Shown one piece after another: positions 1 through 63,781 of a stretch of DNA of 63,781 nucleotides; position 1 is the first letter of the stretch; every line of letters begins with the position of its first letter. The stretch comes from a virus. Taxonomy: Duplodnaviria; Caudoviricetes. Made by a program: the position numbers and the translations under genes. Below the pieces are notes generated by a model that saw only the letters and a program-made list of their open reading frames with translations, ran no database searches and was not told the origin of the DNA. The stretch lies in the IMG/VR virus record IMGVR_UViG_3300038309_000160, positions 1 through 63,781 of that record; one strand, written 5' to 3'.

Positions 1-99
1 AAGTGCCGTTGCTGTAAATAATGGAAACGTTGATATTGAAACATTAACTGCTTTAAAAAATAGTAAATTGGCTACTAACAACATTTCAAGAAAACTTTT
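1..99. repeat. Terminal direct repeat, identical to 63683-63781 (circular assembly overlap)
   Basis: The first 99 nt are identical to the last 99 nt, and an ORF reads through the junction. Confidence 0.95.
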
Positions 100-169
100 T
101 GATGTCAAGGCTGCTTGTTCTGATGAAATGGAATGTTCAGTCTGGCGCGGTGGTGTACAAATTTATTAA
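2..169 (+). CDS. C-terminal end of the tail nozzle-like protein that starts at 62523 and wraps the origin
   Basis: The frame continues across the overlap as SAVAVNNG...VWRGGVQIY and stops at TAA 167-169. Confidence 0.8.
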   Translation, partial: SAVAVNNGNVDIETLTALKNSKLATNNISRKLFDVKAACSDEMECSVWRGGVQIY

Positions 170-183
170 AAGGAGTAAAAATT

Positions 184-831
184 ATGTTTACTATGAAACA
201 AAAAATTGATCAAATGGCTCTTGCTGTAAAGAAAGAGTTTGAGGCTAAAGGAAAAAGAGTTATTTCACTCGATGATATTACAGAAATTGCTTATGCTCTA
301 AAGCATCGGTTGGAATCTAATCTTCAGGTGCATGCGAATTGGTTTACTGAGCATTTCAGGGGTGGAAAACTCCTAGAAGCTAATGACCAGGGAAGTAATC
401 TTTTTACCACTGAAGGCATGAACTTTATCTTGAATGAGGTTTTTAATGCTGGAGGTGCTTGTACTGGTGATTTGTATGTAAATATTTTTGATCAGAATGT
501 AACACCTGCTGCTGGAGATACTGCTTCAGCTAAATTAGGTGCAGCTGGTACTTATGGAGAACTCCAAGCAACTACTGAAATGGATGAAACAGCTCGTCAA
601 GCATATACTGTTGCTGCTGCATCTTCGGCTAATGTAACTAATACAGCTAATAAAGCAGTATTTACAATTGCTGCAACGCGCACTATCTATGGTGGTTTTA
701 TTGTTACAGATTCTGATCCTACATCTACTGCAGGAAAGCTCATTTGTGCCAAGGCTTTTACTGCTAGTCGTTCAGTTGTAGATGATGATGTGTTGAATAT
801 TTTGATTTCTCTTACTATGACGTCTTCTTAA
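184..831 (+). CDS. Virion structural/tail protein (215 aa; probable start ATG 184)
   Basis: AAGGAG RBS ends at 175. Ala/Thr/Gly-rich beta-type sequence (NLFTTEG..FILN, FTASRSVVDDDVLNI) typical of tail-associated proteins. Confidence 0.6.
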   Translation: MFTMKQKIDQMALAVKKEFEAKGKRVISLDDITEIAYALKHRLESNLQVHANWFTEHFRGGKLLEANDQGSNLFTTEGMNFILNEVFNAGGACTGDLYVNIFDQNVTPAAGDTASAKLGAAGTYGELQATTEMDETARQAYTVAAASSANVTNTANKAVFTIAATRTIYGGFIVTDSDPTSTAGKLICAKAFTASRSVVDDDVLNILISLTMTSS

Positions 832-842
832 TTGATGTAATT

Positions 843-2477
843 ATGCCTCGTAAGAATTTTGAAAATATCGGTACGTTACAGGATTATGAGTATCTAAAAG
901 GAGTTATCACTGATACTCCGGATACAATTAATGATACCTGTACTGTCCAAATTAAGGTGGCCGGAAAAGACACCAATGGGAGTATTGTTCTTAGGGATGT
1001 TGAATTTCCGGCCACACCGATATTTTATCATTGTTCTGAAGATGCTGTTGAAAGAGAAAACGGTGCTCTTGAAGGTGCCGCAGCAGGATTTGCTCAAGAT
1101 GATGAAGTTATTGTTTTAAAACAATGTACAGGGACTTCTCCAAATATTTTTGTGATTGGTCATATAGATGGAATTAAAAGATGTGGATTTCATATAATTA
1201 TTGGTTTTCAACTTTGGAACTGGTCTACTAATGCTAATGATTATGTCTATTGGTGTCCAGAAACTCAACAACAGTATGAGCTTTTATCTCCAATAGATGA
1301 TACTATTTTAACACAACCTTTTTCAGATAGCAGTCTTAGTTCTTTAGGAACAACACATCAAGAAGTTCTTGAATATAATAATTTATGGAATAAAATAATT
1401 TCTTCCATTCGTACAGCAGATATGTTACAAGGAGAAAATTCTAATGCTTCTTTAGCCTATCCTGATCCTGGGATAAAGACTTCTGAAAAACTTCATGATA
1501 AAATAACCTGTGGAACTCCTTTTTATTTCGAAGAAGAAGAAAAATGGTGTTTTCCAACGACAGGAAGTTATTGTTATCAAGATACTGAAACGGCTACTGG
1601 AGTATTTGTTCCAGGAGTAACACCTGATCCACTTGTTTACAGAGAAAATGATTTTATTGCTTCTGCTAGTATGTCTGGTATTAAGATTACAAAAACTGGT
1701 AGAATACAAGGATTTTATCATATAAATTGTGCTGGTAGTTGTTCACCTGTAGGTGCTCCTGATTTTGATAATTCGTATCATGCTATTGAACAAAAAGATA
1801 CTTCTTTTTATATAAAACAATATTTACGTTATTTTTCATCTTATCTTGTTGCATTATCTGGATCAGTTACTAATAAAGATGATTCAACTATACTAGATCT
1901 TGCACTTATTGAAGGTAATTCTTCAATAAATTCAACAGTCGATCAAGAAGATGAAGAAGATGCATCATATTCAAATAGTATGTCATTAATAGCTACAATT
2001 ACATCTTTTAATGGACATACAGAAAGTAAAAGTTATAGTGCAGGAAATTCTTTACCAATTATTTTTACTCCTCAAGTATTTTATAGTCCTTATTTATCTT
2101 CTCGTTTTTATGGTGGTTATAATTATAAAACAGATACATATTTTTTTCTTTATATAGAGTTAATAGGACTTCTTTTAGGAAATGAAACTTTTGAAAGATC
2201 TTCAAATAAGATATTGTTAAATAGTTTTTGTCATATTTCAAAAACGTGTAATTATACTCTTTATAAATATACTCTTGTTTTTGCACCAGAAAATTTTACA
2301 AGTGTCAATATAGATTCTGTTTATACACTTTTTGGAACAACTAAAGCTGCTAGAGAGGCTGCAGCAATAACACAAACTGATGCTTATATTGCATTATATA
2401 GGGATAATTGGTATAAACATTTATTACGTGATGCTGGTTTACAAGTTTATAAAGTAATCAATGCAACTTCATTATAA
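843..2477 (+). CDS. Putative tail/baseplate-like structural protein
   Basis: 544-aa ORF in the structural operon; the N-terminal ~115 aa look OB-fold-like (CTVQI...DDEVIVL...FVIGHIDG). Confidence 0.5.
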   Translation: MPRKNFENIGTLQDYEYLKGVITDTPDTINDTCTVQIKVAGKDTNGSIVLRDVEFPATPIFYHCSEDAVERENGALEGAAAGFAQDDEVIVLKQCTGTSPNIFVIGHIDGIKRCGFHIIIGFQLWNWSTNANDYVYWCPETQQQYELLSPIDDTILTQPFSDSSLSSLGTTHQEVLEYNNLWNKIISSIRTADMLQGENSNASLAYPDPGIKTSEKLHDKITCGTPFYFEEEEKWCFPTTGSYCYQDTETATGVFVPGVTPDPLVYRENDFIASASMSGIKITKTGRIQGFYHINCAGSCSPVGAPDFDNSYHAIEQKDTSFYIKQYLRYFSSYLVALSGSVTNKDDSTILDLALIEGNSSINSTVDQEDEEDASYSNSMSLIATITSFNGHTESKSYSAGNSLPIIFTPQVFYSPYLSSRFYGGYNYKTDTYFFLYIELIGLLLGNETFERSSNKILLNSFCHISKTCNYTLYKYTLVFAPENFTSVNIDSVYTLFGTTKAAREAAAITQTDAYIALYRDNWYKHLLRDAGLQVYKVINATSL

Positions 2478-2492
2478 AGGTATTCAAATTTC

Positions 2493-4565
2493 ATGCCTTC
2501 TATAACATCATATATTACTTCTGGTGCAGATGACGGTTATCTTAATACAGATACGGAAACTGTAGTAGCTGGAGATAATGAGTGTCTACTTGGTTATGAT
2601 GGAGATATAGATTATCTTGCTTTTTTTCGTTTCTCTTCTGTTAATATACCTAAAAATGCAAAAATTACTTCTGCATATCTTAAATTTACTGCATATAGTG
2701 ATTCTGGTACAAATGTACTTAATACGACTATTTATTATGCTGAAGAAGATAATCCATCAGTACCTGCAACATATGCTGGCTTTGACGTACTTTATTGGAC
2801 TGGTGTTGCTTGGAATGGAATTACTGCTTGGTTAGATGGAACACAGTATGAATCCGCTACTATTGCTTCTCTTATTCAAGATATTGTTAATAGAGAAGGT
2901 TGGGTACGCGGAAATGCTATGTTATTTCTAATAGAACCTTCTGGTGCTACTACTGCTATGCGTAGTATAAGTAGTTATGATTTTACTTCTAGTGAAAAAG
3001 CAGAACTTCATATTACTTATGATATTATTGAAGAACTTGAAGATGAGTTTAATTCAGAAGAAGCTATAAATGCAACTGGTATTTTTGATAAAGATTTAGA
3101 AGATTCTAATAATTTTGAAGATCTTGTTAGTTCTACAGGAACTTTTAATGGCTCAACTTTAGCAGATTCTTTTAATTCAACTGATTTATCTACTTTAGGC
3201 TTTTTGTATGAAAAAAGTTTATCTGATAACTTTAATGGAGAAGTTTTATTAAATAAAATTTTATATATAAGTATGTTTTTTGTTGATGCAATTGATTCTA
3301 TTGAAACAATAACTGCTTACAAACCTGTATATGAATCTATTCTTGATTCTCTTTTTATATGGGATAATATTAAATCACAATGGCAATTAAATCTTTCAGA
3401 TGGTAGTGCTCTTACAGATTCATCAACTATTTATTTATTAATGGTTTTAAATGATTATTTATTTACTATCGATGCTTTAAGTTCTCAATATAATGGAAAA
3501 ACAATTTTATCTGACTCACTTCATTCTAAAGATTCTATATCTTGGTTAGCTGTAATTAACCGATCTCTTTCTGATGGATTGGCTGCTACTGATTCATTTA
3601 CACCAATTTTAACTTTAATGGTTATTGAATATTTAGCTGCTAAAGATACAGTTATAGCATCAGGAAATTTTAATAAAAGCATTATAGACACAGTTAAAGC
3701 AACAGACTCAATGGTGTCACAATGGTTATTATCATTAGTTGATTCTTTTACTAGTACTGATGCAATTAGTCAATTAAAATTTATTGTTAAATCTCTTGCT
3801 GATGGTATAACAATTTCTGATGTTTTCAGCAGTGTTGGTACTTTTAATATATCTATTGAAGAAAGTGCTCGAATTGTTGAAATGCTTCAAAATGGTTATG
3901 GATTAAGCTTTTCAGATAGCTTGGCAGGAACGACTACTTTTAGTAGCTTGGCTGATTTATATAATACTTTATCAGAATCTATGACAGCAACTGATGCAAT
4001 TACTGCTAGTCTTGTAGCATATTTATCTATTTCTGATAATGCTGTAATTGTAGATTCTTTATCAAGTAATGGTGTCCTATATAATACGCTTACAGAAGCA
4101 GTTAAACTTAACATTCTTATTGAGATTGATGCAGATATTTATGAATGTTGGGTATTGAACACACCGCAATTCTATCCATCTGTTTATTCTGGATTTAACT
4201 TTAATTCTTATGCAGTTTTTAATAATCGAATTTTTGCTGCAAATTCAACTGGCGTTTTTGAATTAACTGGAACTACAGATAATGGAACTACTATTCATTC
4301 TGGCGTACAATTTCAAGAGACTGATTTTGGAACTTCGGCAAAGAAACGAATTCGTAAGGGTTTTCTTGGTATATCAGGTACAACTCCAGTAATGAGTATG
4401 GAAGAAACAAATACAGACACTAAGCGAACTTATACAATTTCTGAAAAAGGTGAAGTTTCTTCAGCTAGAGATATTGTAGGTAAACGCTGGAAAATGTCTG
4501 TTATGGATTTTGATACATTAGACTCAGTTCAACTGGTTCCAATTGTTTTAACACCGAGGCGATAA
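2493..4565 (+). CDS. Tail fibre/shaft-like protein with N-terminal DNRLRE/disaggregatase-like domain and acidic repeats
   Basis: FFRFSSVNIPKNAKITSAYLKFTA motif, followed by many ~20-aa repeats of the type LSDxxxxTDS. Confidence 0.55.
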   Translation: MPSITSYITSGADDGYLNTDTETVVAGDNECLLGYDGDIDYLAFFRFSSVNIPKNAKITSAYLKFTAYSDSGTNVLNTTIYYAEEDNPSVPATYAGFDVLYWTGVAWNGITAWLDGTQYESATIASLIQDIVNREGWVRGNAMLFLIEPSGATTAMRSISSYDFTSSEKAELHITYDIIEELEDEFNSEEAINATGIFDKDLEDSNNFEDLVSSTGTFNGSTLADSFNSTDLSTLGFLYEKSLSDNFNGEVLLNKILYISMFFVDAIDSIETITAYKPVYESILDSLFIWDNIKSQWQLNLSDGSALTDSSTIYLLMVLNDYLFTIDALSSQYNGKTILSDSLHSKDSISWLAVINRSLSDGLAATDSFTPILTLMVIEYLAAKDTVIASGNFNKSIIDTVKATDSMVSQWLLSLVDSFTSTDAISQLKFIVKSLADGITISDVFSSVGTFNISIEESARIVEMLQNGYGLSFSDSLAGTTTFSSLADLYNTLSESMTATDAITASLVAYLSISDNAVIVDSLSSNGVLYNTLTEAVKLNILIEIDADIYECWVLNTPQFYPSVYSGFNFNSYAVFNNRIFAANSTGVFELTGTTDNGTTIHSGVQFQETDFGTSAKKRIRKGFLGISGTTPVMSMEETNTDTKRTYTISEKGEVSSARDIVGKRWKMSVMDFDTLDSVQLVPIVLTPRR

Positions 4566-6175
4566 TGACAACTGAACAGTTTATAAGAGATAAAACTAAA
4601 GTTATGACTAACTTTTTTAGAGAATGTCGAGCTTTAGAAAGTGCTATTGCTGGGCGTGGTTTTTCATTTGAACCTGGATTTATGTATTCTTTTATAAATA
4701 ATCTTGAAATTGACACTAAACAAAAGTTATCTGATATAAATTTTCAATTGTTAGAACAAGCTGTTGAAAGAGAATTAAAAGAAGCACGAATTGATTATGA
4801 TATAGCTTTCAAGACAGCTGTTATTGCTTGGGAACTTGAAAAGCAGGAGCTGATTTCTGCCTGGGCTGAGGAATTAGCTCTGCTTAAGATGGAAGATTCT
4901 CAATCTGAAAATACAGTGAAAAGATATGCAATTGAAGTAGGTAAACGAGCTATTGAACTTATAAATGCTAAAACAGCTATTGCATTACAAATTGAAGCAT
5001 ATCAGAAACAGTTAGCTGAATTAGATGGTCAGCCAACTTCTTATGAAGTCCAGTTAGCTAATGCTAAATTACTTACGGCAAATAAAAAATTAGAATTGAT
5101 TCCTTATATTAGTCAACTTATCTCAGTTGAATGGAACATATTAGATAAGGATAAAATTCTTGCAAATAAAGAACTTGTTATTTCTGCTATGTTAATTCAA
5201 TTAGCTGCTAAAGATGTTTTAATAGCTAATAAACTTAATGAGTTAATTAATAGAAAAAATGATATTTTATCTGCCGAGGAAAACTTACTTACTGCTAAAA
5301 CAAATCTTTTAACGGCCTTAAATACTAAAGTGGATGCTGAGGAAGATTTAATTACTGCAGAAGAAGCAGCTCAGACTGTATGGACAACATCTGTTTATCC
5401 AGCTACACTTATACTCTTAGATACTATGGAAGAGTATATTGATGAATTGGCTATACAACTTGCTTTAGTTAATCAAATTGCCACGGTTAAAGCTGATACT
5501 GCTGATATTAAAACACTTGGACTTGCAAAACAAAAAGAAGTGTTAAGTGCTGAGTTTACATTAACATCAGCTCTTGAATCTTTAACTGCAATGTTATCTT
5601 TATTAGCTGATCATAAAGAAGAAGTTTTATCTCCTGCAATATCTGATTTAGTATCAAGTTTAACAACCTTTGTAAATGGAGGTTCTTTAGCTGAACAAAC
5701 AGCTTTAAAGATACAAATTGCTACAACTCGTGCTGCAATTTATGAATTAAGTGAACAAAAAGTTGATAAGGAAATAGAAGTTGCTACAGCAGAAGAATTA
5801 AAAAATGCTCAAAGAATACTTTTGGAAAATGCTCAATTTGCTATTGACTTATTGATAAGTAGTAACAAAATTGATTCAGCTAATCAAGCACTGGATAATA
5901 TAATTGAATTAGCAGGCTTATTAGATAGTCATAGAACAGATCTTTTAGCTGCCCGAGAAGCTGCTTTTAATAGCATTTCAAACTTTAAAAATCTTGAGGC
6001 GACTGAAAAACTTGCTATTTCAGTAGATAATCGTTTGGCTATTGAAGAAGAACAAAAAGATCATTATGGTGACATGGCTGATCTTTATAAAGAATATCAA
6101 GAAGATGATGCTGAAATTAGATTGGCAGCAGATACTATTACTGCACAACTTAATCATCTTTTAAGTCAGGATTAA
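4565..6175 (+). CDS. Long coiled-coil virion protein
   Basis: 536 aa, rich in A/E/L/K heptads; start overlaps the upstream stop. Confidence 0.55.
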   Translation: MTTEQFIRDKTKVMTNFFRECRALESAIAGRGFSFEPGFMYSFINNLEIDTKQKLSDINFQLLEQAVERELKEARIDYDIAFKTAVIAWELEKQELISAWAEELALLKMEDSQSENTVKRYAIEVGKRAIELINAKTAIALQIEAYQKQLAELDGQPTSYEVQLANAKLLTANKKLELIPYISQLISVEWNILDKDKILANKELVISAMLIQLAAKDVLIANKLNELINRKNDILSAEENLLTAKTNLLTALNTKVDAEEDLITAEEAAQTVWTTSVYPATLILLDTMEEYIDELAIQLALVNQIATVKADTADIKTLGLAKQKEVLSAEFTLTSALESLTAMLSLLADHKEEVLSPAISDLVSSLTTFVNGGSLAEQTALKIQIATTRAAIYELSEQKVDKEIEVATAEELKNAQRILLENAQFAIDLLISSNKIDSANQALDNIIELAGLLDSHRTDLLAAREAAFNSISNFKNLEATEKLAISVDNRLAIEEEQKDHYGDMADLYKEYQEDDAEIRLAADTITAQLNHLLSQD

Positions 6176-6178
6176 AAA

Positions 6179-7711
6179 ATGACTATTTTTGATGACTATG
6201 CTGTAAGAGAACAATCAATCTGGGAACCGTTCAGTACTTCTTTTCGTTTTTCTGATGAACAGGTTCAAGAAAGAGTTGTGCTTTTTGGACTTTTTTCAGG
6301 AACATATCTTAATAATATGGCCTATTTGGAATTTATTGATTCTTTTGAATTAGCTTTAATTGTTGATCAATATAATCAAAATATGGCTGAACTTGCTGCA
6401 GATGAACAAAAACTTGTAATTGATTTAGCTGCACAAAGATATGTTAATCAGATCAATAGACAAATTCTTCAAGGTGTTTTAGCTGTTGAAAGAACAAAAA
6501 TTGCTGCTGAAAGTGATGAATGGAGTGCTAAAATTTCTGCATTATCATCTGATTATGCTGCTCTTGAAACTTTGCAAACAAGACTATTAGCTAAACAAAA
6601 AATTATTTCTGCTAGAATTACTGAATTACAAGCAGCAATTACAATGGAAGGCATTGATTATCAATTTACAGCTGCTGAAGTTGAAGAAAAAGAAATAGCT
6701 GTTGAAAAAGCTAATGTTCAATTAACTTTAAAAGAAGCTCAAGAGTCTAGAAAAAATGCTGAGATTACTAATTTAGAAACAGACAGCATTAGAAAAGATG
6801 TTGAATTAGCAAATAAAGAACTTGAAATATCAGAAGCTGAGTTACGAGTTTTACAAATACAGCTTAATGAATCAGAAACAGAGTTACAAATAGTAAATAC
6901 TGATCTCGATGTTTCTAGGATACAACTTCAAGTTGTTGGAGCAGGGATTAAATCTCTTCAATATCAAAAAGAAGCAGCTGATGTGAAAATCAGAAATGCT
7001 GGTATTGAAGCAGATATTGCAAGAACAGCACATATTCAAGTGGATCTTGCTAATGCACAAATTGAAAATACTAATGCTGAAATTTCAAATGCTGAAAAAG
7101 ATTTAAGAATTGCTCAAATTAAAGAAGAAACAACAAGAACAAATTTACGTACAAAACAAGCAAGTATCGACTTCCTTGATGTTGATCGACAAGCAGCAAA
7201 TGCTAAAATTGATAAAGCTCATATTGAAGAAAAGATCGCTCAGACTGATGTTTTAGAAGCTGAAGCTGATGCTGAAAATGCTCGATATAATGGTGAACTT
7301 GCTTCATTAGCCTTATATGATTCTAAGATAAGAATAATTGAATCAGAAACAGATCTTCTTGAAACAAAAACAGAAAATGCTTCTACAGAGTTAAATAATA
7401 TTGAAACTCTTCATGAAGTTGAAACATCTGTTAATAATGCTAGACAACAAGAACGTATTGATGAAGAGACGTTCTCTTATAATATGCGCAAAGCTGATTA
7501 TAATGAAAGAGTTGATTCAGCAGAAGATGATTTGACACTTACACAAGAAAGTAGAACATTATTAGAAAGTGTTAAAGATGCTGAAATAGAGACTATCAAT
7601 GCAAGAGAAGATGCACAAGAAAAAGAATATGAGGCTAATTTAAAACATCTTGAAAGAATTTTGGGTGCTCAACTTGTTACAACTCTTAGCCATTCTATAA
7701 GTGCTGAATAA
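6179..7711 (+). CDS. Long coiled-coil virion protein
   Basis: 510 aa with a strong 7/14-residue pattern (ELEISEAELRVLQIQLNESETELQIV). Confidence 0.55.
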   Translation: MTIFDDYAVREQSIWEPFSTSFRFSDEQVQERVVLFGLFSGTYLNNMAYLEFIDSFELALIVDQYNQNMAELAADEQKLVIDLAAQRYVNQINRQILQGVLAVERTKIAAESDEWSAKISALSSDYAALETLQTRLLAKQKIISARITELQAAITMEGIDYQFTAAEVEEKEIAVEKANVQLTLKEAQESRKNAEITNLETDSIRKDVELANKELEISEAELRVLQIQLNESETELQIVNTDLDVSRIQLQVVGAGIKSLQYQKEAADVKIRNAGIEADIARTAHIQVDLANAQIENTNAEISNAEKDLRIAQIKEETTRTNLRTKQASIDFLDVDRQAANAKIDKAHIEEKIAQTDVLEAEADAENARYNGELASLALYDSKIRIIESETDLLETKTENASTELNNIETLHEVETSVNNARQQERIDEETFSYNMRKADYNERVDSAEDDLTLTQESRTLLESVKDAEIETINAREDAQEKEYEANLKHLERILGAQLVTTLSHSISAE

Positions 7712-7713
7712 AA

Positions 7714-8976
7714 ATGGATGCTTTAGATAGATTAAGATTAAATATAAAGAAAGGCCTTTCTGGGACAGGTGCCTTATTTGGAGAACTTCCAGATCATCGT
7801 GAAAAAAGTACTGTTACAACATTAGAACCTGGGGATCTCATTATCCGAGATGCTAATGGTAATGTTATTTTTGAATTAACTGCTCCTATTGCATATGATC
7901 TTTGGTATTTAACAACTATAGTGAATATGTTATCAATTGAGGATGATTCTTTAACTTCAATTTCTGAAGAATATTTGTCTGGCCCATTATCTTTTTTTAC
8001 TGATGATCTTGGAGGAATAAAACCTCTTTCTTTTATTCCAGATTTACGAGCTTTAGCTTATGGATCAGCTTGGGGTGGGAGGTCAATTGGAGCTAATTGG
8101 AATAACTATACCAAATTTTTTATTCACTTAATGCCTTTTGAAAATTGGCTTACTGGATTAAAAGAACAATACAGCTCCAAAGGACCTAATCCAGATAAAG
8201 GTTTTGTTCGTAATGATGTTGTTTGTTATTTTGCTTTTCCTGTTGGTCAGCTTGGTGCAATGGAAGTAATTTCAATTTTTTGTTATAGTGATATTGAAAA
8301 TCTTAATTTAACTAATGATCTTAAACCAAATGCTGATATGAATCAAGGTCATGGATTATTTCCACCTATTGATAGTTATACTGGGAAAAATAATTGTATT
8401 GGACGACATCTTATTGAAAGTGGTTACTTGGTTAATGATTTAAATAAACGTGGCGTTGAACTAATGGCTCAACCTTATCCAGAAAGTGCTTATGAATATT
8501 CTGATAATAAGCCAAATTTTTGGATGCGTTTCTGGGTTCATGGAAACGAGACTTGGCCAGTTCCTGGTGATTTTGTTATGATTATTTGTAAAGCTTTAGC
8601 ATTACCACCACATATATGGTGGTTTCAAAAAACAAATCCTTTTGTTTATGCTGGTAATTGGTTTGAGACAAGTAATTTAACCGGCGGTGAGATTACAGCA
8701 GTTACTTTAGAAGAAGATAGAACAGATGATGGAATTGGTAATCTTTATACAGTAAAAGTCCAAGGAAGAGAAATAAATATAAACGCCAGTGATTTCCTTG
8801 AATATTCTGTAGGTGATTGGGTTGGTGTTCTTAAAGTGGCTTCTGTAACTGAAGAACCTAAGACAACTTCTTTTTGCTGGCTAGATCAAACTCGGATAAC
8901 TGAGGATGATGTAGATCAATTTTTTGATAATGATCAATATGTTATTGTGCCAATAACTTTTTATGATGGAGTGTAA
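7714..8976 (+). CDS. Structural protein with C-terminal OB-fold-like segment
   Basis: 420-aa ORF; GEITAV...YTVKVQG...YSVGDWVGVLK pattern. Confidence 0.45.
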   Translation: MDALDRLRLNIKKGLSGTGALFGELPDHREKSTVTTLEPGDLIIRDANGNVIFELTAPIAYDLWYLTTIVNMLSIEDDSLTSISEEYLSGPLSFFTDDLGGIKPLSFIPDLRALAYGSAWGGRSIGANWNNYTKFFIHLMPFENWLTGLKEQYSSKGPNPDKGFVRNDVVCYFAFPVGQLGAMEVISIFCYSDIENLNLTNDLKPNADMNQGHGLFPPIDSYTGKNNCIGRHLIESGYLVNDLNKRGVELMAQPYPESAYEYSDNKPNFWMRFWVHGNETWPVPGDFVMIICKALALPPHIWWFQKTNPFVYAGNWFETSNLTGGEITAVTLEEDRTDDGIGNLYTVKVQGREININASDFLEYSVGDWVGVLKVASVTEEPKTTSFCWLDQTRITEDDVDQFFDNDQYVIVPITFYDGV

Positions 8977-8978
8977 TT

Positions 8979-10001
8979 ATGGCTAGTAATTTTGATAGAA
9001 CCTTAAGTCAAATGGAATCAACAGTTCGTCGTTTAGCTAATGAAAAAAGTGCCCGAAAAGAAAGAGAAGAAAAATTAGCTTTACATAATCTAGCCACGGC
9101 ACGACAAAATGCTAATTCTGATCGCTTGAGAAATCTTGGTTTGGCTAATCAGGAAATAATCAATCGTGGACATTTAGCTAATGCTGCTTTGCAACGTGAG
9201 CATGATCTTGGTGCATTAGAGACTGGGCGAATAACTCCTGAACAGTTTAATATTCGTCATGGTGGAAATGTTAATAGTGAAAAAGTAGCTCTTGCTGAAG
9301 AAAGAACTATTAACGATGCTTATAATACTTATCTTGGAAAAATGGAAAATATAGATCCGAAAACTGGCAGGCATTTAAATAGAGAAGAATTTAAAAGTCA
9401 ATATTTTCCTAAAACTACTGCAATTGGAAGTAATACACCATTAGCTAAAATTGGTACTAATGATATTACTGAAACATCAGAACCTAATGTTGGTTATGGT
9501 AAGAGATCTTTTACCAATGTTTCTCCTAAAGTAAAAGGTGTTGAAGGTTGGGCTATTGTTAATGGTGAAAAAATTCGTGTAATACGTGGAGAAGATAATA
9601 ATTTTTATAATGCTTCTGATGGAGCACTTATTTCAGGACAAAAAACTGATGAAGTTGCTCCAGTTCCACAAAAGACTAATGAAAAGCCTAGAAGATTTCC
9701 AATACCAAAAGCTACTCAAGAAATGACTCAAGAGGTAGAAAAAAATCCTTTTACAGACAAAGATCCACGTTACAATATAAATGATCTTACACAAAAATAT
9801 ACAAAAATATTCAATGGTGTTGGTCCTTATGATGGAAACATTTATGGGAAGACTTCAGATGGCAAAGTACAATTGATTCTCAATAAGCAAGAACAAAATC
9901 AGCCTAGTCTTATAAATCCTGAAACAGGTGAGCCTGTAAGAAATCCAAAATATGATCAATATATGGAAATCTTGAATTATATAAATCAAAATAATAATTA
10001 A
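8979..10001 (+). CDS. Putative internal virion/ejection protein
   Basis: 340 aa with an N/Q/R-rich helical N-terminus, directly upstream of the giant virion protein. Confidence 0.45.
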   Translation: MASNFDRTLSQMESTVRRLANEKSARKEREEKLALHNLATARQNANSDRLRNLGLANQEIINRGHLANAALQREHDLGALETGRITPEQFNIRHGGNVNSEKVALAEERTINDAYNTYLGKMENIDPKTGRHLNREEFKSQYFPKTTAIGSNTPLAKIGTNDITETSEPNVGYGKRSFTNVSPKVKGVEGWAIVNGEKIRVIRGEDNNFYNASDGALISGQKTDEVAPVPQKTNEKPRRFPIPKATQEMTQEVEKNPFTDKDPRYNINDLTQKYTKIFNGVGPYDGNIYGKTSDGKVQLILNKQEQNQPSLINPETGEPVRNPKYDQYMEILNYINQNNN

Positions 10002-10013
10002 AAGGCTAGTTAT

Positions 10014-13000
10014 ATGAAACTAGAATCTTTTGGCACTGCTGTAAATGAACAAACAGAAGAAGAATTACCTTTCTTTGGCAATATTACAACTAACAAAGAG
10101 AGTAAAAATGTATTGCCTGAAGAAGATAATTTGCCTTTTTTTGGTAATATTACAACTAATAAAACACCTGTTGATGAGCCAGTTAAAAAAGATCAGACTG
10201 ATAAAGACTTGGCAATTCAAGCTGCTGGAGGTGATTTTCTTAGTGGCTTAAAAGGTAGTTTTCAGTCTTTACAAGCTTCTTTATATGGCGCTGCTGGATT
10301 AGCAGGTTCTGCTACGGATGCAGAAAATATAAAAGATTTTGGTTTTGAAGGATATCAGAGAAACATCTCTGAGGCTTCAAAATATCCTACAAAAACTCTT
10401 CGAGACGTTAAAGAAGCTGAAGGTTTTGCTGATACTGTTGGAACTGCTGTTGATTGGGTACAAGGTGCAGCAGGTAAAATTCTTCCATCAATGGCTACAG
10501 CTGCAATAGGTTCTGTTGTTGGAGCTATTGCTGGATCAGCTACTGCTGGACCTGCTGGAACTGTTGCTGGTGGTGTTGGTGGTCTGGCTGCAAAAACTAT
10601 TTTAAAGAAAGCAATAAATACGGCCACCAAAAAAGAGATATCTCGTCAAATTAAAAATGGACTAATCAAAGAAGGTGGTGAAGCTGCGCTTGAAAAATCA
10701 TTAAAAGCACAGTTTACAAAACAGGCTTTACAAAAACTTGGTGGTAAAATTGGTATGGGAGCTGCTGTTTTACCTATGGAAGCAGGTGGTAATTATGGAG
10801 AATTACTTGCAGAAAAGGGTATTGATGCTCCTGGTACTGCCTTGTTTTTTGGTGCCCTGGCAACATCTCTTGAGTATCTTGGTGGTAACTCAAGATTGAT
10901 TGATAATTTTATTGATACAATTGGAAAAGGTTCTGGTGGGGCAATTAAGAAGTCTGCATTGCAGATTCTTAGAAATATGCCTGAAGAAGCTTTACAAGAA
11001 GCTGGCCAGGAAGCTTTGTCAATTTTAAATACCGTAGTGAATACTGATGAAAAATTCTTAACTCCTGAAAATATTGAGAGGATGGTTGAAGCTGGTGGTG
11101 TAGGTGCTATTGGTGGCGGATTTGGTTCAGTTGCAGGAACATTTCTTAATTCTAGTAAGGCAGATACTGGTTTTAACAAAGATAAGACTTTAGACAAAGT
11201 TTATAAAAATATTACTTCTTATGGTTCTAGCTATGTGAGTTCAACCATAAATCGGATAAATGAAGATATTTCTAAAGCTAATGAGATTTTGCAAAAGCCT
11301 GAAATGTTAAAACAACAGGCTGATGCACTTAGTTTATCTGTAGAAGAATTAACTAATAACTTGCAAGAACAAATTGCAAATTCTACACAACTTAAAGAGC
11401 GTTTAAGTAAGTTTAAATTACCAGAGGCTTCTAAAAAAGTTATTGATGTAAAGTCGTTAGTACAGTCTATTCGTGAAAAAACTAATTGGGATAAAGTAAA
11501 TCGTTCTTCTCGCTCTGATGCTTGGTTTGAGGGTGCCAGAGTAAATGAAAAGGCTCGGAAGGGCTTTATAGAGGCGCTTGAAGCTGGCGGCCAAGACATA
11601 CAAGCTCACGGAATGGCTAAAGAGAATACCTTTATCGGGGGGCTTGAAAATTTATTAAATTTACTTAAAGGTGGGTTAAATCCTAATCGTGGTAATGGTA
11701 GGCTTTACACAGCGCCATTAGTAAGTAAGGCCGGTGAAGGTCTTATAGTAGATACTGCATCAGGATCAGCTTACAATGAAGGTCCGTTTATGCTATTAGC
11801 CAGACCTGAACAGGAACTTGTCAGTGATTTAAGCGGTGTTGGCGCAATTTTAGTAAATGAAACCCATGCTGATGTAATCAATGAAATTCGTGATGCTGTT
11901 CATGCTATCAGGCCAGATATAATTGTTGAGACATATGGTAGTGCTGGTAGTGTTGTGAGACAACTTAAAGAAACAACTGAAGTATCAAAACCGAAAGAAT
12001 ATTGGCAGGTTTGGGAAGATGAAATTAAACAACAGCGCCAAGCATCTGAATTAAAAAAGCAAGAAGATAAAAAATATCAAGAAGCTCAAAAAAGAATTCA
12101 GGAAAATCCTGATTATCAAAGAAGAAAAGCTCTTCAAGAAAAATGGAATGCTGAAGAAAAAACAACTGCTGAAAAAGAGGCAGAGACTATTCAGATGGAA
12201 GTAGCTTTGCAAGAACTGCAAAGAACTGAAGGGCTGACTGATGAAGAAATCCGTGATGAAAGAGCTAATTTTTATGAAAAGCTCTGGGGAACATATCCTG
12301 CAAAAGATGCAAAAAGATCAGCTGAAGTTTTTACAGAACAAAGTGATGAAGAATATCGAGCTATTGAAAAAGCTGTTATTCAGAAACACATTGAAAATAT
12401 TATGCAAGAAACTGATCGTGCTACCAGAGAAAGGGCATATGATTTTCTATTTGGTGGGGTGAAAGATGCTGCAGAATCTTTTGATATATTTAATAAAACA
12501 GATCTGATTACTAGAAAAGGAAAACCTTATCAACGTCGAGAATTTTTAGAAGGCTATCTTGCTGATCGTCCTGATGCTGCTAATTGGGATATTGCTGAAG
12601 TTCCTGGTGGATTTGTTGGTATTAGAAAGATTATTAAATCAACGGATGTTCCGGTAAATAAAGCAAGTACGTTCACAGATGAACAGCAAGTAGAAAGTTT
12701 AGAAAATGAATTAACACAAAAAATATCAGATGAATCTGGTGGAGGTAAGCTTCAAGAATATAGTACTAAAGAAGGTAATCCGGTAGGTTATACCATTGTA
12801 CGACCAGATAACATGTTTCAAGCAGCAGCTAAACGGATGTATAAAGAAGTTGATAAGAATGATAAAGTTCTCCGCTTATCTGAGATTTTAGTTGAGCCTG
12901 AATTTCAAGGAAAAGGATTTGGGCAGAAACTCTTGTTAGAAGCTTTCAAAGCACATCCTGGTGTATGGCTTGGCAATAGTCAAATTGGTCTTGGAGAAAC

Positions 13001-16000
13001 TAAAGAAGCTGCTATAAATGCTTTAGAGAAAGTACCTGGGATAGAAATACATTGGGCTCGTGAAAAAGGAGGACACTTTGTTGCAAGATTGAAAACTGAA
13101 ACAAATGCTGATACCTTGCCTGAATTTGAACTTCGACAAAATAATATTCCTGGTAAAGGATTAAAGCGGCAAGAAATTCAAAAAATGTTCCCTGGGCAAA
13201 ATGTTTTCTTTGGAGACAATAATACAATTTCTGTCCGTCTCAAAAATGGTAAAGGCATTACCTTTCAAACCATTCAAGATGCTGGCAAAGGTTTTATTGA
13301 GTATGCCATCCAGACTGGACAAATGTCAAAAAATGGTAAGATTCTTGGAGTTACAATAGGGAACAAGATTTTAATTGATTCTCAATTTGCCGACACCAAA
13401 ACAGGCTGGCATGAAAACTTACATGCTCTTGAAAACTTGGGCATGATCACTCCAGAAGATATTTCAGCCATTAATGAAGAATTTAATAAACTGAGAAAAT
13501 CAAATCAGTTGGGTTTTGCTCTGAGTACTCATACAGATCCTATTCAAAGGATGAAAGAGAACAGAGCCAACACCTTTGCGCAAATTATGGTAAATCGAGA
13601 ACAGTACCGCGATACGCCGCTAGGCAAAATAATTCAAAAAGTAAAAGATTTCTTTGACCAAATATATGTAATGGGCAAGAGATTTCTTACCTCCAACCAG
13701 GATTTTCAAACCAGCTCTAGTTTAGCTCGTGAAGTTGAATCAGGTAAATTTTATGATCGTCCTATTGATGGAATAACTGTTCAAGATGTTGTTGACACTA
13801 ATCCTTTTACAGTAGAAACTTTTCCTCAACTTACTTATCAAGAAAAAACATCTACTAAAACTCAAGTATTTAAAAAATGGTTTGGCAAATCAAAAACAAG
13901 GGATAAAGAAACTGATGAACCAATGATTTTTTATCATTATTCTCCTGAACCTATTACAGAATTTAAACACATGCCTGGGGCGAATACTGGACATGCTACT
14001 AGCGGTTTGGGCCATTTCTTCTTTGGTAAAAAAGATCCAGATGCTCATTATGGTCAATATGAAATAGCTGGATATCTAAAGATGGAAAAACCATATTTTA
14101 TGGGAACTGCTGAAGCTTCATCTTTTACTACGGTTAATGAAGCTATGGCTAGACAGCAAGAACTTCGTGATAAAGGTTATGATTCAATTATTATTGATAA
14201 TTCAGAAGTTGATGGAATGTATGTTGGTGGCCAGCCTTATTTTGTTATTTTTGATTCTAATCATGTTAAGTCGATTTATAATAGTGGTAATTGGGATTTA
14301 AATGAAAATAATATTTACTTGCAGGTATCCGAACCTTCAACTGAACAATCTATTCCTCAAGAAGAATATGATGACGTTTATAATCAAAAAGCAAATTTGT
14401 TAGAAAAAATTCAGCAATTACTTCGAATGAAATCGTCTGAAATTAAGTTAATGGCAGATAAAAGTTTAACCCCAATATCTACTAGGCTTAAAAAGATTGA
14501 TAATGAACTTGCAATGAAAATGCGTGAACTTGATTTTAAAATTGCCTTGAAGATTAACTCTGCCTTACAAGAAGCTTATCCTATAATGAAAACAAAGATG
14601 TCTTCTGAGGATAAGGTTGCCTGGGATTGGGCACGTAAAAACTCTGATGAAGGAAAGATAAATCAACTTGTTGAAAAGTATGGCTTTCAGGAAAATTATA
14701 ATAACCTACGAAATGTCTTAAATCAAATCAGACAAGATGCCATAGATGTTGGCTATGATGTAGGTTTTGTGGAAAATTACTGGCCTCGTATTATCAAAGA
14801 TCAAGAAGGCTTCTTACAGGCTACACAAGAAATTTCAAGACGGCCTGAATTTACAGAAGCTCTTAAAGAAAGAGCAGATAAACTAGGTATAAGTGTTGCA
14901 GATTTACGAGAACGTTTTCCTGATGTAACAGCTGATATTATTAGTAATGTTATTCTTGGGAGAAGTTCTGGAATTGGTGGGCCTGGCAATATTCAAGGAA
15001 GAGTTTTTGATAAAATTCCTGTAGAATATGCTAATTTTTATATGAATTCTGATGCTGCCTTGATGCAATATATTTATTCAATGACAAAAAAGATTGAAGC
15101 TCGTAAGTTCTTTGGCAAGGTACCAGAAAATATTAGTAAGATTAAACAAAAAATAAATTCAGCTCAAATAAGCTTACTTAATCTGGAACAACAAGAGGCT
15201 CTTTTACTCAGTGAAAGTTCTTTATCTGAAGAACAACAAAAATTGCTAGATTCTTATAGAGAACAAAAAACTACCTTGATGGATAATATCAGAACTTATA
15301 ATGGAAAACTAGAAGAGTATAAACTCCAGCGAGATTATACAGAAAATATTGGAGCTTTGATAAATGATTTAATGATCGCTGGTAAGCTGAATAAAAATGA
15401 TGAAAAGTCTTTGCGTGAAATATTAGATGCAAGATTCCATGAAAGAGGAACTACTGGGATTGTACATAACTATAAGAATTTTTCTTATATTGACGTTATG
15501 GGTAGTCCATTTTCAGCTATTACTCAGATTGGTGATCTTGCCTGGGCAATGTATGTTGGCAAGGCTTGGACACCAAAAGGATTTGCTGATACAACTAAAC
15601 ATTTAGTCCAAGCAATTTTTAAACAATCCAATATTACTAAGGAAGACTTGGGTATTGAACGAATGGCTCAAGAGTTTGCTGATTTTGATTCTTTTAGTAA
15701 TTTGGTCTCTAAAGTATTTAAGGTTGTTGGGCTTGAGAAAATGGATTCTATTGGTAAAGAACTCCTGATCAATAATGCTTTCAGTATGTACAAAAAACAA
15801 GTACAAACAGAAAATGGGCGGAGAGAATTACTTCAAAAGATTCGGCCGATTTTTGGAACACAGTCAAATCAGGTTATTAACGAGTTACTTGCTTTATCAG
15901 AAGATTCAACTGTAAAACCTTCTGATAATGTAAAGATGCTATTATACAGTCGTCTGTTAGATTTTCAACCTGTAGCATTATCTGAAATGCCAGAATATTA

Positions 16001-16763
16001 TCTTAAAGGAGGAAATTGGAGAATATTGTATATGCTTAAAACTTATACAATAAAACAACTTGATGTGTTTCGTAATGAGGTTTATAGAGAATTTAAGAAT
16101 GGTGATATAAATCAAAAGATTGGTGCAATGAAAAATATGGTCCAGCTTATGGGAGTTCTTGTTCTTGCTAATGCTGGAGCAGATGAGCTTAAAGATTTTC
16201 TTTTAGGAAAAGAAACAAAGCTTGAAGATAATGTAATTGAAAATCTATTAACTATAGGTGGAGCAAATCGGTATGTTCGTATGCAAGCACAAAGAGAAGG
16301 TATTGGCACAGCAGTAACTCAGTTAGTTCTTCCCCCATTTAAGTTTATAAACTCTTTAGGAAAAGATGTAAGTAAGGGAAACTTATTTGATTTGGAAGAA
16401 TCAAAAACTTTAGAATCTATTCCATTGATTGGAAAATTAGCTTATTGGCATGTTGGTAGAGGAAGTGAATATAGACCATCTGTTGAAGAACAAGATTTTT
16501 TGAAAATTGGAAGAAAGTTTAATAAATTTAAAAAGGATTTTGAAGAGTCAAACGATAAACGATTATTCCTACAGACGAATATAGATGAATTTAAACAAAT
16601 GAAAATTTATGAAGGTTTTAATTCTTCTACAAAAGAAATTACTGCCTTAATAAATAAGCTTAAAAAAATCGAGCAAACTACAAATGTAAGAAAAAGAATT
16701 GGACAATTAGAAGAACGTAAAAATCAGATAATGCAGAAATATTTTGAATTAACAAACAATTAA
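10014..16763 (+). CDS. Large polyvalent (injected) protein: Gly/Ala-rich N-terminus, GNAT, HExxH metallopeptidase-like and ART-PolyVal-like domains
   Basis: 2249 aa. GNAT motif A ILVEPEFQGKGFGQKLL; WHENLH...ENRA; FKKWFGKSK...MIFYHYS...YLKMEKP...GYDSIII...FVIFDSNHVKS. Confidence 0.75.
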   Translation: MKLESFGTAVNEQTEEELPFFGNITTNKESKNVLPEEDNLPFFGNITTNKTPVDEPVKKDQTDKDLAIQAAGGDFLSGLKGSFQSLQASLYGAAGLAGSATDAENIKDFGFEGYQRNISEASKYPTKTLRDVKEAEGFADTVGTAVDWVQGAAGKILPSMATAAIGSVVGAIAGSATAGPAGTVAGGVGGLAAKTILKKAINTATKKEISRQIKNGLIKEGGEAALEKSLKAQFTKQALQKLGGKIGMGAAVLPMEAGGNYGELLAEKGIDAPGTALFFGALATSLEYLGGNSRLIDNFIDTIGKGSGGAIKKSALQILRNMPEEALQEAGQEALSILNTVVNTDEKFLTPENIERMVEAGGVGAIGGGFGSVAGTFLNSSKADTGFNKDKTLDKVYKNITSYGSSYVSSTINRINEDISKANEILQKPEMLKQQADALSLSVEELTNNLQEQIANSTQLKERLSKFKLPEASKKVIDVKSLVQSIREKTNWDKVNRSSRSDAWFEGARVNEKARKGFIEALEAGGQDIQAHGMAKENTFIGGLENLLNLLKGGLNPNRGNGRLYTAPLVSKAGEGLIVDTASGSAYNEGPFMLLARPEQELVSDLSGVGAILVNETHADVINEIRDAVHAIRPDIIVETYGSAGSVVRQLKETTEVSKPKEYWQVWEDEIKQQRQASELKKQEDKKYQEAQKRIQENPDYQRRKALQEKWNAEEKTTAEKEAETIQMEVALQELQRTEGLTDEEIRDERANFYEKLWGTYPAKDAKRSAEVFTEQSDEEYRAIEKAVIQKHIENIMQETDRATRERAYDFLFGGVKDAAESFDIFNKTDLITRKGKPYQRREFLEGYLADRPDAANWDIAEVPGGFVGIRKIIKSTDVPVNKASTFTDEQQVESLENELTQKISDESGGGKLQEYSTKEGNPVGYTIVRPDNMFQAAAKRMYKEVDKNDKVLRLSEILVEPEFQGKGFGQKLLLEAFKAHPGVWLGNSQIGLGETKEAAINALEKVPGIEIHWAREKGGHFVARLKTETNADTLPEFELRQNNIPGKGLKRQEIQKMFPGQNVFFGDNNTISVRLKNGKGITFQTIQDAGKGFIEYAIQTGQMSKNGKILGVTIGNKILIDSQFADTKTGWHENLHALENLGMITPEDISAINEEFNKLRKSNQLGFALSTHTDPIQRMKENRANTFAQIMVNREQYRDTPLGKIIQKVKDFFDQIYVMGKRFLTSNQDFQTSSSLAREVESGKFYDRPIDGITVQDVVDTNPFTVETFPQLTYQEKTSTKTQVFKKWFGKSKTRDKETDEPMIFYHYSPEPITEFKHMPGANTGHATSGLGHFFFGKKDPDAHYGQYEIAGYLKMEKPYFMGTAEASSFTTVNEAMARQQELRDKGYDSIIIDNSEVDGMYVGGQPYFVIFDSNHVKSIYNSGNWDLNENNIYLQVSEPSTEQSIPQEEYDDVYNQKANLLEKIQQLLRMKSSEIKLMADKSLTPISTRLKKIDNELAMKMRELDFKIALKINSALQEAYPIMKTKMSSEDKVAWDWARKNSDEGKINQLVEKYGFQENYNNLRNVLNQIRQDAIDVGYDVGFVENYWPRIIKDQEGFLQATQEISRRPEFTEALKERADKLGISVADLRERFPDVTADIISNVILGRSSGIGGPGNIQGRVFDKIPVEYANFYMNSDAALMQYIYSMTKKIEARKFFGKVPENISKIKQKINSAQISLLNLEQQEALLLSESSLSEEQQKLLDSYREQKTTLMDNIRTYNGKLEEYKLQRDYTENIGALINDLMIAGKLNKNDEKSLREILDARFHERGTTGIVHNYKNFSYIDVMGSPFSAITQIGDLAWAMYVGKAWTPKGFADTTKHLVQAIFKQSNITKEDLGIERMAQEFADFDSFSNLVSKVFKVVGLEKMDSIGKELLINNAFSMYKKQVQTENGRRELLQKIRPIFGTQSNQVINELLALSEDSTVKPSDNVKMLLYSRLLDFQPVALSEMPEYYLKGGNWRILYMLKTYTIKQLDVFRNEVYREFKNGDINQKIGAMKNMVQLMGVLVLANAGADELKDFLLGKETKLEDNVIENLLTIGGANRYVRMQAQREGIGTAVTQLVLPPFKFINSLGKDVSKGNLFDLEESKTLESIPLIGKLAYWHVGRGSEYRPSVEEQDFLKIGRKFNKFKKDFEESNDKRLFLQTNIDEFKQMKIYEGFNSSTKEITALINKLKKIEQTTNVRKRIGQLEERKNQIMQKYFELTNN
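12671..12684. repeat. GTTCA-N4-TGAAC palindrome (inside the polyvalent gene)
   Basis: GTTCACAGATGAAC. Confidence 0.75.
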
Positions 16764-16768
16764 ATAAA

Positions 16769-17146
16769 ATGGAGATTATTATGAATCGCATTTATACTGA
16801 AACACTTGTAACTGATAATGTTGCTTGGGCAGGTCAAACCATTGCTGCTTCTGGATCTTTAACAAGTGATGCTTTTGATTTATGCAGATATACTCCAAAT
16901 GGATATTTTGGTATTCAGTTTAAATATACTGGATCAGGCACTATTGCATTAACTTATACAATGAGTAACAATGGAACAACGTTTGCTGCTCCTAATGATG
17001 GTGGATCTATTGCTACAGGATTATCTGCAGGAACACATCTTTATCAGTTTGAACCTGAACCTTTTAGGTATATTAAAATTATAGCTACTGAAACTGGTAC
17101 TTCTGATGAAGCAGTTGTAACTGAAGCAATTCTTTCTATTCAATAA
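16769..17146 (+). CDS. Small beta-rich virion protein
   Basis: 125 aa; TMSNNGTTF and PFRYIKI motifs common in tail accessory proteins. Start may be ATG 16781. Confidence 0.5.
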   Translation: MEIIMNRIYTETLVTDNVAWAGQTIAASGSLTSDAFDLCRYTPNGYFGIQFKYTGSGTIALTYTMSNNGTTFAAPNDGGSIATGLSAGTHLYQFEPEPFRYIKIIATETGTSDEAVVTEAILSIQ

Positions 17147-17157
17147 AGAGGCTTATT

Positions 17158-18387
17158 ATGAGCTTTAAGAATAAAGGTCCATGGGGAGGTAATGGCCCAT
17201 GGGAATCTAGTAGATCTCCTTGGGGAGTTTCTAGTCAAGTTTTTTCTGGCATTCCTGCAAGCGAATCCGAAGCTCTGGTTGCGTTTTACACGGCCACCGG
17301 TGGCGATTCCTGGACGGATAACACCGGATGGTCTGGCGGTGCGGCTGATGATGCCCTGGGGGTTACGGTTGTTGGCGGGCATGTAACCGCCATCGAGCTA
17401 CCCAACAACAACCTGGACGGGGACGCAGGAACCACGCTAGACCCGCTGGCGGCTGCTTTGGCGGTGCTTGACCTTGGGCAAAACCCCGCCCTTGATGATA
17501 TCGACGTGTCGGCCCTAACTGCCCTCGCAGATATTGACTTTGCCGGTTGCGATTTCGGCTCAAGTGTTGTGGCTGGCATCCTTGCCAACGTAGTCACGGC
17601 GGGGGTTAGCGCCGGAACGCTTGATATAGGAGGCAGCAATTCAAGCCCGTTGCCTGCCGGGGTTACTTCGCTACAAACGCTTGAGGATGACTCGTGGACG
17701 CTGACATATTCAACGGTCGTGCGGGAAAATACCGGCTCGTTCTACGTTGTCACCAAGGGCGGTGAAGCCAAGTTCAGGTCATCCGCAACCGATCTCTCAA
17801 GCCAGATCGGAAAGTATATCGTACTTAAAGACAGCGCCGGGAAGTATGCGGAGGCGTACATTGATGCGGCTGATAGTGCGGAGGCTTCCACATTGTTATT
17901 TTCGGATGACATGACAATAGACAATACAGGTAATTGGTATACAAATGATTGTACACTGACATTCGATACTGATCATTATGTTGTTACATATGTCAATCTG
18001 ACACAGAGTATTATTTTTCAGAATGCCTATAATCAGGAGGAAGGCTTTTTGTATAAGGCTGTTTTTGACGCACGAAACGGCGCGTCAATTATAAATACAG
18101 CGTTTTGGACGGACTATTTCAGCGGTAGATTTGCTCAAGTCGAAGGAATCACAAATACACTTTTCACAAGCATTTCATCCGATTCGACATCAAGATATCA
18201 ACTTCAATCTTTACTTAATTCAGGATCATATTTAGTTTATGGTGTGTGGTTGTATAAATACACCCATCTCGGCACCGACGCCGTAGTCCTAGAATCAACT
18301 CTCGGCGGTAATAACGGAACGTTTACAGATATTGAATCAGGTTTTAACCCGAACAATATAGTTCTTGTGGAGGTGTTTAACCCATGA
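17158..18387 (+). CDS. Putative receptor-binding/tail protein with LRR N-cap and short leucine-rich repeats
   Basis: ESEALVAFYTATGGDSW...GVTVVGGHVTAIELPNNNLDG...LAVLDLGQN...LTALADIDF. Confidence 0.6.
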   Translation: MSFKNKGPWGGNGPWESSRSPWGVSSQVFSGIPASESEALVAFYTATGGDSWTDNTGWSGGAADDALGVTVVGGHVTAIELPNNNLDGDAGTTLDPLAAALAVLDLGQNPALDDIDVSALTALADIDFAGCDFGSSVVAGILANVVTAGVSAGTLDIGGSNSSPLPAGVTSLQTLEDDSWTLTYSTVVRENTGSFYVVTKGGEAKFRSSATDLSSQIGKYIVLKDSAGKYAEAYIDAADSAEASTLLFSDDMTIDNTGNWYTNDCTLTFDTDHYVVTYVNLTQSIIFQNAYNQEEGFLYKAVFDARNGASIINTAFWTDYFSGRFAQVEGITNTLFTSISSDSTSRYQLQSLLNSGSYLVYGVWLYKYTHLGTDAVVLESTLGGNNGTFTDIESGFNPNNIVLVEVFNP

Positions 18388-18746
18388 AAAAAATAATTAT
18401 AGGAGCGATAGTTATGGCAATGTCAACAACGGCAATGGCAAAAGATAAAAATCAGATAACGGTTGAGGCTATCGCAACAAGCGAAAAACCAGCAGCGGTA
18501 CAGGCAAAGGTGGACGCAATCAAAGCCAGTGTTAAATCCAAGGTCGAGGCAAAGACGGAAAAGACGCAGACCGTCCGGGCCGGGGCTGGCGATATGGTTT
18601 TAATCCATGACGGCGCAAAAGTCATCATGGTTAAAGAGCTCGACCCGTTGGAAGAAATGAGCGTACCAGCTACCCGCACCGTGTTTGTTGGGACTGCCGG
18701 AAAGGTCAATGTTGAAATCAAAAAGTTGGGGTTGGCTGAAAAATGA
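18384..18746 (+). CDS. Hypothetical protein with signal peptide
   Basis: MKKIIIGAIVMAMSTTAMA signal; GGAGG RBS. Confidence 0.6.
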   Translation: MKKIIIGAIVMAMSTTAMAKDKNQITVEAIATSEKPAAVQAKVDAIKASVKSKVEAKTEKTQTVRAGAGDMVLIHDGAKVIMVKELDPLEEMSVPATRTVFVGTAGKVNVEIKKLGLAEK

Positions 18747-18868
18747 GAGACCGGGCCGTGCTTTACATACCAGTTTTCTTTTTTGCCTGGGCAGCGATGG
18801 TGATTTTTTTGGTGGGTTGGAGAATATACAATTATTTACGGGGGTATTATGGCACTAAGCGGACTTGA
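18743..18868 (+). CDS. Small single-TM protein (41 aa, below ORF-track cutoff)
   Basis: ATGA overlap with the upstream stop; MRDRAVLYIPVFFFAWAAMVIFLVGWRIY... Confidence 0.35.
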   Translation: MRDRAVLYIPVFFFAWAAMVIFLVGWRIYNYLRGYYGTKRT

Positions 18869-19208
18869 GCAGTTATTGATAGGTGCGGGACTGACGTTAA
18901 CTTCGGGAGCGGTATCGGGGGCCGTGGTTTGGATGAAGACGGCTAAAGACAAAGTTGGCTATGACGAATGTATACGCAACCGGGAAAAGATTGAAGAAGA
19001 GCATCGGATTAGGTGTCCTGAAAATCGACGGGTGCTTTCAGTCGATGACCATGAAAGCATTTGCTCCAAAAATCTGACGCCGATCCACCGGGAAATTAAA
19101 GAGACGAAAATGACGATTGCGCAGATACATGAAAAGATTGACCGGCTGTTGGTAGAACAATCAAAGCACGTCACCTTGAAAGACCTCGAACCATTATTGA
19201 GGCGATAA
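18849..19208 (+). CDS. Holin-like membrane protein
   Basis: One N-terminal TM helix plus coiled coil, directly upstream of the endolysin. Confidence 0.5.
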   Translation: MALSGLEQLLIGAGLTLTSGAVSGAVVWMKTAKDKVGYDECIRNREKIEEEHRIRCPENRRVLSVDDHESICSKNLTPIHREIKETKMTIAQIHEKIDRLLVEQSKHVTLKDLEPLLRR

Positions 19209-19209
19209 A

Positions 19210-19620
19210 ATGTATCATCTTGGAAAAGAAAGCAAGTCTCGGTTATCGACATGCTGCCCCGAACTGAAAAGTTTAGTTGAGCTTGCCATTGCTGTTTCGC
19301 CGATTGACTTTGTCGTTATTGAAGGCCATAGGGATTATGACCGGCAGGAGCAATTATTTTCTGAAGGGAAAACCAAGGTGCATTACCCGTATAGCAAACA
19401 TAATCCCATACCATCAGAAGCGGTCGACCTTGGGCCGTATGTCAATGGGAACTTGTCATGGGATTTTAACCATTGTTGCGTTCTTGCCGGGGCTGTTTTG
19501 GCGGTAGCAGAAATGACCGGGATAAAAATTAGATGGGGTGGCAATTGGGACATGGACGGAGAGCCTATTACTGACCAAGACTTCCAAGATTTAGTGCATT
19601 TTGAAAAAGTTGGCCCGTAA
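19210..19620 (+). CDS. Endolysin, peptidase M15 family (L-Ala-D-Glu peptidase-like)
   Basis: EGHRDYDRQEQLF, SKH...AVD, RWGGNW and DLVHFE motifs. Confidence 0.9.
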   Translation: MYHLGKESKSRLSTCCPELKSLVELAIAVSPIDFVVIEGHRDYDRQEQLFSEGKTKVHYPYSKHNPIPSEAVDLGPYVNGNLSWDFNHCCVLAGAVLAVAEMTGIKIRWGGNWDMDGEPITDQDFQDLVHFEKVGP

Positions 19621-19718
19621 ACCCGCAACCATCAAGGCTTGGCAGGCAGGCTTAACGAGAGGCCCTAGAATCGACGATCTAGTACAAGGTAAGGGTAACA
19701 TAGCCGGGAGATTTGAAC

Positions 19719-19982
19719 ATGAAACGCATTTTTCGTGATATCAAAGAATTTTCAACTGACGGTTGCACTATGTCGCCTGATTTCGATTTTCGTGACTGCT
19801 GCGTTCGGCACGATCTTGACTATTGGCGAGGTGATGTTACTAGGGCCGAGGCCGACAGACGATTAAGGCAGTGCATTAAAGAAAAAGGCTATGTTGTTTT
19901 GCCGTGGATATACTGGGCCGGGGTAAGGCTGTTCGGCGCCGGCCGGTTTAACAGAATTAAAAAACATAGGAGGTTTCCGTGA
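19719..19982 (+). CDS. Small Cys/His-Asp protein (prokaryotic phospholipase A2-like / DUF1353-like)
   Basis: DGCT...CCVRHDLDY...ADRRLRQC...YWAGVRLFG. Confidence 0.6.
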   Translation: MKRIFRDIKEFSTDGCTMSPDFDFRDCCVRHDLDYWRGDVTRAEADRRLRQCIKEKGYVVLPWIYWAGVRLFGAGRFNRIKKHRRFP

Positions 19983-20347
19983 AGAGACTAATTACCGTAT
20001 TGTTTTTGTTAGCGTGTCTGGGATGCGCTCATAACACGTCGTTTGTTGAGCATGCTTACGATACCATCGCAAGCGCGAACTACACAGTAAACGCCATGAT
20101 GGAGGTGGCAGGGCTGGAGCATTGCGCCGGGAATCTGACCGACGAACAGAAAAGCCGAATCATAGCGGCTTATGCTCAATACAAGCTGGCGGCTGACCTG
20201 GCCGATGAAGCCCTGGCTGTCTACGCTGCTACAGAAAAAGAAGATGACAAATTGGCATATGTCCGCGCTTTAGCGGAGCTGCTAGACAACGAGAAAATTA
20301 TCATTGATGTTCTTAACGCGTTTTTGGAGGTCGACCATGACAGATAA
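19979..20347 (+). CDS. Lipoprotein, possible spanin component
   Basis: MKRLITVLFLLACLGC lipobox; located in the lysis cluster. Confidence 0.6.
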   Translation: MKRLITVLFLLACLGCAHNTSFVEHAYDTIASANYTVNAMMEVAGLEHCAGNLTDEQKSRIIAAYAQYKLAADLADEALAVYAATEKEDDKLAYVRALAELLDNEKIIIDVLNAFLEVDHDR

Positions 20348-20519
20348 AGAAAAAGAGCTTGCAATTGACATCATCCGGCTAATTATTCAGGTAGGTGTTC
20401 CGGCGGCGATAAAGGTTATCCAGCAAATCCAGATTACCAACAACCCGACACCCGACGAAATCAGCGCCTTGAGCGACATGCTAAAGCAACCTGAAGATTA
20501 CTTCAATTGCGGAGGATAA
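20337..20519 (+). CDS. Hypothetical protein (60 aa; probable start ATG 20337)
   Basis: GGAGG RBS upstream of 20337. Confidence 0.5.
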   Translation: MTDKEKELAIDIIRLIIQVGVPAAIKVIQQIQITNNPTPDEISALSDMLKQPEDYFNCGG

Positions 20520-20521
20520 CC

Positions 20522-20674
20522 ATGAAAAATTTCATCAAGCAACACCCGAAAAAAATCTTGGCACTGGCTACAGCGGTCGTCGCTGGTGCTATTGGGTATT
20601 TCGTGCCGGAACTACGAAATGAAGCTTATGCCGCGGTCCGAGCCGCTTTGGTTGTGCTATGCGGGGTGTTTTAA
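20522..20674 (+). CDS. Small membrane protein, holin-like (50 aa, not in ORF track)
   Basis: GGAGG RBS; MKNFIKQHPKKILALATAVVAGAIGYFVPELRNEAYAAVRAALVVLCGVF with two hydrophobic segments. Confidence 0.55.
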   Translation: MKNFIKQHPKKILALATAVVAGAIGYFVPELRNEAYAAVRAALVVLCGVF

Positions 20675-20739
20675 ACGCGCCGTTAATATTATGATAATCC
20701 TGATCATATCGCCCTCCTCGTTTTGGTGTTATGGCCTTA

Positions 20740-20835
20740 GGCTAACGCCTGAATTTTGTGGCCGCCCGGCGACTGTGCCAGAACGCTTCCATTGGCCGGT
20801 CTGCCGGTGCGGTCCAGAGCAATGAATTGTTATAT
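20740..20835 (-). mobile_element. Integron attC site of cassette D (96 bp)
   Basis: On the minus strand: R'' ATATAAC, imperfect hairpin (CTGGACCGCACCGGCAGAC / GTCGCCGGGCGGCCA), R' GTTAGCC. The ORF stop lies inside R''. Confidence 0.8.
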
Positions 20836-21009
20836 TTCACCCTGCTTAATTACAAGCACCGGGCCAGCGCTGTTCCTTATTGTTATTCGCAACGCCCGCA
20901 AGTAATCCACTGTCGTTGCTGGTTCTTTAGGGCTCGACCATACCGCAAAAAATAACGGCATAGACTTTGGGAAATAAATCGGTAAAAATTTTTTAAATAT
21001 CCACTTCAT
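20830..21009 (-). CDS. Cassette D ORF, 59-aa hypothetical protein
   Basis: AAGGAGG RBS; MKWIFKKFLP...KQGEI; fills the space between GTTATATTTCACC and its complement GGTGAAATATAAC. Confidence 0.65.
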   Translation of the reverse strand: MKWIFKKFLPIYFPKSMPLFFAVWSSPKEPATTVDYLRALRITIRNSAGPVLVIKQGEI

Positions 21010-21034
21010 AGCCAGCCTCCTTAAAAGGTGAAAT

Positions 21035-21066
21035 ATAACAGTGTAATAAGTGGAAAATTACTCCAT
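21035..21066 (-). repeat. attI-like / degenerate attC element, copy 1
   Basis: ATGGAGTAATTTTCCACTTATTACACTGTTAT; 31/32 identical to 23220-23251; ends at the G/TT that begins cassette D. Confidence 0.7.
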
Positions 21067-21092
21067 ATGTATTTTATCTTGTTCTATTTCCA

Positions 21093-21551
21093 TTATTTTC
21101 CCCGCGGTAACTGCCTGACCGCATCACCGATGGTGCCCTGGAAATACCAGTCTGCGTTTAGGTCGTTCTTGATTTCCTCAACGGTCGGAATGCCACACCA
21201 ATAGTTTGTAGTCACATATTCAACGTACTGATCCCTTGGCCAGCCATCCCTTCCCAGGCGGTCGTGTAAATCAATTAAATGCCATTGCTGGTCATCGTTA
21301 CACCATACCTCATTCCAGCAATGAGCCGCGAAATTGCCAGTTACACCAGCGTAACCGCAACACAATTTGCTTTTGATACTGGCCCGGTGGTACAGGATTT
21401 GTCCTTTTCGCGCCTTGACGCAGCAGTCGCCTTTTGTCGCCCACTCTATCTGCTTGACGTGGGTTTTTTCAGGGATGTAGACCTTGGTGGTTAATATGCT
21501 ACATCCGGTTGCTATTGCGATAATACATGTGATAATAATTGTTCTGATCAT
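21093..21551 (-). CDS. Lipoprotein with transglutaminase-like C-H-D pattern
   Basis: IATGC lipobox; GDCC...AHCWNEV...WHLID. Confidence 0.55.
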   Translation of the reverse strand: MIRTIIITCIIAIATGCSILTTKVYIPEKTHVKQIEWATKGDCCVKARKGQILYHRASIKSKLCCGYAGVTGNFAAHCWNEVWCNDDQQWHLIDLHDRLGRDGWPRDQYVEYVTTNYWCGIPTVEEIKNDLNADWYFQGTIGDAVRQLPRGK

Positions 21552-21654
21552 GATACTCTCCTGTTTAAGATGTTGTGGTCTGCCTCGACCCCTGGTGGTG
21601 CAGGGCCGGGTGGTTGGCTTATATAATGCACTTTCTTTTCTTTGATCTGCCTTT

Positions 21655-22113
21655 TTACTCCCGGCTTTTGTAATATTCAGCCCAGTTCGCGATTTCCATC
21701 AACACCTCCGTCCAGTGCGGTTTCCATTCCGTGTCTTCCGGCTTTTCTGGCCCCGGCTCGTAGTCATGGCGGCAGGTGGCGCACTTGTCGGGCTGCCTTT
21801 GATATCCGCATTCATTCAGGCAAAAGCCGTTAACTCCAGACAAAAGCCCGCCGCATTCAGGGCATGATGTTTTATCCTGTTCTGCCACCCACTCCTCACG
21901 ATCCGGGGCAGATGGGGAGCGGCGGTAAGGCGGAGCAGATTCAGGACCAGTTTTATGGTTTGTGAATACCATATATTCATTGCACGGATGCCATGTACCG
22001 CAATGTCGGCATTGATACTCCCACCACTCCCACGCTTTCGGATTAACCTCTAAGTCCTTTTCATACTCGCACCGGGCGCAGTACCCGGTGACGCCGTGCT
22101 TGCAGTTAGTCAT
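21655..22113 (-). CDS. Multi-CxxC (Zn-ribbon) hypothetical protein (probable start ATG 22113)
   Basis: GGAGG RBS; CARC, CRHC, CPEC and CATC motifs. Confidence 0.6.
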   Translation of the reverse strand: MTNCKHGVTGYCARCEYEKDLEVNPKAWEWWEYQCRHCGTWHPCNEYMVFTNHKTGPESAPPYRRSPSAPDREEWVAEQDKTSCPECGGLLSGVNGFCLNECGYQRQPDKCATCRHDYEPGPEKPEDTEWKPHWTEVLMEIANWAEYYKSRE

Positions 22114-22271
22114 TTGGCCTCCTTTTTCGCCTTGCGGCGTCTGGCTCTCGCCATCTGCTTTTTGGCCCATTTCGTGAATCCCGAATGGGCGTGTGGGCGA
22201 TGATATGGGCAGCGACATTCTTCTCTCCACCATAACCATCGGCCTTCCGCTTTGTTTACTGGCTTTGCCAT
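22110..22271 (-). CDS. Small basic protein (53 aa, not in ORF track)
   Basis: GGAGGG RBS; MAKPVNKAEGRWLWW...ARARRRKAKKEAK; ATGA overlap with the next gene. Confidence 0.5.
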   Translation of the reverse strand: MAKPVNKAEGRWLWWREECRCPYHRPHAHSGFTKWAKKQMARARRRKAKKEAK

Positions 22272-22362
22272 TCATCCCTCCTTCGGCGGGGCGGGGAGCG
22301 GTTGCCAGTGGGTGACACGCTCATCGTCATAGAAGATACATCCGTCAAGCTCAAACCATTCT
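22272..22362 (-). pseudogene. 5'-truncated DUF551-like gene remnant
   Basis: Reads WFELDGCIFYDDERVTHWQPLPAPPKEG*, the typical DUF551 C-terminus, with no start codon; abuts a half attC. Confidence 0.65.
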
Positions 22363-22363
22363 T

Positions 22364-22401
22364 TCGCGTCTTTTTGCGTCAGGTTGATTTGATGGTTATA
22401 A
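22364..22401 (-). mobile_element. Truncated attC of cassette C (left arm only)
   Basis: TTATAAC-CATCA-AATCAACCTGACGCAAAAAGACGCG on the minus strand; the right arm and R' are missing. Confidence 0.6.
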
Positions 22402-22575
22402 TTCTCTTACAAGTACATCATGAACCTTATTACACTTCACGCATTTTCTTTTTTGACGCAATTCAACATATGGGACCTCTCGCCCTTGTGATGCTTTCGG
22501 TGCGAGTCTTCCTAGAATTTGGATTCCACGCTCTTCGTATTGTTCCCATTTTGACCATTTATGGAAGATGCACAT
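22396..22575 (-). CDS. Cassette C ORF, 59-aa Cys/His protein (DUF1660-like pattern)
   Basis: AGGAG RBS; MCIFHKWSKW...RKCVKCNKV; bounded by GTTATAATT and AATTATAAC. Confidence 0.7.
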   Translation of the reverse strand: MCIFHKWSKWEQYEERGIQILGRLAPKASQGREVPYVELRQKRKCVKCNKVHDVLVREL

Positions 22576-22588
22576 TTTTGTCTCCTAA

Positions 22589-22717
22589 TTATAACGTTAA
22601 AAATTGTGGGGCTGGCAGGGTAGCGGCCAACTTCGATTACACCTACTCTCAACCGCTCCCATGCCCACTTGCTTAAAAGCAAGACCCCGCCAGTCCCACA
22701 CCAACGACTTGTTATAA
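22589..22717 (-). mobile_element. Integron attC site of cassette B (129 bp)
   Basis: TTATAAC-AAGTC-GTTGGTGTGGGACTGGCGGGGT ... ACCCTGCCAGCCCCACAATTTTTAAC-GTTATAA, with about 3 unpaired bases on one arm. Confidence 0.85.
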
Positions 22718-22936
22718 ATCATATTCCTGGTTAAATCGAAAATTATACCATTCCAACAGGATTGCCCTTATTACCTGGTGGTGTTCTTCTGCCTCGATTT
22801 TAACTTTATCCATAAACCAGTTTTCGATTAGCCCCATTGGAACTACATGAACAGATTCGGTAACCGGGTCTGTAAAAATCATCCACTGGCCATCTTCTTT
22901 TTTTGCATACTCTGTTATATTAATTACGTCAGCCAT
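22712..22936 (-). CDS. Cassette B ORF, 74-aa hypothetical protein
   Basis: GAGG RBS; MADVINITEY...; stop TAA inside R''; bounded by GTTATAAATC and GATTTATAAC. Confidence 0.7.
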   Translation of the reverse strand: MADVINITEYAKKEDGQWMIFTDPVTESVHVVPMGLIENWFMDKVKIEAEEHHQVIRAILLEWYNFRFNQEYDL

Positions 22937-22952
22937 AATCACCTCTTTTGAT

Positions 22953-23013
22953 TTATAACGAAAAGTTCACCCGCGCCGCGAAGCGGGGTCGGATGTGAAA
23001 CGCCTTGTTATCT
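22953..23013 (-). mobile_element. Integron attC site of cassette A (61 bp)
   Basis: AGATAAC-AAGGC-GTTTCACATCCGACCCCGCTTCGCGGCGCGGGTGAAC-TTTTC-GTTATAA. Confidence 0.85.
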
Positions 23014-23015
23014 GT

Positions 23016-23198
23016 TTACTGATCACAAGGCCAAACAAAAGCCTCGGCTCGACAAGTAAAAACCGCCCAAGCGTGTTTGACGCGATCCATGAACGACATG
23101 CACTCCCGTCGATAGTTTAGCGGACGGGCAGGAACCCATTTGCCATCGATACAGGTTTGAGGTAGATTTTTGTCTTGAAGATCAATCAATTTCCACAT
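23016..23198 (-). CDS. Cassette A ORF, 60-aa hypothetical protein
   Basis: GGAG RBS; GKWVPARP...AWAVFTCRAEAFVWP; bounded by GTTATCTGT and ACAGATAAC. Confidence 0.7.
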   Translation of the reverse strand: MWKLIDLQDKNLPQTCIDGKWVPARPLNYRRECMSFMDRVKHAWAVFTCRAEAFVWPCDQ

Positions 23199-23219
23199 TT
23201 TCTTTCTCCAATATTACAG

Positions 23220-23251
23220 ATAACAGTGTAATAAGTGGAAAATTACGCCAT
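23220..23251 (-). repeat. attI-like / degenerate attC element, copy 2
   Basis: ATGGCGTAATTTTCCACTTATTACACTGTTAT; ends at the G/TT that begins cassette A. Confidence 0.7.
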
Positions 23252-23758
23252 CACTTTTTTGACCAGCTCCAGCAGCCGGTCTATAGCGTCTAAAATGTCC
23301 TGTTTTGTGTAGCTATTTTCCGTTGTGTTTTCAATATCTTCCGGCGTTTCCGGCTCTGAGATGTCGCTTGGAGTGTCGTTTTCTGTCGAAGCTGCTATCG
23401 GCTTGAAGTGGGCGACCAGGTATGAGAGCGGAGATTTGATTTTGGTATTTCCAATTGTTTTGAACAGAGTAATTACGACATCGCCTGTAGTATTAAAAGG
23501 GTATTCCATCTCTAGAAAATCATCCGGCGAATTGCTGGACCTATACCACGCTTCCCAATGTCTAAACACATACCCTTCTGCCGGGGTTGCATTGACCGTG
23601 TATGACATGGCATCATGATGTAAAAACGGATAACCCGGACTTGGATTGTACCATTCTCCGAAATCGTCACTCTTTATATGTCCTGCTCCAAACGGCTCAA
23701 CTGCCGTTGCAAGTCCCCACTGGCCTCATGTAAATTTCGGTAGTTTAATGTCTGCCAT
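23243..23758 (-). pseudogene. InlB B-repeat-like protein with an in-frame TGA at codon 11 (the ORF track reports only 23243-23608)
   Basis: MADIKLPKFT*GQWGLATAVEPFGAGHI...VNATPAEGYVFRHW...AHFKP all lie in one frame. Confidence 0.45.
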
Positions 23759-23781
23759 TTTTATTCTTTCTTTAAAAAATT

Positions 23782-23824
23782 ATTTTGCATGGGATTATCT
23801 TATCTCAATAATCCCATGCAAAAT
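23782..23824. terminator. Perfect 17-bp stem hairpin, probable terminator ending the replication operon
   Basis: ATTTTGCATGGGATTAT-N9-ATAATCCCATGCAAAAT, with T/A runs on both sides. Confidence 0.7.
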
Positions 23825-23828
23825 TTTA

Positions 23829-24143
23829 TTATTCAATTCCCATATCTCTTAACAAAGCATCAAGTAAAAATGTATAATTTCTCAAATCACCAATTTTCTC
23901 ATTCCAAACCTTTAAACTATGAGAATAAGGATCTTTAACCATATCACAAATTGATGTAAAATGCTTGGTCATCATTCCAACAAGAGCTTCAGTAGGTTCA
24001 ATACACTGAACTTTTCCTGCACGATGAAATTGAGTCAAACGATCATCACCACACATAGCATATTCTTTTGCTTTGTTAATTAAAGTACGTTTACTTCTAA
24101 GGACTGATTTTTCAAATTCTAATTCAAATTCTGAATGATTCAT
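23829..24143 (-). CDS. All-alpha nucleotide-modification-associated / MazG-like protein
   Basis: KAKEYA..DRLTQF...MMTKH...EKIGDLRNYTFLL pattern. Confidence 0.45.
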   Translation of the reverse strand: MNHSEFELEFEKSVLRSKRTLINKAKEYAMCGDDRLTQFHRAGKVQCIEPTEALVGMMTKHFTSICDMVKDPYSHSLKVWNEKIGDLRNYTFLLDALLRDMGIE

Positions 24144-24166
24144 TTCTCTCTCCTTTGGTTAATAAA

Positions 24167-24418
24167 TTAGTTTAGTGTAATAACATTTGATTCTTCTTTA
24201 ACTTCTTCTGGTTTTCCAGGAGGACTTCCACATTTAATACAAACTATTTTCGGCATTTGGACAAGTTGATCTTGGCCTGTTGGATTTATAAGTCCAGAAT
24301 AAATACCAAGCTCAAAAATCTGTATGAAAGTTGTACTTGGACATTCAGGATTTGAACATTTTAATAATTTTAAATCTTCTCGTCTTACTTGGAAACCTCT
24401 TTGTATTGTTTCTCCCAT
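24167..24418 (-). CDS. Small Zn-ribbon protein
   Basis: CSNPEC...CIKCG. Confidence 0.55.
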   Translation of the reverse strand: MGETIQRGFQVRREDLKLLKCSNPECPSTTFIQIFELGIYSGLINPTGQDQLVQMPKIVCIKCGSPPGKPEEVKEESNVITLN

Positions 24419-24432
24419 TTTTAATCTCCTTT

Positions 24433-25041
24433 TTAATAAATAATATTATCAAAAACAACAGGTAATTTACTTTTTAATTCTTCTAATAATGGAATCATTA
24501 AAGCTCTCATTTGAGGATGAGCAGACTTATCACAACGAAGATTAAAAATATGTCGCCATTCCCGAATATTTGCTTTTATAATAATTTCTGTTTTCAAAGA
24601 ATTTGGTAACACTTCCCTGGCTTGTTGAGGTTGCCAGCCTGAAGAAATTAAATCTTGATAAAATTCTTCAGCAAAACTCATAGCACAGGACCAGATATTT
24701 TTTTGATGTTCTGTACTTTCATCCCACCAGACTGGTTGTATAAAAAATATATCTTTTCCACCATAATTTACATACCTAGTGCTTTCTTGAGCAAAACTAC
24801 ATATGCGATGTCTTACAAGTTCATGAGTAACTCCTCGATTAGTAATAAACTTTACTATGATATCACCAAATTCAATCATAGCATGATGTTTTTTATCAAT
24901 TAAAAGTTTTACAAACTTACTTGCTGAATCATTAGTAATTTTATCTTCTGACTTGTAACAAGTTCTACCAATAGATTCTAGGGTTTTTAATAAATCATTT
25001 GGGATACTCAAAATTTCGTAGGTCTGTTTCATTATATTCAT
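24433..25041 (-). CDS. thyX: Flavin-dependent thymidylate synthase
   Basis: ELVRHRICSFAQESTRY (RHRxxSxxxxSxR), AREVLPN, NIREWRH and AHPQMR motifs. Confidence 0.95.
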   Translation of the reverse strand: MNIMKQTYEILSIPNDLLKTLESIGRTCYKSEDKITNDSASKFVKLLIDKKHHAMIEFGDIIVKFITNRGVTHELVRHRICSFAQESTRYVNYGGKDIFFIQPVWWDESTEHQKNIWSCAMSFAEEFYQDLISSGWQPQQAREVLPNSLKTEIIIKANIREWRHIFNLRCDKSAHPQMRALMIPLLEELKSKLPVVFDNIIY

Positions 25042-25240
25042 TATATAAACTCCTTGTATTTATTACATTTTTACTAGGACATAAATTTAATTGCTCATAA
25101 GAATAAACTTTTTTTGATGCTAGTTTTAACCAAGCCATTAGTTTTATATGATGATATAAACAATATTTTCCTGTTCTCCTAGCTTGTCTAGTACATCCAA
25201 AAAAGCAACAAATTTTCTGTTCTGAATAATTGTCGTTCAT
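24995..25240 (-). CDS. Small Cys/His hypothetical protein
   Basis: CxxxGC...YCxxH; the start codon overlaps a GTTCA-N4-TGAAC palindrome. Confidence 0.45.
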   Translation of the reverse strand: MNDNYSEQKICCFFGCTRQARRTGKYCLYHHIKLMAWLKLASKKVYSYEQLNLCPSKNVINTRSLYNEYNETDLRNFEYPK

Positions 25241-25248
25241 CTGTGAAC
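25235..25248. repeat. GTTCA-N4-TGAAC palindrome
   Basis: GTTCATCTGTGAAC. Confidence 0.8.
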
Positions 25249-25253
25249 ACCGA

Positions 25254-25880
25254 TTAGTTAATTATTCCAAGTTTAATCAGTTCAAAATAACAACGAGCTG
25301 TAGCAGATATGTCAGCATAAGCATCATGAGCATCCTCAAAAGGTTCACCAAATAACTTTTCATGAAGTTCAACTAATTTTGGCCACTTAGGTTTACCGGC
25401 TTTATTCTTAAGTCCACAAAACTTAACAATCGCTTTATCTTTCATAGTACATTGAAAAGGCAAGTCTAAATAAAAAGCTGATCGAGCTTCATCAGATAAG
25501 AAATCAAGATTTCTTTCCATCATATGATTAACATATTTCCAATCAAAATCGTAATTATGACAAACAATTTTATCTGCCTTCCTCATTAGACAACCAAACT
25601 TTTCAGTAACTTCCAATTCAGGCAATCCATGTTCATCAGCATATTCCAAAGAGATGCCATGAATTTCTTCTGCCATAGGATTCATAGATCTGCCATTTGG
25701 TTTAATTAGAAGATTTATTGATTCTAGATGTTCTTTTTCAGTTGCCAAAATAGCACCGATTTGGATACACCAAGCTTGTTCTGGATCATTAGCAGGTAAG
25801 TCTTTTTTCAAGAAGCCAGATGTTTCAGTGTCGAAAAATAAAATCTTTTGAAATTCTTTTTCTTGTGTTTGCTCAGTCAT
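25254..25880 (-). CDS. DEDDh 3'-5' exonuclease (DnaQ-like)
   Basis: FFDTETSG, CHNYDFD and AHDAYAD motifs. Confidence 0.9.
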   Translation of the reverse strand: MTEQTQEKEFQKILFFDTETSGFLKKDLPANDPEQAWCIQIGAILATEKEHLESINLLIKPNGRSMNPMAEEIHGISLEYADEHGLPELEVTEKFGCLMRKADKIVCHNYDFDWKYVNHMMERNLDFLSDEARSAFYLDLPFQCTMKDKAIVKFCGLKNKAGKPKWPKLVELHEKLFGEPFEDAHDAYADISATARCYFELIKLGIIN

Positions 25881-25884
25881 TTTG

Positions 25885-27153
25885 TTATTCCTCTTTTAAT
25901 TGTTTAATAATATTCCTATCCATCAATCGAAAGATTGTATTTTCGAGATATGTAGGATCATGAACATTTTTTATTGTTTGAATAGTTGTATATCTACAAG
26001 TAGTGGCAGATGATTCACAGGTTATTAGGCCAGACTGTTCTGCCATTTCCAAATACCCACGAAGCTGTGTGATGTTATCTACATCAAGATGAAAAGTACG
26101 AACAATTTCAGCCCAATCAAAGAATTCTCTTGATTCAATAAAAGATAAGATTTTTGCATAAACATTTGCTTGGCTTGAAAGTCCAAGGCCATAAAAAGCA
26201 TTTGGCATTTCTTGTTCAGTAACTTGCATAATTGCTAATGCTTTTTTAAAATGTTCCGGAGTAAGAATCATTTCATTTGATTCAGAAGCACAAAGTAACA
26301 TACAGACTTTATTTAAATGTAATGGTCGGCGATGATTATAGCCTAAAAACTTATCTGATGGTACTCCAGAATTATCATAATCTTGTTCATACCAACGAAC
26401 ATAAGTTTTTAGAAAATCTTTACTTAGGGTAAAAGGTCCAGATAAGTTAGCTATTTCTTGCAAGTCATTTTGTAACTTTTGTTTAATTTCTTCTTCTTCT
26501 TCAGTTAAAAATTGTAATGCTTTTCTTTGCTTTGGTCCTTGAGCAACTACGAAAATAATTCTAGATATTAAACCTCCACCAACAGCATCACGACTTAATT
26601 TAGATTGAAGAAGATCAGGAGTAATTGCACCAATAATTGTAAGCCAACAATTTGATACATTATCTGTTTTTCTTGAAATTGTTTTATACTTCCAAGTATC
26701 TGCACAATCAAAAAGATCTGTTAAAGCTGGAATTAACATTTGATCTCTATCAGATAAAAATACTTGAAATTCTTCTGACCAGACAGAAAGACTTTTATGT
26801 TTAAGAGTTACTCCTTGAGGGTTAACATAACTATCTTCACAATCAATAAGTTCTTTATATAATGCTTGAGTTGATCCTAATGAATCTGCACCCATAGGAA
26901 TTTCAAGTTCTTGTACGAAAGATTTTGCAATTTTCATTGCTGTTCCTTTTCGTCCTCCAGGTGGACCAACTAAAGCAATGAACATATTTGGATATATGTA
27001 TCCTCTTAATGCACCCCAATTACAATAACATTTACGTCGCAAAGCAGAACTAAGTGCTGCCAATCCGGACCATAAATGATATAATTCAGGTGGTTCTGTT
27101 CGTTGGGTATATTTCATATAGTACTCAAGCCAGTCAGAGAGTTGTCGAGACAT
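25885..27153 (-). CDS. DUF3987/YfjI-like P-loop NTPase, putative replicative helicase
   Basis: YPNMFIALVGPPGGRKGT Walker A; WSEEF Walker B; GGLISRIIFV. Confidence 0.7.
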   Translation of the reverse strand: MSRQLSDWLEYYMKYTQRTEPPELYHLWSGLAALSSALRRKCYCNWGALRGYIYPNMFIALVGPPGGRKGTAMKIAKSFVQELEIPMGADSLGSTQALYKELIDCEDSYVNPQGVTLKHKSLSVWSEEFQVFLSDRDQMLIPALTDLFDCADTWKYKTISRKTDNVSNCWLTIIGAITPDLLQSKLSRDAVGGGLISRIIFVVAQGPKQRKALQFLTEEEEEIKQKLQNDLQEIANLSGPFTLSKDFLKTYVRWYEQDYDNSGVPSDKFLGYNHRRPLHLNKVCMLLCASESNEMILTPEHFKKALAIMQVTEQEMPNAFYGLGLSSQANVYAKILSFIESREFFDWAEIVRTFHLDVDNITQLRGYLEMAEQSGLITCESSATTCRYTTIQTIKNVHDPTYLENTIFRLMDRNIIKQLKEE

Positions 27154-27190
27154 AAAAAAGAACCTTTTGGACTATATAAAAATTTTTATT

Positions 27191-30100
27191 TTATCGTAAT
27201 TCACCTAACTTAGCAATAGCTTTATCAATATTTTCTTGTGTAAAACTATCAATAGAAGCTGTTTTACCTGCCCATTGCTGACCAATTTTTGCATCAAGTC
27301 CAATGGTAAAACTTTTTCCTTTGTAGGTGAAAGTATAAGTTAAGTGATCTTTAATTATAAGAAGAATCTGGAGTAAGTTGGGAATTTGATCTTTGTGGAA
27401 TTGAAAAAGAATTGAGTCATGAACAGTTGTTAATAGCCTAATATCAAAGCCATCTTTACCAAGCCTGGGATCATTAGAAATTTTAATACTTCCACGATTT
27501 AAAAGTTCTGCCACAGTTGATTGTGGCTTATAACTGTAGGCATTGCGAAATAAAGATGGTCCCATATCTCCAAGAAAACGTCGAGGAGAATTAAATAAAT
27601 TGTATAAAATTCTTGATTTTTGTACTTCTTCTTCAATTGATTGATGCCACCGCTTTAAGCCTGGAAAACGATCTTGATAATTTTGAAGAAGTTTTTTACA
27701 TTCTGCTTGGGACATGAAAATTTCTTCTGTAGCCAGATTATCAGAAAAGGTTTGTGGTCCCATTGCATAGTTGCTTGCATGAACAACCTTTTTACCCATA
27801 TAGCGCATTGTACTTTTTTGATCTTTTTTAGTTTTTGATTCTTTAATAACTTCTTCAATAGGAACATTGAATATTTTACTTGCATTGAAAGAGTGGACAT
27901 CAATACCGGAGGTAAAAGAATCGATCATGTTAGCATCTTGGGTAAGATAAGCAACTACATGAGCTTCAGCTTTTGCAAGATCACATTCACATAAAATCCA
28001 ACCAGGATCAGATATAAGAAATTGCTTGAAAAGATACGGCTGATTTTGGAGGTTTGTATTACCAGTAATTTGAATATTTTTATTATTTCGTACAAGAAAA
28101 AAAGATGTTGGAGTTTGTAAACAATAAACCATTCCAGTATAATCAATTATTTTCCAATGTTGTTTATTTATTCTTGCATGAGTTCTTGGTTTGATATTAA
28201 TTGAGTATAAAGGTTTATTTTTTCCTTGACCATAGCCATTGTTATTATTATAATTGATCAATATTGTACAACTTTTACCAACTAAATGTGCTAGAGTACT
28301 TATAATTTCTACATTCTGTTCATTTGTAGTATAATAAATATAACTTTGTCCTCTACGATGAGCATCCCAGTATTTAATTTCATCTATAAAAGCTTCTTTA
28401 GCTTCTAAAGTTAAATCATACATCCAAGAACCAAGAGTTTTTCCATCAAAAAGAAATTTTTTAATTAAATTTGACCAATTAGATGATATACAAAAACGTC
28501 TATAACCAGAAGTAGCTTTCTGTTCAGTATAATCAATATTTCCAAGAGCCATTAATTTTAAAAATCTATTAATTTTATTTTTCTTTTTAAAAGAAACTCG
28601 AATATTTGATTCTTCAATAGTACAATCTGCTTGAACCATTGCAATTAAACGTAATAGTAATGGAGGTAATTCTTTTGTCCCATTAAAAGAACTTCCTAAA
28701 GGTAATAAACGCTCACTTAAACAAGATGTTTCATAAGCAGAATTAACACTAAAAGTTTTATGCCCAGGATGGTAAGATGGAATTCTGTGATCTGCAGTAA
28801 ATATTCCTTCAGTTTGAGTAGATTTTAATTGCATCATCTTAGAAAAATAAAATTCTTTATGTAATTTAGGAACACACCAAGATAATGAATCTGTTTTATT
28901 ATCCCATTGCATTGCTTGCATACCTTCTTGAAAATATTGTAACTGAATCCAACCATTTGGTGTTAATACTTCTGCTGAAGGTAATAAACATCCAGTTCCA
29001 AAAAAAGTCCTTTCAGTTGCTATCCGTCCAGATACTGTTCCAGAAATTTTATGACTACATCGAAGACGATTGTCATCATCTACTGGAACGTCAAAATAAG
29101 TTGATATCAATTTATTATATTTACGAATCTTAATTATCATTCGTGCTTCAATAGAGCCTTTAATATTCTTTTTTGCAATTCTATGTAGTGCTACAGTATC
29201 ACAGGATGCATTGCCTGTTGTACGATTTATATAAGGTTTAATCATACAAATACCATAAAAATAAGCAATCATCTGTTTTGATGAGGATGGATTTAATTCT
29301 TTACCAGCTATTTTATTCAGACCATGTTGAAGTGCTTTTACCCAACGTTCATATTTTTTTCGTGTTTCAATGATTCCTTTTTTATTAGTTAATATACCAT
29401 TAAACTCCATTTCCATCAATGGCTTATGAAGATCCATCATATAAGCCATAACATCAGTTGAATCGAATTCTTCTAATTCTTTGATTAGTGCCTCAGCAAT
29501 TGGAAGAAGATAAGCAGAATCTTTGGCATTATAAACCCAATATTGTGGCCAGTCTTTAATAACTTTAAGATGGGATTGTTTGCCTTCGTCTTTGTAATAA
29601 GGATAAAAAGTGTAGGCAGAGGTGAGATAATCAAGACCTTTTGGAAGCTCAGTATAACATCTGTGTTGAGCAAGCATAGTGTCAAAGAAGAAATTATCTG
29701 TTTTAATGTTCATCGTACGAAGAATAAACATTAAATCAAACATTCCATTCTGGCATATCTTCTTGATATTTGAATCATTTAAAATTTCAGCAACACCTTT
29801 CCATATTTTTACCTCCTCTTCAGGTGACCATATATTACCTTGGTTATTGAGAAAAGGTATTGACATGGAAACAATTTTTTCATCATAATAAATTGCAAGA
29901 GAAAAGCAAGTAATAAATTCTGGAGTACATTCAATATCAAAAGCTACATGCTCTTTTGTTTTAATTAAGGCATAAAATCTTAAAATTTCATCCAGAGTAG
30001 GATTTATCTTAATATCGGTAATGTCTTTTAATACATCTGGATTCTCAATTACTTTTAATGCCTTATTGAAATCAGCAATCATGGTATAGAAATGAATTGG

Positions 30101-30652
30101 CTGATTATATGACATTGTATGAGAAGGATGAAAAGAAAGACCAATAATTTTTCCTGCTAGTTTTTCTTTCAAATGTGGGAACATTTCAGCAGGATAAAAA
30201 CTACCACGATATTTGGATATTGAATCAAAGCGAGGTTCATCAATTAGGAGCTTCATTGGAGTAGCTCCAAGTAACATAATGAGCTTACCAGGAAATTTAG
30301 AAAGTTCCTCAATTAAACGGGTTTGTAAAGTTCCCCAATCAGGATGACGATAACCTTTTGAAGTCCAGAGATAATCTGTATCATTTTTTGGAAGCTTTGC
30401 TTTGCAGGCATTAGTTAGATATATTTGATATCTGGCTAAACGAACTGCTGCACATATACGATTAAGTTGACTTCCTGTAGGACCAACAAAAGGTTCACCT
30501 TTTAATAATTCGATGTCACTTGGAGCTTCACCTACCATCGCAATTATTGCAGAGTTAATATTGTCTGTTGGAGGACATTCTACAGCCAAGGCATCAAAAG
30601 AATTTTCTTTAGATTTTTTTGGTTCAGTAGATGTTATTTTTGGAATAATCAT
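27191..30652 (-). CDS. polA: Family A DNA polymerase with N-terminal family-4 uracil-DNA-glycosylase-like domain, 3'-5' exonuclease and an intein (probable start ATG 30652)
   Basis: UDG motifs MVGEAP..E...GEPFVGPTG, YLTNACK, FHPS; exonuclease motifs DIE, NGMFD, YNAKD; polymerase motifs DLAKAE, RYMGKKVVHASNY, TVHDS; AAGGA RBS before 30652. Confidence 0.9.
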   Translation of the reverse strand: MIIPKITSTEPKKSKENSFDALAVECPPTDNINSAIIAMVGEAPSDIELLKGEPFVGPTGSQLNRICAAVRLARYQIYLTNACKAKLPKNDTDYLWTSKGYRHPDWGTLQTRLIEELSKFPGKLIMLLGATPMKLLIDEPRFDSISKYRGSFYPAEMFPHLKEKLAGKIIGLSFHPSHTMSYNQPIHFYTMIADFNKALKVIENPDVLKDITDIKINPTLDEILRFYALIKTKEHVAFDIECTPEFITCFSLAIYYDEKIVSMSIPFLNNQGNIWSPEEEVKIWKGVAEILNDSNIKKICQNGMFDLMFILRTMNIKTDNFFFDTMLAQHRCYTELPKGLDYLTSAYTFYPYYKDEGKQSHLKVIKDWPQYWVYNAKDSAYLLPIAEALIKELEEFDSTDVMAYMMDLHKPLMEMEFNGILTNKKGIIETRKKYERWVKALQHGLNKIAGKELNPSSSKQMIAYFYGICMIKPYINRTTGNASCDTVALHRIAKKNIKGSIEARMIIKIRKYNKLISTYFDVPVDDDNRLRCSHKISGTVSGRIATERTFFGTGCLLPSAEVLTPNGWIQLQYFQEGMQAMQWDNKTDSLSWCVPKLHKEFYFSKMMQLKSTQTEGIFTADHRIPSYHPGHKTFSVNSAYETSCLSERLLPLGSSFNGTKELPPLLLRLIAMVQADCTIEESNIRVSFKKKNKINRFLKLMALGNIDYTEQKATSGYRRFCISSNWSNLIKKFLFDGKTLGSWMYDLTLEAKEAFIDEIKYWDAHRRGQSYIYYTTNEQNVEIISTLAHLVGKSCTILINYNNNNGYGQGKNKPLYSINIKPRTHARINKQHWKIIDYTGMVYCLQTPTSFFLVRNNKNIQITGNTNLQNQPYLFKQFLISDPGWILCECDLAKAEAHVVAYLTQDANMIDSFTSGIDVHSFNASKIFNVPIEEVIKESKTKKDQKSTMRYMGKKVVHASNYAMGPQTFSDNLATEEIFMSQAECKKLLQNYQDRFPGLKRWHQSIEEEVQKSRILYNLFNSPRRFLGDMGPSLFRNAYSYKPQSTVAELLNRGSIKISNDPRLGKDGFDIRLLTTVHDSILFQFHKDQIPNLLQILLIIKDHLTYTFTYKGKSFTIGLDAKIGQQWAGKTASIDSFTQENIDKAIAKLGELR
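28058..28990 (-). mobile_element. Intein (311 aa) in the DNA polymerase, with a degenerate LAGLIDADG-like endonuclease
   Basis: GTG|CLLPSAEVLTPNGW...TADH...VYCLQTPTSFFLVRNNKNIQITGN|TNLQN; internal LIAMVQADCT and FIDEIKYWDAH. Confidence 0.9.
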
Positions 30653-30665
30653 TATTCTTAATCCT

Positions 30666-30950
30666 TTATAATCTATCCTTTTGTATGCTTTCTGGATTAG
30701 GTGCTTTAATTTCTCTGTTACAATCAAGACAAAGATAAGATTTTACCCGAATAACATCAGCGCCAAGAATATTAACACTACTATAAAATGGTTCTTTTTC
30801 ATATCCTTCAGGCCAAGTTTTTCTGGCAAAAGAAAATTCAAGTGGAACAAGATTCTTATGTAAACAACAAAAAGATTTATATTTTGATGAATTTTCCATT
30901 ATTTGTCCTGATTTAAATTTATCCATTTTAATCCTCTTCATCCTCTTCAA
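30666..30950 (-). CDS. Small Cys-containing hypothetical protein
   Basis: CLH...CLDC; co-oriented with the operon. Confidence 0.5.
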   Translation of the reverse strand: MKRMKRIKMDKFKSGQIMENSSKYKSFCCLHKNLVPLEFSFARKTWPEGYEKEPFYSSVNILGADVIRVKSYLCLDCNREIKAPNPESIQKDRL

Positions 30951-31083
30951 TCATATTATCTTTTTCATCTTCTTCTCTGTCATGAAGTTCAGATAAACAT
31001 GGTTGATTAAAAGGTTTAGTACAGCATTCAGAATAAGTATTAAAATATTTACAATTGTCATAACACATTATAAAATCCTCCTT

Positions 31084-32493
31084 TTATAAGCCATCTACTT
31101 TAGCATTTATACCAAGATAATTCTGAAGGTTTGCATAAAATTGAGGAATATATTTCTGTGATTTATCACAACCAATTGGATGCATTTTAAATTTTGCAGC
31201 ACTAATAAGACAATTACCACTACCTGCAAAAGGACTTAAAAAAAGTGTACCTGGAGTACTGAGAGCTTTAAGAAAATGATCATAAAGTGCAATAGGTTTT
31301 TCCCATTGATGAATTCTTTGACTTGATGGAACAGTTGCCATGTCTACAGAAGATAAGAGACTTGGTGTATTGAATTGAGCTTCACCTTTACGAAAGAGTA
31401 AAAACATTTCCCAATTACTAATCATGTTTTTCTTTGGTTGATTTGTACTTCCACCAGCTTTAATCCAAACACCAGGCTGCTGGATATCAAAACCAATTTC
31501 TTTAGCAATACGATTAGTTTCTATATAATGTTCTTTCCCTGTCCAGCATAAAACCCAACTAGCATCGATCATTTTTTCATATATCAAAGGCAAATAATTA
31601 TAGTAAAATTCATAAAGTTCTTTTTCAGTCCAATCAATTGCCTTGCTTTCAATTTTTGAAGTCTTTCCGTATGTGGTATCAAAATTAATTGCATAAGGTG
31701 GATCAAGTTCAACTACTCCAACAGATGCAGGTGGAATCTTTTGAAGAAAAGTTTTATAATTTTCTGCTACATAAATTACTTTTATATTCTGATTGAATGA
31801 TTCTTCGTTATTAGAGGTTAATGAATCAACTTCTTCTCTTGCTTTAGCAGTTTTATCCAGAGCTTCTTTACCAATAGTATTTTTGGCAATATCCATATTA
31901 CCACTTTGAAGTTTCTTTAATCTTTCTTTTTCTTCATCAGTAAAATTATTCATTCTTTGAAGAGCTACAGCTTGCTTACCCATTGATTTATAAGCTTCTT
32001 TTGCTCGACCTTTAGTAGCTTGTTCTTTTAATTCAGGAAATATTTTTAATGCTTCAGCAAAAGCCAGGTCAGTTGAAAGGCCTCCTAGACTGCAATGAAG
32101 TCTTTTTGAAGTTTCACGATAACCCCATGGTTTTTTATTTTTTTCAGCTTCTGTTTTCCAATGATTGTGAAGTTTATATTTAAGTTCGATTTCCTCATGC
32201 CAAGCAAAAGGTTCTCTGTCCATATTAGACAAGAGTTCAATCAAAAAACTATCATCTTTACTAAGATTATCAACAACTCTAACTTCGATAGTCTCTTTGT
32301 TAAGTTTTTCCATCGCCCGGATTCGACGAAGACCATCGACTAGATGATTATTTGAATCAATAATAATTGGAGATATCTGACCAATTATACTGATGTTGTC
32401 AGCTAATTCATCAATACCACTAACTACTGTGCGAGTACGATCTTCTATGATGATATCAGATATTTTACGCTCTTCAATTTGAAATAATTGCAT
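31084..32493 (-). CDS. ParB-like CTPase/HTH fused to an N4C/N6A DNA methyltransferase (beta class)
   Basis: N-terminal SPIII...LVDGLRRIRA; HTH-like YRETSKRLHCSLGGLSTDL; DPPY before PFAGSG; HQWEKP. Confidence 0.85.
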   Translation of the reverse strand: MQLFQIEERKISDIIIEDRTRTVVSGIDELADNISIIGQISPIIIDSNNHLVDGLRRIRAMEKLNKETIEVRVVDNLSKDDSFLIELLSNMDREPFAWHEEIELKYKLHNHWKTEAEKNKKPWGYRETSKRLHCSLGGLSTDLAFAEALKIFPELKEQATKGRAKEAYKSMGKQAVALQRMNNFTDEEKERLKKLQSGNMDIAKNTIGKEALDKTAKAREEVDSLTSNNEESFNQNIKVIYVAENYKTFLQKIPPASVGVVELDPPYAINFDTTYGKTSKIESKAIDWTEKELYEFYYNYLPLIYEKMIDASWVLCWTGKEHYIETNRIAKEIGFDIQQPGVWIKAGGSTNQPKKNMISNWEMFLLFRKGEAQFNTPSLLSSVDMATVPSSQRIHQWEKPIALYDHFLKALSTPGTLFLSPFAGSGNCLISAAKFKMHPIGCDKSQKYIPQFYANLQNYLGINAKVDGL

Positions 32494-32523
32494 GATTTTA
32501 AATCCTTAAAAAAGGTTAGTTAT

Positions 32524-32775
32524 TTAAAGAGGGTCTATTTCAGAAAAATTTAAAGAAATTAATCTTTTTAATAATGGTCGATACTTTCCTATATAAAGCA
32601 TCTGTCTACTTATAAGTTGATAATAACCAAAAGTTTTTGTACATTCTTTTCTCCAATCTAAAGCTTGCCAAGTTATATGTGTTCCATCATTAGAAATTAC
32701 TTTAGCTGTTATTCTTCTTGTACCATATTGAAAACTAATTATATCATTTTTTTTAAGCTTAATTAGTTTTTCCAT
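32524..32775 (-). CDS. Hypothetical protein
   Basis: GGAG RBS; co-oriented. Confidence 0.55.
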   Translation of the reverse strand: MEKLIKLKKNDIISFQYGTRRITAKVISNDGTHITWQALDWRKECTKTFGYYQLISRQMLYIGKYRPLLKRLISLNFSEIDPL

Positions 32776-32788
32776 AAATAATCTCCAT

Positions 32789-33076
32789 TTAAAGATTTTT
32801 AAACTCCTTTTTAAATAATGCCAGCATTTCTGGAGAAAGTTTTTCTAATGCTTTTTTTGCTGCAATGGTTGGATCTTTCATCATTTTTTTACCTCGTTTA
32901 GTGCCACTATTTTTCGATATGTTATGCATGGCAGATTTGGTAATTCTTTGAGAGGATATTTTTGCAGCATTTAAAGCAGAAGTTCTGATTGTACGGACTT
33001 TATCGATTAAAGAGGCTTGTTCAGGATAAGACATCTCCAGAAATGATTTAACATAAATTCGATCCATTAAAGGCAT
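32789..33076 (-). CDS. Basic hypothetical protein
   Basis: AGGAG RBS; C-terminal AAKKALEKLSPE motif. Confidence 0.6.
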   Translation of the reverse strand: MPLMDRIYVKSFLEMSYPEQASLIDKVRTIRTSALNAAKISSQRITKSAMHNISKNSGTKRGKKMMKDPTIAAKKALEKLSPEMLALFKKEFKNL

Positions 33077-33097
33077 GGGAAGGCTCCTAAGAATTGT

Positions 33098-33559
33098 TTA
33101 TTTTTGTAGCCATTTTTTAAGCTGAAATCTTTTGATATAATATAAGGTTTTTATCTTTTCTCTTATGGTTTGAATAAATGTAAAAGGTGGAGCAAGATGA
33201 GGATTTAATCTTATTTCATCTTCTGGTTCAACTTTTCTAGCTGGCCTATTGATATAACTTTCAGGAAGCCATAAACAATCTTTGTAAATGCTTACTGGAT
33301 AAACATAACCAGATTTTTTAATTCTAATGAACTTATATTTACTTGGAAGATAATTAAAATTGTTTTTGCAAATACTTATTTTATTGATATACTCATAAAG
33401 AATCTCATAAGGTATATTTTCAAAATAAGGTTTCATTCCATCAATGATTTGAAGAATACCAATGTCTTTTTTTGTAAATCGGTATTGTAAAGTAATTTCT
33501 TCTGGTAACTTCATATCATTATCAAGTATCATTGCACTAAAACAAGAGTAGTATCTCAT
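33098..33559 (-). CDS. Hypothetical protein
   Basis: GAGG RBS; 153 aa. Confidence 0.55.
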   Translation of the reverse strand: MRYYSCFSAMILDNDMKLPEEITLQYRFTKKDIGILQIIDGMKPYFENIPYEILYEYINKISICKNNFNYLPSKYKFIRIKKSGYVYPVSIYKDCLWLPESYINRPARKVEPEDEIRLNPHLAPPFTFIQTIREKIKTLYYIKRFQLKKWLQK

Positions 33560-33572
33560 AACAATATACCTC

Positions 33573-33785
33573 TTAATTACCAGGCAAAGTTAGATCCTCT
33601 TTTTTGTACAAATAATCAGTGATTTTATCAAATTCATTTCTTTCAATAAGAATTTTGATTGAATCATATATTTTACGTAAGAAAATTGTTTGTTGTCCGT
33701 GATGGAATTTTTCCATAACGATATTATATGTTTCCGAATCTATCCAAGCTGTAGCTTTATTTTGGTCACCATGATCAGCAGTCAT
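33573..33785 (-). CDS. Hypothetical protein
   Basis: AGGAG RBS; 70 aa. Confidence 0.55.
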   Translation of the reverse strand: MTADHGDQNKATAWIDSETYNIVMEKFHHGQQTIFLRKIYDSIKILIERNEFDKITDYLYKKEDLTLPGN

Positions 33786-33787
33786 TT

Positions 33788-35665
33788 TTATTTCTCCTTA
33801 GTTAAAAGTTTAAAAAATTGTTCCTCGGTTACTTGTGGAATATTATATTTTAATGCTTTATCTATTTTTACTTTACCTGGTTCTTGTCCTACAATGAGAT
33901 AATTTGTTTCTCGGGTTACTGTAGAAGAAAATTCATAATCATAACCAGATAAGAATTCTATCATGGATTCTCTTGATTGTGAAAGAGTTCCTGTAATACA
34001 ATAAATTGCTTTTGCAGCTTTAGGTAATGGAGCAAAAGAAAAGTTTTCTAATTCAGCTTGAGCATCATTAAAAAGAACTGCACCAGTAAAAAAACTTTTC
34101 TTTGCCTGTTCGGAGATGTGAACATTCAATTTACCGGACTTAATATACTGGCAAAGTTTTAAAGTAGTTTTATAAGCCAATCCAGGCAAGCCTAAACCAG
34201 AGATGAAGTGGGCCATATTTTTTGTGCCCTTTACTTGCTGAACTTGCTGAATTATGTTTGTAAAAGTCTTTTCACCAAGAATAGAAAATGTTTCTATAGA
34301 AATATTATAAGCTACTGGATCAAGTAGTGCCCAAGGCTTAATTGAAAGGACTTTAAAAATTGTTTGGTTTTCAAGAAGTTTTTCAATAGTTCCTTCACCG
34401 ATGCCATCAATCATTATTCCTTTATTAGAATAAAAATAGGCAACGGAGACTATTAGTTTGGCTATACAATTAGAACCTGAACAAATTAAATGAACTCCAT
34501 CCATGGTTAAGGGTTCATTACATTTAGGACAAAAGGCCGGTAAAGGGCTTTTATAGCCGTTTTGCGGGGCTTCCTGGTTTTTAGGTAGAGAACTACCTGA
34601 AAAATTTTTTGTGGCCGTCACGGAGCTCTCCGGTGGCTTGCTGGCGTTTTTTTCGGCCGGTTCGTGGGTCTTTTTTAGAAAAACTTTATTGACCAAAAGA
34701 ATCTTTGGAATAATCTCGCCTGCCTTACCAACAACCAATTTTGAACCAATTTGAATCTGTTTATCTAACAACCATTGAGCATTATTTCCAGTTACACGAG
34801 AATTAATTGTGGAGCATAATTCAATTGGCTCATAAACAACAGTTGGTATGACTCTACCAAGGCGAGAGACGTTCCATTCAATATCAAGTACTGTAGTTTC
34901 TTTTGTCTGAATTGGTGGTTTCCAGGCGATGGACCAATTATTAGTCTGACCATTATGACTGGCTATAAGGCGAGACTTTTCATCTGCTACTTTGATCATT
35001 AGGCCATCCATAGGATAAATGGTTGACCATTCTGAATATAACCTAAGAAGAAGCTCACCAAATTCGTCAAGATTGCCAGAGTAGGTATATTCATAATTTA
35101 ATGGACCAAAATTATGTGGTATAGCTTTTATTTTTATAGGAGGTTCTTCATATTTTCTCGCTATCCATCCGGCAACCACATTTCTTGGATTCTTCCCAAA
35201 AGATGGTGACCAATCAGCCCAAGGGATAAGAAGCTCAATTGCTTGAAAATGTCTAAGTTGAAAAGTACACAATATGAAGGGAATTAAATGTGATTTGTCT
35301 TCACCTTGTTTGCCATCACCTTCAGCTGTGAGAATCCAACCATCTTTTGTTAAAGTTAATACTGCGGCACAGCCGTCATATTTAGGTTCTATAACAAGTA
35401 GCTGGTCACCAAATCTGGTAAGAAATGGTTTGAGATCAGTCATATTAAATGCTTTGTTTGTACCATAGATGGGATACTTATGAGTTGTTAAAGTTCCACC
35501 AATCAGAGGACTTTTTGCAGTATGATAAAGAAGCTCATTGGTAGGATCAATATTATAAAGCTGTTGCCAAAGCTGGTCATATTCATAATCGGTCATAAAT
35601 GGAATGCCGGCAGCATATGCTGTGTTGGCTTCGGAGATTTTTTGGATGAGTTCTGATTTAGTCAT
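33788..35665 (-). CDS. ligA: NAD-dependent DNA ligase
   Basis: MTDYEYD, EPKYDG, DGLMIK, AWK, SRLGR, KAGEIIPKI, CPKC Zn finger and a C-terminal BRCT (CITGTLS...TNYLIVG). Confidence 0.93.
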   Translation of the reverse strand: MTKSELIQKISEANTAYAAGIPFMTDYEYDQLWQQLYNIDPTNELLYHTAKSPLIGGTLTTHKYPIYGTNKAFNMTDLKPFLTRFGDQLLVIEPKYDGCAAVLTLTKDGWILTAEGDGKQGEDKSHLIPFILCTFQLRHFQAIELLIPWADWSPSFGKNPRNVVAGWIARKYEEPPIKIKAIPHNFGPLNYEYTYSGNLDEFGELLLRLYSEWSTIYPMDGLMIKVADEKSRLIASHNGQTNNWSIAWKPPIQTKETTVLDIEWNVSRLGRVIPTVVYEPIELCSTINSRVTGNNAQWLLDKQIQIGSKLVVGKAGEIIPKILLVNKVFLKKTHEPAEKNASKPPESSVTATKNFSGSSLPKNQEAPQNGYKSPLPAFCPKCNEPLTMDGVHLICSGSNCIAKLIVSVAYFYSNKGIMIDGIGEGTIEKLLENQTIFKVLSIKPWALLDPVAYNISIETFSILGEKTFTNIIQQVQQVKGTKNMAHFISGLGLPGLAYKTTLKLCQYIKSGKLNVHISEQAKKSFFTGAVLFNDAQAELENFSFAPLPKAAKAIYCITGTLSQSRESMIEFLSGYDYEFSSTVTRETNYLIVGQEPGKVKIDKALKYNIPQVTEEQFFKLLTKEK

Positions 35666-35668
35666 TCT

Positions 35669-35881
35669 TTAATCCTCAACAATATAAAATTGTTCTTCAA
35701 TATCTCTTGGAAAAAATGACCAGGAATTAGGATTTTTTCCTATTGTTAGAGTTACTCCTGATTCATCTTCTATTTTCATATGAGCAGCAAAAATTTTAAT
35801 TCCTTGAGAAGATAAGAATTCTTCACAAGCAATAAGTTTTTTATGTATAGGATGTTTTTCTGTAATATATTTTAAAGACAT
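35669..35881 (-). CDS. Hypothetical protein
   Basis: AAGGA RBS; co-oriented. Confidence 0.5.
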   Translation of the reverse strand: MSLKYITEKHPIHKKLIACEEFLSSQGIKIFAAHMKIEDESGVTLTIGKNPNSWSFFPRDIEEQFYIVED

Positions 35882-35893
35882 TTTTATTTTTCC

Positions 35894-36442
35894 TTATTTT
35901 ATAATCGTTAGCAACTTTTCAATTATTAAAGCATTTTTTTCTTTTTCAGATAAGTTTTCTACAGCTAATTGTTTTCCTGCATCGTTCCAAGGTTGAGGAT
36001 AGAGTATTGCCTGTCCACCATTTTTAATAAATTCTTTATAATTACGACTATGATCGTCAATTAAAACCGTACCCGAATGAGCACAAGCCCATTTTGCAGG
36101 TGTTAAAATATACTCACCCCGATTAAAAAAATCAGGTAAATTTTGTTCAATCCAGTTTTGTCTATATCCGGCACAACCATAGGCAGGACTACTTAAAAGA
36201 ATCACCTGACCATATTGTTGAAGTTTTTCAATAAAAGATTTTGCTTCTGGATAAAATTCTAAATATTCCCAAAAGATTGGAGTTTTAATTATGTTCCAAA
36301 AATCCTGCTGATCGACATCAAATAATTTTGGCATACAACCATAAGAGGTAACTTTTTCTGGATCATAAGGTTTGCCAAACCATTTAAACACACCTTGAAC
36401 CCAGTTTATAATTACTCCATCAAGGTCGAGAAAGATTATCAT
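35894..36442 (-). CDS. 5'(3')-deoxyribonucleotidase, HAD superfamily
   Basis: IFLDLDGV, LSSP, LIDD and PWN motifs. Confidence 0.85.
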   Translation of the reverse strand: MIIFLDLDGVIINWVQGVFKWFGKPYDPEKVTSYGCMPKLFDVDQQDFWNIIKTPIFWEYLEFYPEAKSFIEKLQQYGQVILLSSPAYGCAGYRQNWIEQNLPDFFNRGEYILTPAKWACAHSGTVLIDDHSRNYKEFIKNGGQAILYPQPWNDAGKQLAVENLSEKEKNALIIEKLLTIIK

Positions 36443-36495
36443 TTTAAACCTTTAAAATTTGGGCGTCCACAAATGGGCAAGCATTTGTAATGGCT

Positions 36496-36509
36496 GTTCA
36501 TCTGTGAAC
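36496..36509. repeat. GTTCA-N4-TGAAC palindrome
   Basis: GTTCATCTGTGAAC; a degenerate inverted copy lies at ~36461-36478. Confidence 0.8.
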
Positions 36510-36540
36510 GCCCATTTTTAAGAAATTAAATTACAAAAGA

Positions 36541-36963
36541 TTACACAATCCGCAAGATCTCATTCTTCGGAGGTCCGAGCTTAATCGGCTTACCGTCGTC
36601 ATCAGTACCCATACCATCATTGTAACTGATTTCAGCAGTAAACTCAAGACCTTTCAAATCTTCCTCAGAAGTCTCTTGTTCAGGGTCAAGACCCAGGGCA
36701 CGAAGAAAGTCTTTAACCATGCGCCACATGGTGTTATTCTTCTCTGCATCATCACCCTGAAAATCTTTGTAATTACCATACCAGAGAGTATGGAAAATGG
36801 AAGAAGCATCATCTTCTCCATCAATGTCAATGATCAGTTGACATCCATACCGGCCGGTCTTGGCACTCTTGGTTTCTTTAACCTTGGAAATGCGCAGCTC
36901 ATACTCACCAGCTTCTACAGGTTTCTTGTCCGGAATGTCAGACAGGTTGGGGATAAGGGCCAT
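36541..36963 (-). CDS. DUF669-like single-stranded DNA-binding protein (probable start ATG 36963)
   Basis: AGGAG RBS; PVEAGEYELRISKV...FLRALG; adjacent to the Sak4-like ATPase. Confidence 0.7.
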   Translation of the reverse strand: MALIPNLSDIPDKKPVEAGEYELRISKVKETKSAKTGRYGCQLIIDIDGEDDASSIFHTLWYGNYKDFQGDDAEKNNTMWRMVKDFLRALGLDPEQETSEEDLKGLEFTAEISYNDGMGTDDDGKPIKLGPPKNEILRIV

Positions 36964-37057
36964 GTTGTTTCTCCTTTTTTCTTTTGTTGATGTTTGAACA
37001 AAGACCGATTCTTTGTTCATTATAAGATATGCCTAACTACTCTGAAGGCGAGTTAAA

Positions 37058-37855
37058 TCAAGATGGAGTAACAGTATTTGGTTGTTTAATAACTGTCTTG
37101 CCTTCAAGATAAGCCTTGACAAGCTCAGATAAGGTAATGTCTTCAATCTTGTCCATATCAAAAACTCTCGTTTTTGCCTCAAAATTCAGCTTCTCTGTAA
37201 AATAGATTTGCCTCTTTGATCCTTTGCTGACCAGAAGATAGGCTTCATCAAAATCTGTAGCAAGTAATTGTCTGAACTGGCCATTTACAGCTGGATATCT
37301 TGCAACAACTTCTTGATCTTTATTCATTAAAACGTGAAGATGAACTGTTACAGCTACAGCACAAGGCAACTCTTGCAAAGAAGATGTAAGAGTTGTCATC
37401 CATTGTAAAAGCTGTCCCCAGTGTGCTGGAGCCATACCGAGTTTCATATCAATCTTCTTGCCAATACCACTTGGAGTTACTCCGGCTTTCTTGGCAATTT
37501 CTTTAATAGCCTTTTGATTCGCGTTAGTTAGGGAGTCAAGAACAAGTAATCCTTGATTTTCAAGAAGCCAATTAAAAAGACCATTTTTTTCATCTTCCTG
37601 GAATTGCTTCCAGAAATCTGAAAATTCAATAGAATTTGAAGAGAAATTATCTATTGTAATGTCAGTTCGATTTCCCATTATCTTTTCAATTGTTTTTTCA
37701 CCACCTTTGTCAAAGAGATAATAATGGATAGGTCCCTGATCATAGGTAGCTGTGAAATGAGTTTTGCCACTACCAGAATTTCCTGTAAGCAAAAATTTAA
37801 GATCAAACTTTCTTTGTTTTGCTGATAACTTTGTTTTGTTCGGAGGAGTTGTCAT
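37058..37855 (-). CDS. AAA_24 / Sak4-like recombination ATPase
   Basis: GNSGSGKT Walker A, LVLDSLT Walker B; SSB and exonuclease neighbours. Confidence 0.75.
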   Translation of the reverse strand: MTTPPNKTKLSAKQRKFDLKFLLTGNSGSGKTHFTATYDQGPIHYYLFDKGGEKTIEKIMGNRTDITIDNFSSNSIEFSDFWKQFQEDEKNGLFNWLLENQGLLVLDSLTNANQKAIKEIAKKAGVTPSGIGKKIDMKLGMAPAHWGQLLQWMTTLTSSLQELPCAVAVTVHLHVLMNKDQEVVARYPAVNGQFRQLLATDFDEAYLLVSKGSKRQIYFTEKLNFEAKTRVFDMDKIEDITLSELVKAYLEGKTVIKQPNTVTPS

Positions 37856-37884
37856 TTGAAAAATCCTTTCAATGATTATTATTG

Positions 37885-38130
37885 TTATTTACGATATCTT
37901 GCTTCATATTTTGCTTCACAAGAATCCATACAAGCAAAATTCTTTTCTCTACATGATTCTGACGGTTTAGTTCTTTTTTGCTTATCGACACAATCTTTCA
38001 TTTTTTCATAACATTCAGCCCGGCAATCTATGTATTCATTATATCCAGGCTGGCCAGGACGAGGCCATTTGGCATAAGCAACAATAGTTAAAACAAAAGT
38101 TAAGATAAGAATAATAAATAATTTTTTCAT
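37885..38130 (-). CDS. Secreted Cys-rich small protein
   Basis: Signal peptide MKKLFIILILTFVLTIVAYA; six cysteines (CX3CX6C...CX6CX3C). Confidence 0.6.
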   Translation of the reverse strand: MKKLFIILILTFVLTIVAYAKWPRPGQPGYNEYIDCRAECYEKMKDCVDKQKRTKPSESCREKNFACMDSCEAKYEARYRK

Positions 38131-38149
38131 TTTTCTATCTCCTTTAATT

Positions 38150-38312
38150 TAAAAACTGTGCCACAATGCGTGATTTTAAGGAGCAGAATTTCTCCACCAT
38201 AGAGCTTCGCTTTTTTAGCTTCCAGGACCATCCTGGTGTTTCTATGGTGCTGTAATCCCGTGCATTGTCGGGCGGCTGGTTAGGCCACTTTGTCATTCTG
38301 GCACAGTTTTTA
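38150..38312 (-). ncRNA. Candidate structured non-coding RNA
   Basis: 14-bp closing stem with nested stems ACAATGC/GCATTGT, CACCATAGA/TCTATGGTG and CCAGGA/TCCTGG in a GC-rich intergenic gap. Confidence 0.5.
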
Positions 38313-38313
38313 G

Positions 38314-39285
38314 TTAATTTGATAATCTTTTCTTTGTTTCTTCTTCATGCTCTTCAGGATTCCATTCTTTAAAATGAAATCCTTGAGGTGCTTTGTTTAA
38401 CCATAACAATGGATTGTTACGAAGTCTACATAAATCATAATAAGCGCAGGTTGTCATAAATGTAGTACATGAATATCCAGGGCTGCGTGGAAATGATTTA
38501 AGAATATCAGATCTATCGAGACATTTCATCTTATCTTCTTCAAGCAAGATTAAGTTTTCTTTAATTTGCTTAATATAAAAAACAAGGTTAGCTAAAAAAT
38601 GTTCAATAGCTGCCGAGCGTTTGTTTATTGTAATTGGTTGAAAATCAATCTTGGTTTTTTGACACAAAGCTACACGATAAGTAATAGATGGAATCTTATC
38701 ATAGAAAAGACGTCCAGCAGTTAAGTAGCCATCAGTTTGAAAGGACATCTCGTATGTTTGTGGGGAAGTTTTATATATTGCCTTGGCTGTTTTATGATCG
38801 ATAATTTCAATGCCATCACCGTTTGAAAGAATCAAATCTAATCGACCAATATAATCAGGCAAGTTTTTTTCATTTGTTATAGTAGATAAATCAATTGCAA
38901 AAGGAGCTTCTACAGCTATAATTTTACGGTCATTTGTATCTAAAGAAAGGAAACGATCCCAGTATGCTTTGTACATATTAGCAGCATGTCCAGGGGATTT
39001 AGGAAAAATAAGATCTTCATCTTTCCAGAAAGGTTCACCATCAAGTTTCCATAGCGCATTGAATGCTTTGATAGAAATAATTGTGCAATCAACAGATGAT
39101 GTGTGTGGATTTTCCATTAGGTGTTGATATGTAGCCTCAAGACCATAATGCCAGCAGGCACCGAAAACTAAATGAATACTTTGCCCTGCTGGACGAAGAT
39201 TCATTATGTATTGGAATAAAAATTCACGAGGACAACTTAAATAGGTGCTTAATGAACTGTAATCAATCTTTTTATTATAATCCAT
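38314..39285 (-). CDS. PD-(D/E)XK (RecB/Cas4-like) exonuclease
   Basis: YSSLSTYLSCP, FGACWH, GRLDLI...IIDHKT and a C-terminal C...CAYYDLC. Confidence 0.85.
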   Translation of the reverse strand: MDYNKKIDYSSLSTYLSCPREFLFQYIMNLRPAGQSIHLVFGACWHYGLEATYQHLMENPHTSSVDCTIISIKAFNALWKLDGEPFWKDEDLIFPKSPGHAANMYKAYWDRFLSLDTNDRKIIAVEAPFAIDLSTITNEKNLPDYIGRLDLILSNGDGIEIIDHKTAKAIYKTSPQTYEMSFQTDGYLTAGRLFYDKIPSITYRVALCQKTKIDFQPITINKRSAAIEHFLANLVFYIKQIKENLILLEEDKMKCLDRSDILKSFPRSPGYSCTTFMTTCAYYDLCRLRNNPLLWLNKAPQGFHFKEWNPEEHEEETKKRLSN

Positions 39286-39315
39286 TTGAAAAATCCTTTC
39301 AAATTAAAAAGAGTT

Positions 39316-39353
39316 AAAGTAGGGCAGGCAATGGTGGGAACCTGCCCTACTTT
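39316..39353 (-). terminator. Hairpin downstream of 39376-39735
   Basis: AAAGTAGGGCAGG-loop-CCTGCCCTACTTT. Confidence 0.55.
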
Positions 39354-39375
39354 AATCACTTATGGCGCCAATAAA

Positions 39376-39735
39376 TTAGCTGTCAAAACTGGCCAACAGG
39401 GCGGCCCGAACATCAGGCGGCAGATTACCCAGAGCTTCACGCGCCTTCTCTTCGGGAGACTTCGTAATACGGAGAGACGGTTTCCAGTCAGTGTAGTCTT
39501 CAGCCAGAATAGCTTCGTCACTGTTGGCAAACTGATCATTGTCGTCTTTCTCTTCCAGTTTGCGCCGAACAACAGCACGGAAAGAAACCTTCAACTGGTT
39601 ACGAATCATATTGACGGCCAGCTCAGCCCCCAACGCCTCGACCAGTTCTTCAATCGATGTCAGACCCAAAACTTCAGGTTCTTTGACATCGATTTCACGA
39701 TTAGCCTGATTTGATACGACCTTGATGTTGCTCAT
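39376..39735 (-). CDS. Hypothetical early protein
   Basis: AAGGAG RBS, its own sigma-70-type promoter and a downstream hairpin. Confidence 0.75.
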   Translation of the reverse strand: MSNIKVVSNQANREIDVKEPEVLGLTSIEELVEALGAELAVNMIRNQLKVSFRAVVRRKLEEKDDNDQFANSDEAILAEDYTDWKPSLRITKSPEEKAREALGNLPPDVRAALLASFDS

Positions 39736-39808
39736 GTTTTTTCTCCTTTGTTTGTGTTATGGGCTTATGCCCGGTAATGTTTTGCCGGCTTTTCCGGCCC
39801 TTTTTACC

Positions 39809-39837
39809 TTTTTACACCAAAAAAACCCCGTTGTCAA
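39809..39837 (-). promoter_or_regulatory. Sigma-70-type promoter
   Basis: TTGACA-17 bp-TAAAAA with upstream A-tracts. Confidence 0.6.
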
Positions 39838-39934
39838 CCTTTTTTTCAATTTTTTTCAAAAATGTTTCTAATGACCAATCACCCCTTTCATTGTTAAAGT
39901 TCATGCTCAGTTATTCAAAAACAACCATCTTCTT

Positions 39935-41413
39935 TTAATTACATTGTTGTTCAATCAAAAATTTTTCATAGTTCAACTTTTTAGCTTGTTCGAATGATGC
40001 AGGAAAACAAGCTTGACATTTGCTTAAATCAAGATGATGCAATGCTCGAGATGCAGCAACATACAGAATGTTTGTCTCCTCTAATGTTGGTAAAGTATCT
40101 TCATTTGGATATTTAAAATCATTTGCCAGGCGTACAATAGGCCATTCTAAACCTTTGGCTTTGTGTGTTGTAGTTATTGTTACATCGGCATCTTTAGCAT
40201 TTTCTGCAGTGGAACTTAAAATATTTAGTAATTTTTCCCTGGTGTAAGCATCAATAAGTTTTAATACTGGCTTAATATCACCACCCATTAGAGAGTTAGC
40301 ATATTCCAAGAGATCTGAATAACTATTAAATAAGAAAAGGTCTGGATGGTTTGTATATCCTTGGATTTTAAGCTGTTGAATGGAGTTAATTAAATATACA
40401 ATTGGTTGAATACCTCCAAGGATGTGAACTTTACAGTTATGGTTTAACATATCAATGGTTTCAGATATAACTCCTTTATTTGTTCTACAGATGACACACG
40501 AAGGAACTTTTGGCTCATATGAAACAGTTGATTCTACATTATCATTACCATAGAAAGGAATATAAGGAAAATCATGTGGATAATAACTGGTAATAATGCG
40601 ATTTACCAAAAGAGCGATGTTATTTCCAAATCGGAATGATTTTGTAATATGTAGCATGTCTAAACTTTTGTCCTGCAAGGCATTTATAGCTCCTCGCCAG
40701 GCATAAATTTGCTGAAATTGGTCTCCAACAAAGATTTTTTGACATTCTTGGTTTTTAATAATGTTTGCAATGACTGGATTACTATCTTGATATTCGTCGA
40801 AAAAGATATAATCCTTTTTTATAATTGGATTTGTTAATGCCCAGATTTTTAAGTAAACATCATGGGTAATTGGTAAAGATTCGTTAGGATCAATCATTTT
40901 GGCAAAGATTTTTCTTGCTTGAACAATTAAATCTTCTTTTACAATATCAAGCTTGGTTTCATCTAAAATTGGAAGCTGTGGCAAATGGTTTTCACTAATA
41001 ACTTTGTTTGCTGAATAACAGTATTTACGTATTGTATTTAGAATTAGGTATCCTTTGTTGGATGGTGTGTTATAAAGATGCCAGTCCCCGATATCTTCAG
41101 TGTCTGCAAGATGTTTGCCTGTTAATTTCTTTAAACGCTGTTTGTATTTGTAGCCAATAGCACCATAAGCAAGTGCATGACCAGTTTTACACATAACTGA
41201 TGAACAAAACTTTTCAGATGCTTCAACAGATAAGATTTTGTTGAAAGAAATTGATAAACCATAACCTTTTAGTTTTCTTGCCAGAGCTAAAAGAAGAAAT
41301 GTTTTGCCACTTCCTGGAGGTGCCTGGATAGCATAATCCTGGCCTGTACTTATTATGGTATTTATATGAGATTCTTGTTCATCAGTAAGGATTTTACCTT
41401 TGTATTTTATCAT
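39935..41413 (-). CDS. UvrD-like superfamily 1 helicase
   Basis: APPGSGKT, FDEYQD, VGDQFQQIY, SFRFG, TTHKAKGLEW and YVAASRA motifs. Confidence 0.92.
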   Translation of the reverse strand: MIKYKGKILTDEQESHINTIISTGQDYAIQAPPGSGKTFLLLALARKLKGYGLSISFNKILSVEASEKFCSSVMCKTGHALAYGAIGYKYKQRLKKLTGKHLADTEDIGDWHLYNTPSNKGYLILNTIRKYCYSANKVISENHLPQLPILDETKLDIVKEDLIVQARKIFAKMIDPNESLPITHDVYLKIWALTNPIIKKDYIFFDEYQDSNPVIANIIKNQECQKIFVGDQFQQIYAWRGAINALQDKSLDMLHITKSFRFGNNIALLVNRIITSYYPHDFPYIPFYGNDNVESTVSYEPKVPSCVICRTNKGVISETIDMLNHNCKVHILGGIQPIVYLINSIQQLKIQGYTNHPDLFLFNSYSDLLEYANSLMGGDIKPVLKLIDAYTREKLLNILSSTAENAKDADVTITTTHKAKGLEWPIVRLANDFKYPNEDTLPTLEETNILYVAASRALHHLDLSKCQACFPASFEQAKKLNYEKFLIEQQCN

Positions 41414-41598
41414 GATAGGACCTCTGTAACATTATGAGAAAAGGAATAACTATTATCTGATAATAAATAAAGAATTAAATTACTTGTACCATCAATAGGG
41501 TCATGTTTTTTTATTTCTTTTACATCAAAAATAGGACCTTCTGGTTTTCCTGCCTTCTGAGTACCGTCATAAGGATGATTTTTTCTTACTTTTAGCAT
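41410..41598 (-). CDS. Hypothetical protein (probable start ATG 41598)
   Basis: AAGGAG RBS. Confidence 0.5.
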   Translation of the reverse strand: MLKVRKNHPYDGTQKAGKPEGPIFDVKEIKKHDPIDGTSNLILYLLSDNSYSFSHNVTEVLS

Positions 41599-41608
41599 GA
41601 TAACTCCT

Positions 41609-41794
41609 TTAATCCAATAATTCAACTGTATGAATATGGTAATAAGGTAGCATTTGAAAACGCTCAGGTTCTCTTTTTTTAAGTTCTTTCTCTTTCTTAT
41701 TAAGAAAATTTTTAGCTTTTCTTTCTTTTGTAAAGGCTCTTATAAAATCATCATTATTCATTACTATATAGATGTATTTTTTCTCTTGTAGCAT
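41609..41794 (-). CDS. Hypothetical protein
   Basis: AAGGAG RBS. Confidence 0.55.
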   Translation of the reverse strand: MLQEKKYIYIVMNNDDFIRAFTKERKAKNFLNKKEKELKKREPERFQMLPYYHIHTVELLD

Positions 41795-41806
41795 GATAAC
41801 TCCTTT

Positions 41807-42229
41807 TTAATTAAGAAAATACTCATCTGAATTAAAAGAATAAGAATGAACTTTTCCAAGAATAATATGGTCAAGACAAGGAATTTCTAAAAAATCGCCA
41901 ACTAGTTTCAATTGTTTTGTTTTTTTATGATCATCCCGTGATGGTTTTGGATCACCTGAAGGATGGTTATGGCTAACAATAATTGCAAAAGCACCATGAG
42001 TTATTGCTTGTCTAAATATGTCTCGTGGATGCGCAGTGGAAAAATCTAATGTTCCTAAATGTGTTAAATCGATATAAATAATCTTATTTTGTGCAGTTAC
42101 TCCAATTGTCCAAAAATGTTCTTTTGCTTGATCTGCTAAATCTTCAGCAGATAAAAGTTTATTAAGGATTTTAATAATTTTGCTTGGTTTGTTAATTGTT
42201 TTACCTATTTCTTTTGTTTGAATAAGCAT
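41807..42229 (-). CDS. RadC-like JAB domain protein
   Basis: KEHF, HPRDIF, HNHPSGDPKPSRDD and LDHIILG motifs. Confidence 0.9.
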   Translation of the reverse strand: MLIQTKEIGKTINKPSKIIKILNKLLSAEDLADQAKEHFWTIGVTAQNKIIYIDLTHLGTLDFSTAHPRDIFRQAITHGAFAIIVSHNHPSGDPKPSRDDHKKTKQLKLVGDFLEIPCLDHIILGKVHSYSFNSDEYFLN

Positions 42230-42465
42230 TATTTATTCCTTTCTATTAGGAATTGATTAAAGTATGCTTGAGGCATTTCTTTTGCTTCTTTTCCAGCTAA
42301 CCATTTGTTGATATGTTTAGTTGTTGTTATTGACCAGTATGCTTGAGTCCTGAATGCTTTACATTCTTTATTGATTATTGCAACTGGTACATTATAACTA
42401 AAAAGAATTTTATTATCATCAATTGAAAGTTCTATACAATTGCTAGTTATCTTTTTTAGTTTCAT
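42229..42465 (-). CDS. Hypothetical phage protein
   Basis: AAGGAG RBS; LFSYNVPVA...[13 protein letters not shown]. Confidence 0.6.
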
Positions 42466-42655
42466 TAGAATTCTCCTTTTTATATCTTGCTTCATTTAAC
42501 AATCTGTCACGAGTTTGTTCTTTACGAAGTAAACAACAATGCTTATATTTTTTTCCTGATCCGCAAGGACAAAGATCATTACGTCCTATTTTAGGCTGTT
42601 TATAACGAAATGTTTCGCCTCTATAAACTAAGACAACTCTAGAATCTTTATTCAT
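42443..42655 (-). CDS. SEC-C (SecA C-terminal Zn-binding) motif protein
   Basis: [20 protein letters not shown]; GGAGG RBS before ATG 42655. Confidence 0.85.
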
Positions 42656-42884
42656 TAAAGACCTCCGTAGGATTGAAAAAATTGTTAATAACATCATCTA
42701 ATGAAGACACAATTAATTCTTCTTTGTCTTCATTTTCTTCAGGCAAAAAGATTAGATGAACAGTCAAAGTTTGTTTTTCTCTATTTTGTTCATCTTTACA
42801 TTTTTTACAACATGGGATTACTTTCTCTTTTAAATCTTTGACTGTCATAAGAGTTGGAGAGCCGCAAAATTTACAAATCATCAT
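42648..42884 (-). CDS. Small Zn-finger protein
   Basis: CKFC...CCKKC. Confidence 0.55.
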
Positions 42885-42886
42885 AA

Positions 42887-43150
42887 TTATTCTCCTTTTA
42901 ACAAATCTTGGATGCCAAGAACTTTGTTCTTTTTATTCTGAGTTATTAGCTGGTTAATTTTTTGCCTTGCCTCAATAGAAGCTTTTTCAGTAACATTTTC
43001 ACATAAAGAAAGAATGCCATAATAAAATGTTGTTCTGACAATTTGAGATATAGTGTTAAGTTGAGATGGATCTGTACCCTTATTGAGGAGACCATCCAAT
43101 GCTTTTGCCAATTCTTCTTGAGTTGTTCTAAAAGATACGACGGTAGACAT
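42887..43150 (-). CDS. Ribbon-helix-helix-like protein
   Basis: N-terminal VVSFRT strand followed by helices; resembles 44267-44578. Confidence 0.45.
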   Translation of the reverse strand: MSTVVSFRTTQEELAKALDGLLNKGTDPSQLNTISQIVRTTFYYGILSLCENVTEKASIEARQKINQLITQNKKNKVLGIQDLLKGE

Positions 43151-43155
43151 GATTG

Positions 43156-43371
43156 TTAGCCTTTCTTAATAAGATAAGCATCCATAAGTTCTTGTGTCAA
43201 TTTGAGAATGCGTTCTGCTGCATTTAGTAAGTTTATACGAGTTTCGTTTAGCTCATATTCTTCTGTCTCTCTCCAGGAATTGTCTTTAGAACTGCAGGCA
43301 TACCTTTTAAGTTCTTCAATATCACATAAAGCATCTTTTCTCCATTTTTTTAAGGTTTTTTCAGTAAGCAT
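43156..43371 (-). CDS. Hypothetical protein
   Basis: AAGGAG RBS. Confidence 0.55.
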   Translation of the reverse strand: MLTEKTLKKWRKDALCDIEELKRYACSSKDNSWRETEEYELNETRINLLNAAERILKLTQELMDAYLIKKG

Positions 43372-43394
43372 TTTATTCTCCTTTTAAATTGATT

Positions 43395-43583
43395 TTATAA
43401 AAATTCATCCAAATAATCTGGCTCCAAGCCAAAGAATTCTTCACAAATATTTTGAGCACTTTCAAAATCGTTATCATCAATATAATTGTCAAAGGCTTCC
43501 TTGGCATCTGCAATACATTCATCTGCTTTCTCAGCAGTGAGGTTGTCACGAGATATGAGGATTTGCTTGATTGTTTTTCTCAT
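43395..43583 (-). CDS. Small acidic hypothetical phage protein
   Basis: AAGGAG RBS; ...EEFFGLEPDYL C-terminus. Confidence 0.6.
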   Translation of the reverse strand: MRKTIKQILISRDNLTAEKADECIADAKEAFDNYIDDNDFESAQNICEEFFGLEPDYLDEFL

Positions 43584-43595
43584 TGTCTTTTCTCC

Positions 43596-44045
43596 TTATT
43601 CTTTGCAAGAAATAATGGTTTCAAATTCCTGAACTTCGTATTCAATTTGTTTTGTTTTTTTAATTGTTCTGCCTGTAGGAATTTTTTTGATGGTGCATAA
43701 TGAATTGTTTGAAATATTAGCTACAATACATAAATATAAAGCCCAACCGTCATCATCACAAAAATCTGTCCAATAAGTAACAGTTGTTTGTTCAATAGTA
43801 CGTTTCCATTTTGTGTTAAAAGTATCTGACAGTTTTGGAATTAAAGTAAGCTCTATGGAATCTAAATCTTCTGTAGAATAATAAAGATAAGCCATACTAT
43901 CATAAACGGATTCTCTTAACTTTTCCTTTGTTATTCCAATAGCTTCTTCAATGATGTCGGCATAAAATTCACATTTTTTATGCGAGGCAACCATTTGATG
44001 ATGTTCTGCATTAACAATTTTTAATCGTTCTGATAAATTTAGCAT
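43596..44045 (-). CDS. Hypothetical protein
   Basis: AAGGAG RBS before MLNLS; start coordinate approximate. Confidence 0.5.
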   Translation of the reverse strand: MLNLSERLKIVNAEHHQMVASHKKCEFYADIIEEAIGITKEKLRESVYDSMAYLYYSTEDLDSIELTLIPKLSDTFNTKWKRTIEQTTVTYWTDFCDDDGWALYLCIVANISNNSLCTIKKIPTGRTIKKTKQIEYEVQEFETIISCKE

Positions 44046-44059
44046 TATAGTATCTCCTT

Positions 44060-44254
44060 TTAAAGTTTTTGCCAATCGTATGCTTTTTTCTTTATTGCGT
44101 TTAATAATCTTCCATGAGATTTTTTATATTTTTTCATTAAATAATTTAAGGTGCTCGTATCAATAAAATATTCATAAGCAACTCCTTTAATCAGGAAACA
44201 TATTCTTGAAGTCATGTTTATAGTCATAATGTCAGAGATTTGAAAAGTTTTCAT
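44060..44254 (-). CDS. Hypothetical protein
   Basis: AAGGA RBS. Confidence 0.5.
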   Translation of the reverse strand: MKTFQISDIMTINMTSRICFLIKGVAYEYFIDTSTLNYLMKKYKKSHGRLLNAIKKKAYDWQKL

Positions 44255-44266
44255 TTTAAAATCCTT

Positions 44267-44578
44267 TTATGACCAGTCTTTTGGTGGACTAAAATCTTCT
44301 ACAGTACTAATAATTGAGTCATTTTGACTTCTGGCAAACTCCTTTAATGATGTAATCGGTTTTTTAGGTGTATATAACATACTTTCTATTTCATCTAAAT
44401 AATGTTGTGGCACGGCATCTGGTTTGTTTAAAGACATCTTTGCTAAGTAATCAATATAAAGAGTTTTTACAAGTTTTGATATACTTGTAAGTTGATAGTT
44501 TGGCTCTAATTGGCGGATGATTTGAAGTCCACGGGCCAATTGAAATGGTGATAGACGAAAGTTTATAATGGGATTCAT
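44267..44578 (-). CDS. Ribbon-helix-helix-like protein
   Basis: IINFRL strand followed by helices; resembles 42887-43150. Confidence 0.45.
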   Translation of the reverse strand: MNPIINFRLSPFQLARGLQIIRQLEPNYQLTSISKLVKTLYIDYLAKMSLNKPDAVPQHYLDEIESMLYTPKKPITSLKEFARSQNDSIISTVEDFSPPKDWS

Positions 44579-44580
44579 TT

Positions 44581-45036
44581 TTACTTCTCCTTAATATCTT
44601 CCAGTTGTTGAGATAGTGATTCACATTCTTTTATACAATAGTCAAGAGATCTTACTGGTCTAAATGGATTTGTTTTTGAGCCATCATTAAAATGATTACA
44701 ATCAAAACCAAACCACCAGATGTTTTCTTTTTCTATTGGATAACCAGCACCTCCTGAATAAGTTAGCCCTCCATGAACATTAAAAAATATGTCTGGTGAT
44801 ATTGATTCTCCATCATAACAAAGGAGTGGAATTATTCCTTTTTTATCTATAGAAGATTTTTCAAGAGCTTCTTTGAATTTGAACAAAAAATCGCTTTTTT
44901 CAAAATATTTTTGTCCAAACAATGGATGATCTGGCTTAATTCCAACATAACCACAACGAGTGCCGGTATAATGATTCATAATAACTACACAAAGATTGTT
45001 AAGATGTTCCCAAGTTTTTTCAATAGTAAAAGCCAT
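44581..45036 (-). CDS. Conserved-looking phage hypothetical protein
   Basis: CGYVGI..DHP...VHGGLTY...WWFGFDCNH...YCIKECESLSQQL pattern. Confidence 0.7.
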   Translation of the reverse strand: MAFTIEKTWEHLNNLCVVIMNHYTGTRCGYVGIKPDHPLFGQKYFEKSDFLFKFKEALEKSSIDKKGIIPLLCYDGESISPDIFFNVHGGLTYSGGAGYPIEKENIWWFGFDCNHFNDGSKTNPFRPVRSLDYCIKECESLSQQLEDIKEK

Positions 45037-45038
45037 TT

Positions 45039-45332
45039 TTATTTCTCCTTTAATTTTAAATTATTGCACCAAGAAGTATATTTTGGTGGTAAACTATTAA
45101 GGTCAATTGTACATTCGTTATTAAGCCAAAATTTAAAACTATTCATTCTGGTGGCATTGATGAAACCAGGCGGAATATTTTTATGATAGGCATCATAATA
45201 AAATTTGATTGTTGCTTTTTGATTTATAATGTCCCAGGATGTTAGTTTTGGTACAGAGTTGTTAGTGAGAACAAATTTTGTTATAAGCAAAATATTTATT
45301 AGAATGCTAATTGTTAAGATGATTTTTATCAT
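45039..45332 (-). CDS. Membrane-anchored hypothetical protein
   Basis: N-terminal hydrophobic helix; GAGG RBS. Confidence 0.55.
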   Translation of the reverse strand: MIKIILTISILINILLITKFVLTNNSVPKLTSWDIINQKATIKFYYDAYHKNIPPGFINATRMNSFKFWLNNECTIDLNSLPPKYTSWCNNLKLKEK

Positions 45333-45351
45333 AATAACCTCTGCCGAGGCG

Positions 45352-45365
45352 GTTCACAGATGAAC
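45352..45365. repeat. GTTCA-N4-TGAAC palindrome
   Basis: GTTCACAGATGAAC. Confidence 0.8.
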
Positions 45366-46001
45366 AGCCAGTTTTTGTTTTTTAACTTTTCAAAAGAGTT
45401 ATACTTTTGATTAAAAGAAGAATTGAGATGATGAAAGAAATTAAAATGTGTTTTTTGATTCCTTTTATAAGGTTTTTCATAAGAGCCTCCAATTTAATCT
45501 AAATAGTTTCTTGGTATTAAAACACAACCAATTGCAAGAACAACAAATCCGATAAGTTTTGAAAGATAGAAATAGGTCAAATTGGTACAGTCGCTGGCAA
45601 GCATGATAATGCCAAAAATTATTAAGATGAATGAGATGTAATTTTTCATGATGAATTCTCCTTTTTAAATTTCTTCTTTCGCCTCTTCTTTATATGCTTA
45701 TGCATTCAATATATACTCATAATTTGAATCAATAATTTTAACATCTTCTGCTTTTATAGTTTCCAGAGAATAAACTTCAAATTCTCTTCTTTGAAAAGGG
45801 CTACGGAAAAATAATCCAATTTCTGTTTTATCTGAATCAAAAGTAATTATATCTTTCATTGGGACAAGTGTATTTATCCTTTGCAGTTACTTGGCTACAA
45901 GTAACATGCTCTTCTAATGTTTCAAGGTAATCTTGTCCTGAAACAATCAATTCTGTTTTGCATATTGGACACAAATATATATTCATTTTTCATTCTCCTT
46001 T

Positions 46002-49000
46002 TTAATCAAACCATATACTGTTAAATATTTTACCTGGAAATTCTTCTAAATAAACATCTGTTTTAAATGAATGAACAACTGTTTTTTCTATAGTATATTC
46101 TTGGAAAGGAGTTGCAAGAAAAATAGTACTCCATTGTGGTTCACAATATAATTGATAATCTGAAGGATTAAATACCACTTTTGTACCTTTTGGTGCATAG
46201 ATATCCATAATAACATCTCCTTTTATAAAATTATTAAAAATCACAATCTATACATAGATCAAACTCACCATATACTTTCTTTCCACACTTACATATTGAT
46301 TTTATTTTCCAGCGTCTTTCTTCATCATCCCAAACATATTCTCTAGAAGATTCTTTAGAAATAAAATCAATAGCACGAATAGCCCCACCACCATATCCAG
46401 CACGACTAAAAGCGTCTATTTCATCCTTTCCCTTAATTTCTGTTTTCTTACCATCTAACCAGTAGATAATGCAAGTATTCAAATTTTCTCATCCTTTATA
46501 TCAAGTTTATAGCGTTCTCCTGTTTCCGGATTAACAAGTATAATGTCTTTACATGAATATTCAGTATGGTTCATATGCATTATCATGAGATCCTTTCCTA
46601 TAGGGGTTCCCATGTGCCAAAGAATATGAAGGAAGGGATTTCCTTTAGGGATAGATTCTATCTTTGTAAGTTTCATATCAACTCTCCTTTTTAATTATAA
46701 GACCAACATTTTAAAATTTCTAATTGTACTTCTGTTACTATATAACGACTACCCATTATTTTCCTCCTCTTTTAATGGATTATTATTAAATGCTTCCATT
46801 AAATTATTAATCACTACACCGATAGCAATGATTTTGGCACATTCAAAACCTTTTGTTACAGGACAGAGAATAACAGTATGTTTTAAGAATTTAGGATAAG
46901 GTAGATCAATTTTGTAACATTCACATTGTTCATGTGAAGAATATTCTTTGTATATTGGATTAGTATTCATTTTTCATTCTCCTCTTAATCAAATTTTATT
47001 TACCATTAAATTCAATATATAGCCATGATTTGTCTCTAGAATCTCCTTGCTTAAACCATGCGTATTCCATGGAATAAAACAAGGACAATAACTTATCATA
47101 AGCTATAGGATCGTTAATTGCTTGAATCCCATAGGTATGACATCCGTCATGTAAAGACAGGTACAAGCCCTTAAGTTTATCCATTTAATTACTCACTAGG
47201 TTTCCAGAACTTTGATAAAACTCTTACATAAATTCTGTTTGGATGATTAATTACAAAATCGCCTGGACAGAATGATTCTAACCATTTCGATCTTTTTGTA
47301 ATTTCTCTGTCATTTGTGTATAAGGTGAAGTTATCAATGGTGTCAAATTCTGCCAATTTTACTACTTTTAAAGTATTTCCTTTGAATTTTATTTTGAATA
47401 TTTTCATAATTTTAACCTGTTGGATACTTATAAGCGTTTATTCCAATATGAACTTCTGTTCCAGTTATTCTGCTGTTGCCTAAGGTGCTGGCAACAATGA
47501 TGGTTTTTCCAGACTTTGATCGGCCAAATTCTTTTGTTAGGTCGATGATAATTGTAAGTTTTTTATCTTTTACAGACATTTCAATATTTTGCATAATAAA
47601 AGATCCTTTTATTTTATTAAATTATTGTGAAAAAGCACAAGTATTTGTTGAAGGGTTTGAATAGCTAATTGAGAAAAAAGGAGAAATGTTATGGAGTTTT
47701 CGAAGAAGAGCCTCACGTTCTTTCTTAACAATTCTACCTTCTTTTACACATTTTGCCATGTAAGTCATGAATTTACGATGCCTAAAATCTCTTTTAGCAC
47801 TTTGATAGTTAGGAACTTTTGCAGATGGTCCTCGATAACAGTACATATATCGTCCTGTAGTTTTTTCTTGTAATGTAATACCAAAGTCGTAATCAAAACC
47901 TGTTACAATACAATAGTAAGAAGCCTGATATCCTATATAAATTACTTCTTTTCCCTCAAGATCTTTATACCATCTTTTCATGATTTTTCTCCTTTTTACC
48001 ATTTTTAATTTCTCTTTATTTAAATATCCATTTGAATCGGGCAGTTTTTCAAACAATATAAAAATCTTTCTTCCTCGGTATAGATTTTTACTTTTCCGGA
48101 GCGCCCACGATGAAAGACACGTTGCATCTTGCGGGGCAGTGGCGGATGGTATGCTTTCGACTTCTGGCTGAATTCTTCGAGAATTTGAAAAGTATTATTT
48201 ATGGCGTTAGCTGAAGAGTTCATGATCTTTTCCTTTTTTATGGTTAAAAAGTTTCATGTGCCAAAGATTGGTTTCTTCTTTTTCTTGTTTCTTCATTGAT
48301 GTAATTAAATGCTTTTTCATATGCACAATTTCCGACGAAAAGTTTACTACAGCCCGTCTTGATATGTGCCCAGTATGCTGGAACACGATCAACTCGGTAG
48401 ACTTTTTCAATTTCTCCTACTTCGCCAAGATGTAATATCATTTAATTTTCTCCTCCTTTATATAATGTTTTTTTTTCTTCCTCGAATAATAATCGCCTGG
48501 ATAACCCGGTCAATCAGGTTCGGGTCGTGTTCTCGAATAAATTCATCTTGTGCCCTGCCGGTCAAAGAGACACCAGCTATTTGAATGCTGATTATCTCTG
48601 CATCTTCCCGGTGCCCTGGGCAAGATGACATTTCAGAAAAGTCTGGTTTTTCTGCTGGAATGTAGTTTCCGATTATTGTTATTGGTATTTCAATATAGTC
48701 TGTAATCTTTATTTCCATGTTTCGCCTCCAGTTGTTTTAAATTCTGAAAAAGTTGTTAAAATTTCCTGCTTGGTTAAAGGTATAGCATATGGTTATCTTT
48801 GGGTTATTCCCGTTAATCCAGATAACTTTATCATATGGGAGTCTCTTTTCTTGAATTAGGACCTTAATTAATTCTATGGTGGTTGACTTGGTAGTACAAA
48901 TAATATTTGGAGGGCTATAAATATTATTTGATGGTTTTGATGAAAATTCAGGGAGCCAATAATTTGCTTTGGTTCTGAATTTTATTAAAGGTTCAGGATT

Positions 49001-49267
49001 ATTAGCATGAATTATAATTAGATAGTTTTTTAAAAGGCTAAACATTTCAATTATTCCGGTTGTCTATCTGGTGATTATTTCATAATCTTTTGGATTGCCT
49101 GCCCATTGTTTTAGGCAATCCATTGCGGCCTGAAAAGATGAAAATTCTGCTGGGCCATATTCCATCAAATCTGGAGTTGTTTCTTTATCTTTTTCAAAGA
49201 AAACATAAGATAAGAAAGTCCCAAGGAAAAGACCGTGACCATTTTTTGATTTAATGTATGTTTTCAT
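46002..49267 (-). other. Cluster of about 13 short co-oriented early hypothetical ORFs (46002-46244, 46234-46482, 46479-46676, 46749-46970, 46996-47184, 47189-47407, 47412-47594, 47622-47981, 48020-48223, 48244-48441, 48458-48718, 48737-49045, 49064-49267)
   Basis: Tightly packed, mostly with AGGA/GGAG RBSs. 47412-47594 (SKSGKTIIVASTLGN) resembles small DNA-binding proteins; I recognise no family for the rest. Confidence 0.6.
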
Positions 49268-49275
49268 CTGTTTGC

Positions 49276-49593
49276 CTATTCGGTAAAGGTTTTGATTAGA
49301 ATGTTGCGTACACTTTCTGGAAGGGCCTCAAGAGCTTTCTTTGCGGCCTGGGCAGTTTTTTCTTCTGTGGTTTTACTTGCCCTGGTGGAAGTTTTAACTG
49401 GTCGGATGGATGCTTTATATAAGGCAATTTCCCTGTCTATGGATTCATACTCTTTTTTCAGGGCCATCCATTTTGATACTTCGGTCATATAGGCTTGGTA
49501 AGCCTGTTCTTTTGTTTTGAATGCCTGTTTGCATGGTTCAATTAATATGGCTTTTCGCTTTTCATATGTTTCAAGCTGGTCTTTGGTAATCAT
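49276..49593 (-). CDS. Hypothetical early protein
   Basis: AAGGA RBS, upstream promoter, C-terminal AAKKALEALPE. Confidence 0.65.
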   Translation of the reverse strand: MITKDQLETYEKRKAILIEPCKQAFKTKEQAYQAYMTEVSKWMALKKEYESIDREIALYKASIRPVKTSTRASKTTEEKTAQAAKKALEALPESVRNILIKTFTE

Positions 49594-49647
49594 ATTGTTT
49601 AATCCTTGTTAAGTTTGGGCTGTTTGGTTGTTTCACGTTTATGGTTT

Positions 49648-49677
49648 ACCGTAACACACCAAACGGGCCGTTGTCAA
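49648..49677 (-). promoter_or_regulatory. Sigma-70-type promoter
   Basis: TTGACA-ACGGCCCGTTTGGTGTGT-TACGGT; shares GTTGACAACGG...TTTGGTG with the 39809-39837 promoter. Confidence 0.5.
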
Positions 49678-49769
49678 CAAAAAAGTTTATCTTTTTTAAG
49701 TGGTTAAAAGATTTGTGAAGGGCCAAAATTAGTGATGGTTAAAATTGTTAAAAGGATAGTTGATTTTTG

Positions 49770-50010
49770 GTGGTTCCGTGTAGACCGTAAACAATCCCCA
49801 TATACCTTTTCAAAGGTGTCTTTGGGGTTCTTTTGGAGTCTAATTGAAAAAAAAAATATAAAATAAAAAAACTCCCATTTGAGGCACCCCTACCTCTAGA
49901 TTTTTTTGTTTTTGAATCCCTTTTTTGATCCACTTTTAAGCCTTTTTTTGGGCCTTTTATGGTTTTTGGTAAAGGGGGGGGGGTATTGTCTGCGGTCTAC
50001 ACGGCACCGC
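49770..50010. repeat. 30-bp imperfect inverted repeat (49770-49799 / 49981-50010) around homopolymer-rich DNA
   Basis: 25/30 complementary; long A and G runs between the arms. Confidence 0.7.
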
Positions 50011-50075
50011 ATAAAATCGGTTCTTTATGAGCCAATTTTAATGATGCTCATAATTTGAAAAGGTTAAAAATAGCG

Positions 50076-50089
50076 GTTCATTTGTGAAC
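50076..50089. repeat. GTTCA-N4-TGAAC palindrome
   Basis: GTTCATTTGTGAAC. Confidence 0.8.
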
Positions 50090-50121
50090 GTCCAGGCCGG
50101 ATCAGGTGACTTGTGGTTAAG

Positions 50122-50158
50122 AAAAAAAGGCCGGTAAGCAAAAAATCACTTACCGGCC
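50122..50158 (-). terminator. Rho-independent terminator after 50168-50692
   Basis: GGCCGGTAAG-loop-CTTACCGGCC followed by a T run on the minus strand. Confidence 0.8.
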
Positions 50159-50167
50159 CGTTTTTGG

Positions 50168-50692
50168 TTATTCTTCCGCCTTGGCGTTTTTGATCATGTT
50201 CAGGCAAGCTGTAACAATTTCATTGCCGTAAATTTTTTCGGCCGCTTCGGTGATTTTTTCGGCCTTCATTTTCGATGCCGTTAATGTAACGATCAGGCTC
50301 ATACAATCGTTAAATCTCGCCTGATCGACCTTTTTGTTGACGGCCTGACCGGGCCGCTTGACAAAGGTCCATTCAGACTTGTCCACCTTGGCTTGACCGA
50401 CTTCAGGCGACCAATCGCCCTCTGTCGGCATAGCCTTAAAATCCGCCCGAATATCAATAATTTTTGCCTGAACCGCTTTCTGGAGCGCCTCATGGACTTT
50501 GCCGATGCCCTGGAAAAATTCCAGTAATCTTCCGGGCGTCTCAAACTGTTCCACGGTCGGCAGGATGTTTTCCGGCAGTTTATGACTAACCATACCATAA
50601 TTTTTCCTCAGCAACACACCATCCTTCTTGATTTCCGGAACAGACGTTTCAGTTTCCAAAGTTTCCAAGGTTTCGTAGATAGATTTTGCCAT
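50168..50692 (-). CDS. First early gene, hypothetical protein
   Basis: 174 aa between a promoter and a terminator; GC-richer codons than its neighbours. Confidence 0.75.
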   Translation of the reverse strand: MAKSIYETLETLETETSVPEIKKDGVLLRKNYGMVSHKLPENILPTVEQFETPGRLLEFFQGIGKVHEALQKAVQAKIIDIRADFKAMPTEGDWSPEVGQAKVDKSEWTFVKRPGQAVNKKVDQARFNDCMSLIVTLTASKMKAEKITEAAEKIYGNEIVTACLNMIKNAKAEE

Positions 50693-50806
50693 GATGAAAA
50701 CCCTTTCAAAATGTTTTGTTTATGCCATAACTGTTTTTATTCTGGGATTATGCGGCCTTTGGCTTATACCAGCAATTTTTCCTTTTTAGTTTTGCTTGAC
50801 AAATAT

Positions 50807-50835
50807 AATTTATATCCTTTAAAAACGTTTGTCAA
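50807..50835 (-). promoter_or_regulatory. Sigma-70-type promoter for the early arm
   Basis: TTGACA-17 bp-TAAATT; part of a CTTGACAAA/TTTGTCAAG inverted repeat. Confidence 0.65.
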
Positions 50836-51177
50836 GTCATTTTTTTATTTTTTTAAAAAACTTTTTTCATCCTCATCTTGTCACCATTATAACATCCAAT
50901 AACCATGCCAACTTTATATAATGCCAAAAAAATCTTATAACTATCAAGGATCATTAAATAAAATCGTTCCAGAACAAAAACCCCTTGATCCTCAACCAAG
51001 GCGAAAAGTGACAATTTTTGTCAATTCAATTATCTAATTATTTCAACCAATTAGGTGTTACTATCCTTGGATAGGCTAAAAAGTTTAATGATATCAATTG
51101 ATTAGGATTGACAAAAAACGTCAAGGCATGACAAAAATTGTCATATTCAGCCAAAAAAGCCCCTATATAATAGATGT

Positions 51178-51334
51178 AGCAAGACCCGTGCCAAACATTA
51201 AAACTAAACAAAATAATCCTAATTTTTTTTCTGATCCTAATTTTTTATTGCTAGCAATTTTCATGCCAATTATATTATTTATTTTTATCTTTGCAAATAC
51301 TATGCCAATTAAAATGAATGCAAAGAATATGCCA
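51178..51334 (-). promoter_or_regulatory. Four tandem sigma-54 (-24/-12) boxes
   Basis: TGGCACGGGTCTTGCT (51178-51193), TGGCATGAAAATTGCT (51253-51268), TGGCATAGTATTTGCA (51292-51307), TGGCATATTCTTTGCA (51319-51334); all GG-N10-GC. Confidence 0.65.
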
Positions 51335-51618
51335 ATTAAAACTTTTTTATTTAACCAAGGATGATGACAAAAATATTTTTGTTTATATAATTTATTTAGG
51401 GAACAATTTTGAATAGACGCACAAATGCCAGAACCCCATGCCTCGATTTTTAATACTAGAATTAGTCTTTCTATATACATTTGCGAAAAAAATCAATTTC
51501 AGCTCCCTACTTGACTAAATAAACTAATTATCAGAACAAACCCAATTATTAGAACAAACCATTTATTAAGATAGCCTAATCAGACAAGGCTTCTAATTAT
51601 CTTTATATTCCAGAGTGT

Positions 51619-51632
51619 GTTCACATATGAAC
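51619..51632. repeat. GTTCA-N4-TGAAC palindrome
   Basis: GTTCACATATGAAC. Confidence 0.8.
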
Positions 51633-51794
51633 GTCCAGGCAGGCTATAGTTACTTTAACTCTAGGGAACGATTTTAAACCTTCTTAAAGTTAGATCCATT
51701 TTATAAGGTTTCTTTGTCAAAATGGTTTGATAAGCTCAACTGAAATATGGCCGACAGGTGCACACAAACACTCCAAAAAACTCCCAAAAACTCC

Positions 51795-51823
51795 TTGATT
51801 TTACTATTTAAAAAAGCTATCCT
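51795..51823 (+). promoter_or_regulatory. Sigma-70-type promoter for the packaging/structural arm
   Basis: TTGATT-17 bp-TATCCT upstream of TerS. Confidence 0.5.
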
Positions 51824-51871
51824 GAAAGTAAATATCCATCCCTTTTCATTCTTTTACTTGGCTTTTTTATT

Positions 51872-52525
51872 ATGCTCAAAGAACTAAAAGCACATCACAG
51901 AAACATAATCCAGATGTCTTTTAATGGATTTAAGAACGCTGAAATCGCCGAGCGTCTTGGAATGACTCAGAGTACAGTATCTCTGATTATTAATTCACCT
52001 TTAGGCAAAGCTTACCTTGAGGGACTTCAAGACAAGGCACAAAAAGCAACTCTTGATGTCCGCAAAGAGTTGATCTCTCTCAACCAGACGGCGTTAGATA
52101 CTTTTAAAAGATTGCTTGATCCGAAGCAAAAAATCCCTGCAGCTGTTCAATACAATACAGCTAAAGACATCCTTGATAGAACTGGCTATAAAGCATCAGA
52201 TAAAATTGATTTAAACTTCACCTTAAAGAATAAATCCGACGAAGAACTTGATGCTGAAATTAATGCTATTGAAAAATCAATTAACCATCAAAATATTTTA
52301 AAAGCTACAGAATCATCTCCTCTGGAAGAATCAATTCAGGAACTTCCTCCGCCGATAATTGAAGACTCTTTTGTGGAAGATTCTCTAGAAGATCCCATCC
52401 CTGAAGAGTCTTCAACTAATGATTCTCCAGAGGAGATGTGTTTATCTGACAAAATTCAAGCTATTATCAATGAGTCTCGTACAGATCAAGAAAAAGAATT
52501 TGATCCTTTTAGGAGTATTGATTAA
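51872..52525 (+). CDS. Probable terminase small subunit
   Basis: N-terminal HTH (NAEIAERLGMTQSTVS), AKDILDRTG, KSDEEL; upstream of TerL. Confidence 0.7.
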   Translation: MLKELKAHHRNIIQMSFNGFKNAEIAERLGMTQSTVSLIINSPLGKAYLEGLQDKAQKATLDVRKELISLNQTALDTFKRLLDPKQKIPAAVQYNTAKDILDRTGYKASDKIDLNFTLKNKSDEELDAEINAIEKSINHQNILKATESSPLEESIQELPPPIIEDSFVEDSLEDPIPEESSTNDSPEEMCLSDKIQAIINESRTDQEKEFDPFRSID

Positions 52526-52526
52526 A

Positions 52527-52712
52527 ATGAAATTCTTTCTCAGAACTATAAAAAATAATTGTCTTTGTTGGGAAGAGACTTCGGAAGACTCTTTTAATCA
52601 ACAAAAAGAGATGTTTCATATTATTGCTAATAATGATAAAATTGCCGGTTTTATTGGTCATGCAGAATATCATGGACAAATGTATTCAGCTGCTGGAATG
52701 ATAAAAAAATAA
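52527..52712 (+). CDS. Hypothetical protein (61 aa, MKFFLRT...)
   Basis: AGGAG RBS; lies between TerS and TerL. Confidence 0.45.
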   Translation: MKFFLRTIKNNCLCWEETSEDSFNQQKEMFHIIANNDKIAGFIGHAEYHGQMYSAAGMIKK

Positions 52713-54200
52713 ATGTATAACGCTGGTCAAAATATCTCTTCTCTTTCTTTATCTCGAGACCAAAAAGAGCAATATATACAGCTCTTAAAGGAAAGAGAAT
52801 CTCGATTAAAACAAAATCGAATCATGCAGTTTTATCCAGCTTCAGGACCATTATCACGAGATAAATATCCCAAGCATATGAAGTTTTTTGAACTGGGTAA
52901 TTATTTCTCTGAACGTTGTATTATGGCTGCCAACCGGATTGGAAAATCAGAAGGGATTGGCGCGTATGAATTAACTCTCCACGCTACTGGTAGATATCCA
53001 GACTGGTGGAAAGGTAAAAAATTTGATCATCCAATAAAAGCCTGGGCAGCTGGAACTACTTCAACAACTGCAAGAGATATTGTTCAGTTCAAATTGCTTG
53101 GCCCGCCAGAAGATATGGGCACTGGCTTAATTCCTAAGAAATATATTTTAAAGACTACTCCTAAAGCTGGTGGCGTACCTAATGCGGTAGATACAATTTT
53201 AGTTAACCATATCTCCGGTGGAATTTCTAGAATTAAAATTAAAGCCTATGCTGAAGGTAGAAAGTCTTTTGAAGGGACTGAACAAGATGTTATTTGGCTC
53301 GATGAAGAAAGTCCGGACGATATTTATACAGAATGTTACATGCGTATAATGACCACTGGGGGTATTATTATTCTTACCTTTACCCCTCTCCAGGGCATAA
53401 CAAAGACTGTTAAAAATTTCTTGCCTGATGGACAAATTAAAGAAGGTCCAAATGGTGCTAAGTATTTAATTATTGCTACCTGGGATGATGCTCCACATCT
53501 CACAGAAAAACAAAAAGAAGCATATTATGCCGCCTTACCACCGCATCAAAAAGAAGCCCGGTCAAAAGGTATTCCAACTTTAGGTTCTGGAAGTATTTAT
53601 CCAATTCTTGAAGCTAATATAACTGTTGATGATTTTGGCATTCCAAGTCATTGGTTAAAGTGTTATTCTTTAGATGTCGGATGGAAAAAAACTGCTTGTT
53701 TATGGGGAGCTAAAGATCCGGCTACAAATAATTGTTATCTTTACTCAGAATATTATAAAGGCCAAGCAGAACCTTTTATCCATGCGGAAGCAATAAAATC
53801 TCGTGGAATTTGGATTCCTGGAGTAATTGATTCAGCTGCTCATGGACGTTCTCAAGATGATGGCAAACAACTTTATGTTGCTTATACAAATTGTGGCCTT
53901 GATCTAATGAATGCAAACAAATCTATTGAATCAGGTATATACAATACTTGGCAAGCATTAAGTCTTGGCACATTAAAAGTTTTTAAATCCCTTGTCAATT
54001 GGCTTGGAGAATTTAGAACGTATCATCGAGATGATAATGGTCATATTGTTAAGGAAGATGATCATTTAATGGATTGCACAAGATATATGGTTATGTCTGG
54101 ATTTGATCGTGCAATTGCTGAACCATATTGGGAATTTGATGCTTGGGAAAATTCTGAGAACGTTAAAAATTCCGGCTGTAATCAAATTACTGGATATTAA
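52713..54200 (+). CDS. terL: Terminase large subunit (P22-like)
   Basis: AANRIGKS Walker A, WLDEE Walker B, LTFTPL, LDVGW and DDHLMDCTRY. Confidence 0.93.
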   Translation: MYNAGQNISSLSLSRDQKEQYIQLLKERESRLKQNRIMQFYPASGPLSRDKYPKHMKFFELGNYFSERCIMAANRIGKSEGIGAYELTLHATGRYPDWWKGKKFDHPIKAWAAGTTSTTARDIVQFKLLGPPEDMGTGLIPKKYILKTTPKAGGVPNAVDTILVNHISGGISRIKIKAYAEGRKSFEGTEQDVIWLDEESPDDIYTECYMRIMTTGGIIILTFTPLQGITKTVKNFLPDGQIKEGPNGAKYLIIATWDDAPHLTEKQKEAYYAALPPHQKEARSKGIPTLGSGSIYPILEANITVDDFGIPSHWLKCYSLDVGWKKTACLWGAKDPATNNCYLYSEYYKGQAEPFIHAEAIKSRGIWIPGVIDSAAHGRSQDDGKQLYVAYTNCGLDLMNANKSIESGIYNTWQALSLGTLKVFKSLVNWLGEFRTYHRDDNGHIVKEDDHLMDCTRYMVMSGFDRAIAEPYWEFDAWENSENVKNSGCNQITGY

Positions 54201-54202
54201 TT

Positions 54203-54535
54203 ATGTTTATTCATCGAGTTAAAGAAGGCCAAGAACTTTATTATGGCTTAAATTTATTATCAAATGAAAATACTTTAATTAGTTTTAACTTTCTTTTTCC
54301 TTTATATCCACTTTTACCAAACGAATATTTTGATCAATATTCTTATAATATACTTTATGGTTGGAGAATTAAAACTTTTAAACTTATTTTAAGAATTCGT
54401 CGCTGGAAAAATTTTATTCCTAAAACGAAAAAGGTATTATTTAATTGTAGTATAAATAGTCAGGCTATTGGAAAACAATATTTTGTTTGTAGTAGAAAAA
54501 TGCTTGAGGATAATAAATGCCTATCGACCCGATAA
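54203..54535 (+). CDS. AT-rich hypothetical protein between TerL and portal
   Basis: 110-aa co-oriented ORF. Confidence 0.45.
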   Translation: MFIHRVKEGQELYYGLNLLSNENTLISFNFLFPLYPLLPNEYFDQYSYNILYGWRIKTFKLILRIRRWKNFIPKTKKVLFNCSINSQAIGKQYFVCSRKMLEDNKCLSTR

Positions 54536-56649
54536 CAGGTTTACCAACTTCTGAAGAATCCATCATGGATGATCCTTCTACTACTATGGAGCATCCAGTC
54601 TGGGCTTCAGAAGAACCTGTTGAAAAGATCTTAGCTGACCAAGCACAACCAGCAGATAATGATGGCTTTCTTCAAGCTATTGAGAAAGAAATCTTAAGAG
54701 CTGAAGCTGCGGTGCTGATTACTAATCTTGCACCAAAGCAAAAAGATAGTGTCATTGCAGATTTGACAACCAAAGTTCTTGAAGGATATAAACTTGATCT
54801 GGATAGTCGTAAAGATTGGGAAGACCTTAATAGGCAAATTATTGATCTTGCTAAGCTTTTAGTCCAGAAGAAAACTTATGCTGGAGATATTGTTGCAAAT
54901 GTAAAATATCCTTTAATCATTAATGCTTGTATCCAATTTGCTGCACGTGCTTATCCTGAACTCATCAAAGGAGATGAGCTTGTAAAAAGTAAAGTTTTTG
55001 GTAATGATTCTGATGGTCTTAAAGCTGCAAGAGCTAAACGTATTTGTGACTTTATGTCTTTTCAGTTACTATACGAAATGGCTGAATGGGAAGAAGGTGT
55101 AGATCAATTACTTTTTACATTGCCTGCAATTGGTTGTGCTTTCAAGAAAAGTTACTTTGATCCAATTGAGCGGCGTAACATCTCTGAAATGGTTTTTGCT
55201 GATGATGTAGTTGTCAATTATAAAGCTGAAAATCTTGAAAGAGCGCCAAGAATTTCACATCGTATATATTTGTACCATAACGAAATCGTTGAGCGTATCA
55301 ATTCTGGAGTTTTTATTCAATTTGATATTGCTGCACTTGGCCAGGCAACTGATCCTAGTGGCAACTCCGATGAAGAAACACCACATTTATTTATTGAACA
55401 GCACCGCTGGTATGATCTTGATGAAGACGGTTATCAAGAACCATACGTGGTAACTGTCCACTTTGAAACACAAAAACTTGTTAGAATTTCTCCAAGATTT
55501 GCTACTGATGGAATTATTAGAGAAAAAGATGAGAATGGAGTTACAAAAGAAAATGGTAAAATAATTAAGATAATTCCTGAGCATTATTTTACTCGTTATA
55601 TTTTTATGCCTTCTATTGATGGTGGTTTTTATGGTATGGGTTTTGGCTCACTTTTGATGAGTACTAACTCTGCCATTAACACCTTAATTAACCAGCTTCT
55701 CGATGCTGGAACATTATCAAATCGACAAAGTGGTTTCATTGGTAGAGGATTACGTCTTGGTCGTGGTAAAGCAATTCAATTAAAAGCTGGAGAATGGAAA
55801 TCTGTTGAAGCTACTGGAGATGACTTAAGAAAAAACATCTTCCCTATGGAAGTTCGTGAACCATCTGGGACACTTTTTCAATTGCTTGGTCTTCTAATCC
55901 AAGGTGGAAAAGAACTCTCCAGTATGACTGAAATCCTGGCAGGAAATTCACCTGGTGCTAATGTTCCTGCAGAAAGTGTTCTTGCCTTAATTGAACAAGG
56001 CCTGCAGGTATATTCAGCTATCCATAAAAGGATTTATCGGGCTCAACACAAAGAGTTTACTAAGTTAAGACGCTTAAATGCTTTATATCTTGACCAGATG
56101 ACTTATGGCTTAGTTCTTGATGATGAACAAGCTAATATTCAAGCTGATTTTAATACGCATGATTTTGATATTATTCCTGTGGCTGATCCGAATAATACCA
56201 CTATGATACAGCGTCTAATGAAAGCTAAGGCCATGTTAGAGTTGAAGGGCCAAGGCTTGAATGATCAAGAAATCATGCGACGTTATTTACTTGCTATGGA
56301 AATTCAAGATGTTGACTCATTGTTCCCTGATGAAGCACAAACTGATCCAACAGAAGAACTTAACATGAAGAAACTCCAAGAGGAGATTCGTGAACTTACG
56401 GCAAAAATAGCCAAGATGGAATCTGAAACTGCACTTAATTATGCTAAGATTGAAAGTGAACAAGCTCTTCAGGGGAAAACTCAAGCTGGAATAGAGAATG
56501 ATGATGAAAAAATAGTTCTTGAAAGTGCTAAAGTATTGAATCAATTTAACCAAGGAAGGAGTCAACAATCTCTTGGAAAAGCTCCAAATGGTTTAACAGA
56601 AAGCACAATGAAGCGTGAATATGGTTTAAAAACCAATAATCAGGAGTAA
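54517..56649 (+). CDS. Portal protein
   Basis: 710 aa; YPLII.ACIQF.ARAYPEL, DLDEDGYQEPYVVT, INQLLDAGTLSN; follows TerL. Confidence 0.85.
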   Translation: MPIDPITGLPTSEESIMDDPSTTMEHPVWASEEPVEKILADQAQPADNDGFLQAIEKEILRAEAAVLITNLAPKQKDSVIADLTTKVLEGYKLDLDSRKDWEDLNRQIIDLAKLLVQKKTYAGDIVANVKYPLIINACIQFAARAYPELIKGDELVKSKVFGNDSDGLKAARAKRICDFMSFQLLYEMAEWEEGVDQLLFTLPAIGCAFKKSYFDPIERRNISEMVFADDVVVNYKAENLERAPRISHRIYLYHNEIVERINSGVFIQFDIAALGQATDPSGNSDEETPHLFIEQHRWYDLDEDGYQEPYVVTVHFETQKLVRISPRFATDGIIREKDENGVTKENGKIIKIIPEHYFTRYIFMPSIDGGFYGMGFGSLLMSTNSAINTLINQLLDAGTLSNRQSGFIGRGLRLGRGKAIQLKAGEWKSVEATGDDLRKNIFPMEVREPSGTLFQLLGLLIQGGKELSSMTEILAGNSPGANVPAESVLALIEQGLQVYSAIHKRIYRAQHKEFTKLRRLNALYLDQMTYGLVLDDEQANIQADFNTHDFDIIPVADPNNTTMIQRLMKAKAMLELKGQGLNDQEIMRRYLLAMEIQDVDSLFPDEAQTDPTEELNMKKLQEEIRELTAKIAKMESETALNYAKIESEQALQGKTQAGIENDDEKIVLESAKVLNQFNQGRSQQSLGKAPNGLTESTMKREYGLKTNNQE

Positions 56650-56652
56650 GAA

Positions 56653-56877
56653 ATGTCTCTTTTAAAAAGAACTTTAGGTTTCTTAGGTGCTAATTCTGAT
56701 GAAGATTTAGAATCTTTAAAGGTTAAAAAAGTTAAAAAAATAAAAGCTAAGCCAGTTGCATTAAATCAATTGGATGATACTTCTTCTGTGGAGCCTAAAA
56801 TTCAAGCAGGTAGTTATATTTTACCAAAAAAGGTTGTTAGAAAAAGACTAGATGATGCAGGAAGCTGGAAAGATTAA
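56653..56877 (+). CDS. Hypothetical protein
   Basis: AGGAG RBS. Confidence 0.55.
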   Translation: MSLLKRTLGFLGANSDEDLESLKVKKVKKIKAKPVALNQLDDTSSVEPKIQAGSYILPKKVVRKRLDDAGSWKD

Positions 56878-56904
56878 GAAAATAAAGAAATTAGGAGATG
56901 AAAA

Positions 56905-57129
56905 ATGAGCATTACAAAAGAACAATTTGAGGAATGGAAAACACACCCAGTAACACTTGAAGTTTATAAAGAAATAAATTTTGTTAAAGAAGCTCTTGAA
57001 AGAGATCTCGGATCAGGTATTACAGTATCTAATGAAAATTCAGACATTACACAAGGATTAACATGTAGGTTGGTGGGCCAAATTGCAGGGTTAAATCAAT
57101 TGTTAAACCTCGAATATGAGGATGAGTAA
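56905..57129 (+). CDS. Conserved head-module hypothetical protein
   Basis: FEEWKTHPVT...GQIAGL motif between portal and GroES. Confidence 0.65.
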   Translation: MSITKEQFEEWKTHPVTLEVYKEINFVKEALERDLGSGITVSNENSDITQGLTCRLVGQIAGLNQLLNLEYEDE

Positions 57130-57170
57130 CAATTGAAAAAGAGTAATAACTTTAGTTTAAGGAGATAATT

Positions 57171-57491
57171 ATGAAGAACATCAATTTATCAGGAATCACC
57201 CCATCTGGTGGACATATCTTGGTTCTTCCAGATCCAGTGAAAGAGGTAACAAAAGGTGGAATTTTCCTACCTGAAACTGTTCGTGAAAAAGAACAGCAAG
57301 CAGCAACTTCTGGAAAAGTTATATCTGTTGGAAAATCTGCTTGGGCTGATCTTGATGATGGTCACGCATGGGCCAAGGTTGGTGATCGAGTATGTTATGG
57401 CCGATATGCAGGTATGACAATAACTGGCCAGGATGGAGTCAATTACACCTTACTAAACGATAATGATGTTCTTGCTGTATTATCTTTTTAA
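57171..57491 (+). CDS. groES: Co-chaperonin GroES-like protein
   Basis: PSGGHILV, TKGGIFLPE mobile loop, GKVISVG, KVGDRVCYGRYAG. Confidence 0.9.
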   Translation: MKNINLSGITPSGGHILVLPDPVKEVTKGGIFLPETVREKEQQAATSGKVISVGKSAWADLDDGHAWAKVGDRVCYGRYAGMTITGQDGVNYTLLNDNDVLAVLSF

Positions 57492-57503
57492 AGGAGAGTT
57501 ATT

Positions 57504-58412
57504 ATGTCAGAAGAATTTGTTGCAGATATTTTGAGTACAAAAACAGAAAAAGAATCTGTTGTTGATGAACCTCTTGATAAGGAAACTCCTATTGAGAAGC
57601 CTGCTACTGAAAAAGAGTCAACAGATGCTGTTACCCCTCCTGAAGATAAATTAAAAGAGGATTCTGTAAAGACTCCAACTATTGAAGAGTTGGCTATTCA
57701 AATTGGTTGGAATCCTAATCATAAAGGAGATGATTCTGTTGATGCAGCTACATATATTTTGAAATCTCGTGAAATTCAAAATACTATGAAGCTGAATAAT
57801 AAAGATCTTAAAAATCAGCTTTTAAATATGCAAAGTTCAATTGAAGCTTTAAAAGAACATAATGAAAGAGTCTATAAAGCTGAATTGAAACAAAAAGAAG
57901 CTGAAATTGCTAATTTGAAGAAAGAAAAACTTGCTGCAGTTGAGCTGGCTGATGTCAAAAAAGTAACTGAAATTGATGAACAAATTGAAAACATCAAAAA
58001 AGATTTAACTCAAGCACAGATAAAAAAAGATACTCCGGTAAGTAATCCTGATTTTGATGAATGGATCAAGGATAATCAATGGTATTTAACTGATGATGAA
58101 ATGGCAAAGTTTGCCGAAACTGTGGCGGAGCAATATCAAGGAGCTCCTAGAGCTCGGGTTTATAAAATAATTCGTCAGAAAGTTGCTGAAGTGTTTCCTG
58201 AAAAATTTGAAACACCTGCTAATCCAAAGAAAGAAAAACCAATTGGTCCAGCAAGTCCTGTTGAAGCACCTACAAAAACGACGGTTGCTTCAAAGTTTAC
58301 TAAAGCTGACTTGTCTCCTGAACAACTTAGTATTATGAAACAGTTTGTCTCACAGGGAATTATGACTGAAGAACAGTATATTAATGATATTGCTAAACTA
58401 CAAGGAGCTTAA
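57504..58412 (+). CDS. Capsid scaffolding protein
   Basis: Acidic N-terminus, coiled coil, WIKDNQWY, C-terminal LSPEQ...GIMTEEQY. Confidence 0.7.
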   Translation: MSEEFVADILSTKTEKESVVDEPLDKETPIEKPATEKESTDAVTPPEDKLKEDSVKTPTIEELAIQIGWNPNHKGDDSVDAATYILKSREIQNTMKLNNKDLKNQLLNMQSSIEALKEHNERVYKAELKQKEAEIANLKKEKLAAVELADVKKVTEIDEQIENIKKDLTQAQIKKDTPVSNPDFDEWIKDNQWYLTDDEMAKFAETVAEQYQGAPRARVYKIIRQKVAEVFPEKFETPANPKKEKPIGPASPVEAPTKTTVASKFTKADLSPEQLSIMKQFVSQGIMTEEQYINDIAKLQGA

Positions 58413-58414
58413 CC

Positions 58415-58855
58415 ATGACTGAGGATAAAAAAACCGAAAATAAGGGTACTTCTACTGAGAACAAAGAGGGCTTGATTAAGAAGCAGGAAAGAAAACGTGT
58501 TCCTCTAAGAACGCGGAATATTTTAACTGCACCGAAAAGACCCGGATTCGTGCGCCGAATTGTGAATGATAAAGGTGATCGAGTTCAGCGTTTTAAAGAT
58601 GCTGGATACTCGATTGTCGAAGAAGAAACGCAAGTTGGGGATCCTAAAATTGGCAGAGCTACCCAGCTTGGTGGTGATGTAAGACTTCATGTTGGCGGTG
58701 GTATGCGGGCAGTTTTAATGGAGATTCCTGAAGAATTCTATAATGAGGATTTTAAAGCTGCACAAGACAAAATTTCTCAAGTAGAAAATGAAATTCGCCG
58801 AAGTGAACGAAGCAAATCTTCTGATGGTCTTACAGGAAATGTTGAAATTTCTTAA
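58415..58855 (+). CDS. Conserved head-module protein
   Basis: RPGFVRRIVND...GYSIV...VLMEIPEEFY; between scaffold and capsid genes. Confidence 0.6.
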   Translation: MTEDKKTENKGTSTENKEGLIKKQERKRVPLRTRNILTAPKRPGFVRRIVNDKGDRVQRFKDAGYSIVEEETQVGDPKIGRATQLGGDVRLHVGGGMRAVLMEIPEEFYNEDFKAAQDKISQVENEIRRSERSKSSDGLTGNVEIS

Positions 58856-58875
58856 AATTTTAGTGAGGTAAAATT

Positions 58876-59463
58876 ATGTCTAATTTAGATCGACCGGCCG
58901 GATTTAAACCGGTAAAACATTTGAATGGCTCACCTTATAATGGGCAGGCGAATGTTTATTACATTCCTGCTACGGATGCGACGGCTACTTTTATTGGGGA
59001 TGCTGTTAAAAGTGCTGGTGCTGCTGATACTCTTGGTATGTATCCGACTGTTCAGCAAGCTGCTGCAGGTGAAACTATTCGTGGTGTCATTATTGGCTTT
59101 GGTTTGTCTCCTGAAGTTATGGGAAATCCAGACAATGTCAATATGAAGTATCGTGCTGCCTCTACGGCTATGTATTGTCTGGTTGTAGATGATCCGACTG
59201 TTATCTTTGAAATCCAGGAAGATAGTGTAGGCAATACGATTACGGCTGCAATGGTAGGACTTTCTACTGATATTGTTGTTGGGTCTGGATCTACTACTAC
59301 CGGCAAAAGCGGTATGGAGCTTGATTCCAGTGATACTGCAACTGCTGCTGGACAGTGTAAAATTCTGCGTGCAGTAAATCGGCCTGACAATGAACTTGGT
59401 GACCATTGTAAATGGGAAGTTCTTATCATTGAACATGAAATGCTCTCTTCTACTGACGTTTAA
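58876..59463 (+). CDS. Capsid decoration/stabilising protein
   Basis: PAGFKPV...IFIGD-like...DDPTVIFEIQ...TGKSGMEL; directly before the major capsid gene. Confidence 0.6.
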   Translation: MSNLDRPAGFKPVKHLNGSPYNGQANVYYIPATDATATFIGDAVKSAGAADTLGMYPTVQQAAAGETIRGVIIGFGLSPEVMGNPDNVNMKYRAASTAMYCLVVDDPTVIFEIQEDSVGNTITAAMVGLSTDIVVGSGSTTTGKSGMELDSSDTATAAGQCKILRAVNRPDNELGDHCKWEVLIIEHEMLSSTDV

Positions 59464-59495
59464 TTGATGAGCATTTTAATTAAGGAGGTGTCCTA

Positions 59496-60416
59496 ATGGG
59501 CGTTATTTCAACCAGTAATTTTGCAAAAGACCTTGTGCCGGGAGTAAAAACCTGGTTTGGGCAGAAGTATAATGAATATCCTATTGAGTTTTTGGATATT
59601 TTTGAAAAAGTTAATTCCAATCGTGCTTATGAAGAAGAAGCTGGGGTTACTGGCTTTGGGCTGGCGGCAGTTAAAACTGAAGGTAATGGTATTGCGTATG
59701 ACTCTCAAGAACAGGGTTTTGTTTCTCGATATACGCATGTTACCTATGGTTTGGGCTTTATCATCACTCGTGAAATGTATGAAGATGGTATTGCCGTGAC
59801 TGTTGCCTTGCGTCGAGCTAATGCGTTGGCTTTTTCCATTCGGCAGACCAAGGAAATCATTGCTGCTAATGTACTTAATCGGGCGTTCAATAGTTCTTAT
59901 ACTATGGGAACTAATTCTGATGGTGTAGAATTGTGTTCTACTGCACATCCGAATAAGTCTGGTGGTACTTGGTCAAATGAACTTACTACGGCTGCTGATT
60001 TGAGTGAAGCTGCCTTGGAGCAGGCATGTATCGACATTGCTGGGTTCACGACTGATCGTGGACTTACCATTGCAATTATGCCTCAGCAGTTGATTATTCC
60101 TGCAGAGCTGGAGTTTGATGCCTTTCGGATTCTTGAATCTCTGGGGCAGTCTGGTACTGCGAATAATGACATCAATGCTCTGCGTGCTTCAAAGAAGTTT
60201 CCGAAAGGCATTGCGGTTAATCATTATCTTACGGATACTGACGCTTGGTTTATTAAAACCAATTGTCCGGATGGTTTGAAGTATATGGAACGCCGGGCTG
60301 ATGCGTTTGGTACCGAGCAGGATTTCGATACTGAAAATGCCAAATTTAAAGCGACGTTCCGTGGATCTTTTGGTTGGTCTGATCCTCGGGGAATCTTCGG
60401 ATCTCCTGGGGCGTAA
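59496..60416 (+). CDS. Major capsid protein
   Basis: 306 aa; SNRAYEEE..VTGFG.A.VKTEG, YGLGFIITRE, LSEAALE, YLTDTDAWF, FGWSDPRGIFGS; AAGGAGG RBS. Confidence 0.88.
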   Translation: MGVISTSNFAKDLVPGVKTWFGQKYNEYPIEFLDIFEKVNSNRAYEEEAGVTGFGLAAVKTEGNGIAYDSQEQGFVSRYTHVTYGLGFIITREMYEDGIAVTVALRRANALAFSIRQTKEIIAANVLNRAFNSSYTMGTNSDGVELCSTAHPNKSGGTWSNELTTAADLSEAALEQACIDIAGFTTDRGLTIAIMPQQLIIPAELEFDAFRILESLGQSGTANNDINALRASKKFPKGIAVNHYLTDTDAWFIKTNCPDGLKYMERRADAFGTEQDFDTENAKFKATFRGSFGWSDPRGIFGSPGA

Positions 60417-60425
60417 GTAATTGTT

Positions 60426-60439
60426 GTTCATCTGTGAAC
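60426..60439. repeat. GTTCA-N4-TGAAC palindrome
   Basis: GTTCATCTGTGAAC, just after the capsid stop codon. Confidence 0.8.
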
Positions 60440-60517
60440 AGCAAGTAGTTTAATTATCACTTAATCTGGTGGCCCCCTGAAATATGGGGGCTACTGCTCT
60501 TAAAGGAGTGGATTAAA

Positions 60518-61492
60518 ATGGCTACTACGAATTTTCCTAATGGTATTTCAAGTATGGGTATGCCTGTTTATGGGAGTGGCATGCCTCCTGGGTTGACCGA
60601 AGTTTTCTTTGTTGATTATGGCAATGGTTCTGACGGAGTGAGTAAAAAGTCTAATTCCTTTACTCGGCCGTGGAAAACTTTGGCTTATGCGGAAACTCAG
60701 ATTACGACAAACAAAGATCAAGGTATTGCTTTGATGGGAAGTAGCACTCATACCTTGACCGAAATGCTGACTATTGATAAGAATAGAATGCATATTTTTG
60801 GCTATGATCCTGGTAATCGTTACTGTGGACAGAATGCCAAAGTAAGTCTTGGTGTAACTACTGCTGCAACAGATATTGGAACCATTCTTAATACAGGTGT
60901 TCGAAATACTTTTCAAAACATTAAATTTATGAACAGTAACACTGTTGCTGAAGGAATTTATTGTTTTCTTGATGGTGGAGAATATACTGTTATTAATGGT
61001 TGTGAAATTTATAAAGATACTGATCTTGACGTTACTGGTGCAGCTGAACTTGTAATGAATGGTGATAGTTCTTTGGTAATAAATTCTGTTATTGGTTCGA
61101 ATGTTAATGCTATTTCTGGAGCTATTGTTCGGGCAAATGTTCTGTTTACTGCCGGTTTGGCAGCGGCTGGAAAAGTGGCCAGGGATGTCAAGTTTGAAAA
61201 CTGTACATTCTGGAAAAAGGCTGGCAATGTGGCTAACCGTTATATGTATGGTGCTAATGCAACTGACATTGAGCGGATGCTGCATGTTAAAGATTGTCTC
61301 TTTTTCAATACCAAACTTGCTACAGCTTTGCCTGCGCAGTGTGTAGCCTTTGGAGCTGAACAAACTCAAGGTTTTGCTTTGCTGGATAATTGTGTTTCTA
61401 TTAACAATACGAAACTGTCAACAACTACGGGTGTTTACATTCAGGGTGTTGTTCCTACTTATGCTACTTCTGGAATTTCTGTAGCTTCTTAA
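60518..61492 (+). CDS. Parallel beta-helix virion protein (head fibre/spike)
   Basis: MATTNFPNGISS leader; FFVD...PWKTLAYA; repeated beta-helix turns. Confidence 0.6.
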   Translation: MATTNFPNGISSMGMPVYGSGMPPGLTEVFFVDYGNGSDGVSKKSNSFTRPWKTLAYAETQITTNKDQGIALMGSSTHTLTEMLTIDKNRMHIFGYDPGNRYCGQNAKVSLGVTTAATDIGTILNTGVRNTFQNIKFMNSNTVAEGIYCFLDGGEYTVINGCEIYKDTDLDVTGAAELVMNGDSSLVINSVIGSNVNAISGAIVRANVLFTAGLAAAGKVARDVKFENCTFWKKAGNVANRYMYGANATDIERMLHVKDCLFFNTKLATALPAQCVAFGAEQTQGFALLDNCVSINNTKLSTTTGVYIQGVVPTYATSGISVAS

Positions 61493-61503
61493 TGGTTGGG
61501 GCA

Positions 61504-61549
61504 TATTCATTAGAGCAGGTTTCTCTCCCTTTTCCTGCTCTAATGAATA
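61504..61549. terminator. 16-bp stem hairpin after the beta-helix gene
   Basis: TATTCATTAGAGCAGG ... CCTGCTCTAATGAATA. Confidence 0.55.
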
Positions 61550-61567
61550 CCCTAATTTGAGGTCATT

Positions 61568-61876
61568 ATGTCTTATATCCCCGGTGATTATTTTGTTATT
61601 TGTGATCGTTGTGGGTTTCAACGACTTGCTTCTGAATGTCGTATGACCTGGGATAACTGGTTTGTCTGTGCTGATACTTGTTGGGAACCTAAACATGAAC
61701 ACTTCAATCCACCTAAGCCGTTAGGAGAAAAACAGTCTGTTCCAGTGTTAAGAAAAGAAAGTTCGTTGAATTTTCTTGATTCTGTTGATGAAGAAACATT
61801 GGAACCAACTGTCACTCCTACTGATCCAGAAGATGGATATTTCATAACCACTCCTATTACTGGAGATGATTTATAA
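61568..61876 (+). CDS. Conserved Cys-containing head-completion-region protein
   Basis: ICDRCGF...WDNWFVC...CWEPKH. Confidence 0.65.
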   Translation: MSYIPGDYFVICDRCGFQRLASECRMTWDNWFVCADTCWEPKHEHFNPPKPLGEKQSVPVLRKESSLNFLDSVDEETLEPTVTPTDPEDGYFITTPITGDDL

Positions 61877-62523
61877 TGCAACTTTCTGAACTTCGTACAA
61901 AAGTAGTTAATATTATTCAAGATGAATCATTCACTTCAGATGATATTGATGGTTATTTAAATGAAGTTCAACAAGAAGTTGCTGGAGGAATACAGTCTTC
62001 TTTAGGATCTTGGATAACTCCTCCACTTCCTGCTCTATTAACTATTGATACAATTACCACAGAAACAGATGTTGCTTATGTTGATATGCCGGCTACTTTT
62101 CAACGTAATCTTCAATTTGTTGCTTCTTCTGATGGTAATGAAATCGACATTGCTGAATCTTTCATATCTTTTGTTGAAACATATCCGTTACTTGATAAAT
62201 CAGGCACTGTAACTGAATGTTGTGAGTTTGGTAATCTTTTTTATTACCAAGGCATTCCTACTTCTGCGGCTACTATAACGCTTCATTTTTATCGCTTTCC
62301 AGTTGACATGGAAGATGATACTGACGAGCCTGATGGTATTCCAAGTCATTTACATCGAGGATTATTAGTTAACGGTGCTTGCTGGAAAATCTTTGAACTT
62401 ATTGAAGATAGTACTGATGGAAATAAACCAAATACTGAAAAATATATGAATTTATTTCTCTCTGCGACAAGAACACTTGAGCTTACAATTCCTTATGAAA
62501 ATAGGACTTTAAACTTACGCTAA
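61876..62523 (+). CDS. Head-tail adaptor protein
   Basis: LSELRTKV...YLNEVQQEV...IPSHLHRGLLVNGA pattern and position. Confidence 0.7.
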   Translation: MQLSELRTKVVNIIQDESFTSDDIDGYLNEVQQEVAGGIQSSLGSWITPPLPALLTIDTITTETDVAYVDMPATFQRNLQFVASSDGNEIDIAESFISFVETYPLLDKSGTVTECCEFGNLFYYQGIPTSAATITLHFYRFPVDMEDDTDEPDGIPSHLHRGLLVNGACWKIFELIEDSTDGNKPNTEKYMNLFLSATRTLELTIPYENRTLNLR

Positions 62524-63781
62524 TGGCTGATATTGAACTTAGAAACTTTCTTGGAATGAATAATGTCAATCCGACATTTTCAACTAAAGAAGGTATTGTT
62601 CCAAAGATCTTACTTAATTCATATCCGAATGAAGCTGGGCAATTAATTAAGCGAGAAGGCTTTGAACTTTTTTTAACTCTTGCTGGAGCACATAGTTTAA
62701 AAGCTTTTGAATCTTGTATGTTATGCGCTGCACAAGGAAAATTATATGAAGTTAGTACAGGCACAGCTGTAGAACTTACTACTATTGATGGGCCTGCGGA
62801 TGAAATCAATGGACGAATTGATTATGTCTTATGTAAAGATAAGATCTATATCTCTAATCCTTATTGGAAATGTGTTTTAGATCCTACAGATAATTCTGTT
62901 TCTTCTTGGGGAATTACTCTTCCTCCTGGGCCTATGCTTACAGTTACTACAGGTAACTTACCCGCAGGAACATATAATGTTTGTTTCACCAATGTAAGTG
63001 GGGGATTTATTTCTGGTAATGGACCGATTCAATCGATTACTTTATCTTCTGAAATGGGGATATCAATATTAAATCGTCCTGCAAATGCTCTTGTTTGGGC
63101 AACAGATAAGAATGAGCCTGTATTTTATAGGATTGGAGCTACTGATAAAATTGTAAGCATTCCAACTATTGAACCATTACCCACCTTCCTTTGCAGCCCT
63201 CCTCTTAATATGATTTGTCTTTGTTATGCTTTTGGACGTCTTTGGGGAGCTGATGGACAAAATCTTTATTGTAGTGAACCATATCGGTTAGATCTTTTTA
63301 ATTTAAATACAAATAAATTTAAATTCAATTCAGATATTACAATTATTGCAAAAGTACCTACAGGATTATTTATTGGCACAGAAGAGGAGACACGATTTCT
63401 TGCTGGAACTGAACCAGATAAAATGGTGGAGACTTCTGTTGGGGCAGGATCAGTAAGAGGTACTTTAGAATATTGCAATAATCTTCCATATCTGGCAGAC
63501 ATATTAGGAACGTCTGAAAAAGTTTTTTCTGATGTACCTCTTTGGAGAACTCATGAGGGTATTGTTGCAGGGAATATTACAGGGCGTTTATTTAATCTTA
63601 CCAAAGATAAATTGAGGTTAGGAAAAGTTTCTAGAGGAGCATCTTTACATCATCAACTTGAGGGTTATTTTACGTACTTAACAAGTGCCGTTGCTGTAAA
63701 TAATGGAAACGTTGATATTGAAACATTAACTGCTTTAAAAAATAGTAAATTGGCTACTAACAACATTTCAAGAAAACTTTT
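62523..63781 (+). CDS. Tail nozzle / DNA-stabilisation protein (442 aa, continuing to position 169; absent from ORF track)
   Basis: MADIELRNFLGMNNV...GQLIKREGF...AFGRLWGA...LYCSEP; the frame joins 2-169 across the terminal overlap. Confidence 0.7.
   Translation, partial: MADIELRNFLGMNNVNPTFSTKEGIVPKILLNSYPNEAGQLIKREGFELFLTLAGAHSLKAFESCMLCAAQGKLYEVSTGTAVELTTIDGPADEINGRIDYVLCKDKIYISNPYWKCVLDPTDNSVSSWGITLPPGPMLTVTTGNLPAGTYNVCFTNVSGGFISGNGPIQSITLSSEMGISILNRPANALVWATDKNEPVFYRIGATDKIVSIPTIEPLPTFLCSPPLNMICLCYAFGRLWGADGQNLYCSEPYRLDLFNLNTNKFKFNSDITIIAKVPTGLFIGTEEETRFLAGTEPDKMVETSVGAGSVRGTLEYCNNLPYLADILGTSEKVFSDVPLWRTHEGIVAGNITGRLFNLTKDKLRLGKVSRGASLHHQLEGYFTYLTSAVAVNNGNVDIETLTALKNSKLATNNISRKL
63683..63781. 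repeat. Terminal direct repeat, identical to 1-99
   Basis: Exact match. Confidence 0.95.

Follow-up and report, generated by a model that had tools for sequence, protein, structure and literature searches.

Integron gene cassettes in phages were first reported in 2023, as attC clusters of unknown origin (PMC9892861). In that report, Qi et al. (2023) described CALINs in virulent phages, where the phage-borne attC sites are substrates of IntI1 and where two attC sites are the minimum for a CALIN (PMC9892861). The attI site that receives cassettes has also been described, where the simple site is the essential region and the direct repeats act as enhancers (PMC3146285; PMC9892861). A further related system is the truncated-attI-type cassette that was described by Gonzales Machuca et al. 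(2026) in integrons of classes 1 and 2 and whose truncated attI sites are functional with IntI1 (PMC12901181). Of attI1 or attI2, the truncated sites presented there keep 8-12 nt and in one case 238 nt, and they belong to complete integrons of clinical bacteria (PMC12901181).

The locus analysed in this work, from a phage of marine sediment, combines phage attC clusters and truncated attI sites in a phage with an uncharacterised attI. The window, which is the whole stretch of DNA that was analysed, is one whole IMG/VR record of 63,781 bp, which has direct terminal repeats and a completeness rating of 100%. The gene set is that of a lytic-type tailed phage with terminase, capsid, SU10-type adaptor, and a 2249-aa virion protein, and the same phage also encodes an endolysin, a family A DNA polymerase, a primase, a ligase, and ThyX. 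The structural and lysis genes on the plus strand end at 20674 and the minus-strand genes descend from 25041. The cassette that is the main subject here, cassette D, is located at their meeting point. The features of the locus are as follows.

20657..20745, minus strand: flank after cassette D, consisting of TTAGCC..., an RBS, and a 16-aa stub ORF
20740..20835, minus strand: attC of cassette D, 96 nt, with R'' ATATAAC at 20835..20829 and R' GTTAGCC at 20746..20740
20746..21038, minus strand: cassette D, 293 nt, starting with the first T past the crossover G and ending with the G of R'
20830..21009, minus strand: 59-aa cargo ORF of cassette D, RBS-led and pointing at the attC
21016..21022, minus strand: RBS AAGGAGG, 6 nt before the ATG
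21027..21040, minus strand: 5' arm of the inverted repeat, made up of the start of cassette D and the remnant of its own R' (GTTATATTTCACC)
21035..21066, minus strand: truncated attI copy 2, with crossover G at 21039 and TT at 21038-21037
21093..22275, minus strand: two ORFs between the arrays, of 206 aa and of 152 aa, the latter with a weak transglutaminase-core match
22395..22594, minus strand: cassette C, with a 59-aa ORF at 22575..22396 and an R'' that complements the start over 9 bp
22595..22958, minus strand: cassette B, with a 76-aa ORF at 22942..22712 and a 129-nt attC at 22717..22589
22959..23223, minus strand: cassette A, with a 60-aa ORF at 23198..23016 and an attC at 23013..22953
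23220..23251, minus strand: truncated attI copy 1, with crossover G at 23224, 2.2 kb from copy 2

The locus is similar to the CALINs of virulent phages in that a lytic-type phage lacking an integron integrase carries cassettes with attC sites, all on the same strand (PMC9892861). However, the cassettes here start at two truncated attI sites that match the attI of an environmental integron family and at which other contigs appear to have differing occupants, whereas no attI is described for the virulent-phage CALINs in the text of that report, supplementary boundary tables aside (PMC9892861). The locus is also similar to the truncated-attI-type cassettes, where the truncated attI lies behind an ORF and before the next cassette and the bases are kept up to the crossover (PMC12901181). 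The phage sites differ from those described there (PMC12901181) in that they keep 20-32 nt, the attI from which they derive is uncharacterised, and the phage has no integrase. Chromosomal integrons in sediment MAGs, of the type found in L042, L054, L055, and L056, have the same 20-nt attI end, the same G|TT junction, and the same attC layout. Unlike the phage, they have an integrase and a full attI with three direct boxes. No description of a phage-borne attI fragment of this kind was found in the literature, supplementary tables aside. A preprint on an attG route reportedly deals with single attC sites and with cassette insertion outside att sites. The lone cassette with no integrase nearby is a likeness to that route, but the insertion point in the phage is an attI simple site and not a generic genomic site. 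What this locus presents is the junction itself, namely a bacterial attI simple site in an integrase-less phage with a cassette at the exact crossover, and other contigs of the same phage appear to have other occupants at the junctions.

The view that the unit at 21038..20746 represents a genuine integron-type cassette, situated at a truncated attI of an integrase-less phage, is largely supported, mostly by evidence beyond the preliminary description. The limits of cassette D were set by the attI junction, by the complement between the start and R'', and by the alignment to the attC model that is described below. The preliminary description of this region had reported a 13-bp perfect complement, and it was found within a 14-nt inverted repeat consisting of TGTTATATTTCACC at 20828-20841 and GGTGAAATATAACA at 21027-21040, where the arms are 100% complementary and 185 nt apart. 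The start of cassette D complements its own R'' over 13 bp, which is expected for a cassette that passed through a circular form. Among 2308 GTT sites on both strands of the window, only the site of cassette D pairs over at least 13 bp with an AAC-ending site 100-900 nt downstream, where its pair was counted once per strand. The 59-aa ORF that had been described with its stop in R'' is also present, where the stop codon TAA (20832..20830) sits within ATATAAC. Within the attC, R'' and a 5-nt spacer precede an L'' in which two bases are extrahelical, and then come a long GC stem, L', a 6-nt spacer, and R'. Both R'' ATATAAC and R' GTTAGCC are one position off the consensus (RYYYAAC and GTTRRRY, respectively). 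Past GTTAGCC, the sequence continues with GAGGAGGG and then with an ATG at 20707 that opens the 16-codon stub ORF MIRIIIILTARLKHPA* (20707..20657). The RBS and stub ORF are as had been described, with the stub reaching into the 3' end of a convergent plus-strand ORF (20507..20674). The stub ORF is probably what remains of an older cassette, namely its truncated start. Cassette D exhibits several features of an integron gene cassette, namely a compact one-ORF unit pointing to its attC, R'' and R' boxes with spacers and L'' and L' boxes with extrahelical bases, and a start that complements its own R''.

The hairpin was examined by folding. The 96-nt sequence from ATATAAC to GTTAGCC, which had been noticed earlier as an attC-shaped hairpin, gave a better fold than each of 200 shuffled versions, with z of -3.5 and -3.75 for the two strands. 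The preliminary description had expected both R''/R' and L''/L' to pair. In the minimum-energy fold of the integrated form, L'' and L' are paired and the long stem is formed, while R'' and R' are unpaired and only TAAC and GTTA are complementary. This is because R' in the integrated form is a hybrid with the next unit, to which the bases after its G belong. In the circular form, R'' would pair instead with the first bases of its own cassette. When the circular form was folded with R'' and the first 6 or 12 bases of the cassette, both strands exhibit one hairpin in which the R box is fully paired, with a 5-nt unpaired stretch on one side and bulges in the L box.

The search of the whole window against Rfam gave no match. 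Rfam has no attC model, so a model was built from bacterial arrays. The attC candidates were chosen from the arrays by R''/R' complementarity and folding, and five of the same geometry seeded the first model (R1). R1 recovered 24 sites in 8 bacterial loci, and those 24 sites, with no phage sequence, are the training set of the second model (R2), which was used to search the whole window on both strands with the filters off. R2, trained on bacterial integron sites, detects attC sites of the phage. The attC of cassette A (22953-23013) scored 31.8 bits with an E value of 9.6e-6 and the attC of cassette B (22589-22717) scored 20.4 bits with an E value of 0.011. The attC of cassette D (20741-20835) is the third-best match and is aligned over the full length, with 14.1 bits and an E value of 0.48 that is not significant alone. 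Each of the top three matches sits on the minus strand immediately downstream of an ORF, and the remaining matches have at most 10.6 bits. In the control, which consists of 97 kb of six unrelated phage loci, the best match is one unique site of 14.2 bits (in the near-identical L025 and L029). The score of the cassette D site by itself does not discriminate. The score is also below those of all 24 training sites (at least 19.3 bits, scored under R1). The alignment to R2 exhibits the canonical layout with a 7-nt R'', a 5-nt spacer, a 3+1+6+1 L'', and a matching L'. The standard pairs make up 12 of the 16 model pairs, with two non-standard pairs in the R box, where R' is hybrid, and two among the six inner L-box pairs.

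Cassettes A, B, and C tile exactly, where each starts at the GTT that ends the preceding attC. The start of cassette A, GTTATCTGT, pairs with its own R'' over 9 bp and its ORF matches phrog_21988, while the start and R'' of cassette B are complementary over 11 bp. No attC is recognisable beyond R'' in cassette C, where R2 gave no match at an E value of 10 or below. The window has nine distinct pairings of a GTT site with an AAC-ending site of at least 9 bp, and four of them are the consecutive cassettes at 20.8-23.2 kb. If the GTT of the attI fragment is the crossover, the DNA that follows is expected to be a cassette with an R''-complementary start, and this is what was found. With the attC sites of A and B significant and no intI present, the locus has what defines a CALIN, where the attC of cassette D lies 1.75 kb from that of cassette B. 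Both attI copies also exhibit the order of the truncated-attI-type cassette, in which an ORF comes first, then a truncated attI reaching as far as the crossover, and then the next cassette. The 5' limits of such units were not found in the window.

The existence of a first array about 1.3 kb away, which had been reported before, is in agreement with the last recognisable R'' of the A-C array, which ends at 22395, and with the repeat of copy 2, which ends at 21066. The claim that cassette D forms a second and separate array is a matter of reading, and it may be part of one composite array. The 206-aa and 152-aa ORFs in between are followed by no attC but by truncated attI copy 2. The two truncated attI sites may then be the 3' sites of truncated-attI-type cassettes, to judge from the examples presented in PMC12901181. 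Among the bacterial arrays compared, no homologues of the phage cassette ORFs were found. The 152-aa protein has no relatives in viral or metagenome contigs and the 24-nt flank of R' has no match in metagenome contigs, in searches that possibly did not include records near the window.

The self-search of the window revealed that copies 1 and 2 match at 31 of 32 nt, with 27 nt identical. Both copies contain a 20-nt core, TTTCCACTTATTACACTGTT, which in copy 2 is located at 21056..21037 directly upstream of cassette D (TTTCCACTTATTACACTG|TT). The core occurs twice in the window and was matched in 0 of 100 shuffles. A degenerate second box, AATAATGGAAAT, is located about 30 nt further upstream of copy 2, near 21085-21096, where box-like 12-mers are not enriched in the window (21 against 17.5 expected). 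The stop codon of the 121-aa ORF (23608..23243) falls inside copy 1, and the 152-aa ORF stops 32 nt ahead of the 27-nt repeat of copy 2. The last 20-32 nt of an attI are all that the phage has kept, where neither the full site with accessory repeats nor an intI beside it, as in a complete integron, is found.

Exact matches to the core were found in 3 further viral contigs and, on the bacterial side, in 21 MAG stretches. The MAGs are labelled as sediment bacteria from Syntrophales, Syntrophaceae, Desulfocapsa and Desulfocapsaceae, Nitrospirota, Manganitrophaceae, and others. In the bacteria, the core closes a conserved element of about 150 nt at its 3' end, and this element has three direct AATAAGTGGAA boxes and an inverted one. 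Its conservation ends right after GTT and a gene starts within the next 10-40 nt. An integron-integrase homologue is located divergently just upstream in 12 of the 21 stretches; there is none in 5, and 4 have less than 200 nt of upstream sequence. Four of the integrase ORFs scored 416-438 bits against NCBIfam TIGR02249, where the cut-off is 265. Arrays of small same-strand ORFs are located downstream of the element. The divergent integrase, the downstream arrays, and the conservation together identify the element as the attI of an integron family. The 20-nt core is equivalent to the attI simple site, in which an integrase-binding box and the GTT core lie five bases apart.

Two other explanations of the 27-nt repeat were rejected. 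As a sigma-70 or phage-polymerase promoter it has the wrong spacing, and the attI identity explains the repeat. The neighbouring integrase and arrays rule against a transposon or IS end.

The attI belongs to an uncharacterised integron family that is spread over several phyla of sediment bacteria.

The phage itself has no integrase. The search of all six frames of the complete genome with PF00589 and TIGR02249 for an integron integrase or other tyrosine recombinase gave no match at an E value of 1 or below, where the same search gave matches in 14 of 14 control genomes. A tyrosine recombinase is also absent from the Pfam scans of 76 ORFs. The blastn search against cultured-phage records gave nothing for 19000-23000 or for the attI fragment. 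The G+C content is 33-34% in the phage backbone and 47% in the stretch 17158-23608, with jumps at about 17.1 kb and 23.7-24.4 kb, and from this difference it follows that module exchange has happened in that stretch. The high-G+C stretch carries phage genes, of which the endolysin is syntenic with that of the relative L015. The bacterial integron loci have 38-47% G+C compared with the 33-34% of the phage backbone.

The region was also identified in Logan contigs of four public runs, of which three come from one marine-sediment study (one of them perhaps the source sample) and one comes from the study of a landfill. In run X2, a contig of 13.5 kb spans 16500-21610 with zero differences and carries the 152-aa ORF, the attI fragment, and cassette D in one piece with the lysis genes. 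A contig of run X1 spans 21036-24500 with one difference. The X1 contigs break at 21036-21065 and at 20760-20789. A further X1 contig has the same 30-mer (21036-21065), including the bases that are specific to copy 2, and has other sequence left of 21036. The loose end of this contig, in reverse complement, has the junction GTTAGGT, which is a perfect GTTRRRY, and then a purine-rich run that resembles an RBS. The depths of X1, which are a crude measure, rise from 97.8-100.6 left of the junction to 153.4 on its right, and the step fits a second strain. Past the crossover of copy 1, the contigs diverge after 11 nt in X1 and after 8 nt in X4. An X4 contig, from the other study, retains 20586-20748 with 9 differences and then departs upstream of GCGTTAGCC, which means that the flank after R' is retained while the preceding unit differs. 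For the alternative junctions, the evidence consists only of 30-letter loose ends of contigs. The lack of a listed X4 piece over 20749-21196 reflects a lack of cover. Other sequence at both boundaries of cassette D is present in these contigs and may reflect the variation that had been expected at this junction among relatives. An empty site, which had been expected too, was not seen; neither it nor a circle junction nor a joint that skips 20746-21038 is among the contigs of the four runs.

The core was further compared among the three other viral records that have it, which are phage-like. L039 carries RecE/RecT-type genes and an HNH endonuclease, L041 carries an endolysin and a tail chaperone, and L040 carries an N4-type virion RNA polymerase. 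None of the three has an integron integrase above the cut-off. Behind the core of L039 and of L041 lies a cassette, and its start and its R'' are complementary over 8 and 7 bp, respectively. R2 gave matches of 36.9, 27.5, and 25.9 bits in L039 and of 19.7 bits in L041, on the correct strand, and a weak match on the opposite strand in L040. The five phage copies, which belong to four unrelated lineages, all keep a simple site of at least 20 nt. This retention, as read from the sequences of the copies, suggests selection for the site.

We consider it on balance probable that a host integrase acting in trans inserted the cassette at the truncated attI. Since the complete phage genome has no tyrosine recombinase, an integron integrase of the host acting in trans would be the most likely agent. 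In the proposed mechanism, the integron integrase of the infected host would act in trans on phage DNA, where the folded bottom strand of the attC of a circular cassette would recombine with the phage-borne attI simple site at G|TT. The same process at copy 1, 2.2 kb away, would have given rise to the three cassettes there. The cargo would be transcribed with the upstream minus-strand genes and translated from its own RBS. We infer that the recombination took place on phage DNA, that the integrase was supplied by the host, and that the attI site of the phage is still active. Points against this explanation are the non-significant attC score and the deviating boxes of cassette D, the lack of an empty site or circle junction among the contigs, the lack of homologues of the cassette ORFs in the bacterial arrays compared, and the difference in G+C between the backbone and the integron loci.

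A broader reading is put forward tentatively. Virulent phages of several unrelated lineages would keep an integrase-less attI as a docking platform, borrow the integrase of any host, and sample or swap cassettes of the bacterial pool, where the adjacent position would turn over within one sediment population. The lineages concerned are the present phage, the RecET-bearing phage, the N4-like phage, and a fourth. Were the site active, phages would make use of host integrases and be more than passive carriers of cassettes, and a direct route of gene flow would exist between bacterial cassette pools and phage genomes. The attC of cassette D and the attI fragment of 20-32 nt form a simple testable pair of substrates, for which the cognate integrase is identifiable in the MAG loci.

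The alternative that survives best, although we regard it as rather unlikely, is that a genuine cassette was imported ready-made. A piece of a bacterial array would have entered the phage by illegitimate or homologous recombination, with no integrase acting on phage DNA. The strain differences would then be homologous exchange at conserved attI and attC sites, and 23608..20740 would be one composite array. The upstream limit of attI homology varies among the five phage copies, as is expected of non-specific breakpoints, and in L039, as in the window, the end of an ORF falls within the truncated attI or shortly ahead of it. The 47% G+C of 17158-23608 against the backbone is also in favour of an import, as are the X1 depths, which suggest as a weak hint that the strain without cassette D differs across the lysis genes too. 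However, at three junctions the contigs begin to diverge at G|TT itself or a few bases from it. The variable position is located beside each truncated attI, which is where new cassettes enter in integrons. The simple site of at least 20 nt that is kept by all five copies in four unrelated lineages also argues against an import.

It is very improbable that the unit is not a cassette at all, in which case the inverted repeat would have arisen by chance and the GC hairpin would be a terminator or an RNA-stability element between convergent genes. The position of the hairpin in a convergent intergenic region is in line with a terminator, and the model score of its attC does not, by itself, rise above background. 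By estimate, it is only moderately unlikely that 64 kb of AT-rich DNA contains a 14-bp inverted repeat within 300 nt. However, the repeat begins exactly at the GTT of an attI fragment that is common to bacterial integrons. There are three adjoining cassettes with the same signature, two of which have a significant attC, and other contigs differ at both boundaries of cassette D. The main stem at 20760-20822 has no T-run after it and was not called by the terminator scan, and terminator-like sites are not enriched in the window (6 against 4.0 expected).

An assembly chimera of phage and bacterial integron, to which the G+C jumps and the X1 contig breaks could point, is hardly credible, as the record has terminal repeats and the rating of a complete genome, the high-G+C stretch has phage genes and endolysin synteny with L015, and the X2 and X1 contigs (16500-21610 and 21036-24500) span the region. 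A miniature inverted-repeat transposable element was also rejected; the 14-mer was found only at the two arms and at one site with 2 mismatches, which 13 of 100 shuffles equal, and no flanking target duplication is visible. T4-type promoter-stem-loop shuffling cassettes were considered and set aside.

The 59-aa cargo protein was characterised as well. The word-based search identified only the protein itself and ESM Atlas gave no usable match. No relatives of the cargo protein or of its homologues P0004 and P0019 were found in viral contigs, in a search that possibly did not include records near the window. The 22 genomes or records behind the attI loci have no convincing homologue of the cargo family, where the best E value is 0.003. 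The AlphaFold2 model (pLDDT 89.7) exhibits a helix-strand-strand-helix-strand-strand fold, for which Foldseek gave nothing in the PDB at an E value of 0.001 or below, and the best Z scores of VIA-align, 4.2 (Pur-alpha) and 3.5 (PC4 homologue), are below the meaningful level. The HMMER scan of 1.84 billion representatives identified 18 proteins at an E value of 1e-3 or below, of which 17 are others, mostly of 59-78 aa, and the relatives in this protein search are all metagenome proteins. The motifs LPIY, AIWSAP, LRITIR, and VIKKG are conserved in the alignment of the family, which indicates that the 59-aa ORF is a real gene.

The bacterial MAG contigs L042-L062, which carry the exact 20-nt attI core, are one uncharacterised integron family. 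In the attI of this family, three direct AATAAGTGGAA boxes are accompanied by one inverted box, and the 20 nt at its end are invariant. The MAGs that carry it are labelled as several phyla. No integrase homologue was found upstream in L045, L047, L049, L057, and L058, all of which have ample upstream sequence, and the integrase homologue of L048 and L061 is reduced to a 34-aa remnant. The boxes upstream of the core are absent in at least L057.

The same core is also found in another phage contig, L039, where an HNH endonuclease ORF is followed by a truncated attI. Among the ORFs of the cassette-array region downstream of this attI are matches to a PAPS-reductase-like PHROG family and to a Mom-like DNA-modification PHROG family. 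The features of L039 and of the window are as follows.

L039:10485-12800, truncated attI and downstream cassette-array region
Window 10014-16763, 2249-aa virion protein
Window 17158-23608, stretch with a 409-aa tail-fibre-like ORF, lysis genes, and cassettes
Window 23782-23824, perfect hairpin of 17 bp with a 9-nt loop, between minus-strand ORFs of 104 aa and 121 aa
Window 27191-30727, family A DNA polymerase

The 59-aa protein of cassette D (window 20830-21009) and its metagenome homologues P0002-P0018 are a small-protein family without a name. The predicted fold of the cassette protein is confident, yet it has no meaningful match in the PDB.

A 21-nt inverted repeat (arms at 22294-22314 and 22640-22660, 86% complementary) encloses cassette C, as one arm lies inside the attC of cassette B and the other just past the point where the attC of cassette C has decayed. 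A rearranged attC may have left this repeat behind as a relic.

The 6.5-kb stretch that contains the cassettes has a G+C content of 47%, compared with 33-34% in the backbone, and appears to be an exchanged module for host range and lysis. The contigs of the public sequencing runs X1 and X3 diverge at window 17103-17136, where the depth of the X1 contig falls from ~203 to ~123. The hairpin sits at the upper edge of the stretch.

Two kinds of domain match the virion protein below threshold, GNAT acetyltransferase domains and an ADP-ribosyltransferase of polyvalent proteins. Over its C-terminal 1250 residues, the virion protein shares 45-49% identity with a protein of the relative L015. The DNA polymerase is a fusion protein that also carries a uracil-DNA-glycosylase-superfamily domain at its N terminus, as well as a 3'-5' exonuclease domain.

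Follow-up and report, generated by a model that had tools for sequence, protein, structure and literature searches.

The phage record examined here (63,781 bp, the whole stretch of DNA analyzed and hereafter the window) carries two nearby arrays of gene cassettes, each headed by the same 32-bp element, which raises the question of what this element is, where it came from and whether an integrase acts on it. The original prediction read it either as an attI-like landing site that recruits a host integron integrase (IntI) or as the retained right half of one family of attC sites. The window is a complete virus with direct terminal repeats. The predicted pattern matches it twice and only twice, both times on the minus strand, at 21035-21066 (copy 1) and 23220-23251 (copy 2), and matched none of 100 dinucleotide-preserving shuffles. 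As predicted, the two 32-mers agree at 31 of 32 bases, the sole mismatch being position 5 (A/C), and the 28 bases left of the crossover are identical between the copies. The crossover G and TT lie at 21039 and 21038-21037 in copy 1 and at 23224 and 23223-23222 in copy 2. Past TTAT the copies part, copy 1 running into ATTTCACC and copy 2 into CTGTAATA, in line with the claim that identity ends just beyond G/TT where different cassettes begin. The upstream stop codon said to lie within copy 2 is the TAA of the ORF at 23608..23243, and copy 1 lies 26 nt past the stop of the ORF at 21551..21093. Both copies are intergenic within one operon, with a start codon 22-25 nt downstream.

The DNA following each copy has the organization of integron cassettes, all on the minus strand. 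Behind copy 2, cassette c1 (22959..23223) consists of a 60-aa ORF (23198..23016) and attC_A (AAC end of R'' at 23007, crossover G at 22959), and c2 (22595..22958) of a 76-aa ORF (22942..22712) and attC_B, of about 125 nt (crossover G at 22595). The third, c3 (22395..22594), has a 59-aa ORF (22575..22396) and is truncated, its attC being reduced to the R'' box (AAC end at 22395). Behind copy 1, c4 (20746..21038) has a 59-aa ORF (21009..20830) and attC_C (AAC end of R'' at 20829, crossover G at 20746, followed by TTAGCC). Sites A, B and C have the features of attC, with the extra R''/L'' bases identified by eye. Both attC_A and attC_B fold with paired ends, the latter into a long imperfect hairpin (z -4.8 and -4.5); attC_C folds with z -3.4 and -2.5 and has, by eye, three single-A bulges on its R''/L'' arm. 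The attC_A site aligns with the aadA13 attC and matched 2,585 plasmid records; among the matches listed are sites at aadA13 and qacL cassette genes. The c1 ORF matches phrog_21988, and a search with the 60-aa protein gave nine weak matches, mostly to records of 190-440 kb, and was uninformative.

Complementarity between R'' and the start of its own cassette is a mark of circular cassettes opened at G|TT. In c1, 9 nt of R'' can pair with G and the beginning of the cassette itself, as against 5 nt with the next cassette. The corresponding values are 11 against 7 nt for c2 and 13 against 4 nt for c4, and c3 has 9 nt with its own start. Since R'' of each of the four cassettes pairs with the first 9-13 bases of that cassette, the crossovers are placed precisely at G|TT in both copies, and both are joined there to true cassettes. 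With three complete attC sites and one truncated site within 2.5 kb, and no intI, the locus qualifies as a CALIN. A tblastn search found no intI in the phage record, and no recombinase was present among the 59 phage ORFs scanned.

The 32-mer itself does not resemble these attC sites. It is unrelated in sequence to attC_A, attC_B and attC_C and lacks the R''/R' and L''/L' inverted-repeat hairpin with extrahelical bases. The degenerate left arm that the original prediction saw at copy 1 stands as a box: an R''-like stretch, GGAAATAGAAC, is present upstream at 21081..21091 (minus strand), in which 9 of 11 bases can pair with G and the beginning of c4. The attC-like site of about 55 bp to which it was assigned did not hold up, the copy 1 region folding no better than shuffled sequence (z 0.08 and -0.44). 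The copy 2 region folds with its ends unpaired and without a left arm. This box is one of two observations favoring the view that the 32-mer is the right half of one attC family kept at two cassette ends; the other comes from the bacterial homologues.

A 20-mer core of the element, ATTTTCCACTTATTACACTG, is present in 47 contigs, 12 from bacterial genomes and 35 from metagenomes, where chance would give about one match per 596 Gb by our arithmetic. About 80 nt left of the core are conserved in 46 of these 47 bacterial and metagenome loci. The sequences diverge directly past CACTG|TT, the next two bases being TT in 42 of 46 loci, with at least 35 distinct sequences downstream. On the opposite strand, upstream of the core, is an ORF for an integron integrase (TIGR02249, 433.6 bits; cut-off 265). 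Upstream sequence of 300 nt or more is available at 34 loci, and 24 of them have a divergent intI (16 full length) or a partial remnant of one (8), starting 52-260 nt from the core. The 16 full-length integrases form six lineages with 69-100% identity. Counts of attC-like hairpins gave densities of 0.52 per kb after the site and 0.22 per kb upstream, from the second of two scanners of our own, which is noisy and serves for density comparison only; the first was too strict and missed real sites. All five genomes checked have one exact copy of the core, and with at most one mismatch it is found in 16 of 301 genomes of one order, while control matches numbered 0. Because the left side is conserved, the sequences diverge at CACTG|TT and intI adjoins, the 32-mer corresponds to the attI end nearest the cassettes in one integron family. 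The check that had been proposed, position next to intI, thus favored attI. The bacterial attI also carries extra conserved arms, AATAAGTGGAAAAT, in two to three copies, and is itself an imperfect palindrome with an attC-like layout, which is the second point in favor of an attC half. Yet the bacterial core is single-copy and adjoins intI rather than lying between cassettes, neither phage copy folds better than its shuffles, and copy 2 has no left arm, so that an origin from attC is highly improbable.

The phage copies retain only the crossover-proximal part of this attI. An nhmmer profile of 124 positions, built from 23 bacterial attI regions, aligned with copy 2 at 23251-23222 (E 3.9e-6) over profile positions 92-123 only, and with copy 1 at 21067-21037 (E 4.7e-6) over positions 91-123. 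Only about 31-33 bases of attI are thus kept in each, and the accessory arms are missing from both. The two copies have in common a 2-nt gap to the profile that is absent from all 23 bacterial variants. In bacteria and phage alike, a conserved left side meets unrelated cassettes right of G|TT; intI adjoins the site in the bacterial homologues and not in the phage window. Each phage copy is placed directly after an ORF and before cassettes, and the upstream ORFs are phage genes without an integron platform. We are highly confident that both copies derive from attI. A retained bacterial left arm at copy 1 was considered and dropped: the profile alignment ends at 21067, and the 10-mer ATAATGGAAA occurs six times in the window.

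Our model for attI was attI1 of class 1 integrons, its structure reportedly worked out by Partridge and colleagues in 2000 and Recchia and colleagues in 1994. Like attI, the bacterial homologues are flanked by intI on one side and the first cassette on the other, have their crossover at G|TT within an R box, and carry an inverted L-box-like heptamer 3 nt to the left (TTATTAC-ACT-GTTAT) and repeated motifs further upstream. By analogy with attI1, the phage copies would read on the minus strand as an L box TTATTAC, a spacer ACT and an R box G|TTAT. They differ from attI1 in that the 32-mer is unrelated to it in sequence, is short, is present twice and has no adjoining intI; it is a putative recombination site.

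Repeats placed shortly before start codons, between genes of one operon, could also be regulatory, and the core is found at gene boundaries in other phage contigs as well. The copies might then be promoters, terminators or RNA-processing sites of the phage, or a mobile regulatory cassette that shuffles modules by homologous recombination. The PeSL mobile regulatory cassettes of T4-type phages work in this way and consist of a promoter and a stem-loop. They resemble the phage copies in being short, repeated, placed at gene boundaries of a hypervariable phage region and potentially able to shuffle modules. However, no promoter-like or terminator-like site scored at either copy, and there is no stable structure, so neither component of a PeSL was found. 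A regulatory role also leaves unexplained why the element lies at the boundary of intI and cassettes in dozens of bacterial integrons, why identity ends at G|TT and why the DNA downstream has the hallmarks of cassettes. We consider it very unlikely.

Many of the bacterial matches are at contig ends, and in sequencing run X1 the assembly graph breaks at the 30-mer of copy 1, as might be expected if phage and bacterial integron contigs had been misjoined at a common short repeat. Contigs from the independent run X2 nevertheless cover each copy with both flanks: one of 13,544 nt runs through copy 1 (covering 16500-21610) and one of 26,809 nt through copy 2 (23135-25500). The repeat is therefore not an assembly join. 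The two arrays are separated by phage genes, one of which has a homologue in contig L069 of another phage, and the record is closed by its terminal repeats, leaving a chimera with hardly any probability. In run X1 a second contig comes into the 30-mer of copy 1 out of different DNA, which begins 3 nt past the crossover. The depths in X1 fit a population variant, 97.8 and about 55 adding up to the 153.4 of the contig running on into phage genes; this evidence consists of contigs rather than reads, and X1 is possibly the source sample. Runs X5-X7, with a small share, and uncovered stretches were left out as evidence of habitat or absence. The direct repeats had also been expected to allow deletion or amplification of the roughly 2.2 kb between them. 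No such joint was seen among the contigs, which as contig-level data have no bearing either way.

Variants of the core are present in other phages. Seven other IMG/VR contigs have a core with GCTCTG or GCACTG, in up to three copies each, which adjoins attC sites and small cassettes at gene boundaries. Unlike the usual integron layout, genes point towards the site, and no intI was found in the parts of the seven contigs examined. Contigs L095 and L099 are identical at 72 of 72 nt left of the core and diverge 3 nt past the crossover. In viral_contigs, neither the 20-mer core nor a 22-mer that includes the phage-specific TA matched anything beyond the phage's own record.

The region around the arrays (17200-23730) is a foreign-looking block with 47% G+C, compared with 34% for the genome. 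A megablast search of 20000-24500 against phage records gave no match. In the backbone relatives L003-L020, DNA similarity to the phage ends at 23825, and with up to 5 mismatches allowed they contain no attI-like site. Between the arrays are non-cassette genes (21093..22271, minus strand): an ORF for a basic protein of 53 aa (22271..22110), an ORF for a Cys-rich protein (22113..21655), which is the one with a homologue in L069, and an ORF for a transglutaminase-like protein (21551..21093; PF01841, E 2.8e-5) whose N-terminus resembles by eye a lipoprotein signal. A search of phages with the 152-aa protein found no match. At the end of array 2, a 5'-truncated DUF551 gene fragment (22272..22406, minus strand; PF04448, E 1.6e-6, model positions 43-68 of 68) lacks an in-frame start codon and abuts R'' of c3. 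This end is not an integrase junction.

Such a setting can be read in two ways. In the first, illegitimate or short-homology recombination would have brought preformed fragments of a host integron into the phage, or into another phage that donated the 47% G+C module, each fragment being the last ~33 nt of attI with its first cassettes; the G|TT junctions would have been made in the bacterium and the sites never used in the phage. The foreign composition of the block, the lack of intI, the loss of the accessory arms and the fusion of a broken attC to the truncated DUF551 gene all suit such a relic, and capture through short homology could be driven by exonucleases and a Sak4-like annealing protein that the phage encodes. 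Two independent captures, however, would not give one common left limit and a common 2-nt gap, and if one captured piece was then duplicated, different cassettes must still have come in at G|TT afterwards. The variant that departs 3 nt past the copy 1 crossover also argues against it, as do the unrelated phage contigs that keep a core of about 20 nt between unrelated flanks, one pair differing only right of the crossover. We therefore regard passive capture as possible and rather doubtful.

In the second reading, which we moderately favor, both copies are ΔattI sites of one anaerobe integron family that a host integrase uses in trans. As the copies are attI docking ends followed by cassettes in a phage without its own integrase, the phage may borrow the integrase of its host to pick up genes. 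To our knowledge, IntI does not mobilize the left-hand DNA of attI, so ordinary recombination without an integrase would have brought the first attI fragment into the phage lineage. During infection a host integron integrase would be supplied in trans and would recombine the phage sites with attC of circular cassettes, so that the end of the leftward operon would offer two fixed places for loading or swapping cassettes. The alternative X1 contig shows signs of exchange at the site. On the other side, if the accessory arms are needed, the phage sites would be weak or dead; the c3 attC, cut after R'' and fused to DUF551, fits capture of a ready-made integron fragment; and the failure of blastn and tblastx to find any cassette common to the phage and the 47 bacterial loci counts against activity, as do the lack of intI in the phage and the gene direction towards the site in other phage contigs. 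Judged from sequence, it is somewhat probable that an integrase acts, or once acted, on the sites carried by the phage.

Truncated attI sites are known from class 1 and 2 mobile integrons, where they are described as 'unusual ΔattI-type gene cassettes', and IntI1 was shown there to use ΔattI sites that retain 8-12 nt or 238 nt on the left side of the crossover (PMC12901181, Sci Rep 2026). Like the phage copies, those sites keep the crossover-proximal bases, replace attC after an ORF and have the next cassette behind them. Those sites sit inside arrays, in complete integrons that clinical bacteria carry on plasmids and transposons, whereas the phage sites come from another integron family, have no intI and follow phage genes rather than cassettes. 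ΔattI would thereby extend to an environmental integron family and to viruses. Integrase-less arrays have also been reported in phages: virulent phages carry CALINs, and IntI1 was shown to act on their attC sites (Qi et al. 2023, PMC9892861). These share with our locus the lack of intI and the same-direction cassettes with attC. In the main text of that report, the CALIN boundaries have GTTRRRY-like motifs or a terminator and no recognizable attI, unlike both arrays here, whose boundary goes back, base by base, to attI in a defined family of bacterial integrons, for which about 50 natural junctions can be compared. The attG sites of Loot et al. (2024), as outlined in PMC12901181, are non-classical genomic targets that diverge from classical att sites in sequence and structure. 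They are similar in that cassettes are inserted outside an integron by IntI acting in trans, and differ from the phage element, a 20-28-nt exact match to a specific attI. Our literature searches retrieved no description of attI or ΔattI without intI in a virulent phage.

The bacterial loci define a new IntI/attI pair, from anaerobes, with an unusual, palindromic attI. Gene flow between phages and integrons becomes with it a concrete question, that of whether the integrase of this family uses the phage 32-mer. A transfer route is also suggested, in which integron cassettes could travel between cells in lytic phage genomes. We tentatively propose, with slightly less than even confidence, that a minimal attI in phages of anoxic sediment and sludge is a trans-acting gene-capture device at which the host integrase, during infection, loads or swaps cassettes at fixed points of the genome, letting a phage sample the host cassette pool and carry cassettes to other cells. 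Its origin or spread would involve no fewer than two unrelated groups of phages, represented by this phage and by the seven GCTCTG/GCACTG contigs.

The phage gene directly upstream of copy 2 (23243..23758, minus strand) was called as 121 aa from 23608, and that protein alone had no relative in viral_contigs. Its frame is open from 23725, preceded by an in-frame 10-codon leader and a TGA at 23728-23726. Beyond the phage's own protein there are seven homologues, and in the alignment the phage protein stops 0-5 residues from where they end. In the L069 version the next gene follows directly, without attI.

The 63,781-bp virus record is complete and carries direct terminal repeats. As originally predicted, it has two copies of a 32-bp element on the minus strand, at 21035-21066 (copy 1) and 23220-23251 (copy 2), which agree at 31 of 32 bases. 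These are the only matches to the 32-mer pattern in the window, and 100 shuffles gave none. Both copies are intergenic with a small ORF starting 22-25 nt downstream, and copy 2 does carry the stop codon of the preceding ORF. The local minus-strand genes form the distal end of a long leftward replication operon; near 20700 it converges with the structural and lysis genes, which run rightward. G+C content is 47% at 17200-23730 versus 34% for the remaining genome. No promoter-like or terminator-like site was scored in the 32-mer regions.

The prediction offered two identities for the element, an attI-like site or the right half of an attC, with a position beside intI genes pointing to attI. We scanned public collections for its 20-base core, ATTTTCCACTTATTACACTG, and found it in 12 bacterial genome contigs and 35 metagenome contigs; by our own arithmetic about one chance match is expected in 596 Gb. 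The genome contigs are labelled Syntrophales/Syntrophaceae, 'delta proteobacterium', Desulfobulbus, Nitrospira, Manganitrophaceae, Cloacimonadota, Bacteroidetes, and Bacillota MAGs. About 80 bases left of the core are conserved in 46 of the 47 loci, the exception being L048. Similarity in these 46 is lost directly after CACTG, which is followed by TT in 42 and AT in four, and at least 35 different sequences lie to its right. Upstream of the core, an opposite-strand ORF of about 340 aa matches TIGR02249, the NCBIfam integron integrase (433.6 bits, cut-off 265). By tblastn, intI is full length in 16 loci, starting 52-260 nt away from the core, a remnant in eight, and absent from 10 in which the upstream sequence is 300 nt or longer; the remaining 13 stop less than 200 nt upstream of the core. 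The full-length genes form six lineages, 11 sequences being mutually at least 99% identical and the other five 69-86%. Hairpins of 55-130 nt resembling attC sites, counted with our own attC scanner, occur in the bacterial loci at 0.52 per kb downstream of the core versus 0.22 per kb upstream. The exact core is single-copy in five of five genomes. With up to one mismatch it is present in 16 of 301 sampled genomes from the order of one core-bearing genome (control, 0); all but one of the 16 keep the conserved flank, and three more full intI genes are found there. Because of this position and behavior in bacterial loci, the element almost certainly derives from an attI belonging to one integron family, the first of the two predicted identities.

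The bacterial attI forms an imperfect palindrome in which AATAAGTGGAAAAT occurs two or three times, inverted at the crossover relative to the other copies. Its layout is that of an attC, and the family's attI might recombine as a folded strand. In the bacterial attI regions L022-L091 the order is a TTATAAT box, a 5-nt spacer, the 14-nt arm AATAAGTGGAAAAT, about 31 nt, the inverted arm, the 5-nt spacer ACACT, and G|TT; some genomes have a third arm about 105 nt upstream. Seven bacterial loci (L033, L040, L043, L046, L082, L085, and L087) have ATAAG... or ATAGG... instead of TT after CACTG, in most followed by an inverted repeat such as ATAAGCTGACC...GGTCAGCTTAT. This form may be an empty site or a particular insert.

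Searching the window with a profile built from 23 distinct bacterial attI regions gave two matches only, at 23251-23222 (E 3.9e-6) and 21067-21037 (E 4.7e-6). Each is limited to profile positions 91/92-123, so the two phage copies are attI sites truncated (ΔattI) to about 31-33 nt. What remains we read, on the model of attI1, as an L box TTATTAC, a spacer ACT, and an R box G|TTAT. Both copies share a 2-nt gap, with TA where bacteria have GGAMM, and the TA form was in none of the bacterial variants seen. The attC alternative did not hold, as the regions of both copies fail to fold like attC sites. No intI was found in the window by tblastn and no recombinase among the 59 window ORFs scanned. 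An apparent match to the bacterial left arm to the left of copy 1 was without statistical support. A box 15 nt left of copy 1 (GGAAATAGAAC, 21081-21091, minus strand) is complementary at 9 of 11 positions to the start of c4, the cassette after copy 1, and resembles the R'' of c4 itself.

Three cassettes (c1-c3) lie downstream of copy 2 and one (c4) downstream of copy 1, with crossover G positions at 23224, 22959, 22595, 21039, and 20746 on the minus strand. In each cassette, the stretch ending in the AAC of R'' matches, in exact reverse complement, the crossover G and the opening bases of that same cassette, over 9, 11, 9, and 13 nt; runs with the neighboring cassette are 5, 7, and 4 nt. Such complementarity is left by cassettes that were circular and opened at G|TT, and because the R'' boxes pair with their own cassette starts, the junctions are integrase junctions. 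The c1 attC aligns with that of an aadA13 cassette, with 48 invariant columns, and was matched in 2,585 plasmid records, the matches listed lying at aadA13 and qacL cassette genes. Folding of the c2 and c4 attC sites is far stronger than that of shuffled sequence (z -4.8 and -3.4). The end of the second array is not clean: the c3 attC breaks off just past R'', where it joins a 5'-truncated DUF551 gene, so at least one event in the region was not made by an integrase.

We consider a host integrase acting in trans on the phage attI sites the best mechanism, and a reasonably probable one; the integron integrase of a putative integron-bearing host would recombine the ΔattI sites. The main rival reading, which we think less likely, is that the sites are passive relics. 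The two copies share the derived form and left limit yet head different cassettes, which speaks for activity, as does a branch in the contig graph of X1, a sequencing run perhaps from the source sample. The branch point is the 30-mer 21036-21065, which holds the copy-1-specific base; one branch is a contig with the window's cassette (depth 97.8), the other a contig of different DNA, 255 nt or longer, beginning 3 nt past the crossover, and both join a single contig, 21036-25500 (depth 153.4). In X4, a 2025 run from another study, pieces are identical to the window and one contig departs 2 nt from the crossover of the c4 attC. Counting against activity, the accessory arms of bacterial attI are missing from the phage copies, no cassette is common to the phage and the fetched bacterial loci, and the variant evidence, X1 included, is at contig level.

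A degenerate core pattern also matched 10 sites in seven other IMG/VR phage contigs (L092-L100), all GCTCTG or GCACTG variants, again favoring active sites. Their flanks are unrelated, and each contig has up to three copies, at gene boundaries. The variant cores adjoin attC sites and small cassettes with own-start complementarity (10/10 nt in L094), and L095 and L099 agree at 72/72 nt on the left side of the core but part from each other 3 nt past the crossover. No intI was present in the parts fetched. Genes in these contigs point towards the site, which weighs against activity. In the vicinity are methyltransferase genes and a terminase-like ORF; in one contig each gene of a methyltransferase run follows a repeated 76-aa ORF. 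TAA stops overlap the R box in L092-L100, and by eye three attC sites there place their extra bases opposite the usual arm.

The portions of Qi et al. 2023 consulted (PMC9892861) describe, for phages, integrons together with 17 attC clusters that lack an integrase, and phage attC sites that work with IntI1. Cluster boundaries there carry only GTTRRRY-like motifs, whereas the arrays of the window are headed by truncated attI. ΔattI sites are known from clinical mobile integrons, according to passages of PMC12901181. Our literature search returned no virulent phage reported to have cassette arrays headed by an intI-less attI or ΔattI.

The ORF upstream of copy 2 is one of a small family. In alignment its protein ends 0-5 residues from its relatives' C-termini, and its final codons, ATG GCG TAA, are supplied by the attI piece. 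The phage contig L069 (47% G+C) encodes the same gene, with three small ORFs directly after it and, beyond these, a gene homologous to the Cys-rich one of the window (22113..21655); with neither attI nor cassettes in this arrangement, it is the 'empty' one. As the left part of attI is not mobilizable by integrase, the first attI fragment must have entered by ordinary recombination. The gene before copy 2 (23758-23243, minus strand) has a 10-codon leader, MADIKLPKFT, an in-frame TGA at 23728-23726, and then a conserved start-less N-terminal stretch. L069:6002-6672 shares this layout (MTDLKTITTPRFE-TGA-GQWGLATQVEPQG), the bases TGAGGCCAGTGGGGA being common to both, and both have a Leu codon where other family members have the starting ATG. 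Programmed read-through or recoding is possible.

The 47% G+C block (17200-23730) spans the cassette region and the lysis genes and takes in the C-terminal portion of a 409-aa ORF. X1 contig depths across it step through 203, 123, 100, 98, and 153, and therefore several haplotypes of the block coexist. X4 pieces identical or nearly so to 22707-25280, c2 included, carry another habitat label; because of these window-like pieces, the phage or its module is not confined to the 2015 sediment samples. A strong terminator-like hairpin with a perfect 17-bp stem and a T run (23782-23824, minus strand), overlapped by promoter-like sites, sits right after the last backbone gene, ahead of the block. In the 1178-aa DNA polymerase ORF (27191-30727, minus strand), residues 707-891 match a PHROG named ribonucleotide reductase, which separates the two polymerase parts and is possibly an intein or inserted domain.

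Follow-up and report, generated by a model that had tools for sequence, protein, structure and literature searches.

Two integron-type cassette arrays without an integrase, each headed by an attI-core-like repeat, in a complete phage genome

Organization of the cassette arrays

The window analysed here is the whole 63,781-nt stretch of IMG/VR virus record IMGVR_UViG_3300038309_000160 (Caudoviricetes), and its minus strand carries four short units in two arrays with the layouts attI core–A–B–C (truncated) and attI core–D. Cassette A (22959–23223) starts at G23224 (GTTATCTGT), with ACAGATAAC ending at 23007, and contains the 60-aa ORF A (23198–23016) and the 61-nt attC_A (23013–22953). Cassette B (22595–22958) starts at G22959 (GTTATAAATC), with GATTTATAAC ending at 22711, and contains ORF B (22936–22712; 74 aa from its ATG) and the 129-nt attC_B (22717–22589). 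Cassette C (22395–22594) is truncated; it starts at G22595 with GTTATAATT, which is complementary to its own end AATTATAAC at 22395, and encodes the 59-aa ORF C (22575–22396). An R'' box (22401–22395) is the sole remnant of its attC, the second half-site being absent with no match there to either of the covariance models described below (R1 and R2). A DUF551 gene fragment (22272–22406, minus strand) abuts this half-site; it is 5'-truncated, has no start codon, and matches PF04448 (29.3 bits; cut-off 22) only at profile positions 43–68 of 68. In the second array, cassette D (20746–21038) starts at G21039 and contains the 59-aa ORF D (21009–20830) and the 96-nt attC_D (20835–20740), whose R' is GTTAGCC.

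A preliminary description of this DNA had claimed three units with G/TT starts complementary to their own ends and two stop codons inside R'' boxes. All of its coordinates and motifs are reproduced on the minus strand, and the stop codons of ORFs B and C do lie inside R'', as does that of ORF D. Cassette D, and a 27-nt repeat that precedes both A and D, did not figure in that account, and the array is larger than first described.

The start of each unit is complementary to its own R'' over 9 nt (A), 10–11 nt (B), 9 nt (C) and 13–14 nt (D), with a 14-nt perfect inverted repeat linking the start of cassette D with its end; in the genuine cassettes of a class 1 locus (L002) the corresponding complementarity is 7–8 nt. 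A search of the whole genome for GTT...AAC pairs 150–450 nt apart with at least six further complementary bases identifies seven, whereas 30 Markov controls average 2.1 and never exceed 5, and four of the seven are the contiguous units A–D (extensions of 6, 8, 6 and 10 nt). IntegronFinder defines a CALIN as at least two close attC sites with intI absent nearby. The same definition is used in PMC9892861 (section 2.1), and the phage locus corresponds to it, with at least two attC sites within 3–4 kb and no integron integrase: attC_A and attC_B are 236 nt apart and attC_D is 1.75 kb further on.

Setting in the phage genome

An exact terminal repeat of 99 nt and a CheckV completeness of 100% agree with the earlier impression that the genome is complete. 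Six-frame profile searches of the complete genome yield no match to the tyrosine recombinase profile PF00589 (at E≤1), the integron integrase profile TIGR02249 or the serine recombinase profile PF00239, and the earlier statement that there is no tyrosine recombinase thus holds; the IntI of L002, a positive control, scores 399.6 bits in the integron-integrase search. Of the components of a complete integron, an intI gene next to attI is absent from the phage in these six-frame searches, and attI is represented only by its terminal 16 nt plus GTT.

Both arrays lie within an island of higher GC content (17250–23750), which has ~41–50% GC in 1-kb windows as compared with ~28–42% in the remaining genome. 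The GC content jumps sharply at ~17250 and ~23700, and the left jump falls inside a single ORF whose N-terminus has backbone composition. The island also includes a tail-fibre-like C-terminus and lysis genes, among them an endolysin (phrog_465). Comparison of the segment 20500–23700 with 50,697 phage records by blastn gives no match, a tblastn search of 15 island proteins against all of the fetched loci recovers relatives of ORF A only, and the phage cassettes are absent from the fetched bacterial arrays (tblastn). The covariance models find no attC in the 16 loci recovered as relatives by way of ThyX (32–60% identity), and there is therefore no close relative for a cassette-by-cassette comparison.

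The attC sites

Two covariance models were made for this analysis with bacterial attC sites as the sole input, R1 being trained on 11 genuine attCs only and run with filters off, and R2 on 24 bacterial attCs. Both recognize attC_A strongly (R1, 41.9 bits, E 1.9e-8; R2, 40.6 bits, E 3.8e-8). AttC_D scores 22 bits with R1 (E 0.0033) and 16.4 bits with R2 (E 0.098), and attC_B is the second best R2 match in the window (17.9 bits, E 0.041), located exactly at its predicted ends, with only 9.5 bits (E 6.6) from R1. The scores of attC_B and attC_D are modest on their own, which counts against them, but A, B and D are the top three of 16 R2 matches in the window, the next best having an E-value of 1.9, and in other viral loci totalling 315,933 nt neither model has a match with E≤1. 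By blastn, attC_A also matches aadA/qacL-cassette attCs in 2585 plasmid records, and both of the two such loci inspected sit in arrays adjoining intI. The preliminary description had proposed an attC identity for the 61- and 129-nt hairpins, and had asked for a covariance-model check; the two models and blastn confirm the identification, and the models place A, B and D at their predicted coordinates.

The structural features are consistent with this. In A, B and D alike, R'' ends in AAC and R' starts with GTT, and the two R boxes are base-paired in the folds; the bottom-strand DNA fold of attC_B has an energy of −22.8 kcal/mol (z −4.5), and that of attC_D a z-score of −3.5. The covariance-model alignments place 5-nt spacers in all three, together with an extra base that aligns with the bulge column of the model, a column occupied by C, G or T in the training set. 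The wider R-box consensus for attC sites is RYYYAAC/GTTRRRY, and the phage attCs follow it only in part (AGATAAC, TTATAAC and ATATAAC). Cassettes A, B and D are thus canonical integron cassettes, with one short ORF, AAC/GTT inverse cores, 5-nt spacers and a singly bulged L box.

The attI core and its bacterial family

The repeat that precedes A and D is present in two exact 27-nt copies in the window, with none expected by chance, and the copies are 88% identical over 41 nt. In copy 1 (23220–23246, minus strand) the 16-nt core TTCCACTTATTACACT occupies 23240–23225, with the G|TT crossover between 23224 and 23223; in copy 2 (21035–21061, minus strand) the core is at 21055–21040 and the crossover between 21039 and 21038. 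The last 16 nt of the repeat together with GTT form a 19-mer that is identical to the attI core that chromosomal integrons carry in metagenome-assembled genomes (MAGs) of Desulfobacterota and Nitrospirota, where it is found in 29 loci (L029–L057). Because the 19-mer scans required exact matches, ascertainment accounts in part for the perfect conservation of the core. In the bacterial loci the 19-mer terminates a conserved region of ~110 nt, and what follows G|TT varies from locus to locus. A divergent IntI gene or gene fragment lies upstream of it in 14 of the 29 loci, and eight of these are full length; in the seven full-length cases measured, the IntI match is ~130–225 nt upstream of the core. 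All four of the IntI genes tested score 416–444 bits with TIGR02249 (cut-off 265). All 28 attC matches in these loci are on the strand of the motif, and 27 are downstream of it. Judged by sequence, the repeat before each phage array therefore matches the attI core of an integron family of anaerobic-sediment bacteria. The phage retains one box of this putative attI, the three remaining repeat boxes of the bacterial sites being absent; a likeness of the upstream ~20 nt to bacterial attI was considered and rejected, local alignments not being above shuffled controls.

Recurrence in other viruses and variation in natural samples

The 19-mer is also carried by five other IMG/VR contigs in the exact-match scan. 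A different self-complementary unit follows G|TT in each of the five, and an attC lies directly behind that unit in four of them. Phage genes are located near the core in these contigs, including RecT-like, Sak4-like and primase genes, and annealing proteins are encoded in L023, L024 and L025.

Support for the assembly, and variation within it, was examined in contigs and unitigs from three samples of one study (X1, the probable source, X2 and X3) and from a landfill (X4); X5 and X6 had small shares and do not enter the comparison. A 13,544-nt X2 contig spans 16500–21610 without mismatch, a 5,376-nt X1 contig spans 21036–24500, and a 26,809-nt X2 contig spans 23135–24500. Contigs from X1, X2 and X3 run across the two borders of the island, those of X3 across both. 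The Logan unitigs of X1 and X3, both from sediment, break at 21036–21065, the attI/cassette junction of copy 2. The loose end in both samples keeps the flank specific to copy 2 and continues with other sequence after GTTA; a 26-nt piece of this alternative sequence is absent from IMG/VR. Contig depths (97.8 on the D side and 153.4 across the branch) had suggested a sizeable minority variant, which we set aside because contig depths are unreliable, and we use the branch alone. In X4, from a landfill, 17 of 30 bins are covered, and the relative there has the same flank as far as the R' of attC_D, beyond which it diverges. A further candidate variant, the loss of cassette D from other assemblies, was suggested by the presence of the exact ORF D protein in two contigs, as compared with seven for A, B and C; it was rejected, as this gene is uncalled even in the record that holds the window.

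Cassette cargo

ORF A belongs to the phage family phrog_21988, and its three viral homologues are without an attC that the covariance models detect. For ORF C, relatives that are genuine cassettes occur in L059, L062 and L063; the family as a whole is in cassette form at 7 of 36 metagenome loci and also occurs as ordinary genes. Homologue searches with ORF B and ORF D are empty, and both are ORFans. ORF C had been labelled DUF1660-like, a designation that is not upheld since the Pfam match is absent even at E≤10. The suggestion that the cargo reflects a cassette pool circulating among phages fares unevenly against these findings.

Origin and possible function of the arrays

With no recombinase of its own, and with each array placed behind a short copy of the attI of sediment-bacterial integrons, the phage probably borrows the integrase of its host to exchange small accessory genes. 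We favour, as the more probable account on balance, a reading of the locus as two integrase-less integron arrays on whose core and attCs a host IntI acts in trans. Use of the host integrase had been proposed in the preliminary description; we infer it from the bacterial-type attI core and the branch point at the junction, both of which strengthen the proposal, and consider it likely. During infection of an integron-bearing host, the host IntI would act on phage DNA in trans, inserting circular cassettes at the phage-borne core (attI × attC) and excising or reshuffling those already present (attC × attC). The phage would in this way sample small accessory genes, transcribed by read-through from an early/middle operon, and may return cassettes to bacterial integrons. 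A later deletion could have removed the attC of cassette C together with the 5' part of the DUF551 gene. Several observations count against such a role of the host. The phage retains no more than the terminal 16 nt plus GTT of attI, and neither the relatives recovered through ThyX nor the three viral homologues of ORF A have an attC that the models detect. The phage backbone, at ~31% GC, is unlike the mostly Desulfobacterota MAGs with the attI core, and the phage encodes a Sak4-like annealing protein and an exonuclease, so that short-homology recombination could yield the same patterns.

A more speculative extension, to which we give less than even credence, is that anaerobic-sediment phages retain a minimal attI landing pad, consisting of one IntI-binding box and the crossover, for loading by the IntI of any host. 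This would constitute an integrase-free platform that makes phages both clients and couriers of the cassette pool, and selection for a minimal working attI could then explain the sharp left core edge shared by seven viral copies.

The strongest competing explanation, which we regard as possible but rather unlikely, is that the arrays are a passive relic. The attI end and cassettes of a bacterial integron, or of another phage, would have been captured by illegitimate or short-homology recombination, duplicated, and left to decay with IntI inactive on them, the variants being phage mosaicism at patches of homology in the core and attC stems. The annealing protein and exonuclease of the phage could have helped such a capture, annealing proteins are also present in L023, L024 and L025, and the reduction of attI to its last 16 nt and the severed attC of C beside the truncated DUF551 gene both resemble decay. 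The setting of the arrays, a 6.5-kb island whose composition is foreign and which also bears lysis genes and a swapped tail-fibre end, fits capture also, and the extended identity of the two repeat copies suggests internal duplication. However, random capture should give variable break points, whereas the attI homology ends at the same point in all seven viral copies even as their flanks differ. A different cassette follows exactly at G|TT after each of the seven, and the X1 and X3 assembly graphs branch at the GTTA of copy 2 behind the flank specific to that copy. Functionless hairpins would also be expected to vanish, and three attCs are intact.

Small genes in T4-type phages are said to be shuffled by promoter/stem-loop modules, and small ORFs parted by hairpins in a variable phage region, with a 27-nt repeat directly upstream of two of them, could be viewed similarly, as terminators or regulatory stem-loops and a phage promoter unrelated to integrons. 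We consider this very improbable given that attC_A is homologous to aadA-type attC, that models of bacterial attCs place A, B and D at their exact ends, that the repeat is an attI core beside true IntI genes elsewhere, and that a simple consensus scan finds no sigma-70-like site at 23224, 22959, 22595 or 21039 on the minus strand. Least credible of all is a misjoining of a bacterial integron fragment into a phage contig, which the sharp GC jumps in metagenome data might suggest, but contigs from X1, X2 and X3 span the array region and both island borders, and the left jump lies within one ORF that begins with backbone composition.

Integrons are usually viewed as bacterial devices, and phage attC clusters have been described only recently and in few genomes. 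If the use of a host integrase is correct, a bacterial attI without an integrase in a phage represents a virus that diversifies its accessory genes by means of a host recombination system, and infection becomes a concrete route for cassette transfer between bacterial lineages. The exact attI match offers a testable host link for an uncultivated phage, namely to bacteria with this IntI/attI, and the phage core is a short, defined substrate for recombination assays.

Comparison with known systems

AttC_A shares with the attC sites of class 1 aadA/qacL cassettes (L001 and L002) the layout R'', 5-nt spacer, singly bulged L'', loop, L', spacer, R', and the loop core CCGCTTCGCGGCGCGG. It differs in its AT-rich R boxes (AGATAAC/GTTATAA), which deviate from the wider consensus, and in its bottom-strand bulged base, which is A instead of G; the phage cassettes, unlike those of class 1, carry no resistance gene. 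The chromosomal integrons of L029–L057 have the identical attI core and G|TT junction, and attCs of the type captured by R2, but encode an IntI and have a ~110-nt attI with four 11–12-nt boxes in alternating orientation, whereas a single box is present in the phage and IntI is absent. IntI can also place cassettes outside of a complete integron, giving rise to isolated cassettes or small integrase-less clusters (SALINs); the attG sites involved are reported to be unlike attI in sequence and structure (10.1101/2022.09.11.507474), whereas the target in the phage is the attI core itself.

Integrase-less attC clusters in phages, the novelty of which was implied in the preliminary description, are already published. 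In the relevant parts of their study, Qi et al. (2023; PMC9892861) report attC-flanked cassettes in phage genomes without intI, virulent phages included, find that five of six phage attCs are recombined by IntI1 with attI1, and propose cassette exchange between phages and bacterial integrons; their survey concerns 10,705 NCBI phage genomes and not uncultivated viral contigs. A close parallel in that account is the Shewanella cryptic prophage M16-3, in which a host-type attI likewise heads an integrase-less array in a phage-derived element. In M16-3, which resides in a host chromosome, there is in addition a complete integron whose IntI is intact, whereas our phage is recombinase-less, complete and terminally redundant, and of attI it retains just 16 nt plus GTT, in two copies. 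Relative to the phages as Qi et al. present them in these parts, each array here is headed by an attI core traceable to a bacterial integron family, the core heads other first cassettes in five further viral contigs, and the junction is polymorphic in natural samples.

Cassette units and their attC sites

This complete phage encodes no integrase and carries genuine integron-type cassettes behind a short attI core. Four units lie on the minus strand. Unit A starts at G23224 with GTTATCTGT, contains a 60-aa ORF (23198..23016) and ends with ACAGATAAC at 23007, its attC site spanning 23013..22953 (61 nt). Unit B starts at G22959 (GTTATAAATC) and has a 74-aa ORF (22936..22712), the end GATTTATAAC and a 129-nt attC site (22717..22589), and unit C starts at G22595 (GTTATAATT) and has a 59-aa ORF (22575..22396) and the end AATTATAAC at 22395, where R'' is present and the second arm is absent. 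The preliminary description of these three units is reproduced exactly, and the two stop codons that it placed inside R'' are those of B and C, but its count of three cassettes is incomplete. A fourth unit, D, starts at G21039 (GTTATATTTCACC), encodes 59 aa (21009..20830) and ends with GGTGAAATATAAC; its 96-nt hairpin extends as far as GTTAGCC (20746..20740). GTT...AAC pairs with a spacing of 150-450 nt and at least six further complementary bases number seven genome-wide (mean 2.1 and maximum 5 in 30 Markov controls), and the contiguous units A to D account for four of them. Directly after the R'' of unit C is a fragment whose DUF551 match (29.3 bits, cut-off 22) is confined to the final 26 positions of the profile. 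The fragment lacks a start codon and the attC of unit C stops at R''; we conclude that a deletion appears to have fused the two.

By blastn, the attC site of unit A matches 2585 plasmid records, and the ends of aadA13, aadA1 and qacL cassettes are among the matches listed. Both plasmid loci that were opened are class 1 integron cassette arrays adjoining intI genes, and attC_A has the same layout as the attC sites there, with the loop core CCGCTTCGCGGCGCGG in common. A covariance model (R1) was trained on 11 aligned genuine attC sites from these two loci, with an R stem of 7 bp and an L stem of 3+6 bp with one bulge. On both strands of the window with filters off it finds attC_A (41.9 bits, E 1.9e-8), attC_D (22 bits, E 0.0033) and no other match with E<1; attC_B reaches no more than 9.5 bits (E 6.6), with both ends exactly where predicted. 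A 128-nt attC site from one of the class 1 loci, outside the training set, scores 37.8 bits by R1. The reading of the hairpins as attC sites holds up with a second model (R2), trained on 24 attC sites found by R1 in bacterial integron loci: the best three of its 16 window matches are attC_A (40.6 bits, E 3.8e-8), attC_B (17.9 bits, E 0.041) and attC_D (16.4 bits, E 0.098), the fourth having an E of 1.9, and 315,933 nt from other viral loci yield no match at E<=1 with either model. Bottom-strand DNA fold z-scores are -1.9 (A), -4.5 (B) and -3.5 (D), with -4.5 for an aadA1 control. A 301-nt minor contig of the marine-sediment assembly X1 matches the 3' part of attC_D (20760-20833) with 4 differences in 74 nt and diverges inside R'', which suggests that another cassette in this sample has a related attC site.

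The attI core and a matching bacterial integron family

Units A and D are preceded by two exact copies of a 27-nt sequence (copy 1 at 23220-23246 and copy 2 at 21035-21061; none expected by chance). An IMG/VR scan finds its last 19 nt in five further contigs, and after G|TT all five have a differing unit with mutually complementary start and end, with an attC site directly behind the first unit in four. The phage genes at these loci include RecT-like, Sak4-like and primase genes. Tyrosine recombinases are encoded in two of the five records, but with 52 and 48 bits on the integron-integrase model they fall below its cut-off (265) and are not IntI. The first cassette starts with GTTAT at 5/7 viral copies, the two in the window not being independent, and at 4/28 bacterial ones, which hints at a more AT-rich phage R-box pool.

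The same scan locates the 19-mer at 29 loci in bacterial genomes, mostly Desulfobacterota MAGs (Syntrophales, Desulfobulbaceae, Desulfocapsa, Desulfurivibrio) and Nitrospirota, with a few labelled Bacteroidetes, Bacillota or Cloacimonadota. Here a conserved region of ~110 nt ends on its right with the 19-mer; the region contains four 11-12-nt boxes of alternating orientation (AATAAGTGGAAA / TTCCACTTATT), the last two of which have 5-nt spacers and could adopt an attC-like fold with AAT replacing AAC. A divergent integrase gene or fragment is found upstream at 14 loci (8 full length), ~130-225 nt from the motif in the seven full-length cases measured, and four further loci have <200 nt of sequence upstream; the four integrases scored on TIGR02249 reach 416-444 bits (cut-off 265). 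There are attC matches (E<=0.1) at 13 of the 29 loci, all 28 on the motif strand and 27 downstream. From the neighbouring integrase genes, the attC sites downstream and the sequence past G|TT, which varies between loci, we infer that the motif is the crossover end of an integron family's attI site. What phage and bacterial sites demonstrably share is limited to the last 16 nt plus GTT; upstream of these the similarity is not above that of shuffled controls, and the remaining bacterial attI boxes are absent from the phage. A literature search found no description of this bacterial attI and, among the papers it covered, no integron paper printing the core, which was matched only in two Staphylococcus pseudintermedius isolate papers unrelated to integrons.

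At one bacterial locus without IntI (L036) an attC site at 5686-5745 lies upstream of the motif, which suggests a rearranged array. Five others (L029, L039, L040, L044 and L052) have nearly identical attI regions and IntI genes 84-86% identical, under the MAG labels delta proteobacterium, Bacteroidetes, Syntrophaceae, Bacillota and Cloacimonadota, either because the integron is mobile or through binning errors.

Cargo genes

ORFs B and D have no relatives among 5.8 billion clusters. ORF A is a member of phrog_21988 (E 2.4e-14) with three viral relatives (49-54% identity), in two of which the next gene abuts, and ORF C has five relatives (50-72% identity), with 36 loci in a metagenome scan. The suggested check of whether homologues of the cassette ORFs carry attC sites gives an attC next to the gene at 7 of these 36 loci, in cassette orientation at three (L059, L062, L063) and on the opposite strand at four; at the three ORF A viral relatives no attC is detectable by covariance model. 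The closest other ORF C relatives (L058, L060, L061) are ordinary, tightly packed genes, and the label DUF1660-like earlier given to ORF C is unsupported because it has no Pfam match even at E<=10. In the L059 array (1427-1779), ATT/AAT occupy the GTT/AAC positions (unit start ATTATAAATCT, end AGATTTATAAT). In the viral locus L005 (1985-2330) an ORF A relative lies between the arms of a 21-nt imperfect inverted repeat with a GTTAG start and a CTAAC end, and has no attC model match.

Genome context and natural variation

The genome, an IMG/VR virus record whose completeness CheckV puts at 100%, has an exact 99-nt terminal repeat and encodes DNA polymerase, primase, helicase, NAD ligase, ThyX and virion proteins, together with a Sak4-like ssDNA annealing protein and an exonuclease (37058-37855 and 38314-39285). 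Six-frame searches of the genome agree with the earlier remark that a tyrosine recombinase is absent (no match at E<=1), and found no integron integrase or serine recombinase. Annealing-type genes also lie near attI cores in other viral contigs (Sak4-like in L023 and L025, RecT-like in L024).

The arrays lie inside a 6.5-kb island (17250-23750) of ~41-50% GC (1-kb windows) in a ~31% backbone, with a strong terminator-like hairpin (23824..23782) before it on the minus strand. Its left border falls inside ORF 17158-18387, the first ~90 nt (~30 codons) of which have backbone composition before GC jumps from ~35% to 55-62%; this looks like a swapped receptor-binding tail-fibre end, gained together with lysis genes. 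Other island genes are an endolysin (phrog_465) and a transglutaminase-like gene (21093-21551), whose product has a relative of at least 90% identity on a 44.7-kb contig of a Thermotogota MAG and another on a 60-kb contig, a possible lead to a host or relative.

The stretch is present in three marine-sediment runs of one study (X1-X3), of which X1 is probably the source, and in part in a landfill assembly of a second study (X4). Contigs of X1-X3 bridge the GC borders and the attI copies: a 13,544-nt X2 contig covers 16500-21610 with 0 mismatches, a 5,376-nt X1 contig 21036-24500 and a 26,809-nt X2 contig 23135-24500, and X3 contigs span both GC borders. Unitigs in X1 and X3 end at 21036-21065, a 30-mer comprising GTTA, the core and ten more upstream nt, one of them unlike copy 1. 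Beyond GTTA there is one loose end of differing sequence, identical in X1 and X3. Its opening resembles that of a cassette, GTTAGG followed by what looks like a ribosome-binding site. From these contigs, which are not reads, a second form with other sequence at copy 2 thus appears to coexist with the D form. In an X4 relative (163 nt compared, 9 differences) the flank agrees through GC plus the R' of attC_D, beyond which the sequences part.

Origin of the cassettes

We favour, with some confidence, an explanation in which a host IntI would act in trans on the attI core and attC sites of the phage. This is argued by attI homology that ends at the identical point in all seven viral copies, by a first cassette that differs at each, and by the polymorphic junction at copy 2. 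Against it, the bacterial attI is much longer than what the phage carries, exact-match scans favour intact cores, and short-homology exchange could be driven by the annealing protein and exonuclease that the phage encodes. A passive relic, for which the truncated unit C speaks and against which the polymorphic junction does, is possible but less likely. Regulatory hairpins in place of integron sites, contradicted by the covariance-model matches, and an assembly chimera, against which the bridging contigs speak, are both unlikely.

Comparison with known systems

Qi et al. 2023 (PMC9892861) report 17 CALINs (attC clusters without intI) in 10,705 phage genomes, recombination of 5/6 virulent-phage attC sites with attI1 under IntI1, and a cryptic prophage with a complete integron, in which a Shewanella-type attI heads a CALIN; a preprint (10.1101/2022.09.11.507474) reports IntI insertion of cassettes at non-att genomic sites. 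The present phage is of the same kind as those phage CALINs. Relative to these findings, what is new here is natural polymorphism at the junction and a minimal attI core that a complete integrase-free phage carries twice, that exactly matches the core of a defined family of bacterial integrons and that turns up again in five further viral contigs.
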